Positions 1 to 64,000 of a stretch of DNA of 64,000 nt are shown here, in pieces. Source of the DNA: Parachlamydiales bacterium (GTDB taxonomy: Bacteria > Chlamydiota > Chlamydiia > Chlamydiales > JAJFMK01); assembly GCA_963765145.1 (NCBI GenBank), contig CAVXVG010000026.1:1-64000 (forward strand). The letters are read 5' to 3'. The position numbers and the translations under genes are program-made. The number at the start of each line of letters is the position of its first letter. Position 1 is the first letter of the stretch. Under the pieces are notes generated by a model. The model saw only the letters and a program-made list of their open reading frames with translations, searched no databases and was not told the origin of the DNA.

Positions 1-1491
1 CTTTGACTTTTTATTTCTTCTATTGTTTCTGTTACTTAATAATGGTTTCTTAGACATGATCGGTTACTTCTTCTACACTCTTTTCTCCATTTGCCAGTTT
101 CTATAATTTTGCTACAAAAAAACCATCCATGTTATGAATATGAGGATAGATTCTCTTTGTAAGTTTCAATGATGGATGGAATCTCTTTGTTTTGTGTTTT
201 GTTAAACCTGGTTCACCTATTTCAAGACCAGTCTCTACTAATTTAACATATCTTGTCTTCAATGCGTAATCAATAACCCATTCATTCTCTTCAACTGTTA
301 TCGAGCATGTAGAATAACTATAAATTGTTCAATTGGTTTATATAAGTATATTTATCATACACTATATATCCTCCAGTTTTAGAATTTGGATTGACTGCAT
401 CAATTGCTGCTTTGATCAATTCTTTTTATAAATGACTTAATTTCTTAATGTCGGCGTAAGTCTATATTATCAATATAAATATATTAAATATTACTTTTTG
501 AGTTTTTATACTAGGATCTCTACTTATGACTCCTATTCCACTACAAGGTGCATCTAATAAAACTCTATCCATTCCTTAGAATGCTTTACCAATCTTTTTG
601 CCATCATAATTTGTTATCACTGTATTTGTGACTCCCAATCTATGTAAGTTAGCCTATAAACTTTTAAGTCTTTCTTTTTTTAAATCGTTAGCAATTAAAA
701 CTCCAGTATTCTTCATTAATTGAGCAATATAAGTAGTTTTTCCACCAGGTGCAGCTGCCATATCTAATATTTTTTCATTTAAAGATGGTGCTAAAGCCAT
801 TACAGGTAGAAAAGAACTTGCACTTTAGAGAATATAATGGCCAGCTAAGTATTCAGGAGTAGCTCCAATAGGTACTTAAGAATCAAATATTACGAGACCA
901 ACTTTAGTCCAATCAGCAATAGGATCTAAATTAACACCTCTTTAAATTAAAGCTTTTGCTAAATCTTTTCTCTTTGTTTTAAGAGTATTTGTTCTAATAG
1001 TTAAAGGTCTTTATGTTTCATTTGCTTCTATGAATTCAAATGCTTCACTTGGTGCAAATAAATCAAGAATTATCTCTACCAACTCAAGATTATAATCATA
1101 TGCTTATGATAAATCTTATGCAAACTCTGTCATATATGATGATTTAGATCTATTTTCATCACGTAACTCTTTAAAATTTGATAACACCTTCACTGTCTCT
1201 CTGATCCTCATTTGAATAATTCCTAGATCTTCTTTGTTGAGTAGATCATTAATGACTTTATCTCTTTTAGCTTCCTAAAGATTAACATATAAGAATTGGA
1301 AGAAATATTAAAAATATATACAATGTTAGTTTCAATTGCTTATTCATTCATATCTTATGAATTAACATCATCTAATTCGTTTTATGCTTCATCTTCTTAA
1401 TTGTTAGCGTCTGATATCTCTTCATCTTAGAGTTATTCTGAATCTTAATCAGAAAGTCTTGTTAAGAATCTTCCTCTTAACTTGAACTCAT
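1..1491 (-). CDS. NOP2: Eukaryotic (ciliate) Nop2/NSUN1 rRNA m5C methyltransferase; three introns; 3' end runs off the window
   Basis: Manual translation with TAA/TAG=Gln gives [85 protein letters not shown] and [17 protein letters not shown] falls at conserved Gln positions. There is one apparent 1-nt deletion near 1453-1455 in the acidic N-terminus. Confidence 0.95.
318..360 (-). other. Spliceosomal intron 3 of NOP2 (43 nt)
   Basis: GTATGA...TTATAG; removing it restores the catalytic-region motif GGYIVYSTCS. Confidence 0.9.
462..494 (-). other. Spliceosomal intron 2 of NOP2 (33 nt)
   Basis: GTAATA...ATATAG; removing it joins DPSIKTQK to [14 protein letters not shown]. Confidence 0.85.
1275..1321 (-). 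other. Spliceosomal intron 1 of NOP2 (47 nt)
   Basis: GTATAT...CTTTAG, very AT-rich; removing it joins ETNI to EAKRDK in frame. Confidence 0.8.
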
Positions 1492-1554
1492 TTTTAATTT
1501 TAAGTATTTAATATCACTAAAAATACTATTTTATTATCTCTTCTTTTATTTTAA

Positions 1555-1573
1555 GGGGTTTTGGGGTTTTGGG
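1555..1573 (+). repeat. Spirotrich ciliate macronuclear telomere (G4T4)n
   Basis: GGGGTTTTGGGGTTTTGGG lies 63 nt upstream of the NOP2 ATG, after a short AT-rich leader. Base composition changes abruptly after it. Confidence 0.92.
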
Positions 1574-1576
1574 TCG

Positions 1577-2891
1577 ATGTTCACAACGACTACTGTGACC
1601 CGGAGCTTGGCTATGAAGATTTTCCCGTTTTATTCTCCAATTTGCCAAAGAAGGCGAGCTAGTTTCCGGAGGAGAAATTTCTCCTTTTTAGCTTCTCTGG
1701 ATAAATCTGACGTCATCAAAAAATATTCGTACCAGTCAAACAGCGGTATTTGTTTTGAGATTTCACCTCATTCGCATCACTTCGTTAGTCCTGTTGAGGG
1801 GGAGCGCAACAGCCTGATTATGTATCTTTGGAAAACTGATAGCAAATACGATGGGGTCGGGAGTGGAAATTTTGAGATCTCAGAAATTCCTCTTCGCCCT
1901 TATTCTGCATTTGTTCAGAAACTCCACCCTCTCTTACCCTCTTTCGGCCAATGTCGAATATCCTCTTATTTCTCATGGGGTTAAAATCGTGTGTACGCAC
2001 AAGGCTAAAGTCTTTTCAAAAGACACTTAATTCCCTTGAAGAGTGGTGTAAGCAGTTTGAATTTTATTCCTTGACAGAAGCGCAGATGGCTTTATCTATA
2101 TCGCTTCAAATCCAAGAGCGTCTTCGCCTAGTGAATAGCGTAGACCATTCTCATAACCCTCACGAACAGGAGTTCAGGGGAGCTTCTGGGGTACCCGGCT
2201 TGTTGTTGCCGCAAAATCGCAGAGGTTGGAGAGATGCAGATTCATGCATTTGAAGATTGGCTTATCCACCCAACCGTTCAATGGTCCTTTTAAGCTTATT
2301 AATCCTTATGTGTATAGGCAAGGAAAAGCCTTCATCAGCCACGTCCCCTGCCCTCTACATCTTCCTACGTACTCGCTAGACCTATCTAAGAGGGTTGCCC
2401 CCATTTTCTCTCATCCCGCACCAACATGAGAGCGTTTTAAGACCCTGGATGGATGAACTGAGTAGGTCCATGAGGAACTGTTGGTGTTTGGGGTCAGGCC
2501 CAGGGTCTTTACCTATTAGATCAACACCCTAGGCCTGATCCCTCAATACTGTGACCCCATACTCCTCTTTTACAATCGGTACATACGGCCTACATCAAAA
2601 AATAATATGGTAATGAGAGTTATGAGTCTTATTTCCGAGTGGCAAGACAGGTACAATAAAGCAGAGGCATCACTAACTTCTGGCTTGATGAAACGTTCTG
2701 CGGAAGAGCGGAAAACGAACTCACGCCGCAAAAAGAAGAAGCGCGTAAAGAACACAAACCAACGCCTTTTGCAAGCTAATGCTCTCCGATGGTCGGGAGC
2801 TCCTATGCCAATCTCCTGTCGATGGGAGCAATCTGGCATGAATGGAGAGAGGAATAAATTTTTGAAGTTCCAGCCTAGCGCGTTGCTTTGA
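1577..2891 (+). pseudogene. Chain of overlapping frameshifted ORF fragments, probably one bacterial hypothetical gene broken by indels
   Basis: Successive + ORFs (1577-1984, 1951-2253, 2226-2429, 2607-2891) in changing frames; no recognisable motif. Confidence 0.3.
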
Positions 2892-2983
2892 TAAAAAAGT
2901 GCTCTTTTTTAGTTAGGCGGTTATCGCACCTAGTGACAAGCTTGGACTCTCCAGTAGAATAGTTCTATTCTTTAATTTTTTCT

Positions 2984-3011
2984 AAAAGTGAAAGCTAAAC
3001 AGGAGTTTAGC
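2984..3011 (-). terminator. Probable intrinsic terminator, originally downstream of tRNA-Met
   Basis: The minus strand reads GCTAAAC-TCCT-GTTTAGC followed by TTTCACTTTT, about 20 nt past the duplicated tRNA 3' end. Confidence 0.5.
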
Positions 3012-3031
3012 ACTCCAAACGTTTCGCGAGA

Positions 3032-3081
3032 GGATAGCGGCAGTCGGATTTGAACCAACGACCCACGGATTATGATTCCGT
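3032..3081 (-). repeat. att site: duplicated 3' portion of tRNA-Met
   Basis: Exact 50-bp direct repeat of 12114-12163 (GGATAGCGGCAGTCGG...ATGATTCCGT). Confidence 0.95.
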
Positions 3082-3197
3082 ATGTTCCCTATTTTTCACA
3101 ATATAGTACAGCCTGACCTGGCTTGATTCAGCCTGCTCAGTCTTTAACTCCATGCTCAATTGATCTATTTCAAGCAGGCTCTTGCTTGGCCTGGCCT

Positions 3198-3215
3198 CTG
3201 ACAAAAATCCTGACA
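3198..3215 (+). promoter_or_regulatory. Putative integrase arm-type site CTGACA-N6-CTGACA
   Basis: The same paired motif recurs at 12017-12034 (+) and 11280-11297 (-). Confidence 0.55.
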
Positions 3216-3380
3216 TTTAAGTTATTTAAAAACTTTTTGACTTAAAAATTATTATTTGCATGTGTATTATTTTTTTTAAAAATAATTTAAAATTTAAATT
3301 AGTTGAGCATGATTGTGAAAGATGCAGTCTGCCCATGTCTGCCAAATGCAGAGAATGAAAGAATTTATAGGTTTAAAACA

Positions 3381-3605
3381 ATGACTATAGAAGTCGACAA
3401 AAAATTAGATTGGGTGGCGCTTACCAAGTGGAAAGAACACTTTCGGTATCCCAGTCAGGGCACTATGCGCAATATTACGGCAAGACGAGAAGAAAATGGA
3501 GCGGGTGCATTCCTTTCCATGGTCAATGGACGTTTTTATGTAAACGTAGAGAAATTTCATCAATGGATGGAAAAGCAATCTCAGTTTCGGAGGAGTAATG
3601 GTTAA
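3381..3605 (+). CDS. Excisionase/AlpA-like small DNA-binding protein (74 aa from MTIEVDKK)
   Basis: First gene inside the att; winged-helix Xis-like pattern NG...VNGRFYVNVEKFHQWM. Confidence 0.6.
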   Translation: MTIEVDKKLDWVALTKWKEHFRYPSQGTMRNITARREENGAGAFLSMVNGRFYVNVEKFHQWMEKQSQFRRSNG

Positions 3606-3777
3606 TACTCCAACACCTTCGGATTTTACAAAGGTGTACGAGCTGTATGCGCTTGTTAAAAAGGACCCAAGCGTATACCGCATAGCTGCCCTTTTCAAAA
3701 ACATACTCTACTCCTTCGGTTATGGACACTGCGAAGGAGCAGAGCTGTATAGATTGATTGAAAGCAACAAGAGATAA
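3598..3777 (+). CDS. Small hypothetical protein (59 aa, MVNTPTPSDF...), absent from the ORF track
   Basis: Strong RBS (GGAGGAG) just before the ATG; overlaps the upstream stop and fills the gap before the DUF927 gene. Confidence 0.5.
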   Translation: MVNTPTPSDFTKVYELYALVKKDPSVYRIAALFKNILYSFGYGHCEGAELYRLIESNKR

Positions 3778-3834
3778 ATTTAATGCCTGTCGAGTTACCG
3801 CTTGACGGGCCTTAATATATAAGGTTTTACACAA

Positions 3835-5709
3835 GTGAATGCTAATACCCCTATTTTAACACAACATGCAGATATTTTGTCTGCTATTCCTGATGAGCAC
3901 TACGAAGCTTCAGCTATGCAGCGTGCTCGAGAGATTGAAGAACAGCTTGAAGATGAGCAACTGTCACAAGATGAAAAAGAGCTGCGGCCTAAGGGCTACT
4001 ATACTATCAACGACAGCTTAATGTACCAGCCAGAGGGGACAGGTGATGATGGCCCTCCGGCTCCTATTTTTATCAGTTCAAGGCTAGATGTCACAGCCTG
4101 TACTCGAAACGATGTCAGCGAAGAACATGGAAGGCTCTTGGAATTTGATGACATTGATGGTTTCCGTCACAGGTGGTCAATGCCGATGGAACTTCTTGCT
4201 GGAGATGGGACTGCTTACAGGGAACAGTTACTTTCTCTCGGTTTGAGAATAGCCCCAGGCTCTAAGGCAAGGCAGCTTCTCAATTTTTACATACAATCAT
4301 CAAATCCTAAGGCTAGGGCTCGCTGTGTAAGCCGGACAGGATGGCATAAGACTAGTTTTGTTTTACCTGATGAAACGATCGGTTCTGATGAAACAATCAG
4401 TGGTAGTGGCAAGGAGCGAATCATTTTACAAACAACATCTCTCAATTCCTCAGATTATTTAATTGCAGGGACGTTGGATGAATGGAAAGAAAAGGTGGCT
4501 TCATTGTGCAAAGGAAATAGCCGTCTTGTTTTTAGTGTGAGTGTTGCCTTTGCAGCCCCTTTGTTAAATCTGTTGGGTATAGAAAGTGGTGGCTTTCATT
4601 TTCGGGGAGCCAGCTCTACGGGAAAAACAACAGCCCTATACGTTGGGGCCTCTGTTTGGGGAGGTAAAGAATATGTCCAAAGATGGAGGGCAACTACAAA
4701 TGGAATAGAGGCTTTAGCAGCAAGTCATAATGATGCCCTGCTATGTCTCGATGAGTTATCTCAAGTCGATTCAAATATGGCAGGGGAAATTGCCTATATG
4801 TTGGCTAATGGTACGGGTAAGGCTCGGGCTGATCGTCGTGGCAATTCCAGAAAAGTAGCTTCATGGAAAGTATTGTTTTTATCCACTGGTGAAATCAGCT
4901 TATCAGACCATATGGTTGAAGCAGGGAAGAGGGCAAAAGCTGGGCAGGAAGTTAGAATGGTCGATATTCCTGCTGTAACCGATGGATATGGGCTATTTGA
5001 ATACTTGCATGGCTATCCCAATGGGGCTGCTTTTTCTCAGGCTTTGATCCAAGCAAGCAACGCTTTTCATGGTACTTCCGCAAGAGCTTTCTTGAAGTGT
5101 CTGATAGAAGACCTCGAAGCAAATGTCTCTACGATTAAAAATGCCATGGATCTATTTATGAAAGCCCTTGTTTCTGATGGTGATGATGGTCAAGTTTATA
5201 GGGTGGCGCGCCGATTTGCTTTGGTTGGAGCGGCAGGCGAGTTAGCAACTTCCTTTGGAATAACTGGATGGGATAAAGGAGATGCCCTTCTTAGTGCTGA
5301 AGCTTGTTTCATTGATTGGCTTGAAGGACGCGGAGGTACAGGGTCACAAGAAGAGCAAGCTATTTTAAATCAGTTGAGACGTTTTTTTGAGCTCCATGGA
5401 GATAGTCGCTTTGCTCTTTGGGATGCACCTCCTAACTCCAAAACAAACAATCGTGCTGGATTTCGAAGAATAGAGGCTGATGGAAGTACGAGTTACTTTG
5501 TTCTATCGCAAGTTTTCAAGGAAGAGGTTGCAGCGGGCTTTGATTACAAGCAAGTATGCAAAGTAGCCTTGAAATACAAGCTTCTGGTGCCCGCGACAAA
5601 CGGTGAATTTAATCGGAGTGAAAAACTTCCAGACATTGGGAGTCAGCGATGCTATCGATTCAGGTCAACAGGGTTGGAGGATGCCGATGATTCATCCAAG
5701 AAATCTTAA
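3835..5709 (+). CDS. DUF927-family replication helicase/ATPase
   Basis: DUF927-like N-terminal region (RTGWHKTSFVLPDETIG), Walker A GASSTGKT, Walker B LLCLDE, AYMLANGTGKARA, GQEVRMVDIP. Confidence 0.85.
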   Translation: MNANTPILTQHADILSAIPDEHYEASAMQRAREIEEQLEDEQLSQDEKELRPKGYYTINDSLMYQPEGTGDDGPPAPIFISSRLDVTACTRNDVSEEHGRLLEFDDIDGFRHRWSMPMELLAGDGTAYREQLLSLGLRIAPGSKARQLLNFYIQSSNPKARARCVSRTGWHKTSFVLPDETIGSDETISGSGKERIILQTTSLNSSDYLIAGTLDEWKEKVASLCKGNSRLVFSVSVAFAAPLLNLLGIESGGFHFRGASSTGKTTALYVGASVWGGKEYVQRWRATTNGIEALAASHNDALLCLDELSQVDSNMAGEIAYMLANGTGKARADRRGNSRKVASWKVLFLSTGEISLSDHMVEAGKRAKAGQEVRMVDIPAVTDGYGLFEYLHGYPNGAAFSQALIQASNAFHGTSARAFLKCLIEDLEANVSTIKNAMDLFMKALVSDGDDGQVYRVARRFALVGAAGELATSFGITGWDKGDALLSAEACFIDWLEGRGGTGSQEEQAILNQLRRFFELHGDSRFALWDAPPNSKTNNRAGFRRIEADGSTSYFVLSQVFKEEVAAGFDYKQVCKVALKYKLLVPATNGEFNRSEKLPDIGSQRCYRFRSTGLEDADDSSKKS

Positions 5710-5733
5710 AAATGAGCACGCTTCATTTCTGCT

Positions 5734-5998
5734 TGTGGAAAGTGTGGAATCTGTGGAGAGGACCTGTGAAACATGTCCTCATATAGATAAAGGGGGAGGT
5801 GGAAACGTCTGGAAAGTTTCCACAAAATCGCTGATGCGAAGTGTGGAAGCTGTGGAAAAGAGAAGGGGTTATCTCCTTTTTCCACGATTTCCACGAAAAT
5901 TAATCGATTGTTTGTGGAAGGTGCTATGATGAGCAATCAATTGACTATTAATGGGTTACATGGGCTTCCACAAGATCCACGACTTCCACAGTGTGGAG
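5734..5998. repeat. Iteron cluster / putative replication origin (about 16 TGTGGAA-like copies in both orientations)
   Basis: Forward copies at 5734, 5743, 5752, 5842, 5851, 5913 and 5992; inverted copies at 5818, 5880, 5889, 5966, 5975 and 5984; 9-bp periodic clusters. Confidence 0.75.
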
Positions 5999-7011
5999 CG
6001 ATCTTGCTTGATTTAGTTGAAGAATTTGGTCTTCAGCCAAAGCGTACCTCATCAACAAATGGGGGGGAATATCATTCAGCTTGCCCCTTTTGTGGAGAGG
6101 GTGATGATCGCTTCATGTTTTGGCCATCACAAAATCGATATTGGTGCCGTCGATGCGATAAAAAAGGTGATGCCATCCAGTTTTGTCGTGACGCCTTGAA
6201 AATGGATTATCGTTCTGCTTGTGAAAAAGTGGGAGTAGAACCAAAGGCTTCTTCTCATAGGCTTCTTCGGGTTCAATCTAAACCGAAGTTCGTTCCAAAA
6301 GTTGCCAAGCTTTCTCCTGTGCTATGGAATGAAAAAGCTAAAGAATTCGTTCGCATTAGCCATCAGAATCTACTTAGAAACCCTAATGCCTTAAAACACT
6401 TGCTCGATAGAAAATTTACCCTCGACACCATTAAAAAATTCTCCTTGGGGTGGAATCCATCGGACAGAAATCTCCCATTTTCTGAGTGGGGATTGCCCCC
6501 TGATGAGGCAGATAAAGAAAAGAAATTGTGGCTGCCCAAAGGCTTCGTGATTCCAACTATCCAGGAAGGCACAGTCATTAAGCTGAAGGTTCGTAGGCTC
6601 AACTACGAGAAAGATAAGATACAAAGAAAGTATGTGGTTGTTTCTGGAAGCATGTCATGTTTGTCTTTGTATGGGAAAATAGAAACTCAGTCGGTAGTGG
6701 TAGTGGAGTCTGAATTTGACGCCATGCTCATCCAACAAGCAGCGGGCGATCTTTGTTGCTGCATAGCGCTTGGCGGAGTCGCAAATGAGCCCGATCATCT
6801 GACGGACCAGCTATTAAAGGGGTTTCCACAGATCTTATATTGCCCAGACTTTGATGATGCGGGGAAAAAGAGCTACAAATTTTGGAAATCAACCTATTCT
6901 CAGGTGAGATGTTGGCCTGCTCCAGAAGGTAAAAGCCCAGGTGATGCCATAAAACAGGGAATTGATCTAAGAAGTTGGATCATTTCGGGCTTAAAAAGGG
7001 TCTCTGTTTAG
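5908..7011 (+). CDS. Zinc-finger/TOPRIM DNA primase (real start possibly TTG at 6004)
   Basis: CPFC...DRF...WCRRC...GDAI zinc-binding domain; VVESEFDA and DFDDAG TOPRIM motifs; GGAG at 5995 precedes TTG 6004. Confidence 0.85.
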   Translation: MFVEGAMMSNQLTINGLHGLPQDPRLPQCGAILLDLVEEFGLQPKRTSSTNGGEYHSACPFCGEGDDRFMFWPSQNRYWCRRCDKKGDAIQFCRDALKMDYRSACEKVGVEPKASSHRLLRVQSKPKFVPKVAKLSPVLWNEKAKEFVRISHQNLLRNPNALKHLLDRKFTLDTIKKFSLGWNPSDRNLPFSEWGLPPDEADKEKKLWLPKGFVIPTIQEGTVIKLKVRRLNYEKDKIQRKYVVVSGSMSCLSLYGKIETQSVVVVESEFDAMLIQQAAGDLCCCIALGGVANEPDHLTDQLLKGFPQILYCPDFDDAGKKSYKFWKSTYSQVRCWPAPEGKSPGDAIKQGIDLRSWIISGLKRVSV

Positions 7012-7066
7012 GTCGGGAAGGTGCTTCTGTTAAAATGCAAATGAATGATTAAAGGTAAAAAACGTT

Positions 7067-7447
7067 ATGAGCAAGACAAAATCTGACAAAAATGGACTAA
7101 CAGACAAACAACTAAAGGCGCTTCCCCACTTAGTCGCTGCTTCGTCCGAAGGAGAGGGGTGTAAAAAGGCGAATATTGCCCGTCAAACTTACTACGATTG
7201 GCTGAAGATCCCCGCTTTTCGTGATGAGTTAAGTCGATTACGCAGCTCAATTGTTGAGGATGCTGTAGAGGCTTTGAAGGCACATACAACTAAAGCTGTT
7301 GACACACTAGTAAAGCTCTTAGATGTAGACCATCCAGCCCTACAAAGAAATGTTGCTAATGACATCCTTGGCCATGTGGCTAAGTACAAGGAGTTGCAAG
7401 AGCTCGAACAAAGAATTGAAATTATCGAAGCTAGAAGTAGCTTCTAA
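7067..7447 (+). CDS. HTH protein resembling a terminase small subunit
   Basis: LTDKQ...ANIARQTYYDWLKIPAF HTH followed by helices and a C-terminal coiled coil (ELEQRIEIIE). Confidence 0.55.
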   Translation: MSKTKSDKNGLTDKQLKALPHLVAASSEGEGCKKANIARQTYYDWLKIPAFRDELSRLRSSIVEDAVEALKAHTTKAVDTLVKLLDVDHPALQRNVANDILGHVAKYKELQELEQRIEIIEARSSF

Positions 7448-7463
7448 CCAAAGGAAAGAAAGA

Positions 7464-7724
7464 ATGTATATTGAAACGCGTGTTAAAAAGTTGGAAAAAA
7501 TAATAATGGGAAATAAAGCCCTTTGGGCGGTCTTCACCATCGGCAATTATCCCGATGCTGCAGAAGAAGAAGCGGCTAGGCGCCAAATACTGGATGCTCA
7601 TCTTGCCGATGGCAACCCACACCCCACACATTGCCTATATGTGAACGAAGTCCCTAGTCAAGTGAAGGTGACTTTGCCTGAGCAATTCTTATACTCATTC
7701 ACGCCCATAGCGACTGGTCGCTAA
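7464..7724 (+). CDS. Hypothetical protein (86 aa from MYIETRVKKLEK)
   Basis: Purine-rich leader; follows the TerS-like gene on the same strand. Confidence 0.5.
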   Translation: MYIETRVKKLEKIIMGNKALWAVFTIGNYPDAAEEEAARRQILDAHLADGNPHPTHCLYVNEVPSQVKVTLPEQFLYSFTPIATGR

Positions 7725-7751
7725 CCGAGTAAGATGGGAGGAAATTCAATC

Positions 7752-8819
7752 TTATTGTAAATTTTTCCGATAGAGCTTGATCCCTCGGCCATGTATATCT
7801 GTAAATTTTACAACATCTAATTTTCTTATTTTTAATTGACTGTCTATTTCGACCTTAAAGCTTATAAAAGCTCGTAATATCTGGTTTGGTTGGGGGTAAG
7901 GGGGAGCTATATTAAACTCTGCACAAAGTACAGCTGTTATCGTTGAATCATTGTTTAATTTATAATTTGCTGCGCGAAATTTGAAGAAATACTCCCCTTT
8001 TCCAGCAATAAATCTTGGTTTGATTGTTAAATTTTTTCTGGTCCAATTTAGAGTTTCCTCCTCCAGTTTATCAACGGGTGGGTGAAAAATCTTCACTATC
8101 TCGGGATTTTTAGCATTTACGATTTTAGCGCACTGATCGAAGTCATGCATTAATAAATCTCCTTGATCATTTAGGCCTTGGAAGCTTTGGTGTTTATCCC
8201 CGTGAGGAATTACTTGTATGCCTTGATCTTTTGACCAGGTGAATCCCTTGCAGCAGCCTTTAAATTCGAAAGAACCACCCACTAACCCAAAGTTATTGAT
8301 TTTCAGCAGGCAATTAAACTGGAAGTAGTCGGATTTTTCATTGTAGCGTTGATGAAATTTGATAAGGTGAGGATCGGATTCCAAGATTTTATGAACGTCC
8401 GCAATAACTTCGAAACCACTTATTGGGCTCCAATGCCAGGCCATGTGGTCTATTGAACGTTTTTCTTCATTGAGAAAAAAAGCTATCCCCACAGCTTCGC
8501 CTCTAGAATTCTTGTCATGTACTAGAAATGAATGCTCTTCTAAAGAATTAAATGGTTTCCCAACCAGTTTTGCTAAGTCGGAAGCTTGGAGTGGACGTTG
8601 AGTAATTTTTGGTGGTTCCAAGGCTTGATTTCCTGCTAATATGGCTCTTTTCTCTAAAGGAGCTAATTGGTTCTCCTTGTTTGCCAAAGTAATTAAGGCT
8701 GCCTGGGAGATCCGGTTGTCTTCTTGACTTAGCGCTTGCATATTGGGGTTTAAGTCACGATGAACTATTCCGGCGTAATAATCGGATTCAAAAATTTCAA
8801 CTCTATCTACTTTCGACAT
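7752..8819 (-). CDS. Hypothetical effector-like protein with HAF-repeat-like beta units
   Basis: 355-aa ORF; KNSRGEAVG, INNFGLVGGS and GLNDQGDLL resemble extracellular HAF-type repeats. Confidence 0.55.
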   Translation of the reverse strand: MSKVDRVEIFESDYYAGIVHRDLNPNMQALSQEDNRISQAALITLANKENQLAPLEKRAILAGNQALEPPKITQRPLQASDLAKLVGKPFNSLEEHSFLVHDKNSRGEAVGIAFFLNEEKRSIDHMAWHWSPISGFEVIADVHKILESDPHLIKFHQRYNEKSDYFQFNCLLKINNFGLVGGSFEFKGCCKGFTWSKDQGIQVIPHGDKHQSFQGLNDQGDLLMHDFDQCAKIVNAKNPEIVKIFHPPVDKLEEETLNWTRKNLTIKPRFIAGKGEYFFKFRAANYKLNNDSTITAVLCAEFNIAPPYPQPNQILRAFISFKVEIDSQLKIRKLDVVKFTDIHGRGIKLYRKNLQ

Positions 8820-8902
8820 AAAAACTTCTTATTTAATTTGTTGTTAAACTATACCGCATATTTGTATTATATTGTGAAAAATTTAAATAGGTCTGATTTT
8901 AA

Positions 8903-9952
8903 ATGGCTGTTGATTTTGAAAGAATTAATTATGAACCCATTGAGCGTTACTACGTAGACGGTAAAAGTCCGGCAGTTGCTAACTCCACAAAGGCTGCTGG
9001 GTCTGGAGTTGAAGGTAGGGTTCATGTCGAGGGGGTGCAGCGATTAAAAGTGGTCTCCTTAGAGAATGAGCCATTAGACACGCCTTTTGAAATAACCAAA
9101 ATATTAATTAAATATAGCAATAATCCAGATGGGCTTCCTCCTTTGTTGTATGCAATCAAACGCAATGATTTCACTGCTGTAAAAATAATGTTGAAGTACG
9201 GTGCCGATCCACACACGAGAGCGCTTTGCTCGATTTATTGGGGACAACCGGGAACCCCAATGGAATATGCATGCGCCTATTCAACAGTCGAAATGGTTTC
9301 AATTTTTCTCGAATCTGGAGTAACTGCCGAATCATCACCAAGTGGCAATCAAGTAATAAACTCCCCTTTTTTAGTTGCGACGGCATTTAACAACATCCAT
9401 GTCCTTAATTTTCTTATCTCGATCGGTTTTGAAAAATCTATTTCACAATCGACTTTGAATTGGGCGCTTTATACAGCTGCTATGAAAGAGTACACCACAG
9501 TTGTCGAAATTTTATTAAAGAATGGTGCAAATCCTCTTGATCCACTACCTACGTTTCGGAATAAGTGTTGTTGGCAGTTGTTATCGTCCAACGTCGGGAT
9601 TTTGGCGCTATTCATTAAATGCGGCTTTGTCAATGTAGATTTTAATGAAATTGTTCAAGGTTCTCCTTTATACCATCGCTTCATTGATAGTTCTGAAGTA
9701 AATGAAGTGTTTACGCTTTTGTTTGAAAAAGGGAAATTGAATTTGGATGCCAAAGACTCACACGGTTGCACAATAGTTCATCGAGCTGTTGAGAGAGGAA
9801 ATGTTTTATTGCTGGATTGGTTGGTAAAAGCAGGTGCTGATCTAAATATTAAAAATAATGCTGGTAGGGCGCCTCTGACGATAGCAAAAGAGGTGCGCCA
9901 AGAATTAGTTTGCTATTTGATCGAAAAGGGGGCCAATTGGATTGCTGTTTGA
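8903..9952 (+). CDS. Ankyrin-repeat protein, putative host-directed effector
   Basis: GLPPLLYAIKRNDFTAVKIMLKYGADP, GCTIVHRAVERGNVLLLDWLVKAGADLNIKNNAGRAPL. Confidence 0.9.
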   Translation: MAVDFERINYEPIERYYVDGKSPAVANSTKAAGSGVEGRVHVEGVQRLKVVSLENEPLDTPFEITKILIKYSNNPDGLPPLLYAIKRNDFTAVKIMLKYGADPHTRALCSIYWGQPGTPMEYACAYSTVEMVSIFLESGVTAESSPSGNQVINSPFLVATAFNNIHVLNFLISIGFEKSISQSTLNWALYTAAMKEYTTVVEILLKNGANPLDPLPTFRNKCCWQLLSSNVGILALFIKCGFVNVDFNEIVQGSPLYHRFIDSSEVNEVFTLLFEKGKLNLDAKDSHGCTIVHRAVERGNVLLLDWLVKAGADLNIKNNAGRAPLTIAKEVRQELVCYLIEKGANWIAV

Positions 9953-9993
9953 GGCTAAAAGCTCTCCGCATAGCCGTTGCCTATCAAAATGAC

Positions 9994-11124
9994 CTAGGAG
10001 GCGAGTGGCTCATCAATTTGCGCAATTTCAGTACAAGCTGATGCTTCCCCAATAAACTTCTTGGCTGCATCTTCCATTATTCCTGCCAAATGCTCTTTAC
10101 TTTGGTGAGTGTATCGGTAGGTCATCCGCAAATCTTTATGTCCTAGAATTTCGGCGATATCGCGTTGGTTAGCTCCGCTCATGTGTAGGAAACTGCCACA
10201 AGAGTGTCTTAGATCGTGAAATTTGAAATCGATGATTTCGGCTCTTTTGAGGGCAAATTGCCAGGCCGTTCGAATGTCGAGGTATCGATCTAAGTTGAGG
10301 CTGGGGAAAACGTTGTAAGTTAGGTCAATGATTGTTTCGTTTTCAAATATAATTTTTAGCACTTGTTCCGCGAGGCCAATCATAGGAATGTATCTTGTTG
10401 TTCCGTTTTTGGTTTCTCGTAAAACGATTAGCTTTTTCTCGAAGTCAATGTCTCGCCACTGAAGTCCTAGCAGTTCTCCGCGCCTCATTCCTGAGCAAAG
10501 GGCTAAAACAACTATCGAATAAAGATAAGTGTTCCGACTTTCCTTGCAGGCGGCTAAAAGTCTTTTGCATTCATCTTCTGATAAGAAGCGGTCTCTAGAA
10601 TTGGACACTGAGGGTTTGCGAATCAGTTTGACAGGGTTTTTTTCGATCCAGTGCCAATCCTTAATTGCTGTTTCAAATAGAGTCGAAAGGGAGCTTAGGT
10701 AGCGGACAACAGTAGCTGGGGCTCTTTTTTTGCCTTTGTGTGAGGGCTCTTTGAGTAGTTTATCCCTGCCTTCAGTGATTACGCTTAGGGGTACTTCGTT
10801 TAAGTTGAGGTGGCCTATTTGGTCTTTCCACCACAGAAGGTGTTGCTCTACGTTGCGAGCATTTTTTGGTTTTTGGGGGAGAACGTCAGAGATGTATTTG
10901 TCGATGGCGTGGGACAACTTCCGGTTCTTCAGGGTTTCCTTAGAGACCAAACCTTTGTCTATCTCGTAGCGTGTGGTGCGCCCCCATTTTACTGCCTCTT
11001 TTTCTGAAGAGAAGGTTTTTGACTTATAGAATTTCTTACCATCACGCCAAACTTCGATGATAATTTGGCAGCGGTCGTTGCCATTTTTGTCTTTTCGATG
11101 GCGAATGTGGCCGATCTTGTTCAT
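9994..11124 (-). CDS. int: Site-specific tyrosine recombinase (integrase)
   Basis: SGMRRGEL (R), TKNG (K), FHDLRHS (HxxR), LGHKD (H), RYTH (Y); N-terminal arm-binding-like domain. Confidence 0.95.
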   Translation of the reverse strand: MNKIGHIRHRKDKNGNDRCQIIIEVWRDGKKFYKSKTFSSEKEAVKWGRTTRYEIDKGLVSKETLKNRKLSHAIDKYISDVLPQKPKNARNVEQHLLWWKDQIGHLNLNEVPLSVITEGRDKLLKEPSHKGKKRAPATVVRYLSSLSTLFETAIKDWHWIEKNPVKLIRKPSVSNSRDRFLSEDECKRLLAACKESRNTYLYSIVVLALCSGMRRGELLGLQWRDIDFEKKLIVLRETKNGTTRYIPMIGLAEQVLKIIFENETIIDLTYNVFPSLNLDRYLDIRTAWQFALKRAEIIDFKFHDLRHSCGSFLHMSGANQRDIAEILGHKDLRMTYRYTHQSKEHLAGIMEDAAKKFIGEASACTEIAQIDEPLAS

Positions 11125-11380
11125 AATTGCATGATTGAGAATGGGTTCTTATAAAATTAGATGATACCAAATGGCTAGCTTCAAAACAAGTAGCGGAGTG
11201 TCAATCCGCAACATGTATGCCTAAAAATGAGTGAATTTACAAGGTAGATAGTGTTTGGTTGAATTCAATTATGCTGAAATGTCAGGGATATTGTCAGGAT
11301 GTCCTCTGGTTTAAAATAAAAAACATGACTGTTTTCGTAGAATGAAGAATGTTATTGATCATATAGGTGGAATCTAAAAT

Positions 11381-11971
11381 TTAGGCTCCCCTGGTCTGTC
11401 CAATAAGGTAAAAACCCCCAATGTGTTTTATGCCTAAAGGGGAGGTGTGATAATTGGAACGAATATACAAGTAGGCTTCATCAAAAAGCTGCAAGAGGTC
11501 GGAAAAGATATTTTGTGTGGTGATTCTTTCCAAAGTACAAGAGTCAACGTATGGATCGTCCAAGTAGATAGCCAACACACTTTTGTTGAATCTGGTCTTG
11601 AAATCACGGTACTCCTTATTTACTTCTTTTTCTTTTATCCGTTCTTGGATTTTTGATAGAAGTCCTTGGACGTAGGAATCGCCTGTAAACCTTTCTGATA
11701 AAGCGGAAGACGATGGGGCATTGGGGTCATAAAGCCCAGATTTATTGAGAAAGATGGCTACTTTGTTTTTATCATTGGATTTTTTTGCGGAGTCATCAGT
11801 CCTCATGGCTGAAGTGACTTCTACGCCTATGAGCTGTCCTTTTTGTGTATGAATGATTCCGTCAGGAGATTCTGATTTTTTAAAGGAAGCAACTCCTTCT
11901 TCTTGGTCTATTTTTTTCCTGAATTCATCAAGCACCATCTCTTCTGTTGCTTTGCTGTAATCACTTGGCAT
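11381..11971 (-). CDS. Hypothetical protein, PD-(D/E)xK nuclease-like (196 aa from MPSDYSK)
   Basis: GGAGG RBS before ATG 11971; E...SESPD...IGVEVT pattern. Confidence 0.5.
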   Translation of the reverse strand: MPSDYSKATEEMVLDEFRKKIDQEEGVASFKKSESPDGIIHTQKGQLIGVEVTSAMRTDDSAKKSNDKNKVAIFLNKSGLYDPNAPSSSALSERFTGDSYVQGLLSKIQERIKEKEVNKEYRDFKTRFNKSVLAIYLDDPYVDSCTLERITTQNIFSDLLQLFDEAYLYIRSNYHTSPLGIKHIGGFYLIGQTRGA

Positions 11972-12116
11972 CCCACACCTCCATAAATAAACAAGATAGC
12001 ACAAACCCATGGAATCCTGACAAAAGTTCTGACATAATGCCTGTGAAGGTTGTTTTGGAGGAGGAAGGGGCAGCAAGAGTTGCTGAAGTAGAGTGAGTTA
12101 TGTGAGAAGAAAGGGA

Positions 12117-12190
12117 TAGCGGCAGTCGGATTTGAACCAACGACCCACGGATTATGATTCCGTTGCTCTAACCAACTGAGCTATGCCGCC
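12117..12190 (-). tRNA. tRNA with CAT anticodon, most likely elongator tRNA-Met; integration target
   Basis: GGCGGCA/TGCCGCT acceptor stem, ACGGA-ATCATAA-TCCGT anticodon arm, TTCAAAT T-loop; CCA not encoded. Confidence 0.93.
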
Positions 12191-12204
12191 GTAGAATAAA
12201 AATT

Positions 12205-12233
12205 GAGGAAATTGCAGGTCTTGCAATTTCCTC
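12205..12233. other. Perfect hairpin in the inter-tRNA spacer
   Basis: GAGGAAATTGCA-GGTCT-TGCAATTTCCTC, a 12-bp stem. Confidence 0.6.
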
Positions 12234-12237
12234 TGAA

Positions 12238-12310
12238 TAGCGGGGGGAGGATTCGAACCTCCGACCTTTGGGTTATGAGCCCAACGAGCTAACCCCTGCT
12301 CCACCCCGCG
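12238..12310 (-). tRNA. Initiator tRNA-fMet (CAT)
   Basis: Starts CGCGGGG with a mismatched 1:72 pair; GGG/CCC in the anticodon stem; CTCATAA loop. Confidence 0.95.
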
Positions 12311-12348
12311 GCAAGGTTGTGATCAATACTCTATACTAGGTGAGTCTT

Positions 12349-12558
12349 TTAGGTAAACAAAATGATGAGAAGGGTGAAAAAAGCAAAGCTTGAGAAGAGG
12401 AAAGCGTGAGTGTAAAGACTGTAGCACCCGTAAAGAAAATTTCTAAAAAGGGGAGTTAGGATGAGGACAAAGCCGCCCCATTCGGGGTAAGAGAAAAGAA
12501 TGAGAAGAAGGGAAAAGGCAATCCCGGTGAGAAGAGTCCATTTGACAGTCGTGATCAT
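12349..12558 (-). CDS. Small membrane protein, likely DUF1634-type partner of TauE
   Basis: ATGA overlap with the upstream stop; three hydrophobic segments; ILTP motif. Confidence 0.55.
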   Translation of the reverse strand: MITTVKWTLLTGIAFSLLLILFSYPEWGGFVLILTPLFRNFLYGCYSLYTHAFLFSSFAFFTLLIILFT

Positions 12559-13358
12559 GAAAGGGCCCCCCATAGCATTCGAAGACCCATTAAGAGGACA
12601 AAACCTGAAAAAAGAATTCTGATAAAGTTTTTGGAAACATATTTTAGTAAGTAAGCACCGGCAAAGGAGCCTAAGAGGATAGCCGGTATGAGAGCTGTGA
12701 TGAGTTGAGGGTTCATGTAACCCTTTTCCCAATAGATCCACCCACTTGCTGCAGCAGTCATGCCGATGATCGAGCTGGATGTGGCGGTTGCAATGATAAG
12801 AGGCAGCCCCATGAGCCGTTCAAAGATGACAACATTGAATACACCGGAGCCAATGCCAAGCAGACCCGATAATACCCCTCCTATCATCATCAAAAACCAT
12901 CCTAGAAAAGGGTGATGGACCTCCATCTTCTGCCCCTCGTAGACATAAGAAAAATCGATGGGAGACTTATAGCCCGGCTTGAAAACTTTGGGGAGGGGAG
13001 GGCCGCGAAAACCCTGGTAGGCAGAATAGAAAAGGACGAAAGAAAAGATAAGGGCAATGGCCTTTGTTGGCACTAAAGCTGCAATGGTAGCCCCAAAGAT
13101 GGCTCCAAGAACAGACCCTGTTTCTAAAAAGATGCCTAAATGGATGTGGGTAAGCTTTCGGGGAAGAAGAGTAGCTGTTGTGGCGATCGAAGTAGCGATG
13201 ACAGATAATAAGCTTGCCCCCACAGCATACAGGAGGGGCACATCAAACCCGTACAGAAGGAGGGGGACGATGATCAAACCCCCTCCAAGTCCCGACATAG
13301 AGCCTAACAATCCTGCAAAAAAGGAGGCAATGAACAGGATAAAAGACTCTGAGAACAT
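12555..13358 (-). CDS. Sulfite exporter TauE/SafE family membrane protein
   Basis: AGLLGSMSGLGGGLIIVP and GVLSGLLGIGSG repeats; ATATSS motif. Confidence 0.9.
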   Translation of the reverse strand: MFSESFILFIASFFAGLLGSMSGLGGGLIIVPLLLYGFDVPLLYAVGASLLSVIATSIATTATLLPRKLTHIHLGIFLETGSVLGAIFGATIAALVPTKAIALIFSFVLFYSAYQGFRGPPLPKVFKPGYKSPIDFSYVYEGQKMEVHHPFLGWFLMMIGGVLSGLLGIGSGVFNVVIFERLMGLPLIIATATSSSIIGMTAAASGWIYWEKGYMNPQLITALIPAILLGSFAGAYLLKYVSKNFIRILFSGFVLLMGLRMLWGALS

Positions 13359-13359
13359 A

Positions 13360-16300
13360 TTAGAACAGGTAAGTTAGCTCCACCTTACCGGCGCTGCTCG
13401 CATAGTGGCTTCCATATAGGCCTTCAAAGTCGAAAGCCAAGTCGAAGCCAAAGGCGCCTGTAAGTAAGAGATTGACTGATGCAGAAACCAAGTTCTGCCT
13501 TGGAAATAGGCCTCCGACAGTAAAATTGCAGCCATTCCCTGTGAAGTTAGCAACTGTGCTGTGGCCAATGAAACGGAGTTCTTTAACAAAACCAACTCGA
13601 ACATCGCCGGTAATCACTCCACAATGGATAACGGGTTGGATAAACCCTACACCAAAGCCAAGTTCAGGTCGTAGGAAGTCGCTGCTATTACCATGGACTG
13701 ACAGATTGGTTGCACCACCACCTATTTCGTTAAAAGGTTCTCTTTTCACGAAGAGGTAGTCTAAATTGCCATAGGAGATGGCAAAAAAGTTGCGGCAGAA
13801 GATCTCCTGTTTGGAAATCATGCCGATATGGGTAGTGTAGAGTGTTGAATTGTTTGTATACGAAATCGATTTGACAATCGGTGTGGTAAAGGTCTCAATT
13901 GGGAAAGGGGTATTGATAGGAAGAGGCACTTCTGTGGATGGGCCTATGAAAATAGCACGCTCTCCTCTTGCCACGTTCCGTGTGTAGCTTGCAAAAGCAT
14001 CAACCATGAAGGGGAACATGTACCATGTGCCTCCAATAAAGCCGGTGTAGCTCTCGATATTGGCGTTGGCGCCTTTAACATCTGTCCAATGCATTTTGCT
14101 TTTGGCATATGCAAATCCGGCTGATGCAAGTCCATTATTTGGTAATAAAACATCAAAGCCGGTGACCACTCCGTTGAAGTTATCTTTATAGCCGCTAAAA
14201 GCTTGACCATCTTTTAGCTTGTGCTGCTGAATTTCTTCTCCGTAGAAGGCTGTCCAGATGCCGCCTTGAAAGCAGTTATCAAATTGTCTGTCAAACCCGT
14301 GTTGGGTATAGATATTTCTGACCCTCTCTCCGACCGATTCTTCAGCGTAGAAGATAGCGTTGTAAATACCAGGATCAAATTGCTCAAAAGCTGTCCCGAT
14401 TTCAGAAGTCGATAGGCCGTTTAAAATGTTTAAATCTGCCTGTAATTCAGGAGTGATATTTGTTATCAACGAGTCAAAGCAGACTCCGATGTTATGGATG
14501 TTACCGACCGCGATGATGTTAGCAAACGGCACTTCGCTGACTGTCAGTTTCACTGTGTGACGGTCGTATCGAACCGTAACTGGAAAACGAGCAGAGCCAG
14601 CTGAGATAGGTAAGAATCTACCTGTTACAAACCCTGTAGCATCGACGATGGTATAGGTCATCGGTAAATAGGGGTTTAAGATAGGCAAGAGGGTCGATCC
14701 TGGAAGGATTGAAACGTTACCTGTTGAAGCAAGATTGCTATAAGGCGATCCATTCAGAAGCACTTTGAACGTTGAACCATTTTCAAAAGTGGTTTTGGTG
14801 GTGGTTAATGTGCCGGTGGGGTTGCCGGCAGCCAATGTGCCAAACACATCCACTGTGCTGACTGTACCGATTCCGCTTAAAGTTGCTCCCGAGGAAACAG
14901 TGGTTGCACTATTGGGCAAAGTCCCATCAATTTCAAGAGTACCTGCTGTAACAAGGGTGGGACCCGTATAGGTGTTTGCGCCAGTTAAAATAATCGTGCC
15001 TGCACCGCTTTTGATAAAACCCGAGGGCGCATCTGAAATGGGAGAGGTGATTGTCGTTACTGTCTGAGGATCTGCAATAAACGTTGTTGTCATGAGCAAC
15101 ACGATACTGGGATTTGAGAGGAAAGAGCTGCAAGTGAACTCTACATTTCCGCCGTCAAAAGTGATAGGACCTGTTCCTAGGGGATTGATTCCACAGAGCT
15201 GGATTAAACCTGCATCGATAAAAGATGGACCGGAAAAACTAGGGCTGCTGCCATTGATACCCAACGTTCCAGAGCCAAGTTTTGTAAAGCTACCCGCACC
15301 CGAAATTGAACCGGTAAGAGACGAAGTAGTCCCTGCATCGGTGGTGATTGAACCGCTTGTGGCGAATACTAAGTTGTTGGGGAGGATAGTGCTGCAAGTG
15401 ATTTCCAAATCACCCCCGTTGAAAGTAATATTTCCTACGCCAAGTGGGCTTGAACCGCAAATTTCAACATTGCCTCCATCGAGGTTGGTTCCCCCTTGAT
15501 AACTGTTGGTCCCAGTAATGATGAGGGTGCCAGGACCAGGAAGTGTCAATCCTCCAGGACCAGAAATTGTTCCTGCTAGTGTATTGACAGCTCCATCTGC
15601 ACCAATGACCCCTCCATTAGCACTAAGATTAATAGAATTGGAAAAATGTTGACCTGTGCCAAGCAGGACAAGAGCGCCACCATTGATTCCAACGGGTCCG
15701 GTTCCTAAATCTGCTGCGGTGGTAACCCCAAGTCCTGCGGAATTGATGTTAATCCCGCCGGAAAAAGCGGCATTATGACTTCCGGATAACTGCAATGCCC
15801 CTGTTCCTAAAAGAGAGAGGGGAGTTGTGCCAGAAAGAGTTCCGGTCCAAGTGGTGAGACCGGTGTCTAATTGTAAGTTTCCGCCGCCTACACCTAACGC
15901 TAAATTATTGGTATAAGTCTGACCGGCAGTGGTTAGCTCAAGCGTTCCAGAGTTAGAAAGATTGATGGTACCTGTTCCGATGTTGGCAGGGCTTGCTGTT
16001 TGGACAGTCGCCTGATTGATGTAAAAACCACCGGAGAAAGCACCATTTGCGCCTGTTAACGCTAAAGTCCCTGTATCTTGGATGCCAAGAGGAGAGCTCC
16101 CTGAAATGACCCCGGACCACGTATTGGTTGTGGAAGGGTCTAAAATGATAGAACCGCCAAAAGGACTTGTTGTGGTCGACGGATCAACAGCTATAGTGTT
16201 GGTGTAGGTTGATCCAGTACCTGTCAATTCTAAGTTGCCGCCCGAACCAGAAAAGGTTAGTGCTCCTGTCCCAAGGTTTGCCGGAGAAGGAGTTTGCAAT

Positions 16301-19300
16301 GTTCCTTGGTTGAACGTGATTGCTGGGGCACCGGTTGTGGGCCCATTGAGGGTGATAATCCCGTTTTCTGATCCCGTTGTAAGCCCAACACTATAGCTTG
16401 AGCCTGTTCCTGTGATGCCGCCCGCTAAGGAATTGGTTGTTCCTGTATCTGCGATGATGGCATTGGGCGTAGTTCCTAAAATGAGATTATTGTTAATCGT
16501 CGAGTTTGCAATGAATTCAAGGTTAGCGCCGTTCATTGTCACTGTGTTGGCAGCAGCTCCAAAAGGGCTAGTGCCGGAGACTTGCATGGTGAGATTGGCC
16601 AAATCGACGGTGTTGCCTGCTCCGACAGTGAAGGTGTTAGCTCCTGTCAATTGCGTCACACTCGATGCTCCGGATCCTTGAAAGGTAACTTTCCCGGTGT
16701 TGCCACTCCGATCTTTGATCACACCGGAGAAAGTCCCTGTGGTTCCGGCTGTAGCTGTAAATGTAGGGGTAGAATTTGTATCTATTGAGATTGTATTGGG
16801 TGCCGTGGTATTGCCAGTTACCCTTGTCGAAGGAGAGGTTCCTGTCAGAATGTAAGTGGCAGATGCTCCGCCCAAAGGGCTTGTCCCTGCAATGGAGAGC
16901 GGCTGACTTGTATTGATCCACGTTCCTGTAAAGCCGTTGCTGTTAGTTGTGGGTGTCAGCGATAGACTGCCGGCAGTGGCACTATAGTTGACAGTTGCAG
17001 CACCACTTAGAGAGCCAGAAAAAGTACTTGCTCCAGCTTGTGCGACAAGGGCTACATTGTTTTGAAAGTTGATAGGGTTCGACAGGGTGTTTGCAGCTGT
17101 TAAATGCCAAGCGGTTGTTGTTCCGCCCAAAGTCAATGTGCCTGTTCCAAAGGGATTGGTTCCAGAGCTCTGCAAGGTGATGACTGTTGAAAGGGTGGGT
17201 GCAGAGTAGGTGTTTGGTCCGGATGTTGGGGCTACAGCAATGGTTGTGCCCTCTAATAGAAGTTGGGTAGCACTGCCTGAGATAGGGCCAGTTAAAGTGA
17301 TGCCAGCGCTAGACGCATTTACAGTCGGACTGCTACCTGAAACAGTGATTGGGTTATTCAAGTTGAGGGCAGATCCTATAGACTTTACAGTTCCAATAAG
17401 GTTCACGGTTTGACCGGCCGTTATGCTGCCATTGGCTTGCAGCCCCAAAGTAGTATTAGGATCAATCGTGACGGTGCCTATCGTGTTTGAGGTGCCGGTT
17501 AAATTGACTTGGCCATTGCCAGCGATGACTAGCGGTCCTCCGCCACTCACAATTCCGCTGATGCCATATATTACACCTGAATTGGTAGAGATGGTGTTGT
17601 TGCTTGCAGTGCTTAGGTTAAAAGCACGTGTCGCTGAAGTACTTGCAGTGACTAATAAGGTGGGTGAAGAGGTTCCTTGAAAGTACACTGTTCCAGAGCC
17701 GTTAGTCACATTGCCCAATTGTGCATCTTGACTAATCGAGAGCGTTGCGGGGCCAATAATAGCGGTAGAACCTGTGTAATTGGCTCCATTAGGAGAATCG
17801 GTATTGGTTAATGTCAAAGTGCCAGGCCCAGATACTGTGAGACCTCCCACTGTCCAAGGAACGCTGCTGTTGGAACGTTGGTTGCCATCTCCTGCTAAAT
17901 TGACGCTGGCTGCACTGATAGTGCTGAAAGTGTAGTTAAACTGTGCCCCAGAGGTAATGAAGACGTCTTGGCCGTAGCCTAAGCCATTTGTAGCGGCAAT
18001 TGCACCAGGTCCTGTTCCTCCTGGTATTCCTGCACTACCGCCTACAGCCGAATTGTCGGAAAAAGTGGCGTCAGTTAATGATAAAGTGGTTGCTGCTCCA
18101 TTATAGGCATTGTCCACGTAGAAGACTCCGCCAAAGCTAGCTCCACCGCCTCCTGCGCCTCCGCCTATCATGCCTAGCCCCGTATTGAATGCACTTCCAC
18201 CAATACCACCCCCATATCCACCGCTCGCACTAGAGATAACTCCTACAAAAGCGTTTTGCGATCCCTGGCCACCTCCACCAGCCCCAAAACCACCGGTACC
18301 TCCACTGCCGCGAAAGCCGGTGCCGCCGCCTGTGCCTCCTTCGCCGCCTCCGCCTCCACCTCCGTATGTACCCCCATTCCCGCCATCTCCGGTGATACCT
18401 TCTGGGACCGTCTCTCCGGCACTTCCTCCGCCGCCACCGCCGCCGCCGCCAAAATAGGGTGCTGCAGTTCCATTGGTGCTAGATCCTCCGACTGGAGGCC
18501 CAAGTGATGTACCTGGTTCAAAAGTAGCGTTAGAGGCGCCTCCGCCTCCACCACCGCAAACAGCAGACCCTCCTGCACCCTGAGGGGTTATGTCGCCTTG
18601 ATTGCTTGGTGGGCCGAAGCTGGTTGCTCCTCCCCCGCCTTGGTTGCCAGTGCCATTTCTTCCATTATAATTTGGATAAACTGCCCCAGAACCTGGATTA
18701 GAGCCTCCATCTCCACCACTTGCATAAACAGGTGGAGCAGGGGGTGTGGTTGCGTTAGGGATAGTTGGGGGGGAACCACTTTGGCTAGGAGATGCCCCTC
18801 CGCCTCCTGCTCCTCCTCCCTGCGGTACCCCTGCATCATAAGATTCAGTAACCGATCCGCCATTAAAGCTGCTTGTTGTTGGTGTGCCCCCCCCACCCCC
18901 AGAGCCTCCTATGACAGCTTTGGCCGGATTTGTTCCTGAAGTCCCTCCATCGCCTCCGGGGCCTGCCCCTCCATTACCTCCACAGGAATAGAATTGGGTT
19001 ACTGAGGCTGTACTTCCACCCATTCCACCTATAGCGCTGTTCCCAGTATAGGTCATACTACTGGCCGTATAAGTGGTGCCAGGAGAAACGTACATCACAC
19101 CACCAAGAGCAGGACTTCCGCCGCCGCCGCCGGCACCATTTGGTAGTCCTGTTCCGCCTCCGTTCGAGCCGTTTCTTGTCGAGTTAATGATTGTCAAATT
19201 TTGACTGATAATTTGATTTGGAGGTTGGAGGCAATCAAGAGGAAACACTTGGTATTTGCCTTGTCCGTTGATCACAGAAGGCTCTGGACCCATTCCAATA

Positions 19301-19731
19301 AATGTAATGGAAGAAGAGATGAGCGGCAACGTGGCTTGTAAATTGATCGACGTGTTGTTGGGCAATAAAATGATGCTGGGGCTTGAGTCTTGATTTGCCA
19401 TTAAGATAGCGTTTCGAAGGGTGCCTGCACCTCCATTGATTGCATTTGGATCATCTGAAGTATCGGTGACATTGAAGGTGCCCGCACTGACAGGTGACGC
19501 AAAACAAAGAAGGGTTAAAAAGAGGGGAGTGAGAAGCTTTCTTTTCCTAGAGGGCAAAAGCTCCATTTCTTCAAAGTGGCAATTTCCTAAAAGGCAATTT
19601 TTGCTGTGTTTCTTTTCGAGTTCTTTACGCATCTCTAGTCCAATCAATTGTCTTTTTTTACACTGTTCGAGAATATGGCGAAAGTTCTTTTTCGTCGATC
19701 CAAATGTGCTGTTACGATTGGTATTATGCAC
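13360..19731 (-). CDS. Giant autotransporter AT1 (Gly-rich N-domain, beta-strand repeats, C-terminal barrel); start uncertain
   Basis: Signal-like LLTPLFLTLLCFASPVSA, GAGTLRNAI, poly-Gly block, GAGTIILTGANTYTGPT repeats, ends VELTYLF. Confidence 0.9.
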   Translation of the reverse strand: MHNTNRNSTFGSTKKNFRHILEQCKKRQLIGLEMRKELEKKHSKNCLLGNCHFEEMELLPSRKRKLLTPLFLTLLCFASPVSAGTFNVTDTSDDPNAINGGAGTLRNAILMANQDSSPSIILLPNNTSINLQATLPLISSSITFIGMGPEPSVINGQGKYQVFPLDCLQPPNQIISQNLTIINSTRNGSNGGGTGLPNGAGGGGGSPALGGVMYVSPGTTYTASSMTYTGNSAIGGMGGSTASVTQFYSCGGNGGAGPGGDGGTSGTNPAKAVIGGSGGGGGTPTTSSFNGGSVTESYDAGVPQGGGAGGGGASPSQSGSPPTIPNATTPPAPPVYASGGDGGSNPGSGAVYPNYNGRNGTGNQGGGGATSFGPPSNQGDITPQGAGGSAVCGGGGGGASNATFEPGTSLGPPVGGSSTNGTAAPYFGGGGGGGGGSAGETVPEGITGDGGNGGTYGGGGGGGEGGTGGGTGFRGSGGTGGFGAGGGGQGSQNAFVGVISSASGGYGGGIGGSAFNTGLGMIGGGAGGGGASFGGVFYVDNAYNGAATTLSLTDATFSDNSAVGGSAGIPGGTGPGAIAATNGLGYGQDVFITSGAQFNYTFSTISAASVNLAGDGNQRSNSSVPWTVGGLTVSGPGTLTLTNTDSPNGANYTGSTAIIGPATLSISQDAQLGNVTNGSGTVYFQGTSSPTLLVTASTSATRAFNLSTASNNTISTNSGVIYGISGIVSGGGPLVIAGNGQVNLTGTSNTIGTVTIDPNTTLGLQANGSITAGQTVNLIGTVKSIGSALNLNNPITVSGSSPTVNASSAGITLTGPISGSATQLLLEGTTIAVAPTSGPNTYSAPTLSTVITLQSSGTNPFGTGTLTLGGTTTAWHLTAANTLSNPINFQNNVALVAQAGASTFSGSLSGAATVNYSATAGSLSLTPTTNSNGFTGTWINTSQPLSIAGTSPLGGASATYILTGTSPSTRVTGNTTAPNTISIDTNSTPTFTATAGTTGTFSGVIKDRSGNTGKVTFQGSGASSVTQLTGANTFTVGAGNTVDLANLTMQVSGTSPFGAAANTVTMNGANLEFIANSTINNNLILGTTPNAIIADTGTTNSLAGGITGTGSSYSVGLTTGSENGIITLNGPTTGAPAITFNQGTLQTPSPANLGTGALTFSGSGGNLELTGTGSTYTNTIAVDPSTTTSPFGGSIILDPSTTNTWSGVISGSSPLGIQDTGTLALTGANGAFSGGFYINQATVQTASPANIGTGTINLSNSGTLELTTAGQTYTNNLALGVGGGNLQLDTGLTTWTGTLSGTTPLSLLGTGALQLSGSHNAAFSGGININSAGLGVTTAADLGTGPVGINGGALVLLGTGQHFSNSINLSANGGVIGADGAVNTLAGTISGPGGLTLPGPGTLIITGTNSYQGGTNLDGGNVEICGSSPLGVGNITFNGGDLEITCSTILPNNLVFATSGSITTDAGTTSSLTGSISGAGSFTKLGSGTLGINGSSPSFSGPSFIDAGLIQLCGINPLGTGPITFDGGNVEFTCSSFLSNPSIVLLMTTTFIADPQTVTTITSPISDAPSGFIKSGAGTIILTGANTYTGPTLVTAGTLEIDGTLPNSATTVSSGATLSGIGTVSTVDVFGTLAAGNPTGTLTTTKTTFENGSTFKVLLNGSPYSNLASTGNVSILPGSTLLPILNPYLPMTYTIVDATGFVTGRFLPISAGSARFPVTVRYDRHTVKLTVSEVPFANIIAVGNIHNIGVCFDSLITNITPELQADLNILNGLSTSEIGTAFEQFDPGIYNAIFYAEESVGERVRNIYTQHGFDRQFDNCFQGGIWTAFYGEEIQQHKLKDGQAFSGYKDNFNGVVTGFDVLLPNNGLASAGFAYAKSKMHWTDVKGANANIESYTGFIGGTWYMFPFMVDAFASYTRNVARGERAIFIGPSTEVPLPINTPFPIETFTTPIVKSISYTNNSTLYTTHIGMISKQEIFCRNFFAISYGNLDYLFVKREPFNEIGGGATNLSVHGNSSDFLRPELGFGVGFIQPVIHCGVITGDVRVGFVKELRFIGHSTVANFTGNGCNFTVGGLFPRQNLVSASVNLLLTGAFGFDLAFDFEGLYGSHYASSAGKVELTYLF

Positions 19732-19741
19732 AAGTTTTAAA

Positions 19742-19857
19742 CGTGCCCTTGCCCCTGCCCGTGCCCTTGCCCGAATTCTTAATTAAGGGATTTTTTTTGC
19801 CTTATTGTTTAAGCAAAAATGGAGTTAAAAATTTTTTCGGGCACGGGCAAGGGCAAG
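19742..19857. repeat. Inverted arrays of TGCCC-containing hexamers (REP/MITE-like)
   Basis: cgtgcc-cttgcc-cctgcc-cgtgcc-cttgcc-cgaa versus ttcg-ggcacg-ggcaag-ggcaag, around an AT-rich core. Confidence 0.65.
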
Positions 19858-19880
19858 GTTAGATTTGGACAACGGCCCTG

Positions 19881-22800
19881 TTAGAAGGCGTAGAGGAATT
19901 CCATTTTTCCTGTTGTCTCTGCGTAGCGGCCCCAATAGGCCCCTTTAACATCGAATGAAAGGTCAACACCAGAAACTCCGTTGATCAGGATATGCAGAGA
20001 AGGGCAAATCAAACCATTGTTCTGAAACAATCCATCGACAGAGAACATGCAGCTGCTTCCAACAAAGTTGCTGTTTAAGTTTCTGCCGGAGAATCGAAAT
20101 TCTTTGATGAAGCTGATCCGGAAATCGATAAGGAGGTTTCCTTGGCCGGCAACAGAAGTGTAATAACCTATGCCCGTTCCAATCTCTGGCAAAAGCAAGT
20201 CGCTTGTTTGCGCATGGATATTGAGATTTAAAGAGCCTGCCCCCGTTTCTGTAAAAGGATGTTGAGAAACGAAAAGATAATCGAAATTACCAAAGGCTAA
20301 AGTGAAAATGGTGGTGTTAGGTATTGGTATGGTTGAAAGTACGCCCAAATGTCCTGTGAAGACAGAAGATTGATTTTGGTATTGGATGTGTTTGTTGATG
20401 GCCGGGTAAGAAACAGGTGTCAACTGCACTGAAACTCCGGCAGGAACGTAAATGTCTCTTGAACCTGTCACATCGTTATAGGTGTAACTTCCGTACAGAT
20501 CGAACACCGCTGGGTTTGAAAAGGTTGTCATGCCAATGAAGCCGGTATAGCTGTTCATACTAGCTAAAGCAGTATTAGCATCAGACCAGCGAAGTTGGCT
20601 TCTTGTAAAAGAACCTCCTGCAGAAACAACGGCACTTCCTACCCATCTATCAATACCTGCAACAGCTCCGTAAATTGTATCTTTGTAACCAGATAAGGCC
20701 TGACCTCCTCCTGCATTTTCTTGATCGATCCTTCCGGCAAAAACATCTGACCAGAGACCACCTAAGAATTGAGGGTCAAACTGCCGATCGTAAGAATGGC
20801 GTGAGAAAATCCAACGTGTGGTTTGTGCCGCATATTGTTGTGCTAGCACTAACACATTGTACAACGAAGGGTCGAGCTGGTTAAAAGCTGATTCAATCTG
20901 GGCTTGAGTAAGGTTATTTAAAGTGCTTAGATCGGCAATAAGATCGGGTGCGGTGGGGTTGGCAGTGAGTTGGTCGAAACAAAACCCTATATTTTGTAAA
21001 TTCCCTCTAGGAAGCAGGCCTGAGAAAGGGATTTCATTGAAGTTCAATGTGACCGTATGAGGTGTATAAGTCACCGTCAGGGGGAATCGGGCAGTTCCGA
21101 CAGGTACATTTGTGAATGTTCCTGAAACAGCTCCTGACGCGTTGATGACCGTGTAGGAAGATTGTGTTACGTTCATGATATTTGCTAATAAAGAAGTACC
21201 GGTGCCAATCGATACATTTCCATTAGCTTGCAAAGCGCTAAAGTTTGGGCCGTTGATGGTGGTGGCAAAATTAGATCCATCTTCTAATGTGACACCGCCT
21301 GACGTTAAAGTGCCTGTCGGATTTCCGGGTGCCACTGTGCCAAACACATCTAAGGCAGTTGTAGTCCCTGTGCCGCTGATGGTGGCGCCGGCACTAACCA
21401 GTGTTGTTGTTGCGCTGCCAGACAATGTTCCGTTGACTTGCAATGTCCCTTGTGTCACGGAAGTAGCGCCCAAATAGGTGTTATTCCCATTGTAAACAAG
21501 AGTGCCTGTTCCATTTTTCACAACAGTAGCAGCAGCGTTTCCTGAAATAGAGGGGGTGATAATAGCAGTGACGCCGGGATCGACTGTAAGGGTGGTGGGT
21601 GCAGTCAATGTAAAGCTTGAATTTCCAAGTGTGGTGTTACCAATAAATTCCAAGGCTCCGCCAGAAAGGTTCAAAGGGCCCAACCCAAAAGCAGTGCTTC
21701 CGGCAATGCGGACAAGGCCAGTTAAAAGATTGGTTGTGCCAAGGTAAGTACCATTTCCAATCAACGTTAATGTACCGTTGCCAGCTTTAGTAAAGCCTCC
21801 AGGCCCGCTTAAGTTGCCTGTGAAGGTACTGCTAGTGCCAGAATCGATCGTAATCGTGGGTGAAGAGTTGAAGATTTGAGCGTTGGGAAGAGTTGAGCTA
21901 CAGGTCACCTCTATATTTCCACCATTGTATTGGATGGAACCTGTGCCAAGAGGGCCACTGCCACAGACTTGTAATAAACCTCCGTTAAGCAACGTGCCAC
22001 CTTGATACGAGCTATTATTAGTAATGATCAAAGTGCCGGGTCCATCATAAGTTAACGAACCTACTCCGCCGATGGGGCCTGTCAAAGAAGTGCCAGTGGC
22101 AGTCGTTTCAATCACCCCTCCACCTGCATCCATAAAGAGGTTATTTGGGTAAGCACTGGCTGTGAGACCAGTTAAATCTAGTACCGCTTGATTTTGTAAA
22201 TGGATATCGCCGGTTCCTAAAAGAGCAGGGGATCCAGCTGTAAGCGTTGAAGCGTTAACGTAAAAGGTAGAAGTGTTGCCTGCTTTAGTGAGATTCAGAG
22301 TACCTCCGCCAATGACTTGAAGGGGAGAGCCGACGATTGTTCCACCCCAATTATTGTTTGTCCCACTATTGAGTAACAGGGTTCCTCCCCAGGGAGAAGC
22401 TGAAAGGGATGGATTGACAGTGATGTTATCTGCAAATGCCGGACTTAGATTACTTCCTGTCACTTGTAAGGTGCCCCCATTGAAGGTAATGGGCGATGGT
22501 GTGGCAGAATTACTTAAATAGGTTGGCCCTTGCACGGACAAGGTGCCGGTGTTGAGTTGGATAGTTCCGGTGACTGTATTGTTGTTATTGGCTAAGACAA
22601 TGGTGCCTGTTTGGTTGCCAGCTGGTGTTCCTACAGAATATCCGGCCGTTCCGGTGAGTTGACCTGTGATGGTTGTTGTAGTATTTGCATCAGGTAGAAG
22701 GACGGCTCCGAGTGCGCTAAATGTAAGAGAGTTATTCAACGTGCCACTATAGGCACCTCCTGGAGTCAAAAACTCCAAAGTTGCAGGGCCTTGAAAATTG

Positions 22801-25712
22801 AGTGTAGCATCGCCCAAAATGCCTGTGGGTGAAGATGTTGCCGGATTGTTGGCAGTCACTTGCATTGTGATGCTGTTATCTAAATTGAGAGTTCCTCCAA
22901 TAGTACTATTAGCGTTAGTAAATCGAACGGTTCCCGACCCATTGAAGGTCGTAGTAGGTGTCCCAGTAAGTACTCCGGTAATTGTGGTAAAAGACCCTGA
23001 AGGTGCATTAAAGACAGTGCTTGATGCCACTGCCACTGTTCCGTTTCCAATCAAAGTATTCGCACCGGAAAAATTGAGTGTGCCGCCATTGAATTCTAAT
23101 TCACCAACCCCTAATGGATTGGTACCAGAAACGGTAAGGTTGCCTTGATCCATGGCAAAGATACCGGTATAGCTTGTGTTATTAGTGCTCGGTGAAATAA
23201 GCAAAGTGCTTCCACCCGTCCCATTGTAAGTGATATTCCCAGACCCTGAAAAAGGCCCTGTCATTTGGCTTGAACCCGAAGTTGTATTAAGATTCAATGT
23301 GTTGAAAAAGCTTATTGGGTTGGGGAGGGTTGTTGCACTTGTTAAGGTTAAATTGTCGGGGTTGCTGACTTGAAGAGTAGCGACTCCCAACGGATTGCTT
23401 CCTGATAAGAAAACATTCTCGTTTGACAACACAACAGTGCCATTGAGTGATGTTGTTGCGTTTGCGGTGACGACAAAATTGCCGCCTGTTCCTAAAGTAA
23501 CGGTTCCTGCACCTGAAAGAGGACCGGTCAGCGTTAAACTTGTAGCGCCGGGAGTAATGGTGCCATTTCCGGTGAAAATGTAAGGCCTAGTGCTAACATA
23601 GGTGGCAGGAGTAAATGTGAGAGTGCCTTGATTAAAAGTCACAGGGGCTGTCGCCGCACCTAAATTATTGTCAGCGCTGATGGTCACAGCGCTGCCATTC
23701 GAGATGGTTGTGCCGCCGGTATAGGTATTAGCATTTGTAAAGGTCGCAGATGTGTCGCTAATGATCAGCGAACCTGTAGAGGTGCCATCTTGCAGAAGGG
23801 AATTGACGACCAGATTCACACCATCAAAAAGTGTTGTTGTCCCACTTAAACTCCAGACGCGTCCCGCTCCAAATGTTGTAGTTGCTCCGGAAAGATCAAT
23901 GGTCGTGTTATTTCCTAAGTTTAGGGTGTTTGTTGGGGCGCCAAGTGCCCCATCTGCTGCAATCTCTAAAGTGACATTGTTTCCTATATTGAGAGGGCAA
24001 AGATAATTGGCAGAGTTGTTAAGGAATTGGATTGTTGCGCTTGTAAGAGCTGATGTGGGGGCAATCGCTGCAAAAATACCACCCGACGTTGGGCTGACAA
24101 GTCCACCGGACCTTGCATTTGGGTCTCCATCCAAATTCAATGAGATCGAATTAACGTTATTGAATGAGATGTTGACGGTACCTCCTGTTGTTACAAAAAT
24201 GTCCTGTCCAAGCCCTGATCCAGGCTGTGCATTATTGATTTCACTGGTACCAAAACCAGCTGCTCCAGGTGTAACAGTGTTATTGTTGAAACTGACGTCA
24301 GTTAAATTAAGGATGGCCCCGGTCGTGGTGCCAATTCCACCGTCCACAAAAAAGGCTCCCCCCATAGCTGCTCCGCCACCACCACCACCTCCGTTAATTT
24401 GGCCAAGGCCTCCGTTTCCGCCACCGTAACCTCCAGGGGCCATAAGTGCAGCACCTTCGCCTCCAGTATTGCCTTGGCCTCCTCCCCCTCCTCCAAAACC
24501 TCCCGTTCCACCAAAGCCAGTCGTCGTTCCATCGCCGAATGCGCCACCGCCGCCACCTCCGGCAAAGGCGCCGGCATTTCCTCCCGATCCTGCAGTATTG
24601 AAAGTGCTATTGGCTCCACCACCACCGCCACCTCCTGCGTAAAGTGTCCCTAAGGTGGTACTTCCCCCATTCGCAGGCGGAGTTGAACTATTTGAAGCTC
24701 CTCCCCCACCACCACCGACTTGGTTTGGAGCTAAAGCAACTGGAGTCGTTCCTCCACCGCTTCCGGCCAGACCGCCCGATGATAGTCCGCCACCACCACC
24801 GCCTGACGTTCCCGTTCCTGTTCCACCGTCTTGAGAAAGGGACGTTCCTCCTGTTCCCGCCGTTCCGACACTTCCTTGAGCCCCCGCTCCTCCATCGTTG
24901 CCGGAAGAGGAAGCGCCTGAAGCTTGGTCTGAACCGCCCCCACCCCCACCAGCACTCGCTCCGTTACCGCCTGCAAAGCCGGTAGAAGTTAGGCTGCCAC
25001 CTCCGCCTCCGCCAGCTCCCGTTGTAAATCCGTTTGCATTCCCTCCGGCTCCTCCAGCTCCAGCGCCCCCGCCACCAGCAGTTAGGGCATTAGTAGTTTG
25101 ATTAGTACTACCTCCACTTCCCCCAGTGGCTGTATTATTTTGAAAAGTTACGCTTGTGAAGCTCATCTGTTGACCAGGAGCAAGATAGAGGCTTCCCCCT
25201 ACACCGGGGCTACCGCCACCAGCGCCACCGGTACCTCCTGCGAATCCTCCTGCAAATCCTGTGGCTGCAAAATTTTGTATGATGAGATTTTCAACGTTGA
25301 GAGGTGGGCTTTTTGAAAGAGCAGGGTTTATAAAAAGAAGACGCGATAAATGTTGTCCATCCAGGACAGTGGGGCTTTCTACAGATCCTCTGATGGTTAT
25401 TGGGGAGGCCGAATTCATGTACAGCGGCCCATTCAGGACAAGTTTTGCTCCGCTTGGTAGTAGGATAAGGCTTGGCTTTGAATCTTGGTTGGCCGAAAGG
25501 ATGGAGTTTCTCAAACTGCCTGCGCCACCATCTTGTGAGGTCGTCACAGCATAGGTTCCGGCTGCTAGGGGAGTAGAAAAAGCAAGAAGGGTCAATAAAA
25601 GAGACAGCCGATTTTTTCTTGGACGTTGTGGAGCTATCTCCTCAATGAAGTGGTGATCGTTTAGAAAATCTCTCAGCTGTTTCGTTTTCATTTTTTCCGT
25701 TCCCGTTTCCAT
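19881..25712 (-). CDS. Giant autotransporter AT2
   Basis: Same architecture as AT1: LLLTLLAFSTPLAA, GAGSLRNSI, poly-Gly block, NTYLGAT repeats, ends MEFLYAF. Confidence 0.9.
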   Translation of the reverse strand: METGTEKMKTKQLRDFLNDHHFIEEIAPQRPRKNRLSLLLTLLAFSTPLAAGTYAVTTSQDGGAGSLRNSILSANQDSKPSLILLPSGAKLVLNGPLYMNSASPITIRGSVESPTVLDGQHLSRLLFINPALSKSPPLNVENLIIQNFAATGFAGGFAGGTGGAGGGSPGVGGSLYLAPGQQMSFTSVTFQNNTATGGSGGSTNQTTNALTAGGGGAGAGGAGGNANGFTTGAGGGGGGSLTSTGFAGGNGASAGGGGGGSDQASGASSSGNDGGAGAQGSVGTAGTGGTSLSQDGGTGTGTSGGGGGGLSSGGLAGSGGGTTPVALAPNQVGGGGGGASNSSTPPANGGSTTLGTLYAGGGGGGGANSTFNTAGSGGNAGAFAGGGGGGAFGDGTTTGFGGTGGFGGGGGGQGNTGGEGAALMAPGGYGGGNGGLGQINGGGGGGGAAMGGAFFVDGGIGTTTGAILNLTDVSFNNNTVTPGAAGFGTSEINNAQPGSGLGQDIFVTTGGTVNISFNNVNSISLNLDGDPNARSGGLVSPTSGGIFAAIAPTSALTSATIQFLNNSANYLCPLNIGNNVTLEIAADGALGAPTNTLNLGNNTTIDLSGATTTFGAGRVWSLSGTTTLFDGVNLVVNSLLQDGTSTGSLIISDTSATFTNANTYTGGTTISNGSAVTISADNNLGAATAPVTFNQGTLTFTPATYVSTRPYIFTGNGTITPGATSLTLTGPLSGAGTVTLGTGGNFVVTANATTSLNGTVVLSNENVFLSGSNPLGVATLQVSNPDNLTLTSATTLPNPISFFNTLNLNTTSGSSQMTGPFSGSGNITYNGTGGSTLLISPSTNNTSYTGIFAMDQGNLTVSGTNPLGVGELEFNGGTLNFSGANTLIGNGTVAVASSTVFNAPSGSFTTITGVLTGTPTTTFNGSGTVRFTNANSTIGGTLNLDNSITMQVTANNPATSSPTGILGDATLNFQGPATLEFLTPGGAYSGTLNNSLTFSALGAVLLPDANTTTTITGQLTGTAGYSVGTPAGNQTGTIVLANNNNTVTGTIQLNTGTLSVQGPTYLSNSATPSPITFNGGTLQVTGSNLSPAFADNITVNPSLSASPWGGTLLLNSGTNNNWGGTIVGSPLQVIGGGTLNLTKAGNTSTFYVNASTLTAGSPALLGTGDIHLQNQAVLDLTGLTASAYPNNLFMDAGGGVIETTATGTSLTGPIGGVGSLTYDGPGTLIITNNSSYQGGTLLNGGLLQVCGSGPLGTGSIQYNGGNIEVTCSSTLPNAQIFNSSPTITIDSGTSSTFTGNLSGPGGFTKAGNGTLTLIGNGTYLGTTNLLTGLVRIAGSTAFGLGPLNLSGGALEFIGNTTLGNSSFTLTAPTTLTVDPGVTAIITPSISGNAAATVVKNGTGTLVYNGNNTYLGATSVTQGTLQVNGTLSGSATTTLVSAGATISGTGTTTALDVFGTVAPGNPTGTLTSGGVTLEDGSNFATTINGPNFSALQANGNVSIGTGTSLLANIMNVTQSSYTVINASGAVSGTFTNVPVGTARFPLTVTYTPHTVTLNFNEIPFSGLLPRGNLQNIGFCFDQLTANPTAPDLIADLSTLNNLTQAQIESAFNQLDPSLYNVLVLAQQYAAQTTRWIFSRHSYDRQFDPQFLGGLWSDVFAGRIDQENAGGGQALSGYKDTIYGAVAGIDRWVGSAVVSAGGSFTRSQLRWSDANTALASMNSYTGFIGMTTFSNPAVFDLYGSYTYNDVTGSRDIYVPAGVSVQLTPVSYPAINKHIQYQNQSSVFTGHLGVLSTIPIPNTTIFTLAFGNFDYLFVSQHPFTETGAGSLNLNIHAQTSDLLLPEIGTGIGYYTSVAGQGNLLIDFRISFIKEFRFSGRNLNSNFVGSSCMFSVDGLFQNNGLICPSLHILINGVSGVDLSFDVKGAYWGRYAETTGKMEFLYAF

Positions 25713-25717
25713 TCCAA

Positions 25718-28700
25718 TTAAAATAAATAAGTAAGTTCAATTTTCCCTTCATTTTCACTGTAGCGATTGCCAAAAGAGCCGCTATAGTTGAAGGCCACAT
25801 CAAATCCGAGCGAACTTGATATCCCAAAGCGGACTGTGGGCCTTACCAAGGTATGGTGAGGTTGTATCCCTTTCACATGAAAGATGCAATCATTGTCTAC
25901 AAAACTTGCTTTGGTTTTTTGTCCTTGGAAGCGGAACATCCCTACATAGGCGACATCCACTTCAATGAAAGCTTTTTCTCCACTTAAGATCGAACCTGCA
26001 TAGCCACAGCCAATACCAGATTCCGGCCGTAAAAGGTCTGCTGTTTTTTCTTGAACCTGAAGGCTTAAAACGCCCCCATTTTGTTCTGTAAATTCTTGTT
26101 GCTTAATCCATAGGTAATCGATGTCTAAGTAAGCCAAAAGATAAAAAGGCGTGTGGTTAACAAATTGCTTAGAGATACCGCCAAGATGGGCTGTGTAACA
26201 TTCTCCATCGCCCTTGAATGTCAACTTTCGATCGATTGGTGTAGTGCTAGCAGCTGGAAACGGGGAGCCCGCAGTTGGCAAGTTTGGCTCAATGAAAATC
26301 GAACGAGAGCCTTTTGCCGCATGCAGTGTATAACTTCCATATGCATCTACGATGAGGTTTGTGGTTAACCAAGAGGCCCCAATATAACCTGTGTAACTAT
26401 CGATAGTGCTTTTGGTAGGGGCATGGCTCCAATTCACACGGCTTCTTGCGTACGAAAAACCGGCACTTGCTATTAGATCGGGGTCTAAAAATCGGTCAAA
26501 TCCTAACAAAAATCCACTAAAAACATCGTCGTAACCGCTTCTTGAAGGAATCGGATCAAACGAATCTTGGTGTACCTTTTCTCCGAAGAAGGTGACAAAC
26601 ATATCGTTTAAAAATTCTGGGTCGTAAACCCGCTCGTAGATGTGCTGTGTATAGGTGTTTCTCACTTTTTCAGAAACCGATTCTTCTGCAAAAGATAGCA
26701 CATTGTAAACCGACGGATCTAATTGACTAAAAGCAGCTGGTAATTGACCCACTGTCAAAGAATTCAATGTGTCTAGAACACTGATCATATCGGGTGTTTG
26801 ATTGAGGGCAGCCTGATCGAAGCAGGCTGCAATATTTTGCAGATTCCCTGAACGTAACAGTTTGGCGTAGGGGACGAAGCTTACATCTAACAATACTGCT
26901 TGAGGCAAATAGAGCGTTGAAATAGTTAAACGAGGTGTTTGATAAAACAGAGGGGCAAATTGACCTGTTACCGAGCCTTCAAGCGACTGCACGACAACGT
27001 ACTGACCTGCAAAGGTTGGGTCAATTGTAGCGACGAGGCGCGCTGTTGGATCGATCGTTACATCTCCGACGGACAGCAAATTGCTTCTATTTGTCCGATC
27101 GGCCAACACTTGAAGAGTTGAATTTGGATGGAAGATCACATTACCGGCTGTCAAAGTGCCTACACCATTTCCAGGAGATACAGTGCCTGAGACATTCAGC
27201 GTGTTTGTCATGGTACCGGTTCCGTGCAAGGTTGTACCTGCATGGACAAACACGTGGCTCATCAAGGAGCCATTTAAGACAAAAGCCCCACTTGAGATGT
27301 TCGTTGGTCCTGAATAACCGCTGATTCCATTGAATACAAGTGTTCCCAAACCTGTTTTAGTTAGCCCTACATGACCAATTCCTGCTGCATTCCCATTTAG
27401 CGTGGTTGTTCCGGCTTCGGTGTGAATGGTTCCGTTTTCTGCTAAAAGGAGGGTATTAGGCAGATTTGTGTTGCCTGTCAGCACAAGGTGTCCATTGGAT
27501 TTCAAAATGATGACGCCCTTTCCAAGAGGTGCATTTCCAGCTGTGACAAGTGTTCCCGAAGTTAAAGTTGTTGGGCCGGTGAAGTGGGTGTTGTTGGTGC
27601 TGAAGACAGTTAAAGTTCCGCCGCCATCCAACATGAATCCACCGGATCCGGAAAGAGGGCCTGAAAAGACAGCTGTGTTATTGAGTAATAGATGGGCGGC
27701 TTTGTTAAAAGCGAGAGGCCCTGAAAAAGCACTTGGACCAGTTAGTGTGATGTGTCCGCCGTTGAAGTTAACAGGGCCTGCTCCTAGCGGGTTAGTTCCG
27801 GTTGTTTGGATTATGATACCACCTGTAACGGTAGTTCCTCCCGTATGGAGATTTGAATCTGTCAGATTCAAAGTGCCTTTACCATTGTAGGTGAGGTGAC
27901 CTGAACCTGTAATGTTGCTTGAAAGCGTGTTTAAGGCGCCTGTCTGCACGATCGTGCCTCCATGCCCATCAAGCCTCATTGGATTGGAGTAGGTGGCTGA
28001 GGTGCTATTTAAAGTGAGGAGTCCGCCATTAAAGAGAATATCTCGACCATTCAATTGATTTGGGCTGCTGAGTTTAAGGTTGGCGCCAGTTTGTATGCCA
28101 AAAGTCCCTGTAAAAGTAGAAGTGTCTACATAGGTTAGATCAACTGTGCCTATATCGCCCTCATTCTGCCTTCCAGTTATTGCTAAAAAGCCGTTTCCTG
28201 AAATAGAGCTTGGTCCGTTTGCCGAAAAGCGAGAGCTTGTGCCTGCTTCGAGGATAACAGTTCCGCCTGCTTCATTAACGACAAGTTTTATAGGTGTCGC
28301 GAAAGGAAGGCTGGCTAGAAGTGCTAGAGCTCCTCCATGAAAGTTGACTGTGCCGGCTCTACCAAGGCCATCAATCTGATCAGTGGCTAGAGTGCCGCTG
28401 ACTAAGTTCCATTCTCCTGTATAGCTAGAGTTCTGTCCTAAGAGATTAAGGATACTGCCGGCTCCTTCAAGAGTTATCGGACTATTGCCATTAATACTAC
28501 CTGTAATCGTATTGACCGATTGGTTGGTCATTTGGATGGTGGCGCCGTTATTGAAAGTAAATCCGTTAGGGTAGTTTCCTGCTCCTGTGAAGGAAATCTC
28601 GCCGCCTTCATAATAGAACTGATTTGATGAGTCACCAAGTGGGTTTTGCCCGGAAGTTTGGATCATTCCACCATCTTGTAGATAAAATCCGCCTGCAAAG

Positions 28701-29395
28701 AAGTTTCCGTCAGAACTGTCTAAAATGAGAGAACCTGGACCGCTGAAACTAAAGGGTGCGCTTGCTTTAAGTTGCCCTGTCAGTCTAGTAGTTGCTCCTG
28801 ATGGAATGACAATGGGTTCTTGCCCAGCAGCGACTCCTAATAGATCAATGCCATTTGATAAATGCGTTGTGCTGTTGGCCGGAAAACTTAGAACTCCTCC
28901 AAAAATAGTGATCTGCCCTGTGCCGAGAGGCTGTCTGCCAGAGACGTTTAGAACCCCGCTATCAATTTGCACCCCACCTTTGAAATGTGTCCCTGCGTCA
29001 TTTGTAATTGTTAAAAAACTACTTTTATCTGCTCCACCAAAGATGAGGGTGCCGGAACCTAGTATAGGGCCAGAAAGTGTGTTCGTAGTCCCACTGCCAG
29101 ACCTAATTGTTCCGTTGAAGGGAAGGTGAATAGCATTAGAATACATATCACTGCCAACTAAATGGAGGACCGAATTGCCATTGTCGACAAAGGTAATTGG
29201 CCCAGCTTTAAAGGATTGGTTAGTGATTGCCTCTTCTGCAGACAGTTGGTTACTTACAAGGCAGCACAAAGTGAGAAGAAAAGGGGATGCAACCTTCTTT
29301 GCTTTCTTAAACGGATCTAGATCACCCCCGCTCATAAGAAGAGAGAGAGGTTGGAATCGAGTCGAAGTGACGTGTATTTGTTTTCTTTTGCTCAT
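25718..29395 (-). CDS. Autotransporter AT3 (no poly-Gly domain)
   Basis: Beta-strand repeats (LTKTGLGTLVFNGISGYSGPT); barrel homologous to its neighbours; ends IELTYLF. Confidence 0.9.
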   Translation of the reverse strand: MSKRKQIHVTSTRFQPLSLLMSGGDLDPFKKAKKVASPFLLTLCCLVSNQLSAEEAITNQSFKAGPITFVDNGNSVLHLVGSDMYSNAIHLPFNGTIRSGSGTTNTLSGPILGSGTLIFGGADKSSFLTITNDAGTHFKGGVQIDSGVLNVSGRQPLGTGQITIFGGVLSFPANSTTHLSNGIDLLGVAAGQEPIVIPSGATTRLTGQLKASAPFSFSGPGSLILDSSDGNFFAGGFYLQDGGMIQTSGQNPLGDSSNQFYYEGGEISFTGAGNYPNGFTFNNGATIQMTNQSVNTITGSINGNSPITLEGAGSILNLLGQNSSYTGEWNLVSGTLATDQIDGLGRAGTVNFHGGALALLASLPFATPIKLVVNEAGGTVILEAGTSSRFSANGPSSISGNGFLAITGRQNEGDIGTVDLTYVDTSTFTGTFGIQTGANLKLSSPNQLNGRDILFNGGLLTLNSTSATYSNPMRLDGHGGTIVQTGALNTLSSNITGSGHLTYNGKGTLNLTDSNLHTGGTTVTGGIIIQTTGTNPLGAGPVNFNGGHITLTGPSAFSGPLAFNKAAHLLLNNTAVFSGPLSGSGGFMLDGGGTLTVFSTNNTHFTGPTTLTSGTLVTAGNAPLGKGVIILKSNGHLVLTGNTNLPNTLLLAENGTIHTEAGTTTLNGNAAGIGHVGLTKTGLGTLVFNGISGYSGPTNISSGAFVLNGSLMSHVFVHAGTTLHGTGTMTNTLNVSGTVSPGNGVGTLTAGNVIFHPNSTLQVLADRTNRSNLLSVGDVTIDPTARLVATIDPTFAGQYVVVQSLEGSVTGQFAPLFYQTPRLTISTLYLPQAVLLDVSFVPYAKLLRSGNLQNIAACFDQAALNQTPDMISVLDTLNSLTVGQLPAAFSQLDPSVYNVLSFAEESVSEKVRNTYTQHIYERVYDPEFLNDMFVTFFGEKVHQDSFDPIPSRSGYDDVFSGFLLGFDRFLDPDLIASAGFSYARSRVNWSHAPTKSTIDSYTGYIGASWLTTNLIVDAYGSYTLHAAKGSRSIFIEPNLPTAGSPFPAASTTPIDRKLTFKGDGECYTAHLGGISKQFVNHTPFYLLAYLDIDYLWIKQQEFTEQNGGVLSLQVQEKTADLLRPESGIGCGYAGSILSGEKAFIEVDVAYVGMFRFQGQKTKASFVDNDCIFHVKGIQPHHTLVRPTVRFGISSSLGFDVAFNYSGSFGNRYSENEGKIELTYLF

Positions 29396-29398
29396 AGT

Positions 29399-32300
29399 TT
29401 AAAAAAGGTAAGTGAGTTCCAGTTGTCCGCCGTTGTCGACATAGTGGGATCCAAAAATCCCTGTGTAGTTAAGTGATAGACTAAAATTATAGAGATTCGC
29501 TGCCCCAATTTCGATGGAGGTCGTTACAAAATTTTGTTGGGGGAACAGGCCATAAAGCTGGAATTGGCACGCATCGCCTGCAAATGTTGTAGGGGTTCCA
29601 CGGCCTGAAAAACGGAATTCATGGACATACCCGATGGTTGCATTTGCAAAGAAGTTGTTCATTTCGTAGGCCGAAAATAGATACCCAATTCCAATTCCTA
29701 CCTCTGGACGTAAGAGGTCGCTTGTTTTGGATCGGAGAGCCATGTCGAGAACGCCTCCACCTTTTTCTTCAAACGTGTCTTGGCTTACGACAAAGTAGTC
29801 AAGATTTGCAAAAGAGAGGAAAGAAAAGCCAGCTTGCAATGGATCAGCATACAATCCGCCTAAGTGAAAGGTGCCGCTGTCAGCATGGCTTGTCTCATAT
29901 AACTTCCGATCGATGCTTGCCCCAAACATTTCGAATGGAATGTGGCTGTTAACAGGGGGTGTAATTAAGTTGGTTGGAGAAATGTAGATTTTTCTGTGGC
30001 CACGAGCTTCGTGATAGGTATAGCTCATGTAACCATCGACAGAAAACTTTTGTCCAAACCAAGTGGAACCAAGAAACCCGGTATAGCTTTTGACACCGCT
30101 TGAGGCATTCACCTGATTCCAATTGGCTGCACTATGGCCATATGAAAAACCTCCGGTGACTAATAGGTGATTTAAAGCCCACCCGTCAATACCGGTTACA
30201 AACCCTGTTAGGTGGTTATCATATCCACTTTGTCCTCTATCGTTGCCCAATCTGTGTTGGTGGATGCTTTCACCAAAACCTGTTCCCCAAACTGACCACA
30301 AGGCATCTCCCTCGAAACGTCTGTTTTGTGAGTGAGAGGTGTAAATGGCTCTTGTCCTATACATGACCGCTTCTTCTACATAGGTAATGGCATTGTAAAA
30401 AGAGGTGTCAAATTGAGCAAAGGCAGACTCTAGAGCTGATGGAGGCAGAAGGTAAATGACTGCTGATACAGCCGTTAGATCGGAAGAAGTTGGAAGCGTG
30501 GCAAAACATTCTGCAATGTTGAGCGCATTGCCTCTTGGTAGTAGAGCACTAAACGGAGTTTGAGTGACCGACAGCAAGATCGAATCGGAATTTTGAATCA
30601 ATCGAACTGGAAAAAGAGCTGTACCGGAATAACCGAGTATAAATTGAGACCCTGAAACAAGGCCTTGAGCAATGGTGTAAGTTTTTGGCAAAAATGGATC
30701 GAGAAATGGATCTAAAATCGCATTTGGCATGATGGTAATAGAAGTTGTATCAAGCATGCTTGTTAAAGAACCATCGGCAGTTGGTCTGAATACAGATCCA
30801 CCTTGAAAGGTCACCTGTTGCGCATGCAAAGTGCCTGTAGAGTTGCTGTCGCCAGGTCGTAAAACTCCGATGACATTCACGTCCCCGACGTTACCGGTCC
30901 CTTTTAAAATAGCGCTTGGGTTGATGGTGATAGGACTTGAAGTTAAAGAACCATCCACCACCAATTGACCCTTCGCTATTGTTGTAGCACCTGTTAAAGA
31001 GCTGGAGCCTGAAAGAACAACTGTTCCTTCACCCTCTTTTACAAAGTTTCCACCGCCGGATAATTTTCCACCTAATTTAGCAGTTATTCCTCTAGGTGTG
31101 GTGATCGTTGTGCCGGCAACGAAAGAGATGTCAGGATTCAAAAGACCATTGTCGATCCATTCTAAGCTTCCACCATTCAAAACAACAGATCCGGTTCCCA
31201 ACGGGCTTGGTCCAGACACTTGTAAAATCCCATTCGAAAGAAAGGTTCCTTCACTGTAAGAGTTATTACCGGTAATGACTGTTGTGCCAAGCGAGTTTAA
31301 AGTCAGGGCACCAGCACCCGAAATGTGACCAGTAAAGATACCTACAACATGGCTTGCAGAGTTAATGACACCATTGGAGTTTATTTGGATAGGTCCAGTG
31401 AATGTTGTTTTTCCAAGTAGGTCGAAATGGCCACCATTCAACGTAAAAAGACCTGTTCCAAGTGGGTTAAAGCCTTGAACGTGTAAATTTCCACTGTCCA
31501 ATGTGACGCCACCTGCAAAGGTATTATTTCCCACAACGGCAAGAGTTCCATTGCCAGAGTGTGTAAATCCACCCGGGCCAAACAGAAGTCCGGTTAGGGT
31601 ATTACTTGTTGCATTTGCAGAAGAAATGGTTGAGTGGGATGCAAAAGTCATCGGCTGCGAGTAAGTGTCGCTGCCTATTAAATGCAGAGCGCTGCCCGAA
31701 TTGAAAATGACATTGCCAGAACCTAATTGATGGCTTTCACTGCTAGTCAGTGTTGTGTTTGTAAGGGTGATACCACCTGAAAACGAGCTGTTATCAGCAG
31801 ATAATCTAAAATCACCCGGACCTTGCAACGTTAAACGTTCGGGGCCTGACAAAGAGCCTGAAAAGGCGTTTGTTGTAGCTGTTGCACTAGAAACGATCGT
31901 CCCCTTATTGGCCATGATCAAAGGATTGCTATAGCTTGATCCTGTCATCAGGTTTAAAAAGCTTGTGCATCCGGCACTGTTCGTAGAGAAGGTGACAGAG
32001 CCTGTTCCCAATGTTCCTGAATCACCGAGTTGAAGGGTAGTTCCCTTTAGGATGGTGTTTCCATAACTTGCAGGAGCAGTGAGGGCCAGAGTCCCTCCGT
32101 TTCCATTCGTGTCTACAAGGGTCAATGTTCCTGCGCCTGTGACTTGGCTAGAAATAGTTGTTGTGCCTGTAGGCAATTGAATGGTGCCGTTTCCGTCCAG
32201 TGTAAAAGTACGTTCTGAGAATGCCACCGGCGAAGACAAAATAAGCGTTCCGTTACCGGTGGAGAAAGTAAAGGGGCTTGCAGATAGGCCTAAATTATTA

Positions 32301-35300
32301 TCCGAGTCAACAATTACGGTTGCTCCATCAACGAGAACAGTTCCCCCCGATTGTGTGTTGTCCGCTGTCAAAATGACCGCGCCGGGTCCGGAAAAAGCCA
32401 AACTTCCGAGCCCTGAAACTGGACCTGAAATCGTGCTAGAAGTAGAAGGTGCAAGGGTAATGGTCTGATTGCCTGCTAAATCGATAGCATTGGCATAACG
32501 GCCGTCTTTAACAAACTGTAAGGAACCTCCGACTGTACTTCAACGTTCCGGTTCCCAATGGATTGGTTCCAGATGTTTGTATCGTTCCAGCCTCAAAACT
32601 GGTTCCATCAGCGTAGGTGTTGTTTGATAAAACAAGCGTTCCGTCAGGACTATTGAATAACAAACCACCGGAACCGGATAAACCACCTGTGAATGTAGCT
32701 GTATGGCCACTGCCTACAAGTATAGGGCTATTGGCGAGGTCAAAGACCACAGGATTAGAGAAGGAACTGTTGCCAGTCACTTCAAGGCTGCCCCCATTCC
32801 ATCTAATTTGTCCAGGCCCTATTGGGTTGATGCCACTCAACTGCAATGTTCCACCGGCAAGAGTGATTGCGCCTTTGAAGCCTTTGCCATTGGTCAGTGC
32901 AAGGGAACCAGACCCATTTAGTTCAAAAGGAGTGTATCCTGTAAATGCCCCTATAATGGCATTAGAGCCTCCACTTAAACTGATGGTTGAAAGGCCGGAG
33001 GAAAGGGCAATGTTATTTGTAAAAGTGTCACTGCCAGATAGATTTAAGGTGGAGCCGTTCAAGAAAATAGAACCGGTTCCCAATTGGCTTTGATCGGCAG
33101 CGCTCAAGACCACGCCATTGCCTACGGTAAAGCCGCCTGCATAATTTTCGTTGTTTCCTGCTAAAACAAGCTGTCCGCCATCAGACCCAGTAATGTGTAG
33201 AGCTGAGCCTGAAAGGATCCCGCTCCATGTGTTGGTCGAAGAGCCTACATTTAAAAGGGCTGAACGTACTGCTAGCGCTTGATTGAAAGTGCTGCTGCCC
33301 GTTAGATGAAGCTCTCCTTTTGCCATAGCAATAGAGGCGCCCCCTAAATTTGAACTGTCTTCTACTTGCAGAGATCCAGATATTACAGTGATGAGCCCTG
33401 TGTAGTCTGTATTGTTTCCTGATAGCTGTACGGTGCCGGGGCCTGCAAAGTCAATGTTGCCTGAGCTTGTGTTGATATTTCCAGAGAAGGCGCTTGTGCC
33501 AGATTGTGCAGTGATAGTTGTCGTCGGAGCATTGGCAGTCCAGCTGTTGGCATAGGCTCCATCTCCTGTTAGAACAAGGTTTGTGCCGTCGAGGATGACA
33601 GTGCCAACTCCTATTGGATTTGTTCCCGATGTTTTAAGTGTGCCGGACTGAAGGTCAAATGTTCCGCTAAAGGGTGTGTTTGTGCCTGTTAACTGCAATG
33701 TTCCTGGGCCCTGATAAGCAATTGTAGTGGTGTTATTTCCATTAATAATACCTGCATGGGTGCTTGTAGAGCCATTATCTGCTTCAATGGTTAATGATGA
33801 TTGATTAGCAAGATACAAATCGTTACTAAAGATTGCGCCACGGTCAAGGAGATGGAGAGTGCCTTGATCAAAATGAAGAGGGCTATTTGAAAGGGAGTTG
33901 GTGCCCAATATACCTAATGTGGCCCCATTGACTTGCGTTTGACCAGAGAACGTGTTGTCGCTGCTTGTGACGTGGACAGCACCCGGACCGTTGATTGTGA
34001 GAAGTGCACTTCCTTCGATCAAGGTAGATGGGCCAAATTTACTAACAGTTCCTGTATGGGTTTGTAAGGTGACAGGACCATTTAAAGTCACCGAGCGGTT
34101 TTTATAAGTACCGCTGCCAACAAACTCAAGAGAGTCATTGAGTGTGAGGTCTCCGACGCCGAAAGGGTTAGTTCCAGATGATTGGAGGGCAGTCGCGCTA
34201 ATATCGCCAGTGTAAGAGGTGTTGTTCTTAGTAGGGGTAAAAGCTAATTTTCCTTCTTTAGATGTTGCCTGAATGGCTCCAGATCCACTTAAAGATCCGG
34301 TCAATGCGCTATTTCCTGAAGTTGCTGTCATAGCGACCGAGTTTGCAGCATGGATGACACTCGGAAGATTGGTTGACGCAAAACCTATCTGCGAAGCCGA
34401 AGGACCAATTTCAAGAGTAGATGAGGGGCCGATGGGTTGATCACCAGAGAAGTTTAATTGGGCAATATTGTTTAACAGGGTTCCTGAATAGGTTGTCGAA
34501 CTGTTTGCACTGATTGTCGCAGTGCCTTTACCTTCAAATTCTAGTTGTGCAGTTCCGGTGATAGGGCCAGAGAAACTTGCGCTAGAAGAGGGATCGATAA
34601 CGATCTGACCGTTGCCTAAAATATTGGTTAGACGAGCGGTATTGAGTGAAGAACCTGATTTGGAGACATGAATACTTGCTACTGAGTCAGATGATGAGTT
34701 GGGCAAAAAGGTGATGGGCCCAGTTGCTGCCCCAAAACTTTCATCGCCACTCAATGGGTAGACAGTTGCCCCTGGGCTAATTTCTGTTCCACCTGAATAG
34801 GTGTTTGCAGTTGAGGGTTTTAACCTATAATCGCCAGTTCCGGAAAGGGTCACTTTTCCTGGAGTTTCTCCATCTTGAATCAATCCTGTGGCTTGGAATT
34901 CAGCATTGTTTTTGAATGTGCCTTGCCCTGAAATAGTAATAGTTCTTGCTGTGGTCAAGTTGTCAGACTGTAAAGTACCCCCATTTAGGTGAATAGGGTT
35001 AGAGGCCAAGCCTAAATCTTGATCCGAATGAAAAGCTAAAGTACTGCCAGAGCCAACAGTCACTGTTCCTGAATAATTTCTATTTCCAGGCCCAGCTGGA
35101 AGGGTTAAAGTGCCTGTCCCATTGACGTTGAGACCGCCCGAAGATAGTGATGCTGCGCCCGGCGCGCGAGCACCTCCATCGCCCCACAGATCAATTGTGG
35201 GATTTGTGTTGGTCATGTTGACAGTCAAAGTAGAGCCTGCTGTCATGAAAACGTCTTGTCCTAGACCGTGTCCAGAAGAGGCTTGCTCGATGCCGTTGGT

Positions 35301-36842
35301 TCCGCCTTTGCCCCCTTCAGCCCTGTTCGAGCTAAAACGGCAATCATTTAAGACGACAGTGACGGCTTCAAGAGGGGTGGTACCCGAATCTAAGTAGAAG
35401 GTACCTCCAAGGCCAGCACCACCGCCGCCACCACCACCATAGACCAAACCTTCTGAAGTTTGGACAATCGCTCCTTGCCCACCACCAAAACCAGCGGTGG
35501 CAGCCGCAGCGGTTGAATAAGGGCCCGAACCGCCACCACCACCCCCAAATCCACCAGCGCCGCCAGCGCCAGATGATGTTGAAGCTGTTGCAGAGCCACC
35601 GCCACCACCACCACTGTAGACGCCGCCAGTGCCTCCATTTCCGGAAGCAGTTTTGCTATGGCCACCACCGCCGCCGCCACCACCACCATATGTGTAAACA
35701 CCTGTAGGGGAGTTACTATTCCCTCCATGCGAAGAACCAGCTACTTTGTCGCTTGTGCTTCCAGAACCGCCGCCACCGCCACCTTGGGCTGAATGTTCGC
35801 CGTTACTGACTTCATAGTTTTTATTCAAAACAAAATGGCCGCCAGCACCGCCTCTATCGGCAGTTTCAGAAGAGGTTCCTTCGGCTCCGATAAAATTGGC
35901 TAGGTTTGGGGGGAAAGAGGGGTTAATAGGTGGAGGCACATGCTGTCCGCTCACATGGTTTGAGGCTCCTCCGCCTCCACCAAAGCTTTCAGTGGAACCG
36001 CCCGGAGCAGAGTTCTCAGATTTTCCTCGAGGAATTCCCCCTCCACCACCGCCACCGCCGCCATAGCCACCGTTTGTACTACCTTCGGCGATCACGTTGG
36101 CAGTTTCACCATTTCCTCCGGCTCCATTCGGTCCGGCACCACCTCCACCGCCCTCAACAAACTTTCCAGAACCTGCAGGAGAGCCGGTATAATTGAAAGT
36201 TCCATCGCCTCCCGCACCCCCTTGAACTGAGTTGTTAGAAAAAGTGGTATTAGAGTAGGTCGTAGTTCCAGTGCCAGGGCTGATATAAGCAAAGCCACCT
36301 AACGCAGCGCCTCCGCCTCCGCCTGCTGCCCCATTACCACCCGAGGAGCCTTGTGTGGAGAAGTTCTGAAAAGTGACGTTTGCAATGTTTAAGTTCTTAG
36401 AAACTGCCCCAGCGGCATATTTATTTTGACCATCAATGACAGCAGGTTTATCACCGCCCCCAATGATTTTGAGTCCTTCTGCCGATATGGGGGGAAGAGA
36501 ACTTTTTAACTGAATCGGCTGAGTGGTTTTGATGACAATCGTATGTTGTTGATTGGGTTTCTTTTGGGCCCTTCTAATGGCATCGCGGAACGTTCCGGCG
36601 CGAGGAGCTTCTTTTAAATGCTCTGCATAATCGCCGGCATTCGTCACATAGAAAACATCACTTGAGGCTGCTTGTGGTGCAGCAAGGGCAAGTAAAGTTA
36701 GGAGAAGGGGACAAGTTTGCGACTCGCTAAATAAATCTCGCAGAGAGGGTTTAGGAGCTGTTTTTTCTTTCCGTTTTGATCCGATTCGATGACCCATTTT
36801 TCCCCAAGTCCTGATAACAACATTGTGTGGAGAATAGGACAT
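29399..36842 (-). pseudogene. Giant autotransporter AT4 (~2480 aa) split by one +1 frameshift near 32531, possibly a sequencing error
   Basis: Removing one base in AGTCGGA gives KYSGGSLQFVKDGRYANAIDL...GSLAFSGPG, fusing ORFs 32508-36842 and 29399-32401; ends LELTYLF. Confidence 0.85.
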
Positions 36843-36870
36843 CCCTCCTTTTTTTCACACGATTTTGAAT

Positions 36871-37014
36871 GAAGCCAACTCCGAGTCGACCGCAGCAGCG
36901 CCCGCGACCGAAGCTCGCGAAGCAAGAACTGATGGACGGATCATCATAGATGAGTAAAGAAGCAATCGACAGAAGCGTCGTAAGCGTCGTCTGAGTGCTT
37001 ACTCCGATCGTATC
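36871..37014. repeat. GC-rich intergenic element with a central hairpin; possible dispersed palindromic repeat
   Basis: TCATC-ATA-GATGA at 36941-36953; composition unlike its flanks; no credible ORF. Confidence 0.4.
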
Positions 37015-37055
37015 AGAGCCGATTTAATCTGAGAAAAGGTCTTCCGAAGCTTTTT

Positions 37056-40000
37056 TTAATCGCCAATAACTTCTTGAATCGGACGGTTTAAAGCGTCGTA
37101 TAGAATCTTTTTCGATGAGCCATTAGGGAGGATAATCTGTGCCAATCCATGAGCATTATTATACCTATAGTGGGTCACTCCTCCTTCAGCGTCGATGATT
37201 TTGGTAAGGTTATAGTTCTCATCGTATTCTAAAATGGTTTCATATCCGTTGGCATCTTTAATCCAAATCAAATTGCCAACTTCATCGTAGTTATAGCTGA
37301 CGTGACCCACTGGACTCGATATTTCTATGACTTGATCTCGTTCATTATAGGTATATTCGAATCTCCCTTCTGTATCGTCAATACTGCACAACCTTGATCG
37401 GTTATCAAATTTTCTTCGAATTTTATATCCATATGGATCAGAGATTTCTGTTAATCTTCCTTCAACGTTATATGAAAAGAGCTTTGCCAACTCATTTCCC
37501 TTTTTAATCGCTGTCACGGTTCCTGTCTGGTCGTCAATCTCATATTCAACTGCTTCAATGGGCTCATAATGAAAGGTAGTTTGGCCAGAAGTAAGATCTT
37601 CACTTATTAAATAGCCGTAGGGAAAAAAGCTCTTAAGCCGCCCTTTTTCATCGTAACGATAGATTTCCGCTCTCTTTCTTCCATCCAGTGCAGCATTTAA
37701 TCGATTCGAGGTTGGATCATACCAGAACCTTTTTTCTATCCCTGCGCTGTTTATGATCGAAATGAGGTTTCCGTTACGGTCATAACCATATTTTGTTTCT
37801 TGGCCAAAGCCATTTTTTATTAGCGTGGGTTGGATGACGCCATTTTGATAGGAAATTTCAATGTGACGACCGAATGAGTCATTAGATTTTAGCAGACGAT
37901 AATTGGAGTCGTATTGGTTAAAGACATTTAGATGATTAGGTCCTTGTATCCGCTCTGCGTGATCTTTTAAGCTGAATTCTTTATTTATTTCTGTTGCCCC
38001 ATTCGTTAGCGTGATAGCACGGTGGTAGTTATCATAGGTGGCACCAAATAGCACTCTTTTTTTGGCGTCGTAAATTGCATCCAGATTTTTCTCAGAATCA
38101 TAGCTATAGAAAACTATTGGACCAACTTGGTCAGCGACTGAATAGAGTTGATTATTTGCATCATACTGGTAAGAAATAATTTTTCCACCAGGTCCGATAC
38201 TGCGTGCAATTCGTTCATTTTCGTATTCTAATTGGATTTTTTTGCCATTCCGGTGGGCCATGGCTATCAATCGATCGTTATGATCGTAGGTATACTCAAT
38301 ACCTTGCCCCTGCTTATCAACTTTTCGGAGGAGTTTTCCTTCACTGTCAAAAAACATTCTAGCATCTTCTTTATGCAAAATAAAGTTCCCTTTTTCTTGT
38401 TCCTCAAGAACGAAGGCCAGCCCATTTGTCGTGTAGATTGGCAAGGACTTCAGGTTAAACCCGTGCAACCGATAAACAAACTCTCTTCCCTCGTCAGAGA
38501 CAAGGATGTCAGGAAATACATCTCTTACAATATTTCTCTCTTCCCATTTAAATTGTCCTTTTCCCCTACGAAAATGTAGTGATGAGGAATTCAATTCCCA
38601 GCCCTTACCAAACCCGGAAGAACGCTCATTAAATGAATTGTAATAACGGACTAACTCAAAGGGGAACTCTCCTGAAAGGTGGAAACGCATGTCCGTAAAT
38701 GCTTTTCGGATGTTGCCGATTTTGAGCGTACGTTCAACAGTGTGTGCGATGGCTTTGAACCCGTTGCCGAACGAACGATCCATATCCCACGCCATTTCAT
38801 TTTCTGAAGGTCTTGAATAGAGGACACTTTGTTGCAAAGCGTCAGGTGCAATACCACAGACTTGACGGAAGTTGCCTTCAGATAGCTGGAGAGCAACTCC
38901 TCCGATTATGTGCCTGATTTCAGGTGGTCTAGTATAAAGTGAGAAAATCGCAGGGGTAGCCGAGGGTGTCAATGCGTCTTTTGGTATATAGTGACTGAAT
39001 AAAGAAAGATCGAGTGGAATGCTGTTTTCTTGCATCCATTTGACAATGGCAGTTATTTTTCCAAGATGTTTGAGTTCAATCAAAATCGGATAGAGTTTAG
39101 CAAACTCATCGAAATGATCGGTAAAATGTTTTGCAAAATCCTCTAGAGCAACATTATCTTGTTGCCGGTTATTTCGCTTAGATTCCGTCAAAACCTCCAT
39201 CTCTGCTCGATCAAATACAATGGAGTTGCCGTCTGCAGTCTTTGTCAGAACAACATCTTTCGGCACAAACCACATACGATCAAAGAAACTGGAATTACGT
39301 TCCATCTTGAGTTGCTTATTGGAGTATCTATTAGGAAGGGAAATGAATCCACGAACGTTAGGCTTCAATTCTTTTTTTGTAATATTGTCCTTTCCATTAC
39401 TAAGACACTTTAGTAATCTGTCGGCCTCAAACATGACCTTGCCAAACCGAGTCCCTTCTGTTACCCCTTCATAGCGGACTACCATGGGAGAGAGACGATT
39501 AAAGTCGAATTTTTCAAGTTTTGTTTTATTGTCGGGATTCCAATCGATGGAAACACCAGGGTTCTGTGGCGGCTTTCCTCCAAGCCCGTAAATCGAGCGC
39601 ACAGCGACCGCAAGGTCATCAAAATCCATGGGCGGCAAGGAATAATTTTGAGAGCCAACTAAGATCAATTGTCCTGATACGGGGTCATAAGTAGCGCCAA
39701 GAATGTCTGAAAGCGTTCCTATAAGCTGCGCTGTCTGATCAAACGAGACACCGCCAAGGTCACCTGAAGAAACCGCACTAATGGGGCAAGTAGGTTTAAC
39801 TGTTGAAGGCCAGAAACGGTCAGGGTCTGCTACGAACCTCATATCTTGTTCCATGGCTTTTTTAAAGTTGTCTTGTCCGTTCAAGCTCTCCAACCAGATA
39901 ACCGCCTTTGAAGGGGTTGAAACTCCCATTACATTAAAGCTTGGATGCTCAACTCCTAAAACTTCTAACCCTCTCTCCAGCCCATCAATGCAGTTCCCAG

Positions 40001-41726
40001 CAACACCTAAATAGCTTCCTTGTTTAATTACTTTTACTATTTCATTAATTTGTTTATCTGTTGCAGGCCACTCGTAATAAGCAGTATTTGGTGTTAATTC
40101 ATCTATTTCACGAGGGCCACCAGGATACCTTCCCACAGTCGTCTGCTCGCCATTATCTTTCGTTAGAACCCAAAATCCATGCCCAGTAAGGGATTCGCCA
40201 TGAGTTGTCATAGTACCTGCTGGATAGGCACAGGCTTTGGCGGATCTTAACCCCAATGGATCTATGAAATTCACAGGGTTGTTATCGGCGTACGCATAGG
40301 GGTTAAAAGTTTGGGGGTTACTTAATTTTCCAAGACTTGGATCGGCCGATATAAACCTCCCAATCTCGGGGTCGTAGTATCGGTTCCTAAGAAACACTAA
40401 TCCGGTTTCCATTTCATAGGCTTCACCGGCATAGGTAAAAGGATTAGGAGTTGTAGAAATAGACCCACTAGGCAAGCCAAATGCTTCGTAATTATAGATG
40501 TTACAAAATTGTTCTCGTTCATTTATTAGTCCAATAACGTTTCTATCGGGATAGTCGTAAAGGTAAGAATAATAGCCGCTAGGGCTTACTTGAGTTAGCC
40601 GTGACAGACCATAGATGTACAACATTTTTGGAATCTTTTCCTCTGTTGTTTCGAGCAGAACTTGTGTTATTGGTGAGCGTGTGTCGTTGATATAGAAAGT
40701 TTTTTCCCCGTTTACCGTTTTTGAAATACGACGACCTTCACCGTCGTAGGAATATTGAATGTTATAGGTATGATCTCGATAGGAAATTAGATTGTCGTGA
40801 ACATCATAAGCATACTCCACGGTTTTATTCGGGCTTTGTTTTTTAATTAAATTCCCACGGTCGTCGTAGGACAATTTGTTTTCACTATATTTTTTTAATC
40901 GATTGTTTTCGTCATATTTGTAATGGATCAAACCTAGGGAAGTTTCTTTTGTAAGGCGGTTGCCAAGATCGTCATAGGTATATTTTTCAAACCTCTCTGG
41001 ATATTTTACATAGACCAGTCGATTGAGTTTATCGTAGGAAAAATCGATAACTTTAGAGCCTCTTTTCCCAGTTTCGACCGTACGGATCCGATTACCATTT
41101 CCATCAAAGAGGTACTGAAAACCTGCAATGAGTGTTTTATCAGAATGTCTATGGGAGATTGAGATAATTCTTTTGGCTTTGTCATACCCATATTCGGTTG
41201 TGACTCCTGTGGGAAGGATGATTTTAGAAAGGGTATTATTTGCCTGATCATAAATGTATTCCGTTTTGCCTTGAGGCGAATCTACAGACACTAAGCGATC
41301 AGCGGAATCATAAGAATAGGAAACTAGGTGCCCGCTAAGATAGAGGATCTGGTGGATGCGACCTCTAAGATCATAAGAATAACGAACATGGACTGTGTCG
41401 TCCCTAGCCACATTAACTAGCCGATTCAAAAGATCATATTCATATTTGGTCACCCCATTTTCATCATTTACCTGAAGGCAATTACCGTTCACATCGTATT
41501 GATAACTAAAAACTTTCCCATCCGAATCGTCGACTTTAACAAGTTGTTGCATCTGGTCATATTCGTACTCAATAGAACAGTTATCAGCTGGAACGACCTT
41601 TTTCAAATTGCCAGCTTCATCGAACTCAAAAAAACGGTAAAAAGCTGTAGCTTCTATTTGGAGACAAAAAAACCAAGTAAACACACAACAAAATCCAAAA
41701 AATTTATAGATTTTATCTAAAAACAT
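37056..41726 (-). CDS. Rhs/YD-repeat protein with permuted domain order
   Basis: Signal-like N-terminus; YD repeats; core RYYDPEIGRFISADP...PYAYADNNPVNFIDPLGL at about aa 450-493; DUF6531-like FELVRYYNS...GFGKGW at about aa 1010-1045; YD repeats to the C-terminus. Confidence 0.9.
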   Translation of the reverse strand: MFLDKIYKFFGFCCVFTWFFCLQIEATAFYRFFEFDEAGNLKKVVPADNCSIEYEYDQMQQLVKVDDSDGKVFSYQYDVNGNCLQVNDENGVTKYEYDLLNRLVNVARDDTVHVRYSYDLRGRIHQILYLSGHLVSYSYDSADRLVSVDSPQGKTEYIYDQANNTLSKIILPTGVTTEYGYDKAKRIISISHRHSDKTLIAGFQYLFDGNGNRIRTVETGKRGSKVIDFSYDKLNRLVYVKYPERFEKYTYDDLGNRLTKETSLGLIHYKYDENNRLKKYSENKLSYDDRGNLIKKQSPNKTVEYAYDVHDNLISYRDHTYNIQYSYDGEGRRISKTVNGEKTFYINDTRSPITQVLLETTEEKIPKMLYIYGLSRLTQVSPSGYYSYLYDYPDRNVIGLINEREQFCNIYNYEAFGLPSGSISTTPNPFTYAGEAYEMETGLVFLRNRYYDPEIGRFISADPSLGKLSNPQTFNPYAYADNNPVNFIDPLGLRSAKACAYPAGTMTTHGESLTGHGFWVLTKDNGEQTTVGRYPGGPREIDELTPNTAYYEWPATDKQINEIVKVIKQGSYLGVAGNCIDGLERGLEVLGVEHPSFNVMGVSTPSKAVIWLESLNGQDNFKKAMEQDMRFVADPDRFWPSTVKPTCPISAVSSGDLGGVSFDQTAQLIGTLSDILGATYDPVSGQLILVGSQNYSLPPMDFDDLAVAVRSIYGLGGKPPQNPGVSIDWNPDNKTKLEKFDFNRLSPMVVRYEGVTEGTRFGKVMFEADRLLKCLSNGKDNITKKELKPNVRGFISLPNRYSNKQLKMERNSSFFDRMWFVPKDVVLTKTADGNSIVFDRAEMEVLTESKRNNRQQDNVALEDFAKHFTDHFDEFAKLYPILIELKHLGKITAIVKWMQENSIPLDLSLFSHYIPKDALTPSATPAIFSLYTRPPEIRHIIGGVALQLSEGNFRQVCGIAPDALQQSVLYSRPSENEMAWDMDRSFGNGFKAIAHTVERTLKIGNIRKAFTDMRFHLSGEFPFELVRYYNSFNERSSGFGKGWELNSSSLHFRRGKGQFKWEERNIVRDVFPDILVSDEGREFVYRLHGFNLKSLPIYTTNGLAFVLEEQEKGNFILHKEDARMFFDSEGKLLRKVDKQGQGIEYTYDHNDRLIAMAHRNGKKIQLEYENERIARSIGPGGKIISYQYDANNQLYSVADQVGPIVFYSYDSEKNLDAIYDAKKRVLFGATYDNYHRAITLTNGATEINKEFSLKDHAERIQGPNHLNVFNQYDSNYRLLKSNDSFGRHIEISYQNGVIQPTLIKNGFGQETKYGYDRNGNLISIINSAGIEKRFWYDPTSNRLNAALDGRKRAEIYRYDEKGRLKSFFPYGYLISEDLTSGQTTFHYEPIEAVEYEIDDQTGTVTAIKKGNELAKLFSYNVEGRLTEISDPYGYKIRRKFDNRSRLCSIDDTEGRFEYTYNERDQVIEISSPVGHVSYNYDEVGNLIWIKDANGYETILEYDENYNLTKIIDAEGGVTHYRYNNAHGLAQIILPNGSSKKILYDALNRPIQEVIGD

Positions 41727-41738
41727 AAATTTCTCTTT

Positions 41739-42239
41739 TTATTTGGTGTAAAGGGCAATCCACTTAACTTGGATAGGTTCCGGCAACTCATCATCATCAT
41801 AAAAAACTACTCTTCCTATTGGGGTGACAAATTCCCGAAAGGGGACGTTATTTCTTGAGTTGATAGGATCTAAGATAATATCCATTTTCCACCAATTAAT
41901 GTTGTCAATGCTATAAGCCAAAGTTCCCCATGCCAAAGCTCCTCCATCATTTTTAATCCGGAGTGCAACATTAACAGTATGATGGGAAAGTTCTTTATTT
42001 GTAGGTTGCTGAAGTTCTATTTCAGGGTGACTTAAAGATTGAATGACCTGCTCATCGGTTAGAAGGTAGGGTTTTATTTCAATTTTTTTAGCATAGCCCG
42101 GGTTCCAAAACATCATCCGGACAAGGAAGAACTGTTTGTCCCCAGTAATTGTATCTTTAACTTCATAGAAGGCTAGGGCCCCCAATACGATGGCAAGTAT
42201 GATAAAGCTTAGTGATGGTTTTTTCATTTTTACTCCCAC
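41739..42239 (-). CDS. Membrane-anchored/exported hypothetical protein in the Rhs operon
   Basis: KKP plus a hydrophobic helix at the N-terminus; ends 12 nt before the Rhs start. Confidence 0.7.
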   Translation of the reverse strand: MGVKMKKPSLSFIILAIVLGALAFYEVKDTITGDKQFFLVRMMFWNPGYAKKIEIKPYLLTDEQVIQSLSHPEIELQQPTNKELSHHTVNVALRIKNDGGALAWGTLAYSIDNINWWKMDIILDPINSRNNVPFREFVTPIGRVVFYDDDELPEPIQVKWIALYTK

Positions 42240-42562
42240 AGAATCATTTCGCCATTCTTAAGGCAGAGATAAATTTTGTCTTTCTTGCGAGGTGTTCCTG
42301 CAGTAGTAGTTTGGATTGTGATAGTGAACCCTTCGGAAGGTGTTTCTTTTAATAAGTCTTCAATTGGGGGTGTAGAAGAGACAGGCGGTTCCTTAAAAAC
42401 GATGTTTTTATTTTCTAGGACATCTGAATGGTCTTGTTGTTCTGGGGGAACGACGATAATGTTTTCGAAAAGGGGCCATTGTATCGGCTCTTCTAATTTT
42501 TCTTCCGAGAAAGCGGGCACTGTTAATAAGCAGCAGGCCAATCCCATTATATAACGTATCAC
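42230..42562 (-). CDS. Signal-peptide hypothetical protein in the Rhs operon
   Basis: GGAGAG RBS with GTG start; LACCLLTVPAFS signal; overlaps the next gene. Confidence 0.65.
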   Translation of the reverse strand: MIRYIMGLACCLLTVPAFSEEKLEEPIQWPLFENIIVVPPEQQDHSDVLENKNIVFKEPPVSSTPPIEDLLKETPSEGFTITIQTTTAGTPRKKDKIYLCLKNGEMILWE

Positions 42563-42697
42563 TTTTTACTCTCCTAGTAATGAACGGACATCTTACCGCC
42601 GTCGATGCTAGCATGTTTGCACTCTTTCGTGTTGTTTTTCTTACTAAAAAAACATACCTAAAACCGCGCGCCTCTCTTACTGATCGGTGCTTTGAAT

Positions 42698-42865
42698 GGC
42701 AATCATTTAAGACGACTGTGACGGCTTCAAGAGAGGTGTCCCGCATCTAAATAGAAGGTACCTCCCAGGCCGGCACCACCACCGCCGTAGCCACCGTTTG
42801 TACTACCTTCGGATGTCACGTTGGCAGTTTTACCATCTCCTCCGGCTCCATCCGATTCGATGACC
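42698..42865 (-). pseudogene. Internally deleted relic of an AT4 paralogue
   Basis: Three collinear pieces match 35339-35429, 36058-36127 and 36779-36794. Confidence 0.85.
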
Positions 42866-42919
42866 AATGTGTAACAAGGCCGTTTAGCACTCTTGGCTTT
42901 GGCCCAGCCCCTTTTCAGT

Positions 42920-44794
42920 TTATTGTATAAAAGCTCCTGCGAGTTGTTTTTCTCGGAGAATCTCTTGTTGGTACAAAAACTCCATCTTTTCTACTTTACC
43001 TTTTAAGGCAAGTAAGGCTCTTTGGTTAAGCATGACGCCCGGATTAAGAATCAAGTTAGGATCCCACTCAAGCTTTGTCTTCATTTGACTGTGCAGAACA
43101 GTTGGGGAAAGTTGCAAAGGTAAGAAGTCTCTTTTTTTTGTTCCCACACCGTGTTCTCCGGTGATTGAGCCATCGAAAGAGAGAACTTTTAAAAACACAA
43201 TGAATCTTGCAAGTTCAAGCGTCCTTTTCCATTGGGCTAATTCTTCTGCAGTATGGATGGGGTCGTGGTAGAACTGAATATGAAGGTTTCCATCTCCTGC
43301 ATGTCCGGCAGCAGTGATGTGAATACCGAGATCCTTTTGGATATCATCAAGCCAAACCATTAGATCTGCAAGCTTACCAAGGGGAACAACAACATCGTCC
43401 GAAGATTTATGTGGAGCAATGGTTGTAACTGCAGTAAACAGATTTGCTCTTACATCCCAAACAAACGTAGATAGTTTATGCGCATCATCATCAGCGAAAA
43501 ATCTAGCGGAAGGGAACTTTTCCGTTATCACCTTCTGAATTTTAGCAGCACTCACTAAAGGATCGACATCATCGCCACCTTCAATAGAAATGATCAATTC
43601 GGCCGTATGTTCTGTGCCAAGGGAGGATAACTCTTCCGGTAGCGTGAGCTTACCTTTTAAAGCATCCACCGTCTCACGCACACAAACGGCTGACATGATC
43701 TCAACTTTTTTTGGACGGATGTTTTGTCTATTGAATTCAGTGATGGCGTCTGTTGCATCTTTCATCGATTTAAAAATGCATACAACATCTAAACTACGAG
43801 TTGTCTTCTCTTTGAGCTTTAAGCAAATAGAGGTTACTCCTCCAAGAGTGCCTTCAGAGCCCATCAACAAATTTGCACTTTTGTAACCAGCAACGTCTTT
43901 ATGTACGCCAGGTCCTTCCCCTTGAGGGCCCGTTTGAAAAAAGAGAGGTGTTCCATCGCCACGAACAGCGTTAAATCCAATCACCGAATGGCTTGTCGGA
44001 CCTGTTGCCATTCCACCTGGACCACTAGCTTCCATGATGAAATTGCCGCCAACATTGCAGTTGACCCCACTCGACGCGCCCATCATGCAGACAGGGTCAA
44101 AACCAAGTTCAGAATTGTATTCATTTCTTAAAGTCTCATTGAGATCTTTAGTCGGAACGCCTGGAGCTACCTTAACAGACCTATTTTCCATAGAGACAAT
44201 GAGAGGTTTCGTGACTAAAGTATTGTCGTCTTGTCTTAGTGTTACAGTCAATTTTTCTGAAGAGATAACCACCCCATCAAGAGGAATTGCGCAACCAGTT
44301 AAATTTGTGCCGCCCGCACGAAAAGTAGCAGGAATACGGAATTGGTTGAGCAATTTGATGATGACAGCGACTTCATGATGACCTTTTGGGAATAAAATGT
44401 GTCTAGCTGTCCCTGTATGAGGAAGTGGTGTCTTGTCTTTTGAAGCGAGTTTTAGGGCAGCAGCATCATCGCTTTTCTCAATGTTGTTATCTTCTAAAGC
44501 TTTCACAAATTCAGCATAATTTTCTGGCCTAAGCCCTGGATACAAACTGAGTTTTTCTTCAGAAGTTAGGGGAGTTAAATCTTGAGTAAAGAAATTATGT
44601 ACGTTTTCTTCTGGAAGCATTTGAAGTAGATCTTCAATTAAGCCACATAGAGCTTCTTGCTTTTGTGTAGGGAAATCGTTTAATGCAGTCCCATATTTTT
44701 CACGGATATTGCTTTGAAGAGGTGAAGATGGGTTCTTGATAGGGCTAATCAAAGCCCCAATGGATAGAACTGGTGAAGTGTTGACTACTGACAT
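42920..44794 (-). CDS. FAD-linked oxidase, GlcD/D-lactate dehydrogenase family, with an N-terminal extension
   Basis: RAGGTNLTG, GSEGTLG, GHAGDGNLH, GSITGEHGVG, DPNLILNPG. Confidence 0.85.
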   Translation of the reverse strand: MSVVNTSPVLSIGALISPIKNPSSPLQSNIREKYGTALNDFPTQKQEALCGLIEDLLQMLPEENVHNFFTQDLTPLTSEEKLSLYPGLRPENYAEFVKALEDNNIEKSDDAAALKLASKDKTPLPHTGTARHILFPKGHHEVAVIIKLLNQFRIPATFRAGGTNLTGCAIPLDGVVISSEKLTVTLRQDDNTLVTKPLIVSMENRSVKVAPGVPTKDLNETLRNEYNSELGFDPVCMMGASSGVNCNVGGNFIMEASGPGGMATGPTSHSVIGFNAVRGDGTPLFFQTGPQGEGPGVHKDVAGYKSANLLMGSEGTLGGVTSICLKLKEKTTRSLDVVCIFKSMKDATDAITEFNRQNIRPKKVEIMSAVCVRETVDALKGKLTLPEELSSLGTEHTAELIISIEGGDDVDPLVSAAKIQKVITEKFPSARFFADDDAHKLSTFVWDVRANLFTAVTTIAPHKSSDDVVVPLGKLADLMVWLDDIQKDLGIHITAAGHAGDGNLHIQFYHDPIHTAEELAQWKRTLELARFIVFLKVLSFDGSITGEHGVGTKKRDFLPLQLSPTVLHSQMKTKLEWDPNLILNPGVMLNQRALLALKGKVEKMEFLYQQEILREKQLAGAFIQ

Positions 44795-44874
44795 TTATCC
44801 CCGTTTGTAAACGGATGGATACTATAGGAATGTTGATTTTAAACAAAAGAACTCTTGGCAACTTCGAGTCAAGT

Positions 44875-46146
44875 TTAACGGAGTTTTTCGAAGAGCTGCT
44901 CAAGCATAATATAGGTGTGCGCGATTTGTTCTAAAAACGATTTGTCTTTTAATTGATCGATCGAAAGTGTGTCTGGATAATATTTTTCGATGAGGTTTCC
45001 GATTAATTGAGATCTCGTAGGATCCATCCAGAAGCAGTTGGGGATCATTTTTTGCTCTAAGCCGTTAAGTAGTAATCTTAGTCGAAGGCAAGCAGGACCG
45101 CCTCCGTTCTTCATACTTTCATTCAAAGAAATGTAACGAACTTGAGAAAAATAGGGGAGTTTCTCGATGTAGCTTTTAACTTCAGCATCTTCCGAACATT
45201 CTTGAGGAGCTAAAAGAGCCCTTCTACCAAATGGAAGTGATAATATTTGTGAATTGAAAAAGTAGGTTTTAATCGCTTTTTGCAAGGGAAGATCTTTTTC
45301 AGAAACAATATGAAGTGAGAGGTGTTGCTGGTAAAGGTCATAGTAAGTTGAAGCAATTAGGTCAAACGCATCCTTATTTTTGAATGTTTTTTCATGGGCT
45401 AAAAACAGATTCAAATGTCCTACGCTGATCACATCGTTATGGAATACCCCTTCATCGATCACTTCAGGGTTTTGTTCTAAGATAAGGACACGCTCTTTTG
45501 GTAATTGATGCAACCGTGCAATGGACTCTGATGCAAGCTTTGCTTGACGAGCGGCGAAACGATGGGTTTGGTCTCCGTAAACAAAAAGGTGTAGCCCTTG
45601 AGTGTCTGGAGTTGGGGAGAGTCTTGTGTGGTTGGCAGCCCCCTCATCAAATAACTGCCTAACTGAGGGGAGGGCAGCATGCAGAGCAAAATAATCGGGG
45701 TGTGCCATGAGCTGTTGAAACATTCTTGTCGTATCAAGCACCTCTAAATGTCTGTGCAAGTTGGAGCCCAAGTTGGCCGGAGTGATGTGGTGTTTTGAGT
45801 CGAGTGTGTCAAGCGATGGGGTAGAAGTGGCAACGTTAGCAGTCCACATAAAGGAGGAGGAAAAAGCAGCCAATAATAATTCAGGACACTTGTCATAAGC
45901 ACTTGCCACAGTTTCAAAGCCCACCCTTTTTAAAAAAGAAAGATCAGGACGCTTTTGAGGGGGGAAAAAAGCTTGTGGTACGCCTAGTTCCATGACCACA
46001 TTCATTTTTTCAAGTCCTTGAAGGGCAGCTTTTTTGGGCGAAGAGATAATCCCTTTATTTTCCATGGAGGCAATATTGCCTAAGGAAAGGCCTGCAAAGT
46101 GGTGAGTTGGCCCCACTAATGTATCAAGTTGCACTTCTGTGTACAT
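44875..46146 (-). CDS. astB: N-succinylarginine dihydrolase
   Basis: LVGPTHHFAGLSLGNIAS, DEGAANH, GVFHNDVI, ESMKNGGGPACLRLR. Confidence 0.93.
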   Translation of the reverse strand: MYTEVQLDTLVGPTHHFAGLSLGNIASMENKGIISSPKKAALQGLEKMNVVMELGVPQAFFPPQKRPDLSFLKRVGFETVASAYDKCPELLLAAFSSSFMWTANVATSTPSLDTLDSKHHITPANLGSNLHRHLEVLDTTRMFQQLMAHPDYFALHAALPSVRQLFDEGAANHTRLSPTPDTQGLHLFVYGDQTHRFAARQAKLASESIARLHQLPKERVLILEQNPEVIDEGVFHNDVISVGHLNLFLAHEKTFKNKDAFDLIASTYYDLYQQHLSLHIVSEKDLPLQKAIKTYFFNSQILSLPFGRRALLAPQECSEDAEVKSYIEKLPYFSQVRYISLNESMKNGGGPACLRLRLLLNGLEQKMIPNCFWMDPTRSQLIGNLIEKYYPDTLSIDQLKDKSFLEQIAHTYIMLEQLFEKLR

Positions 46147-46206
46147 ACTCTAGATACCTACCACAAAACCCATTTCTTCAAACCCTAACCGGCACATTTT
46201 CTTGAG

Positions 46207-46410
46207 AAAAAGCATTTTGTAAATTTAACAGGGTGAACAGGATGAACAGGATAAACTTCGCCTATCTTTATTCAGAAATGATAAAAGCAGAATAAAAGAG
46301 GGTTTGGTCTTGCAAGCAGACCTAACGATTTTTACACAAGCATTCGCTTCTAATGGGCAGAGCTTATCCTGTTCATCTTGTTCACCCTGTTATATTTTAA
46401 GATGCTTTTT
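46207..46410. repeat. MITE/REP-like inverted-repeat element
   Basis: TAACAGGGTGAACAGGATGAACAGGATAA (46226-46254) pairs with 46364-46392 (one mismatch); outer arms AAAAAGCAT/ATGCTTTTT. Confidence 0.75.
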
Positions 46411-46498
46411 CCATGAGGATGTTTTGTGGCACGACGAGAACTTGACGCTAAAGCTTGCGAAGGACTATTAATACGCCAACTTTGTTGATGGAAACAAA

Positions 46499-47713
46499 AT
46501 GATTGAACTTGAAACGCTTACGGAACTGGACAAGATTTTTGCAGGATACAATATCGCTCTTCCTCGCACTAAGCGGATGATCGATGATTGCGTTGAAGAA
46601 GCTACAATAAAAATAGCGCAAAGAGTTCTTAATACAGATCAAGGCGAACTAACTGTTTTCACGTTGAATAGAGGGGAATTGCCCTCGAAAGCACTTGTTG
46701 CGCTTTCGAAAAACAACTATTCCAAAGAAGCTCAACAATGTTTGGTTCATCATTTGGCTTTGCAGCAGTTTTTCTTCTCAAACAGCGAAGGAGATAGCCG
46801 ATTCAATACCATATTTACGTCACAAAAAGATGCTATTAGACTGTTTCTTGATAAAGAAGGGAAAATCGATTATGCCAAAGCTGTTTTTGCAAAAATGCTT
46901 CCAACTCAACAGTTAAATGAAACTGTCAAAGAGATGGAGAAAACTAATGCCACGATGTCGCATGTCTTAAGAAATTATAGATTAGGGCTTGGTCGAGCGC
47001 TAGGTGTAGGGACTAATTTCGTGGCTACAAGAAATGATTTTGTCCCTTTTGAGAATCGTGCTGACGTTATCATGGTATCTAGTTCTGGTCGGTCAGGAAG
47101 CACGATGCTAAAGGCTGCTTTAAGCGCAGCAAAATCTGGTCGCCCTATCTTAAAATCCCATCTTTTACCACCTGATTCAAGTTTCAAAGGTAAAATCCTT
47201 TATATTTTTTCGAACCCCGATTTGGCAGCAGAGTCGGCTTTGCACTTAACAAGTGAAAGTGCCCCTTTCGGTCTTTTCCATTTTATCCATAATGAATCTG
47301 CCGATCGGCAGTGGCTTTTTGATGTAAAAGATTCAACGCATCAAACCGACGAGAAAAATTTACTTGCGTATGATGCTTTAGGGTGTGAAGCGCAGCTTGA
47401 TAGCTGGCTTCATTCTAAAACAACCTCTTGCGAAAAGGAGCATGCTCAGATTTTAGCAATCAAATATGAAAACCTTTGGGAATCAAAACAAGCGATAGAA
47501 GAATTTTTAGGGTTTAAATTTACTCTTCCTCCAAAGAAGTCGCGAGGATATAGCCTCAAGCAAATTTCACCGAAAGAACAACATTTAAGAAACAAATTTA
47601 ATATAGGAACATTAGAAAATCCTCGTTATCAAGCTTACGATAAAGCTAGAGAGCTTTGGCAAACGGCCCCGAGCCTTCAATATTTCCAAATTAAAAACGA
47701 AGAGGGTGCATAA
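46499..47713 (+). CDS. Hypothetical protein with a C-terminal sulfotransferase-like domain
   Basis: SSGRSGSTML (PAPS-loop-like), LKSH, IKYENL...IEEFLG. Confidence 0.6.
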   Translation: MIELETLTELDKIFAGYNIALPRTKRMIDDCVEEATIKIAQRVLNTDQGELTVFTLNRGELPSKALVALSKNNYSKEAQQCLVHHLALQQFFFSNSEGDSRFNTIFTSQKDAIRLFLDKEGKIDYAKAVFAKMLPTQQLNETVKEMEKTNATMSHVLRNYRLGLGRALGVGTNFVATRNDFVPFENRADVIMVSSSGRSGSTMLKAALSAAKSGRPILKSHLLPPDSSFKGKILYIFSNPDLAAESALHLTSESAPFGLFHFIHNESADRQWLFDVKDSTHQTDEKNLLAYDALGCEAQLDSWLHSKTTSCEKEHAQILAIKYENLWESKQAIEEFLGFKFTLPPKKSRGYSLKQISPKEQHLRNKFNIGTLENPRYQAYDKARELWQTAPSLQYFQIKNEEGA

Positions 47714-47751
47714 GTTGACACAAGAGGGGCTGATCTGTTACTTCAAAATAT

Positions 47752-48352
47752 ATGCTTACTTTACTTCTCTCCTTTCTTCTTCTCCTAACTCCGGCTGATG
47801 TGCTTGTGCGTCTAAAAGAGGGAAATGCTCGATTTACTCAAGACAAACTTGAGCACCCCGACCGCACGAGTGATCGACGAGAGGAAACGGCTCCCCGTCA
47901 GAGCCCCTTTGCTGTTATTCTAGGGTGTTCTGACTTCTCGCATTCCCCCTGAAATTGTTTTTGACCAAGGCATTGGCGATCTTTTTGTGGTAAGAGAAGC
48001 GGGGAATGTAGTCAGTGAAATAGAACTGGAAAGCATCTTATTTTCTGTCGTAACGAACCAGTCATCTCTGGTTGTAGTGCTTGGGCATGAAAATTGCGGT
48101 GCTGTGCAGGCCGTGGTCCAAAAAAATACCCAATCGATCCCAGAAATTGCTCAATTGATCCAAAAGGCTCTTGCTCAACAAAAGGTTGACGGGGAGTTGA
48201 CGGTTGAAAAGGCAGTGAAAGCCAATATTCGCTACACCGTTGGCAAGCTGAAGCAAGATAAAACAATCGATTCCTACATCCAACAAAATAAAGTGAAAGT
48301 GATTGGTGGTTATTACCATCTAGAAAGTGGCAAAGTCGAATTCCTCGACTAA
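47752..48352 (+). pseudogene. Beta-carbonic anhydrase with a signal peptide; +1 frameshift at 47935-47936, possibly a sequencing error
   Basis: Removing one T gives [37 protein letters not shown] follows downstream. Confidence 0.88.
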
Positions 48353-48363
48353 CGTACTCTAAG

Positions 48364-48526
48364 GAGGCACTTGCAAAAATGGGCCAATCTGCTTTTCCGT
48401 TTTTTCGAAAAAAATGTGCTTGTTTTCGATTCGGCTAACCCGCAAGGGGTTAGGCCTCACCTCCAAACAAGCATTTTTTCCAAAAATCCTGAAAAATCAG
48501 ATTTGGCCGATTTCTGCAAGCACCTC
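48364..48526. repeat. ~163-bp imperfect palindromic element
   Basis: Nested arms GAGG..CTTGCA/TGCAAG..CCTC, GGCCAATCTG/CAGATTTGGCC and TGCTTGTTT/AAACAAGCA, with a central CTAACCC-GCAAG-GGGTTAG hairpin. Confidence 0.75.
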
Positions 48527-48562
48527 TAAATTCTAATAAAGCGCAGATTCGTTCTGTTAAAT

Positions 48563-50330
48563 TTAAGAGAGGTCTATTGTGAACGTGCTTCCTTGCCCAA
48601 GGGTACTTTGAAAAGATAGCTTATAGCCAAGGAGTTGAGCGTATGCAAGGCAAATAGAAAGGCCAAAGCCGCTCCCTTCATTGCGATTCGTACGGTTAAT
48701 CTGAAAAAAAGGCTGAAAAATTTGGTCAAAGTAAGCCGGGTCGATTCCAATGCCAGTATCAACCACATCAATTCGGACAGGTTGGCGGCTTTGCTTATCT
48801 TGGGTAAGCATAACTCTTACAGAGCCTTGAGGGGTGAATTTAACAGCATTAGCAATGAGGTTTGATAAAATACGATAAATTTTGTCTTCATCTGTTTGGA
48901 TGGATTCAGCCCCTTCAGCTCCTTCCATTATTAATACAAGTCCTTTTCGATTGGCAACTGCATCTAACTCATAAAATATTTGTTCAATCAACTGGCTTAC
49001 GTTTACAGCGGAAGCATTCACCACCTCTTTTCGAGCCAAAAATTTCTCTAATGACATGATGTCGGCGACCATTGTCAAAAGATGTTGTCCATTATCTTCA
49101 ATCCACTTCAAAAGCTGAATTTGTTTTTCAGTTAAGTTATTTTCTCCTGTTTCTTTTAAAATCTCAGTACAACCGATGATGGCTGTTAAAGGGGTGCGGA
49201 GATCATGGCTCAAGCTAGTCAGAAATTGATCTTTTGCTCTATTTGCATTTTCAGCCTCTGCATTCGTTTTAATTAGCTTTTCCTGCAGTTTAATTCTTTC
49301 TGAAATGTCATTTCCTTCCAATAAGAAACCTGTGAAGTTGCCATCAGGATCGATAAGTGATGTGATAGAAGTTTGAAAATGGCGTTGCTGGCCTGGTTTA
49401 AATGTCCAAACAACATCCCCTTCAATAGGTTGCTCTTTTGCGTAATGAAGAAGGCCAGCAAAAGTTGAAAATTGTTTGGAATACTTCTTAGAAAATTTCT
49501 TCAAGTTTATTTCATCGTCTTTAGGGTCAATGAATTTGGCAAATGGCTTTCCGATGAGATCAGAATCAGAATAATCAGTAATATCTGTTAAAGTTTTATT
49601 ACTTGATGTAATGATGCCATTTGAATCTATTGAAAGGATAACCTCTCTTGAATGATCCATTATCATTTTTCTTAATTTGTCTAAAAAAACAACTTGTTTT
49701 TGCTTTTTTTTCTTCTCTATCTGCATAGAAATAGATGGCGATTAGGGACGAAGACATCAGGATGAAAACTAACGCATTGCTTATATTAGAAGTAAGGTTA
49801 ATTTTTTCTATGTTGCTTTTTAGATCATTAGATTTTTTTGCGACCTCTTCTTTCTTTTCTTGAATGACTTTTTCGATTATCCCTCTAATTTTATCCATTG
49901 TCGCTTTTCCAAAACCTGTTGCCTCCATTTTTTGAGCAGCCTCAAAGCCTTGAGAGCGACGCAACTCTATTTTTTGTTCATTATCTGCTAATTTTTCTAA
50001 AATGAGATGATTTAGCTCTTTGTTTGTTGAGTTGTTTTCTTCGCTTTCTGCTAACAAAATTTTTGTGTTGGGCTCAGCAAGTAAAGCCAAAGCTTGGTGA
50101 TAGGGCTCTAAATATCTTTCTTCTCCAGTGATAATAAAGCCTCTTTCTCCTGTTTCTGTATCGACAAGAGAGTAGAGTAGGCTATTAAAAAAATCTGCCT
50201 CAGCATCAAGTTTGCGTTCTTGAAAAGTAAGTTCTGACACTCTGTGGTTATAATAATACGTTGCTGCGCCGGAGAGTAATAAAACTAAAAATCCTAATGC
50301 GATGACCGAAAGTAGAGAAAATTTATTCAT
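48563..50330 (-). pseudogene. CHASE3-PAS sensor histidine kinase, frameshifted at an A8 run (49704-49711)
   Basis: LVDTETGERGFIITGEERYLEPY (CHASE3), SHDLRTPL, NAVKFT, DTGIG, GSGFGL; an A7 run would fuse the two ORFs. Confidence 0.87.
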
Positions 50331-50620
50331 CCATTGTCCTAACAGAGGCTTTCTTTCACATATCAGTTTTATCTCTCAAAAAACAGAGGAAATATGTCTT
50401 TTCGAAAATTTTTTAACGCGAAGATTGTGAAGAAAAAGCGAAGACCATTCTTTTGTGAAGGGAGTGTGTATCTAGATGACTAATGCCAATCAAAATGCAG
50501 TCGGCTCTTCCTGCCGTGATAGAAGGAGCGTCGCATTCTCCAAATCGCTTTATTCCATCCAGTTATCTACTGTTTGATTGTGACCTGCAATCTCTTCCTT
50601 GCTCCAAACGCTATCGCTGG

Positions 50621-51934
50621 TTAAATAAGGTATTCTAAAATTGTTTCGGGAATGCGAGGGTAAGAAGAGATGAGAGACGCGATCGGTGCAGACAAAGCAT
50701 CTCCCATGTAATAGGCGCCGGCTCTTCCGTTGCCACTTCTTTTCAAACCGCCAAAGGGCTGAATGGCCAATGCGCCGGTTGTTGGTGTGTTCCAGTTGAT
50801 GATGCCTGTTTCGAGCTCTGTGAAAAAATGGTTCCATTCTTCGAGGCTGTCGCTGACTAAGGAGGAGGTCAATCCATATTGAGTTGCATTGGCCTTGCTT
50901 ATAGCTTCATCCAATGAAGAAACCTGATAAAGTTGTGCAATGGGGCCAAAAATTTCTTCGTCGTATCCTTTTGTGCCTGTCATATCTACAACGCCAGGGG
51001 TTAGGAAAAACCCGCCCTCTTTTTTTTGAGGCTCTAATAGCACCTTTCCACCCAATTTGATGAGCTCTTGGTATCCCTTTAGTGCCTTTTCTCGGTGATG
51101 TTCTTTTGCGAAAGGGCCCATAAATGGCTCTGGCTTTTGGTGAAAATGTCCCGAAGTTAACTTTGCAGCTGCTTTTAAAAACTTATCAACAAACGGTTTA
51201 TTGTTGATCACAATCAAACGTCGTGCACAAGAACACCTTTGACCAGTCGTGATAAAGCAAGAGACCAATGCAATTTGAACTGCTTTGTCCAAGTCTTCTA
51301 CATCGCTGATCACTAGCGGGTTATTTCCTCCCATTTCCAGTGCAATAATCTTTTCGGGAAAATCGGCTGCAACTTTTAAAATTTTCTTGCCTGTCGCCAC
51401 ACTTCCAGTGAAGAAAATTCCATGAATATTAGGATCTTGTACCAATTGTGCCCCGACTTCAGGCCCACCTTGAACAAGCAGGATCAAATCAGTAGGGATG
51501 CCTGCTTCTCGAAGTTTGTCGACTAGAAACTGACCCGAGCGGGGAGTTTCTTCGCTTGGTTTAAAGATCACTCCATTCCCAGCTAGAAGAGCAGGAATAA
51601 TCTGCCCATTGGGAAGATGAGCTGGAAAGTTGTAGGGGCCAATGACTGCAATGATTCCGATAGGTCGATGAGTTGTTTGAGCAAGTCCTATCGTGACCTC
51701 TTTTTTTCTTATAGGGCATCTTTCTAGATAGGCTGCGATCGATGCAGCTACTTTTCCGCTGACACCGTCAACCTCTCCTCGCGATTCCCAAAGAGGTTTT
51801 CCGGTCTCTTCTGATAGAATATGGGCAAAGGGTTCTCTTGATTCTTGGATCAACCGATGGAATTTGTCTAAAATATCAGCTTTCTTTTCGAAGGGGACAG
51901 CTGCCCACTGTTTCTGGCTAGTCAGTTGGCTCAT
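50621..51934 (-). CDS. astD: Succinylglutamate-semialdehyde dehydrogenase
   Basis: GPYNFPAHLPNGQIIPALLAGN, ALEMGGNNP, GQRCSCARR; overlaps astA. Confidence 0.9.
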   Translation of the reverse strand: MSQLTSQKQWAAVPFEKKADILDKFHRLIQESREPFAHILSEETGKPLWESRGEVDGVSGKVAASIAAYLERCPIRKKEVTIGLAQTTHRPIGIIAVIGPYNFPAHLPNGQIIPALLAGNGVIFKPSEETPRSGQFLVDKLREAGIPTDLILLVQGGPEVGAQLVQDPNIHGIFFTGSVATGKKILKVAADFPEKIIALEMGGNNPLVISDVEDLDKAVQIALVSCFITTGQRCSCARRLIVINNKPFVDKFLKAAAKLTSGHFHQKPEPFMGPFAKEHHREKALKGYQELIKLGGKVLLEPQKKEGGFFLTPGVVDMTGTKGYDEEIFGPIAQLYQVSSLDEAISKANATQYGLTSSLVSDSLEEWNHFFTELETGIINWNTPTTGALAIQPFGGLKRSGNGRAGAYYMGDALSAPIASLISSYPRIPETILEYLI

Positions 51935-52920
51935 TTTAACCTCAAATATCTAACGGTATCTTCTTCAGTTAGTTTTAAACACTCAAAGGCAACGCTCGGG
52001 ATGGCTAATACACTGTCGGCAAGTTCTTCTACAGTTGCTTGACAAGCTAAAAAAGTGCCGGATGTCCGTGCAATCAAGGATCGGAAACCATTTTCGGGTT
52101 CCTTGTTTACAACTCGTGCTACTTTTGCCTCTCGTATCGATTTGATCCCAAGCAGAGGTGCTTGCACGCGAGGCCCTCCATCTAACGGATGAATTTCATC
52201 CGTGATATGAAAACCCTCTTTGATCAAAAGTTGCAAAGCCCCTTCCGATTTTTCATGAGGAACTCCTACCACGTCTCGAACCTCTTTTGGCAGAAGAGAG
52301 AGATAAATGGGGTGGCTTGGAAAAAGAGGGAAGAGTTCTTTTGGTTTGGTTCGGTAAATCTCTTCGATCTCTGCAAAGCTCAAAGGGCAAAAGGTTTTTC
52401 CAATCCCTTCCCAAAAGATGGAATGCCCTTCGTGGCTGATGACCCCTCTGATGTCGGCAAAAAGAGAGGTTTCAAAACGGGATAAGTGATCGGCAATATA
52501 GAGAAGCCGCCCTTTGGATAGAAGGTGGCCAATCCCTTTAGATTGAGCCGATTCAGCCAAAACAAGACCGCAGAGTTCACTTGCTCCATCTCTGTCTGCA
52601 TGCAGCTCAAGCAAGGTGGAGTCGTGCGGATGGGGAATGGTCACATCGGGCAGAGGCTCTACGACAATCCGAAAGGTGGGGGCAGGAGAGCCAACTGCCG
52701 AGATAGCAGACGTGCCGACGACTTTCCTATTTTGAGTATCTTCTAAACTGAACAGGTAGCAGCCGGTAGGATTGCTAGAATCACTTGCAAAAGAGGCAAT
52801 CGAGTGTTCGATTTTTTTCAACATCTCCTCTTTTCTGGTTGGCAAGCTGGTCATGCCAACCTTAGATAGTTCTAGGAGTTGATCGATGTCCTCTAACTTT
52901 GCTTCCCGTAATAGGTACAT
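51931..52920 (-). CDS. astA: Arginine N-succinyltransferase
   Basis: GMTSLP, SELCGL, LLSKGRLLYIA, ADIRG, DGGP. Confidence 0.9.
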   Translation of the reverse strand: MYLLREAKLEDIDQLLELSKVGMTSLPTRKEEMLKKIEHSIASFASDSSNPTGCYLFSLEDTQNRKVVGTSAISAVGSPAPTFRIVVEPLPDVTIPHPHDSTLLELHADRDGASELCGLVLAESAQSKGIGHLLSKGRLLYIADHLSRFETSLFADIRGVISHEGHSIFWEGIGKTFCPLSFAEIEEIYRTKPKELFPLFPSHPIYLSLLPKEVRDVVGVPHEKSEGALQLLIKEGFHITDEIHPLDGGPRVQAPLLGIKSIREAKVARVVNKEPENGFRSLIARTSGTFLACQATVEELADSVLAIPSVAFECLKLTEEDTVRYLRLK

Positions 52921-54245
52921 TAAAGGGCTTCCTCAACAATTTGAAAGACCTTTTGGACATCCTTTTCTTCTAACACGGGGGCGGGCAATAACATCCGCAC
53001 CTTTGTTGGATGTGTGCCTGCAGAAAAAGCAATGACCCCTTTTTCAAACAGCCGCTGCAAAAACTGCTTGACCTCTCCTTCTTCCCCATTTCCAGGGACA
53101 AACGCGACCATCGATCCACAGCCAAAGGGCCCTTGTAGCTTGAGCCGCTTAATTTCTTTTTCGCACCATTTAAAGACTTGAGCATTCATTCCTTGAGGTC
53201 CAAAGATGGGCAGCTCTTGGAACATCTTCAATGTTTCAAGCCCTGCAAACAATGTCGATGTGGCACCTGTGAAGGTTTGGCTGAGAAGGCCGCCTTTAGG
53301 CTTCATCTTATCTTTGAAAAGGGTGGCACAGACGTTAGACAACTTTCCAATGGTGACAATGTCTACAAAACGCTCAAATCCATACGCTTGAAATGCAAAC
53401 GGTTTTTCTGACCGACCAAAGGTTTGCACCTCGTCAAATAAAATGGGGATCTCTTCTTTTTGAACCCTTTCAAAAATCGGCGTGAAAAATTCTTTGGATC
53501 CAACTCTAAACCCCCCCTCTCCTTGGATCAGTTCGGTAATCAACAAGGCATGTTCTTGCGGATATCGCTTTAAATAGGTTTCCAGCAGCTTCAAAACTTC
53601 GGTGGGATCTTGGTTTTCAGGAAAGGGAAGGTAATCGACATGCAATGTATGGGGTAAACCTTCACGGAACTGAGCTTTATCGGTGACTTGGGACATTGCA
53701 AGTGTCCGTCCGGAAAAGCACCCTTGGAAGGCTAAAACGCGATACGCCCCTTTTCTCTTTTGGAAGGCCATTTTAAAACCGTTTTCTAAAGCCATTGCTC
53801 CGGATGAGGTTAAAAAACAATGATCAAGGCCGGATAGTTTAACAAACGCTTCCATCACTTCTAATGAGATGTCCGTTTGCTGCAAGTTTCCCTGCATGAT
53901 GGTGTCAGACAGAGCCCCTCTTAGGACAGCCTTAGTGAGTCTAGGGTGGGAATGGCCAAAAAAATAGGGGCCGATCCCGTTGATCATGTCATATTTGATG
54001 CTTCCGTCGAGCAGTTCGACCAGCGGACCTTTGCCAATACCAGAACCTAAGTAGGGGTAATAAAGGGGAGTGCCTCGGATGTCGGACAGCCTTTTCAAGG
54101 CAGAAGAGTACTCTTCTTTTAGCCCGGGATGCGGATCCTTAACACCCACAATCCCTTTTTGGATCTGCTCAATAGCATGGCAGAGTTGGTCAATAAGGGG
54201 GTCTAAATCCCCCTCCCACAGTCTTTTTCCGAGTGTATGTTCCAT
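52920..54245 (-). CDS. Class III PLP aminotransferase, AstC-like by context
   Basis: FGHSHP, ELIQGEGG, FDEVQTFGR, TIGK; stop/start overlap with astA. Confidence 0.82.
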   Translation of the reverse strand: MEHTLGKRLWEGDLDPLIDQLCHAIEQIQKGIVGVKDPHPGLKEEYSSALKRLSDIRGTPLYYPYLGSGIGKGPLVELLDGSIKYDMINGIGPYFFGHSHPRLTKAVLRGALSDTIMQGNLQQTDISLEVMEAFVKLSGLDHCFLTSSGAMALENGFKMAFQKRKGAYRVLAFQGCFSGRTLAMSQVTDKAQFREGLPHTLHVDYLPFPENQDPTEVLKLLETYLKRYPQEHALLITELIQGEGGFRVGSKEFFTPIFERVQKEEIPILFDEVQTFGRSEKPFAFQAYGFERFVDIVTIGKLSNVCATLFKDKMKPKGGLLSQTFTGATSTLFAGLETLKMFQELPIFGPQGMNAQVFKWCEKEIKRLKLQGPFGCGSMVAFVPGNGEEGEVKQFLQRLFEKGVIAFSAGTHPTKVRMLLPAPVLEEKDVQKVFQIVEEAL

Positions 54246-54286
54246 AGACTCGAGATATACAGGAAAATACTTTTTTTAACCGCCGA

Positions 54287-54376
54287 ATACGGCCATTTTT
54301 CCTCTTATACGGCCATTTTTTGTTGAATACGGCCACTTTTCAAGCTTGTTTTGGCCGTATAAAAGAAATACGGCCA
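54287..54376. repeat. Five ATACGGCCA boxes
   Basis: Direct copies at 54287, 54307, 54327 (20-bp period) and 54368; inverted copy at 54352. Confidence 0.8.
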
Positions 54377-54384
54377 CTTTTTTT

Positions 54385-54486
54385 GGGCTAAGGTCATTGA
54401 GTGTGGGCAGGCAAATGGCTTCAGGAAGGTTAGAGTGGGAAACACTAAAGGAAGGTTCTGATGACAAGCCGCCGATTGCTTTGAGT
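54385..54486 (-). pseudogene. Degenerate duplicate of the 3' region of the M20 hydrolase gene
   Basis: 54385-54471 aligns without gaps to 55369-55455 (about 20 mismatches in 87); 54474-54486 matches 55551-55563. Confidence 0.8.
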
Positions 54487-54822
54487 CTACTTTTGCTGGC
54501 GCCTCTTTTCTAAAAGCTCTACGAATTTTCTAAATTTCCCCTCTTGTTTTTCCTTTAGAGACCATCTTTCTACTTCTTTCATATCTATATCTTGCTCAAG
54601 ACAGATGTTGATGGCTTGTTCTAGGCCCTGCTTATCGTTCCAATGAAAAAAGCTTGCTAGGCGGTCTTTCACACTGTCGACAGGCAGTAGTAATTTTATT
54701 TTCCCTAAGGAAGTGGTTACAGTATTGAATATTTGAATAGACTCATTTCCTACCGTAACAGGAGGGGAAACGAATTCTACAAGCCATTGACAATCTTTCT
54801 CCCTAGTGTATGGTCCATACAC
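54487..54822 (-). pseudogene. Probably 5'-truncated nucleotidyltransferase-like (type IV toxin-antitoxin-like) gene
   Basis: VEFVSPPV...DSVKDRLASFFHWND...LEQA looks like the C-terminal half of that family; no clear start. Confidence 0.4.
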
Positions 54823-54848
54823 TAGGGATTTATAGGGATAGACTTTTT

Positions 54849-55178
54849 TTAATTGCCGATTACTTTTGGCATTAAATTTGAATCCATAACAAACAACCCA
54901 ATTTTGCTAGCTGCTAGTTCTACCGAATCGCCTTCAGAAGTATAAGTATGTTCACCATCAGAAAGTGTTAATTTTTCTATGATATGAATAGAACGAGGGC
55001 CTTTGGATGCGGGAAAAGTGTCCAAAAACCAAAAGGCTTCACTTGCTGTCATCTTATAAATTTCGATCTTTTTACTATGTCCATCAGTTTTATTTCCATT
55101 CCGAATATTTGTACTGATGAGCAGCTCACATTGACAGCTATCCCCTTTAGCATCTAAAGCATCAAAAATTTTCGTCAT
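54849..55178 (-). CDS. Hypothetical protein (109 aa)
   Basis: GAGGT RBS with ATG; AT-rich; no motif recognised. Confidence 0.6.
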   Translation of the reverse strand: MTKIFDALDAKGDSCQCELLISTNIRNGNKTDGHSKKIEIYKMTASEAFWFLDTFPASKGPRSIHIIEKLTLSDGEHTYTSEGDSVELAASKIGLFVMDSNLMPKVIGN

Positions 55179-55268
55179 AATTAATTACCTCGGTTTAAAA
55201 GGTAAATAATAGATTTTTTTCTTAATCGTGAAAAGACGAAACTTTATTTTAGGAACTTGTTTAGGATT

Positions 55269-56351
55269 TTAGAAAGATTTTTTTAGGAAATTTTTCAGGG
55301 CTTCGAAGCGCGGAGAAAGGGAAGAGATAAGGAGCCGCTCTTCTTTAGAGTGGAGGTTGAAGCCGGTGGGGCCGAGTCCATCGAGTGTGGGTAGGTTGAC
55401 TGCTTCTAGCAAGTTAGAATCGGAAACACCAAAGGAAGGTTCTGATGGTAAGCCGAGCATTTCCATAAATTTCAGGGTGCCAGGTAAACAGTGCCGGGGA
55501 GGCCGATTGTTTTTTTGGGTGACAACGAAGCGGACGCCCCGTTTTTGACTGATTGCTTCGAGTTTTTCTTCAAAAGGTTCGATTTTGCCTCTAATGTTAA
55601 CCACAAGAACGGCTTTATCAGGGATAACATTGGCAGAAACGCCCCCTTTCATCCATCCGGGATTGACAGTGATCCCTTTTTCAAGGTTTTGTAGTGAAGC
55701 AAAATAGAGAGCGACTTCTGATAAAGCTACCAATGCATTTTTTCCAACATGGGCATCTCTTCCTGCATGTCCTCCTTTCCCAAAAGCTTCGATCACAAGC
55801 GTTTTGGAGCCGGGTCTTTTGCCGACAATAGCACCCGTTGGCAAGGAGGGCTCAAACACTAGGCCTAGTGTTTTACCCAAAGCGGCCTGTTGAAGGAGAG
55901 GGCCTGAAGAAGGTGAGCCAATCTCTTCGTCTGGGTTTAAACAAACTTCCCAAGCGATTTTTTCTTTGAAGTCACTGTTCTCTAGCCAAGAGAGGAGGTG
56001 GAACATTAAAATGATGCCCCCTTTCATATCGGCCACGCCCGGCCCGTAAAGAAAATCTCCTTCTTGGCGTATGGGGAACAGTGCTTCGTACACCGTATCG
56101 TAGTGTCCGACCAGCAACAACTTTATAGGTGCGTTTTGCCTCAGCTTCTTAAACGTTAGAAGAGACCCCAACGGAAATTCTTTCCAGTTACCCTCGTTAT
56201 CCAAATTTTTATAGCTTGGTAAGGGAATCGACTCGAACTCATCCGCCAACGGCGAAAACAGCCCTTTTGCATATTCTGCAGCAGCTGCAAGCCCTTTCAC
56301 ATCAAGTGAATGACTCGAAATCGAAGCAAAAGCAATTATCTCATCTAGCAT
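55269..56351 (-). CDS. M20-family metallohydrolase, candidate succinylglutamate desuccinylase
   Basis: GHYDTV, GPGVADMKGG, DEEIGS, FEP, GHAGR, HS; lies upstream of the ast genes. Confidence 0.85.
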   Translation of the reverse strand: MLDEIIAFASISSHSLDVKGLAAAAEYAKGLFSPLADEFESIPLPSYKNLDNEGNWKEFPLGSLLTFKKLRQNAPIKLLLVGHYDTVYEALFPIRQEGDFLYGPGVADMKGGIILMFHLLSWLENSDFKEKIAWEVCLNPDEEIGSPSSGPLLQQAALGKTLGLVFEPSLPTGAIVGKRPGSKTLVIEAFGKGGHAGRDAHVGKNALVALSEVALYFASLQNLEKGITVNPGWMKGGVSANVIPDKAVLVVNIRGKIEPFEEKLEAISQKRGVRFVVTQKNNRPPRHCLPGTLKFMEMLGLPSEPSFGVSDSNLLEAVNLPTLDGLGPTGFNLHSKEERLLISSLSPRFEALKNFLKKSF

Positions 56352-56576
56352 ATCTTTTCATTTATACGCGAAGCGTTTGGAGTATGCAACGGCGGTATTG
56401 CATAATTGTCTAGAGATATTTGAGTTTCCTCCAGCCCTATTAAAGAGATAGGAAATTTATCCTATTGATTGATTATCAGTGCGTTAAATGTCGATTCTCG
56501 TCAATTGTTAATTGGTGGAAATGCCTCCTTATACTTCTTTAATTATCAAAGTCTATTCTGAAGAAAAAAGAGGTTC

Positions 56577-57824
56577 ATGATGCTAGATGTAGGTTTGTTT
56601 CAAGAATTTATTAATCAGGAACTCCAAGTAACAGAGGGCAAAGAGACCCATCTTGCCCCTAACAAAAAAAAAGTTGATGCTCTTGTTAAAAAAATTGCCT
56701 CTTCTTTTCGAGATGAAGGTGTCACAACCTCTGATATAAGGCAGGCAACTGATGCTTTAAGAACGAGACTATCCTCGGAGATTAGTTCTAACGAGGCAAC
56801 TTCGTGGGCAAACTACTTTGGATCCCAATTAGCACAAAAAAAAGATGGCCCCAATAAATTAGTTGAGTTAAAGGGCGGTCCTTTTAAGATAACACCCATT
56901 GACGAACTGCTTCTTATCTCCCACACAGATTATTTCGGAGCTAAAAAAAACTTCGAAAATTCCGTTAGCCAAAATAATCAGACCATTGTTTTAAAAGATG
57001 TTTCTGTTGAAGACTTCCAACTGCTTTTAAAAGTTTTAGCTGATCCAGGGAGTGTTCTAAACTCAGCAACTTCTAAAGAGACGCTCCATAAATGCATGTG
57101 GTTTGCAGATTATTTTCAAAGTTCCTTTCTAACGGAAAAATGTTTACAACAAGCAGCAAGCCCTTTTCTTTCTAATGCTAAGGTCGACCAGCTGATGACT
57201 ATTCATTTTAAAAACTGGGAAGATTCATTAGTTGCTCTTGAAGAGCTTTATGAGATCCAACCGACTAACCAAGTCAAAAAATATATAGGAGAAAATCTTT
57301 CTAGAGGCATGTTCTGTATGTTATCTAAAGAAGCATTTGTCTCTTTTGCCGAAAAATATGGTCCTTACACCTCTTCATTGACACTCCCTTTTAACGCAAA
57401 TAGTAGTTGGCTTAAAGAACTTCATTATTTTCCAAATCTAATCCGTCTTAATCTAAGTAACGCCAAAATCACGGATGCCGGTTTGGCACACCTTCCTCAA
57501 TGCAAAGCTCTTACTTCGATTGATCTTTCGTCTAAAGAGCAAATCACAGACACCGGAGTGGCTTATCTTAGCGAATGCAAGGCTCTTACTTCGATTGACC
57601 TAACTGGATGCAAGCAAATCACAGACATCAGTTTAGCTAACCTCAGTAAGCTACCGCGTCTTAGTTCGCTTAACCTAACGTATTGCTTCGGAATCACCGG
57701 CGTCGGTGTGGCCAATCTTAAAACATGCAAAGCTCTTACTTGGCTTAACCTAACAGGTTGTTATAACGCCACAGATGCCGACCAGGACTTTCCTCCTAAA
57801 GTGAGTGTAATATCAGTCAAATAA
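56577..57824 (+). CDS. BTB/POZ-like plus leucine-rich-repeat effector
   Basis: LLISHTDYF...IVLKDVSVEDFQLLL...ADYFQ..LTEKC (BTB-like); ~25-aa repeats ITDxGLAxLxxCKALTSxDLxGC. Confidence 0.8.
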   Translation: MMLDVGLFQEFINQELQVTEGKETHLAPNKKKVDALVKKIASSFRDEGVTTSDIRQATDALRTRLSSEISSNEATSWANYFGSQLAQKKDGPNKLVELKGGPFKITPIDELLLISHTDYFGAKKNFENSVSQNNQTIVLKDVSVEDFQLLLKVLADPGSVLNSATSKETLHKCMWFADYFQSSFLTEKCLQQAASPFLSNAKVDQLMTIHFKNWEDSLVALEELYEIQPTNQVKKYIGENLSRGMFCMLSKEAFVSFAEKYGPYTSSLTLPFNANSSWLKELHYFPNLIRLNLSNAKITDAGLAHLPQCKALTSIDLSSKEQITDTGVAYLSECKALTSIDLTGCKQITDISLANLSKLPRLSSLNLTYCFGITGVGVANLKTCKALTWLNLTGCYNATDADQDFPPKVSVISVK

Positions 57825-58024
57825 GGTCGACGGCGAGTTCGTCGAAGAGGAGGATCCCTTTTAGGGTGAGTTTGGCCCCTTTTTCTATGAGGCCGAGGGA
57901 CTCTAGTTTTTGTAAGGTTTTGAAGGTGCGGGAGGGGAGTTGACCCCATCTTTTCTTGAAAAGAGGAAAGGTCGACGCCGTCAAGCCATCGGAGATGGAC
58001 GACAAAAAGTTCGAGCAATCTGTC
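57817..58024 (-). repeat. Direct repeat of the last ~207 bp of hemW
   Basis: Matches 62390-62596 with 1 indel and 6 substitutions; both copies end ...AVDLI-stop. Confidence 0.95.
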
Positions 58025-58030
58025 AACAGC

Positions 58031-61000
58031 TTAATTCTGGCAGAAAGCCGTAATTTTGGCCGCTTTTTCTTCACACTTTTTTGCCCCCTCTAGGTCTCCC
58101 TGCGCCTTTAACACAGTCCCAAGGTTGTTATAGATAGTGACCAGGTCGATGTGGTTTTCGGTCTTTGGGTTGGCAGTGTAAATTTGAATCGCCTTTTCAT
58201 AAGCCTCTTTTGCTTCTGTGAGATTCCCCTGAGCCTGCAGCGCTTCTCCTTTATTGCAGTAGCTTAGAGCCACGCTAGTGTGATTTTCAGTCTTCAAGCA
58301 GACCCTCTTAATTCCCAAAGATATTTCGGCAGATTTTTTTGCCCCCTCGAAGTCCCCTTGGGCATATAGGATAGTTCCAATGCGGTCATGGCTATCGGCT
58401 ACGCTCAGACTTTCCTTCCCTCGGTATGCGATCCGAATATTCAAAGCGTTTTCGTGATACCCTAATGCGGCTGCAAGATTTCCTTGATCTTTTAGAGAAG
58501 CTGCTAGACACACATAACTATCGGCAACACTCGGATGATTTTTCCCTCGGCAGGCGATTTCAATTTTCAAAGATTTTTCAAAGTATGGTTGTGCCTCACC
58601 CGGTTTCCCTTGGGCGTAAAGCGCAGTCCCTAATGTTGTGGTAGCTAGCGGCCACGCTGGTGTGGTTTTCAGTCTCAAAACAAGAGACCTTAATTTTCAA
58701 AGCTTTTTCGTGATATTCCAAAGCTTTTGTGAGATTACCTTGAGCCTCCTCCAGAGTGCCTAAGTTGTTGTAACTAGAGGCCACACTCATGTGGTTTTTA
58801 GTCTTTAAGCAAGCGATCTTCATGTCCAAAGCTTTTTCGTAATACTCTTTTGCTTGATCGAAATCTCCTTGATCTTTGTGCAGAACTCCTAGGTTGTTAT
58901 AGCATCCGGCCAGATCGATGTGGTTTTCAGTCTTTGGGTTGGCAGTGAAAAATCTGATAGCTGTTTCGTAATTCTCTTTTGCCCCATCTAGATCTCCTTT
59001 ATTTTGTTTCACAGTGCCCATGTTAATGTAGTTTTGAGCCACCTCAATGTTGTTTTCGGATCCTAGGAAATCGACCTTCATTTTCAATGCTTTATCTAAA
59101 TATTCTGTTGCCTCTATAAGGTTCCCAAGCTCTCTCAATGCAAGCGCTAAGTTGTTATAGCATTGTGCCACGACTGTTGGAGGGACTCCAACACTAGTAT
59201 TATAAATTTTGATCGCGTTTTCGTAATATTGTTTTGCTCCTTTAAAGTCGCTGGTTTTGTGAAGAAAAGCTCCTATTAGGTGACTTACATCCCCTTCTTT
59301 TGCACTAAGTGCATTTCGTTCTTCTGCATGCCCGATCAATGCCCTAGCATGTGGAATAAGGACCTCTTCGGCCTTGCGCTCTTCTTGAGTTCCTACCTTT
59401 CCTTCCATTTTTCTTTGCAAGATCATGACACCATATATGATGGCCTGTTTTGCCTCTTTCAGTTCACATTGATCGAGGGTGACTGTTTGGATGAGACGGT
59501 GGATCGAGATCCATTTTTTTTGAGAGCCTTCTTTCTGCTCGACCTCTTGTACGATCAGAGAGTAGCTCTCGAGTATGCGAAGGGCGTCTTGGAAGCCGAG
59601 GCCGTTGGTGCGGTGCTTATATTTAAGCCAGGTTTCGAGAAATTCTTCGGGAATTCTATCAGGGGCAAGGCAGCTGCAGAAGTTAAGAAGTTTGAGGGCG
59701 TTTGGATCTTCGTTGGCGATCTTTTCCATCGACAGGAGCCAAGCGGTCGCAACGCTGCCGGGGTATCCTTTTTCTTTTTGGGAGAGCATCTGCTTTTGCC
59801 CTTCTTTGAAGGCCGTGCGGTAGGTGGCAACATCAATCTGTTGTCTTCTGATGTAGGCACCGGCTTGGGTGAGAGCGAGTGGGAGAAACCCGAGCTCTTC
59901 AGAAAGGAGGTTAAGTTCTTCCTCTTGTCCTGAGATGCCGGAGATTTTTTGCAGGTAGTGGAGAGCCTCTTCTTTGCTGAAGACATCGATGGTAATCGGT
60001 TTGTCCCAGTTGGGATTACGAGAGGTGATGATGACGTGTCCACCTTGTGGAAGAACCTCACGGAGCATGTTGGGATCTTCGGCGTTGTCGAAGATAAGAA
60101 GCCATCCTTTTTGCTTTTCTAGGGCATTTTTCATGGTGGAGATGACAACGTCGTCTTTGAGGAATTCTTCTGAGATGCCCATCTCGAGCCCAAGCATCCG
60201 TAGGTCGGCCTTGATCGTTTCCGTTTGTTCGGAACGGATCCAGTAGATCATCTTGTACTTTTCCGCATTTCTGTAGGCGAATTCGAGGGCGAGCTGACTT
60301 TTTCCAACCCCTCCCATTCCTGTATTGGTGATGGCACCAGAGTGACCGCTTTTGAGGGACTCTTCGAGGTGGGCAAGTTCCTTTTCACGACCAGTAAAGT
60401 TTCTGTTCCGCCCCATGGGGAGGTGAAAGATCGTCTCTTTGTAGATCCCCTTTTTTTCGAGCCTCTCTTGCCTTGCTAGCATGATGGCTAGAGTGTTTTG
60501 AAAACCTGACTTTAATTGGATGTCGAAAGAATCGGATTGCATCTCTCTTATGGTTTGGAGGAAAGGTACAATTTTTTCGGCCCCTTCTTTAGCAATGGCG
60601 ATTTCTGTAGGAGAACCTCCGACTTTTGTTAGCTGATTGGCTTGTTTCGTCCAATGCTCTTGATAAGCGAAAATGGCCTCGTCGCTAAGATCTGTGCCGG
60701 GCATAACGATAGGAAATAAACGATATGTCCAAGAGCGTTCTCGCATCGTAGTGATGATTTCAAAGAGGCAGTTGAAAGATTTGAGATAAATTGGGGTAAC
60801 GACACTAAAGGTGTAGTCCGATTCTAGGATCACCTTTTTCATAAACTCTCTCACGCTTTCAAACTCGCGCATCTTTCGTGTGTCTCTTAACAGCTCAATC
60901 CCCATCTCTTTAAAGAGGGTATCGATCTGATTGACTTGAGGTGTGGCACTCCAGTTATAAGAGATGAAGATTTGGATCGCTTGTTCCTTAATTTCATTTT

Positions 61001-62285
61001 GGAGTTGCTCAAGAGAGAATTTGAGATATTTCTCGAGGGTTTGGGGAGAGGGATCAAGATTAGATAGGAGGGTAGGAGCTGGAGCAAGTGAGGTTTTGGT
61101 ATTCTCTAAGGCTTTTTGTTTTGTGACTAGTCGCTCCCGATCGCTCAAGTAAAAATCGACGTACATTTTAGCCGATATTTTACTGCTCTTGATGTAGGCG
61201 ACTGCTTCAGCAAGTTTTGCAGGGTGGTTTGCCAAAAGATCGCTTAAGAGCTTGGCCGCTTCGGAGGAGATTCCAAGTTGTTCTACGAGGTAATGATGCG
61301 CCTCTTCGGAAGTGAAGCTTCCTATAGTCATATGGGTATAAGAGAGGTTTTGGCCAATAATCAATGTATGAGCAGAAGGTAGGACTAAAAAGGGGTCTGT
61401 TACGTTATCGTAGATAAGGAGGACATCCTTCATGTGAGGAAACTCTTTTTTAACCTGTTCGCTACTCATCTCTAATTGAGTTGCAAGTTGCTTGAAACTC
61501 TCTTCTAGAGTTTGCTTGTTTGTTGCATCGAGCCAAAAAATGCCCGATGTGTAAATTTCAGAAGCTTTTGCATACTCGATGGCTAGCGTGGTTTTGCCTG
61601 CTCCCGCGGCTCCTGTGATCGATACAACAGGTCGCTCTGCAAACAGAGAAGATAGCTGAGCCAGAGCGTCTGTTCTTGCGGTGGAAGCTTTAACCTGCGG
61701 CAAAAAGAAAAAACGTTTTGTTTCAAGAAGATGAGACCTTTTTTCTATTGCCTGAGTAATTGAGGATAAGTTGTCTTGGAGGAGTTGATCTAAGGGGGGC
61801 ATCAGGGTATCTCTGATCATTCTGATCATGAGAGAAATGTTCTCTTCGATCAACTTGATATCATCCTGTTCAGAGGGTGCTGCATTTTTTAAGGCATCGC
61901 TCCAATATTGGACGTACTTAAGTTCCTCGCCAGGCCCAAAAATAGAGACTTTTTTGTCCATAATGACAGGAAAAAGCCGTTGCTTGAAATGGGGATCAGC
62001 TATTAGACGACGGATGAGAGGTAGAATATCTTTTTTCGATTTGAGAAGCGAGTCGGTAATAAAAAGAAAATAGTGGGTCGCAGCAGCCGGGTCATTTTCT
62101 TGAGATGCCACCTTGCTGCGCTCAAAACAATCGATGACTTGCTTTGTTTGGGCAGAGAAGCTGGGCTCTGCTCCGATGTAGATGTTGCAAGAATTGTTAG
62201 ATACAAGTTCGTCTTTTATAGCCGTCTTTTCCATCAACCATGGCAAGACTTGTGCTGAAATTCCTAATGCAGGGATAAGACTCAT
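58031..62285 (-). pseudogene. STAND protein: degenerate TIR - NB-ARC - TIR - NB-ARC - TPR; +1 frameshift near 58633, possibly a sequencing error
   Basis: GAAGAGKT/LLIYDNV; IFISYNW...NCLFEI; FTGRE...GMGGVGKS/LLIFDNA; TPRs of the form VAxSYNNLG; removing one base joins the two ORFs. Confidence 0.85.
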
Positions 62286-62389
62286 ATTTTTTCCTTAAAA
62301 CGAAAATGTTTTTGATCTAACTTTAAGAGCCATTATATAGGGGCAGCTAGTTTAAATTGGCTTTAATTTCGCATTTTAAGCGCTTCGCC

Positions 62390-63475
62390 TTAGATGAGGT
62401 CGACGGCGAGTTCGTCGAAGAGGAGGATCCCTTTTAGGGTGAGTTTGGCCCCTTTTTCTATGAGGCCGAGGGACTCTAGTTTTTGTAAGGTTTTGAAGGT
62501 GCGGGAGGGGAGTTGACCCCATCTTTTTTGAAAAGAGGGGAGGTCGACCCCGTCAAGCCATCGGAGATGGACGACAAAAAGTTCGAGCAATCTGTCCTCT
62601 GCAGGTAGGCGATCTTCTAATTCAATTGGCTTTTCTCCTTTCTCCAACGCTTGGCTCCATTTGCTCAAGTTGGAAAAATTTTGCCTCCGGACACCATCTA
62701 AAAAGCTGAAGCTGGAGGGGCCAATCCCATAAAACTCCCTTCCAAGCCAATATCCAGAGTTGTGGATGGCTCTGAAACCCTTCAGAGCAAATGCAGAAAT
62801 TTCGTAGTGCTCGAATCCTGCTTCTTGAAGGCGCTCTCTAACATATAAAAATTGCTCTTCACTTACTTTTGGCGTGGGTCTCATTTTTTCCAAAGCCTCT
62901 TTTCGTTTATAGAAAAGGGTGTGTGGCTCTATGGTGAGGTTATAAAGAGATAAATGGGTGAAGGGGAGGGTGAGTAGGCGATCTAAACTCCTTTTTAAGC
63001 TGTCGAAAGTCTGTCCGGGAACATCGTACATTAAATCGATGGAGACATTCTCAAAACCAACATCGGCCAGAGTGTAAAGAAGCGTTTCGACACGGTCCGG
63101 AACGTGTTCTCGACCAAGTAGGATCAATTCTTCTTTTTGCAAGCTTTGCACGCCCACGCTGCAACGATTGATTCCAGCTTTTTTAAAAGCCTTTAGCTTT
63201 TCTTTCGTTATTTCTTCAGGGTTGATCTCTAAAGTCACCTCTTGAGGCTTAGAAAAGAGAAGTTGTTCAACCCATTCTGGAGGCATTAAGGAGGGGGTTC
63301 CTCCTCCAAAATAGACTGTTATTGGATCTGTAATTGTGTAAAGAGAAAGCTCTTGTTTTACCCCTTTTAGCCAAATTTCTTCTCCCTTCTGGTTTTCGGG
63401 GAGGACAAAAAAATGGCAGTAGGGACACTTTTTTTTACAAAAGGGGTAATGGATATATAACGATTTACCACTCAT
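62390..63475 (-). CDS. hemW: Radical SAM heme chaperone HemW (HemN-like); start at MSGKSLYIH
   Basis: SLYIHYPFCKKKCPYCHF, YFGGGTPS, HYEISAFA, HNSGYW. Confidence 0.9.
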   Translation of the reverse strand: MSGKSLYIHYPFCKKKCPYCHFFVLPENQKGEEIWLKGVKQELSLYTITDPITVYFGGGTPSLMPPEWVEQLLFSKPQEVTLEINPEEITKEKLKAFKKAGINRCSVGVQSLQKEELILLGREHVPDRVETLLYTLADVGFENVSIDLMYDVPGQTFDSLKRSLDRLLTLPFTHLSLYNLTIEPHTLFYKRKEALEKMRPTPKVSEEQFLYVRERLQEAGFEHYEISAFALKGFRAIHNSGYWLGREFYGIGPSSFSFLDGVRRQNFSNLSKWSQALEKGEKPIELEDRLPAEDRLLELFVVHLRWLDGVDLPSFQKRWGQLPSRTFKTLQKLESLGLIEKGAKLTLKGILLFDELAVDLI

Positions 63476-63956
63476 CGGCGTCGGGGTCAACAATGCCCCC
63501 GCGGCGCCAGCGGTTTCGGTCGGAGAAGTAAGATTCTTCATCTTCTTCTTCCTCTTCTTCCTCTTCGCCCTCTTCTTCCCCTTCTGCTTCAGCGTCTCCT
63601 TCAGAGTCGTCGTCTCTTTCGCTACCCGAAGATTCAAACCCTATAGAGCTTTCTGAATCGAATTGGCTTTCTGAGCCGTTGATCGAATCGCCCATGTCGA
63701 TATCTGGAATCGAAGGCATATCTGTAAAAGAACGATTTTGTGCCTTTTTAGGGGTGGTGTACTCTTCAATATCGCCACTTTCACGAAGGAATTGAAGGCG
63801 CTCTTTTTCCTCTTCAATTTTTTGTCGGAGTTGCCCGATTTCTTCTGTGTGTTTGACAATATCTTTTTTTGGAACAAGGCCTAATTTTAGCCATTGTTCT
63901 AAGTCACCCAGCTCGCTTTCTAACTTTTTGAGCCGTTCGCTCTTCACATGTTTCAT
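63465..63956 (-). CDS. Chlamydiae-specific CT053-like protein
   Basis: KSERLKKLESEL..L.QW..LGLVPKK and FSDRNRWRRGGIVDPDADEW recalled from Chlamydia CT053, which also lies next to a hemN-like gene. Confidence 0.8.
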   Translation of the reverse strand: MKHVKSERLKKLESELGDLEQWLKLGLVPKKDIVKHTEEIGQLRQKIEEEKERLQFLRESGDIEEYTTPKKAQNRSFTDMPSIPDIDMGDSINGSESQFDSESSIGFESSGSERDDDSEGDAEAEGEEEGEEEEEEEEDEESYFSDRNRWRRGGIVDPDADEW

Positions 63957-64000
63957 TCGTTCATCCGCAAATTTCGCGACGATTTTTCTCTCTTTGTCGC

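Follow-up and report, generated by a model that had tools for sequence, protein, structure and literature searches.

Within the 64,000-nucleotide stretch of DNA analysed here (the window), positions 37056..41726 of the minus strand encode, in a single open frame, a permuted Rhs/YD protein of 1556 aa that we refer to as P0001. A hydrophobic leader just before the first YD strand (aa 1-26, 41649..41726, with an inferred boundary) resembles a Sec-type signal peptide. It is followed on the same strand by an N-terminal YD block (aa 27-412, 40491..41648), which profile alignment to the unpermuted natural relative P0089 equates with the second half of the canonical shell; an Rhs core (40248..40490); a payload (aa 494-633, 39828..40247); a flexible linker (aa 634-657, 39756..39827); a DUF1598-like domain with an invariant GG at its start (aa 658-997, 38736..39755); a plug region (aa 998-1110, 38397..38735) with DUF6531 inside it (38586-38696); and a C-terminal YD block (aa 1111-1556, 37059..38396), which the same alignment equates with the first half of the canonical shell. 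P0001 thus departs from the canonical Rhs order (plug ahead of all repeats, C-terminal payload), and its own order is kept in all 50 aligned full-length homologues. Profile searches found 15 stretches of PF05593 RHS repeats, lying on both sides of the payload, and 12 of TIGR01643; the match to NF041261 (NCBIfam RHS element core protein) scored 171.5 bits, below the curated cut-off of 2000. Directly upstream, also on the minus strand, lies a gene for a 162-aa partner with an N-terminal membrane anchor or signal (41739..42227), a candidate immunity protein.

A sequence-only reading of this locus had picked out a signal-like N-terminus, YD repeats running to both termini, a DPLGL core motif and a DUF6531-like motif near aa 1010-1045, and each of these held up. 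The DPLGL motif lies at aa 489-493 (window 40262-40248) as given, PF20148 matched aa 1011-1047 (30.7 bits against a gathering score of 24.1), and the repeats reach to 8-13 residues from the end in 49 of the 50 full-length homologues. A signal-like N-terminus was found in 43/50 homologues by a simple heuristic of our own (a basic residue plus a hydrophobic stretch) used in place of SignalP. Most of the seven homologues that failed it look like short start calls. That reading had overlooked what the payload is, the upstream partner gene, the split and unpermuted relatives and the Cys pattern, all of which are described below.

The same reading had proposed that P0001 is circularly permuted, which P0089 bears out, as it carries both halves end to end in canonical order. 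A profile of P0001 aa 27-493 matched P0089 aa 929-1393 (359 bits), and a profile of aa 998-1556 matched P0089 aa 389-915 (model positions 7-527 of 556) and aligned full length to split half-genes. The permutation break falls within one YD repeat, where hardly any residues were added or removed, and the shell lengths agree (1027 aa in P0001 and 1009-1017 aa in five insertion-free unpermuted proteins). Rhs repeats are prone to assembly error and no read or contig was found across the junctions, which raises the alternative that the gene is an assembly artefact or that two rhs genes fused recently by accident. However, the domain order recurs in 110 of 228 relatives that are 25-70% identical and come from independent assemblies, megabase contigs among them; it is also seen in genomes whose titles read Chlamydiae, Olavius symbiont Delta 1, Marinimicrobia and Anaerolineae. 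Furthermore, GC3 stays at 0.34-0.41 within the gene with no compositional step, and the two halves of the permuted shell co-evolve (Spearman 0.845 for half-to-half identity across 94 permuted proteins). The independent homologues refute misassembly or accidental fusion, to which we give next to no credence, and confirm that the order in P0001 is a natural architecture.

Relatives with other arrangements are also extant. Unpermuted single chains make up 27/228 relatives and also occur in CPR genomes, which additionally carry orphan core-toxin cassettes and small downstream genes. Two-gene split pairs with the same junction occur in canonical order (L077, L127, L141) and in swapped order (L068, L126), a second break point lies ~225 aa earlier in P0127, P0137 and P0139, and an additional split precedes the core in L131 and L146. 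The family is a clear example from nature of circular permutation in which fission and fusion intermediates still exist, and our literature search for a permuted Rhs architecture found no earlier description. BC components of Tc/ABC toxins (TcdB2-TccC3, YenB-YenC2) are among the PDB matches of P0001 and follow the same logic as L068, L077, L127 and L141, namely a two-chain YD shell in which the second chain holds core and payload. Unlike these components, the split relatives have a signal peptide on each half, P0001 has no match to SpvB, TcdB or propeller domains, and P0001 corresponds to a C-before-B fusion that traps the payload in the middle.

From the aligned sequences, we consider it very likely that after export the free ends of the C- and N-terminal YD blocks pair to close one shell of ordinary size, with DUF6531 plugging one end and the core the other. 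The YD blocks might instead come from different chains (as domain-swapped dimers or chains), or half-genes might have fused without intramolecular pairing; the split relatives show that two halves are able to come together in trans, and Rhs dimers have been reported (PMC13018210). We regard this as quite improbable, because core, payload, linker, DUF1598-like domain and plug form one continuous chain, which favours intramolecular closure, and because of the canonical summed shell length and the clean break within one repeat.

The core (TIGR03696, aa 413-493) scored 79.3 bits against a cut-off of 32.5 and has the catalytic Arg, the two Asp and the DPxG(L) ending (R449, D462, D489 in P0001). D462 and D489 were invariant in 50/50 homologues, R449 was present in at least 90%, and a DPxG-type motif occurs in 104/122 permuted proteins. 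By analogy with L2144 of BiTLP (PMC13018210), the core is expected to cut after L493. Cutting after Leu493 would free the payload N-terminus inside the shell, while the payload C-terminus would remain joined through a linker of 20-25 aa to the DUF1598-like domain; the shell interior has no room for a domain of that size, which must therefore sit outside, at the plug end. We judge this arrangement likely, and the linker, with pLDDT <50 at aa 639-659 in the AlphaFold2 (AF2) model, fits a peptide tether; the earlier claim that the payload stays tethered to the second half is counted as supported.

The payload is modelled as a TseH-like permuted papain-like (NlpC/P60) fold with its predicted catalytic His before its Cys, the class that also takes in Tox-Act1, DUF4105, YiiX and LRAT. 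The best match of the AF2 model was TseH (6v98; Z 10.7, rmsd 2.6, 114 residues), and the next six structural matches were mostly from the same superfamily. His516 (40179-40181) precedes Cys579 (39990-39992), and both were invariant in two alignments (34/34 and 50/50 sequences). TseH and Tox-Act1 (PMC12994826) share this fold, the His-before-Cys order and a small exported partner gene; they differ in that the P0001 payload is carried inside an Rhs chain, is 10% identical to TseH and, searched with a 34-sequence alignment, gave no relevant Pfam or PDB match at the sequence level.

Payload swapping, which the earlier reading had held to be ruled out, turned out to be common in this internal slot. 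The payloads of 100 permuted proteins fall into 33 clusters, 35/184 close pairs share no payload similarity, and unrelated payloads sit on shells that are 62-82% alike, which indicates that payloads are still being swapped. The payloads of L069 and P0076, which look like nucleases from motifs judged by eye, would need release, yet a second cleavage site was not identified. The permuted family breaks the working rule that the Rhs toxin is C-terminal, so surveys of gene-end tips and downstream immunity genes would miss its payloads.

The DUF1598-like domain was modelled well by AF2 (pLDDT 87.5, pTM 0.87), and no structure matched it among 48,161 solved chains (best Z 3.5). The DUF1598 profile (PF07643) did not match P0001 itself; among the 30 relatives aligned, 9 gave weak matches (best E 8.2e-5), which cover the C-terminal 40-45 profile positions and fall below the gathering score in nearly all relatives, with 25.8 against 25 in P0209, a tandem-domain relative. 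"DUF1598-like", as the sequence-only reading had it, therefore holds, membership of DUF1598 does not follow, and the length of ~300 aa given there is corrected to ~340 aa (658-997). A literature search found no paper that uses the term DUF1598. The family comprises 4808 clusters at 50% identity, for which the present loci offer a first functional context. The domain might serve as a handle, engaging the target and then pulling the payload through the plug like a tab, by analogy with the pulling model proposed for the RhsA seal peptide (PMC8765631), an idea to which we give slightly less than an even chance. Its occurrence without any YD repeats in 12/228 relatives suggests that it may not be a dedicated handle.

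Cysteines in the relatives point to a second form of the tether. In unpermuted proteins with a parsed GG motif, a Cys lies within 35 aa before the GG in 39/39 (background, 54/520 windows), and the payload has an odd number of Cys in 37/39 (37/38 of those complete) from 19 sequence clusters, with exactly one Cys in 30. The two even-count payloads are a contig-end misparse and P0189, which also lacks the Cys before the DUF1598-like domain. Odd counts also occur in 10/11 orphan cassettes and in the split payload genes at all five loci. This pattern is lost in permuted proteins, where a Cys precedes the GG in 17/118 (the background level) and non-papain payloads have no Cys in 32/47 and an odd count in 10/47; the payload thus seems to be tethered to the DUF1598-like domain through one of two links, a disulfide or a peptide bond. 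Drawn from Cys counts in which kin share labels, the pattern makes it fairly likely that unpermuted and split relatives form the same link by disulfide, and that the tether is a family feature hard-wired by permutation. The lone Cys lies within 33 residues of the payload N-terminus in 24/30 and at the C-terminus in 5/30, a geometry that differs from the peptide tether and counts against the parallel. In BiTLP, a payload-to-plug disulfide (C2216-C719) is reported for one protein, and not as a family rule, in the available portion of PMC13018210.

Taken as a whole, P0001 is probably a toxin capsule of the Rhs/YD type, exported by Sec, with its circular permutation located in the shell wall. Animal teneurins suggest surface display as an alternative, in which the chain exits once past the core, so that the payload would fold on the outside, next to the DUF1598-like domain. 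The protein would then be a surface scaffold displaying an enzyme that could, for instance, remodel lipids of its own cell or of the host. In teneurins the C-terminal region stays uncleaved and is threaded out through the shell (PMC13018210), the payload models as a well-folded domain, and adhesin-like Ig tails are common. Very large payloads and dead cores also occur: P0091 and P0093 have degenerate cores and payloads of 609 and 716 aa, so large that they cannot be encapsulated, which counts against a capsule. Chlamydial L076, L140, L148 and L187 lack the N half and core, yet keep payload, DUF1598-like domain and partner. We nevertheless consider surface display unlikely, given that the autoprotease Asp residues and the DPxG-type motif are so widely kept, that payload plus linker is mostly 115-280 aa (capsule-sized), and that the hallmarks of conflict systems are present, namely turnover of payloads, orphan cassettes and a partner that co-varies.

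PDB matches of P0001 include T6SS Rhs effectors and related proteins (RhsA 7q97, Rhs-family 8h8a/8h8b, Tse5 8cp6, Tre23 7pq5, Tse15 8uy4). Like P0001, T6SS Rhs effectors have a DUF6531 plug, a similar shell length, a bipartite aspartyl autoprotease core and a small variable payload after DPxGL; P0001 differs in its permuted order, its internal payload tethered at the C-terminus, its 340-aa domain of unmatched fold before the plug, its candidate immunity gene upstream and its signal peptide in place of PAAR/VgrG loading. Independence from the T6SS, proposed earlier, is supported by the absence of Pfam matches to PAAR or VgrG in P0001 and of VipB and VgrG in the source genome (84.8% complete). 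GspF-family genes are present in this genome, and we draw no link from them to the capsule.

Sec export without a T6SS is already known for bacterial teneurin-like proteins, which also share adhesin-like Ig domains, an encapsulated polymorphic payload, no known delivery machine and, in BiTLP, a payload-to-plug disulfide (PMC13018210). They differ by an FN-plug and NHL propeller, a C-terminal toxin and a downstream immunity gene (same source); the match of P0001 to BiTLP (9pt5/9ifo) is confined to shell and core, P0001 has no NHL match and a DUF6531 plug instead of an FN-plug, and the string "permut" is absent from the accessible text of PMC13018210. That text treats it as an open question by what means Rhs/YD capsules exported through Sec are opened, and their cargo delivered, when there is no injection machine. 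The present family offers a testable answer, one conserved tether with two chemistries, with the unpermuted, split and permuted series as natural controls. More tentatively, and with doubts that outweigh our confidence, we propose that the DUF1598-like domain defines a self-contained delivery class with no T6SS or TcA injector, in which the payload would always be leashed (by a reducible disulfide in canonical-order and split forms, by a peptide bond in permuted ones), target binding or membrane insertion would pull it through the plug, the shell would tolerate at least three natural break points, and payload cassettes would be flanked on both sides by conserved sequence.

The small exported upstream gene is a candidate immunity partner, judged from its sequence and position. 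It lies directly upstream of both P0001-type copies in the source genome, is present in 21/23 genomes with a strong DUF1598-like match, and matched no named Pfam, PDB or Atlas family. The gene downstream of P0001 encodes an autotransporter-type passenger that is not conserved, rather than a downstream immunity protein. In 24 close pairs, partner identity is tied more closely to the payload (0.86) than to the N half (0.38), and between L046/L070 and L045/L128 payload and partner changed together. L049, which has no payload and a dead core, also has no adjoining partner gene. The permuted NlpC/P60 class is associated with lipid-targeting activity and membrane-associated immunity (PMC12994826). 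It is reasonably probable that in Chlamydiota the payload works as a His/Cys acyl-hydrolase or acyltransferase whose substrates in competing bacteria are envelope lipids or lipoproteins, with the upstream exported protein as its immunity partner. The partner could instead bind the shell as a structural anchor or an export chaperone, taking the place of the Ig domains that are fused to non-chlamydial relatives, with the payload hitting a eukaryotic host instead of bacteria. Chlamydiae inhabit eukaryotic cells, and over the full set of 24 partner loci the partner goes more with the adjoining N half (0.63) than with the payload (0.15; partial -0.2). Furthermore, in L100 a partner copy precedes a canonical Rhs gene that is unrelated and has a small downstream gene of its own, partner N-termini vary among copies (membrane anchor, lipoprotein-like or cleavable signal), and no partner was detected in non-chlamydial loci, in which the shell is often followed by HYDIN/VesB-like Ig domains. 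We find this role somewhat unlikely, since payload and partner switch together on a near-constant shell, tandem divergent (2-4) and orphan partner copies are typical of immunity genes, and the partner is retained where the payload is kept and the N half (L076) or the DUF1598-like domain (L107) is lost. Adjoining the partner gene is a 110-aa exported-looking ORF (42230..42562, minus strand), which in the nearest relatives probably opens the operon; ORFs with similar N-termini occupy the same place in L031, L032, L044, L088, L108 and L111.

The permuted Rhs gene is a single frame on the reverse strand (37056-41726) that encodes a protein of 1556 aa. Profile matches above the curated cut-offs were obtained for the Rhs core (aa 413-493) and for DUF6531 (aa 1011-1047), RHS repeats were found both ahead of the core and behind the plug, and both YD blocks were matched by solved Rhs shells. 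The domain order proposed in the sequence-only reading is thus borne out by profiles. The window is part of a 291-kb contig; the genome measures 2.68 Mb and is 84.8% complete, and the closest relatives of the protein carry Chlamydiae titles. The same genome contains eight long Rhs-type frames of canonical order, with the core near the end, as well as GspF-family and DsbA-family genes; neither VipB nor VgrG was found in this 84.8%-complete assembly. A second, decayed permuted copy lies at C27:125862-130436 on the forward strand, with its partner gene first and the Rhs sequence then spread over three separate frames; it lacks the first ~170 residues of the N-terminal YD block and shares ~40% identity with the window copy. 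Immediately 3' of the Rhs gene, three autotransporter-like frames (25718-36842, reverse strand) include a 1444-aa passenger with PATR repeats and no barrel (32508-36842) and a stretch in another frame that looks like its continuation (29399-32401); these frames are not kept next to the Rhs gene in other loci. By their motifs, genes at 44875-46146 and 50621-52920 (both reverse strand) resemble those of a succinylarginine pathway, with a putative dihydrolase, aldehyde dehydrogenase and N-succinyltransferase.

The sequence-only reading had suggested looking for the same order in other genomes, and we found it there. Searching with aa 640-1060 as the query yielded 93 proteins, and all 50 aligned full-length homologues (1500-1580 aa) among the first 68 matches kept the permuted order. 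A profile of the DUF1598-like middle domain (aa 658-997) matched 4808 clusters at 50% identity, and the top 150 of these were taken further. The pooled 228 proteins comprised 110 permuted and 27 unpermuted members; 23 lack a core and begin at the middle domain, 16 have nothing but the core ahead of it, and 52 are partial or of other types. Because both sets are ordered by similarity to chlamydial queries, these class proportions are not a census. Within the phylum, we found the middle domain in 25 of 401 genomes (two of these matches are weak); it was not found in the 30 genomes of family f4 (1.0-1.2 Mb in those listed) or in the single further genome of the same genus. The two YD blocks covary in identity (correlation 0.845 over 94 permuted proteins). 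A misassembly or a recent fusion of two rhs genes, which had been named among the outcomes that would overturn the permuted reading, is excluded by this covariation and by the recurrence of the order in independent relatives. One soil read run yielded three short contigs, at least 99% alike, none of which spans a junction; no RNA data set was listed as carrying the gene, and no relatives were found among viral contigs.

An unpermuted relative, P0089, runs from signal to middle domain, plug, the window protein's C block, its N block, core and a C-terminal payload. A profile of aa 27-493 matches P0089 at 929-1393, and a profile of aa 998-1556 covers residues 389-915, just ahead of that match, with its last 29 positions unaligned. 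P0089 therefore carries both blocks end to end, which upholds the earlier proposal that joining the C-terminus to the N-terminus restores the canonical order. Compared by eye with seven unpermuted proteins, the last and first mature residues of the window protein fit two strands of one YD repeat at the junction, and its shell length of 1027 aa compares with 1009-1017 aa in the five insertion-free members of 40 unpermuted proteins. These sequence comparisons indicate that the arrangement is a true circular permutation.

Two-gene forms are split at the same junction, in canonical order at three loci (L077, L127 and L141) and in swapped order at two (L068 and L126). Three proteins break ~225 residues earlier with the permutation junction intact, and at L131 and L146 the permuted chain is further split just ahead of the core. 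A shell that opens at three different points and can be delivered as separate parts matches the expectation for a closed spiral. Genomes titled Peribacteria, Saccharibacteria and Daviesbacteria carry unpermuted genes, and behind several of these lie small genes and orphan core-payload cassettes. Two trees, one of the DUF1598-like domain (203 sequences, rooted at the midpoint) and one of the core region (178 sequences and 167 columns, with nine canonical Rhs proteins as the root), nest the unpermuted clade within permuted lineages, and the support at one key node is 0.216. This weakly supported nesting fits either several permutations or a return to the canonical order. Among unpermuted CPR-type shells, six (L091, L093, L094, L095, L087 and L092) carry insertions of 200-800 aa within the second YD block. 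The cultured species Enterovibrio nigricans DSM 22720 encodes a first half of the split type at L084:7839-10811, comprising signal, Cys, DUF1598-like domain, plug and YD block; the contig stops right behind it, and the species is a possible starting point for laboratory work.

Like Rhs polymorphic toxins, the window protein has the repeats, the core and a variable payload; unlike them, it has neither the canonical order nor an immunity gene downstream. Membership tests place it outside the T6SS effectors and the teneurin-like proteins, and probably outside the Tc components. Sec-exported YD capsules and a two-chain shell are already known. Searches of the open-access literature, mostly at the level of titles and abstract openings, turned up no account of a permuted shell, of an internal payload, of a link between DUF1598-like domains and Rhs proteins, or of a family-wide tether. 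The term 'circularly permuted' is absent from the first 300,000 characters of PMC3482391; the supplements of that paper and of PMC12994826 list many architectures, which could include permuted Rhs proteins. The permuted Rhs family is real and widespread, and it is apparently undescribed.

Modeled alone, the middle domain gave a pLDDT of 87.5 and a pTM of 0.87. None of 48,161 chains reached Z 5 in a fold search (best Z 3.5), Foldseek against the PDB returned nothing at E 0.001, a profile search of PDB sequences found nothing relevant and the ESM Atlas held no usable match; this lack of a solved-structure match is not proof of a new fold. DUF1598 itself was matched weakly in 9 of 30 relatives. 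A resemblance to SPLUNC1/TULIP proteins (Z 3.1-3.3) is too weak to use, and a protease function was rejected for now because no His, Ser or Cys is invariant in the alignments. The fold is shared by a Tupanvirus soda lake J-domain protein (BFVD A0A6N1NXY0; E 1.3e-9, TM 0.54). Some permuted bacterial relatives start with a DnaJ domain and not a signal peptide (P0154, and by likeness P0178 and P0191). Eight signal-bearing proteins of 870-1220 aa (P0190, P0202, P0203, P0222, P0223, P0144, P0199 and P0209) have two tandem DUF1598-like domains and few or no YD repeats; some keep DUF6531, and they form a shell-less branch of the family. PMC13018210 gives the cavity of a bacterial teneurin-like protein (BiTLP) as 44,000 cubic angstrom. 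At ~39 kDa, the middle domain is as large as this cavity and so should lie outside, at the plug end, when the payload is inside.

A predicted model of aa 494-1010 (62 sequences, pLDDT 87.3) showed two folded domains separated by a disordered linker (aa 639-659). The payload domain (aa 494-633) matched TseH best (Z 10.7, rmsd 2.6 over 114 residues), followed by YiiX, a RID domain, a deSUMOylase, a 2A protein and PLAAT4; its His516 and Cys579 are invariant in the alignments, and a profile search of PDB sequences with the payload found nothing relevant. PMC12994826 describes the permuted NlpC/P60 group as lipid-targeting, with phospholipase activity shown for Tox-Act1 and, in one assay, for TseH. 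By analogy, we infer that the payload is a putative envelope-acting acyl-hydrolase or acyltransferase.

It had been argued that the permuted architecture rules out normal C-terminal tip swapping, but our comparisons show that payloads are exchanged in the internal slot. Payloads of the 100 sufficiently complete proteins among 119 non-redundant permuted ones fell into 33 clusters, one of which (59 members) is the papain type of the window protein. We compared 184 pairs that share at least 45% identity in each of the two blocks and in the middle domain; in 35 of them the payloads showed no similarity, although some of these 35 represent divergent papain subtypes. For example, L143 and P0142 are 69, 82 and 74% alike in the two blocks and the middle domain, and their payloads are unrelated. 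Three loci (L133, L142 and L188) contain tandem core-payload-middle-domain cassettes. The internal slot has conserved sequence on either side, an arrangement through which double crossovers could exchange payloads. Some permuted members are giants of 3600-4900 aa (P0128, P0142, L143, L144 and L132), with a duplicated N-terminal YD block in P0128, L143 and L144 and long Ig and BACON tails in P0128 and P0142.

The cysteines of unpermuted proteins follow a distinct pattern. In all 39 proteins with a parsable GG motif, the invariant start of the middle domain (from 40 left after near-duplicate removal), a cysteine lies within 35 residues ahead of GG, just behind the signal peptide (median distance 17; background 54/520 windows), and the middle domain itself has no cysteine (39/39). 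Cysteine counts were odd in 37 of 39 payloads of at least 60 aa (truncated P0147 left out), which form 19 sequence clusters; 30 have exactly one. Of the two even cases, L091 ends at a contig edge and is misparsed, and P0189 has two payload cysteines and lacks the N-terminal one. If the 19 clusters were independent, the Poisson probability of odd counts in every one is estimated at ~5e-7, a figure that ignores scaffold kinship. Orphan cassettes at unpermuted loci are odd in 10 of 11 cases, the one miss being a misparse. Split-pair payload genes are odd at L068, L077 (truncated), L126, L127 and L141, and the other half has the N-terminal cysteine at L068, L077 and L127, the 5' ends at L126 and L141 not being intact; the payload of split pair L138, possibly a frameshifted permuted gene, has two cysteines. 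In permuted proteins, the pattern is lost: a cysteine precedes GG in 17/118 cases vs 280/1527 background windows, non-papain payloads lack cysteine in 32/47 and are odd in 10/47, and core-first payloads are odd in 0/8. The simplest reading of this pattern is that one disulfide would join the payload to the peptide ahead of the middle domain, and that a peptide bond would take its place in permuted forms, where the permutation makes the two neighbors. At both swapped-order split loci, the payload stops two residues past a cysteine, the geometry closest to fusion. In most unpermuted proteins the payload cysteine is near the payload start, so the leash need not be C-terminal. A Cys499-Cys647 bond was rejected as a feature of the permuted family because both residues are present in only 6/50 proteins. 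As a separate observation, 30 of 38 unpermuted CPR-type shells have exactly two cysteines in the domain-plus-shell region.

We propose that Sec would export the protein, that the two YD blocks would close a single shell and that the core would cut after Leu493, steps suggested by conservation and known Rhs chemistry. The payload would remain inside, leashed via the plug end to the outer DUF1598-like domain, as the cysteine pattern suggests. Contact with a target would then pull the leash and draw the payload out; this pulling step, the target and the route past the outer membrane are the parts that we infer. Two papers report precedents, namely an observed payload-to-plug disulfide in BiTLP (PMC13018210) and, in the T6SS effector RhsA, a peptide threaded through the plug that is proposed to be pulled out (PMC8765631). 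The permuted family gives a testable lead on how such capsules open.

A partner gene of 162 aa lies directly upstream of the permuted Rhs gene (41739-42227, reverse strand). Partners are 150-185 aa with an exported N-terminus, lie directly upstream in most chlamydial loci and are often present in 2-4 copies; the window genome has two, each adjoining a permuted Rhs gene. We found partners in 35 of 400 genomes. These include 21 of the 23 genomes whose middle-domain match is strong, and the remaining 14 are without the middle domain. In loci from nine of these 14, the partner lies beside Rhs remnants or a cut-off Rhs start in five, three have no Rhs remnants and in one a partner copy precedes an unrelated canonical Rhs gene. 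Among 24 pairs with closely related shells, drawn from 24 non-redundant loci, partner identity tracks the payload at 0.86, vs 0.38 for the N block, 0.40 for the middle domain and 0.53 for the C block. L070 and L045 share 78-79% in the C block and middle domain, 19% in the payload and 27% in the partner; L070 and L046 share 73% in the payload and 75% in the partner. Across all pairs, the best correlate of partner identity is the adjacent N block (0.63) and the correlation with the payload is weak (0.15), a result that counts against an immunity function; payload and partner are both near saturation at this depth. On balance, these sequence correlations lead us to favor the partner as a candidate immunity protein. 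In chlamydiae, the payload would attack envelope lipids, and the upstream partner would shield the producer.

Against the idea that the partner is a split-off Ig domain of non-chlamydial relatives, 36 partner members gave no match to an Ig Pfam. A profile search of PDB sequences with the partner found nothing relevant, and the ESM Atlas returned unnamed clusters only. A permuted copy with a degenerate core and no payload (L049:5107-9126) has no adjoining partner gene. Chlamydial forms without a core and with only ~250 aa of shell (L076:7233-9632, L140, L148, L187 and L145) consist of signal, papain-type payload, DUF1598-like domain and plug, the frame at L145 beginning just ahead of the DUF1598-like domain, and are accompanied by one to four partner genes wherever the contig extends far enough.
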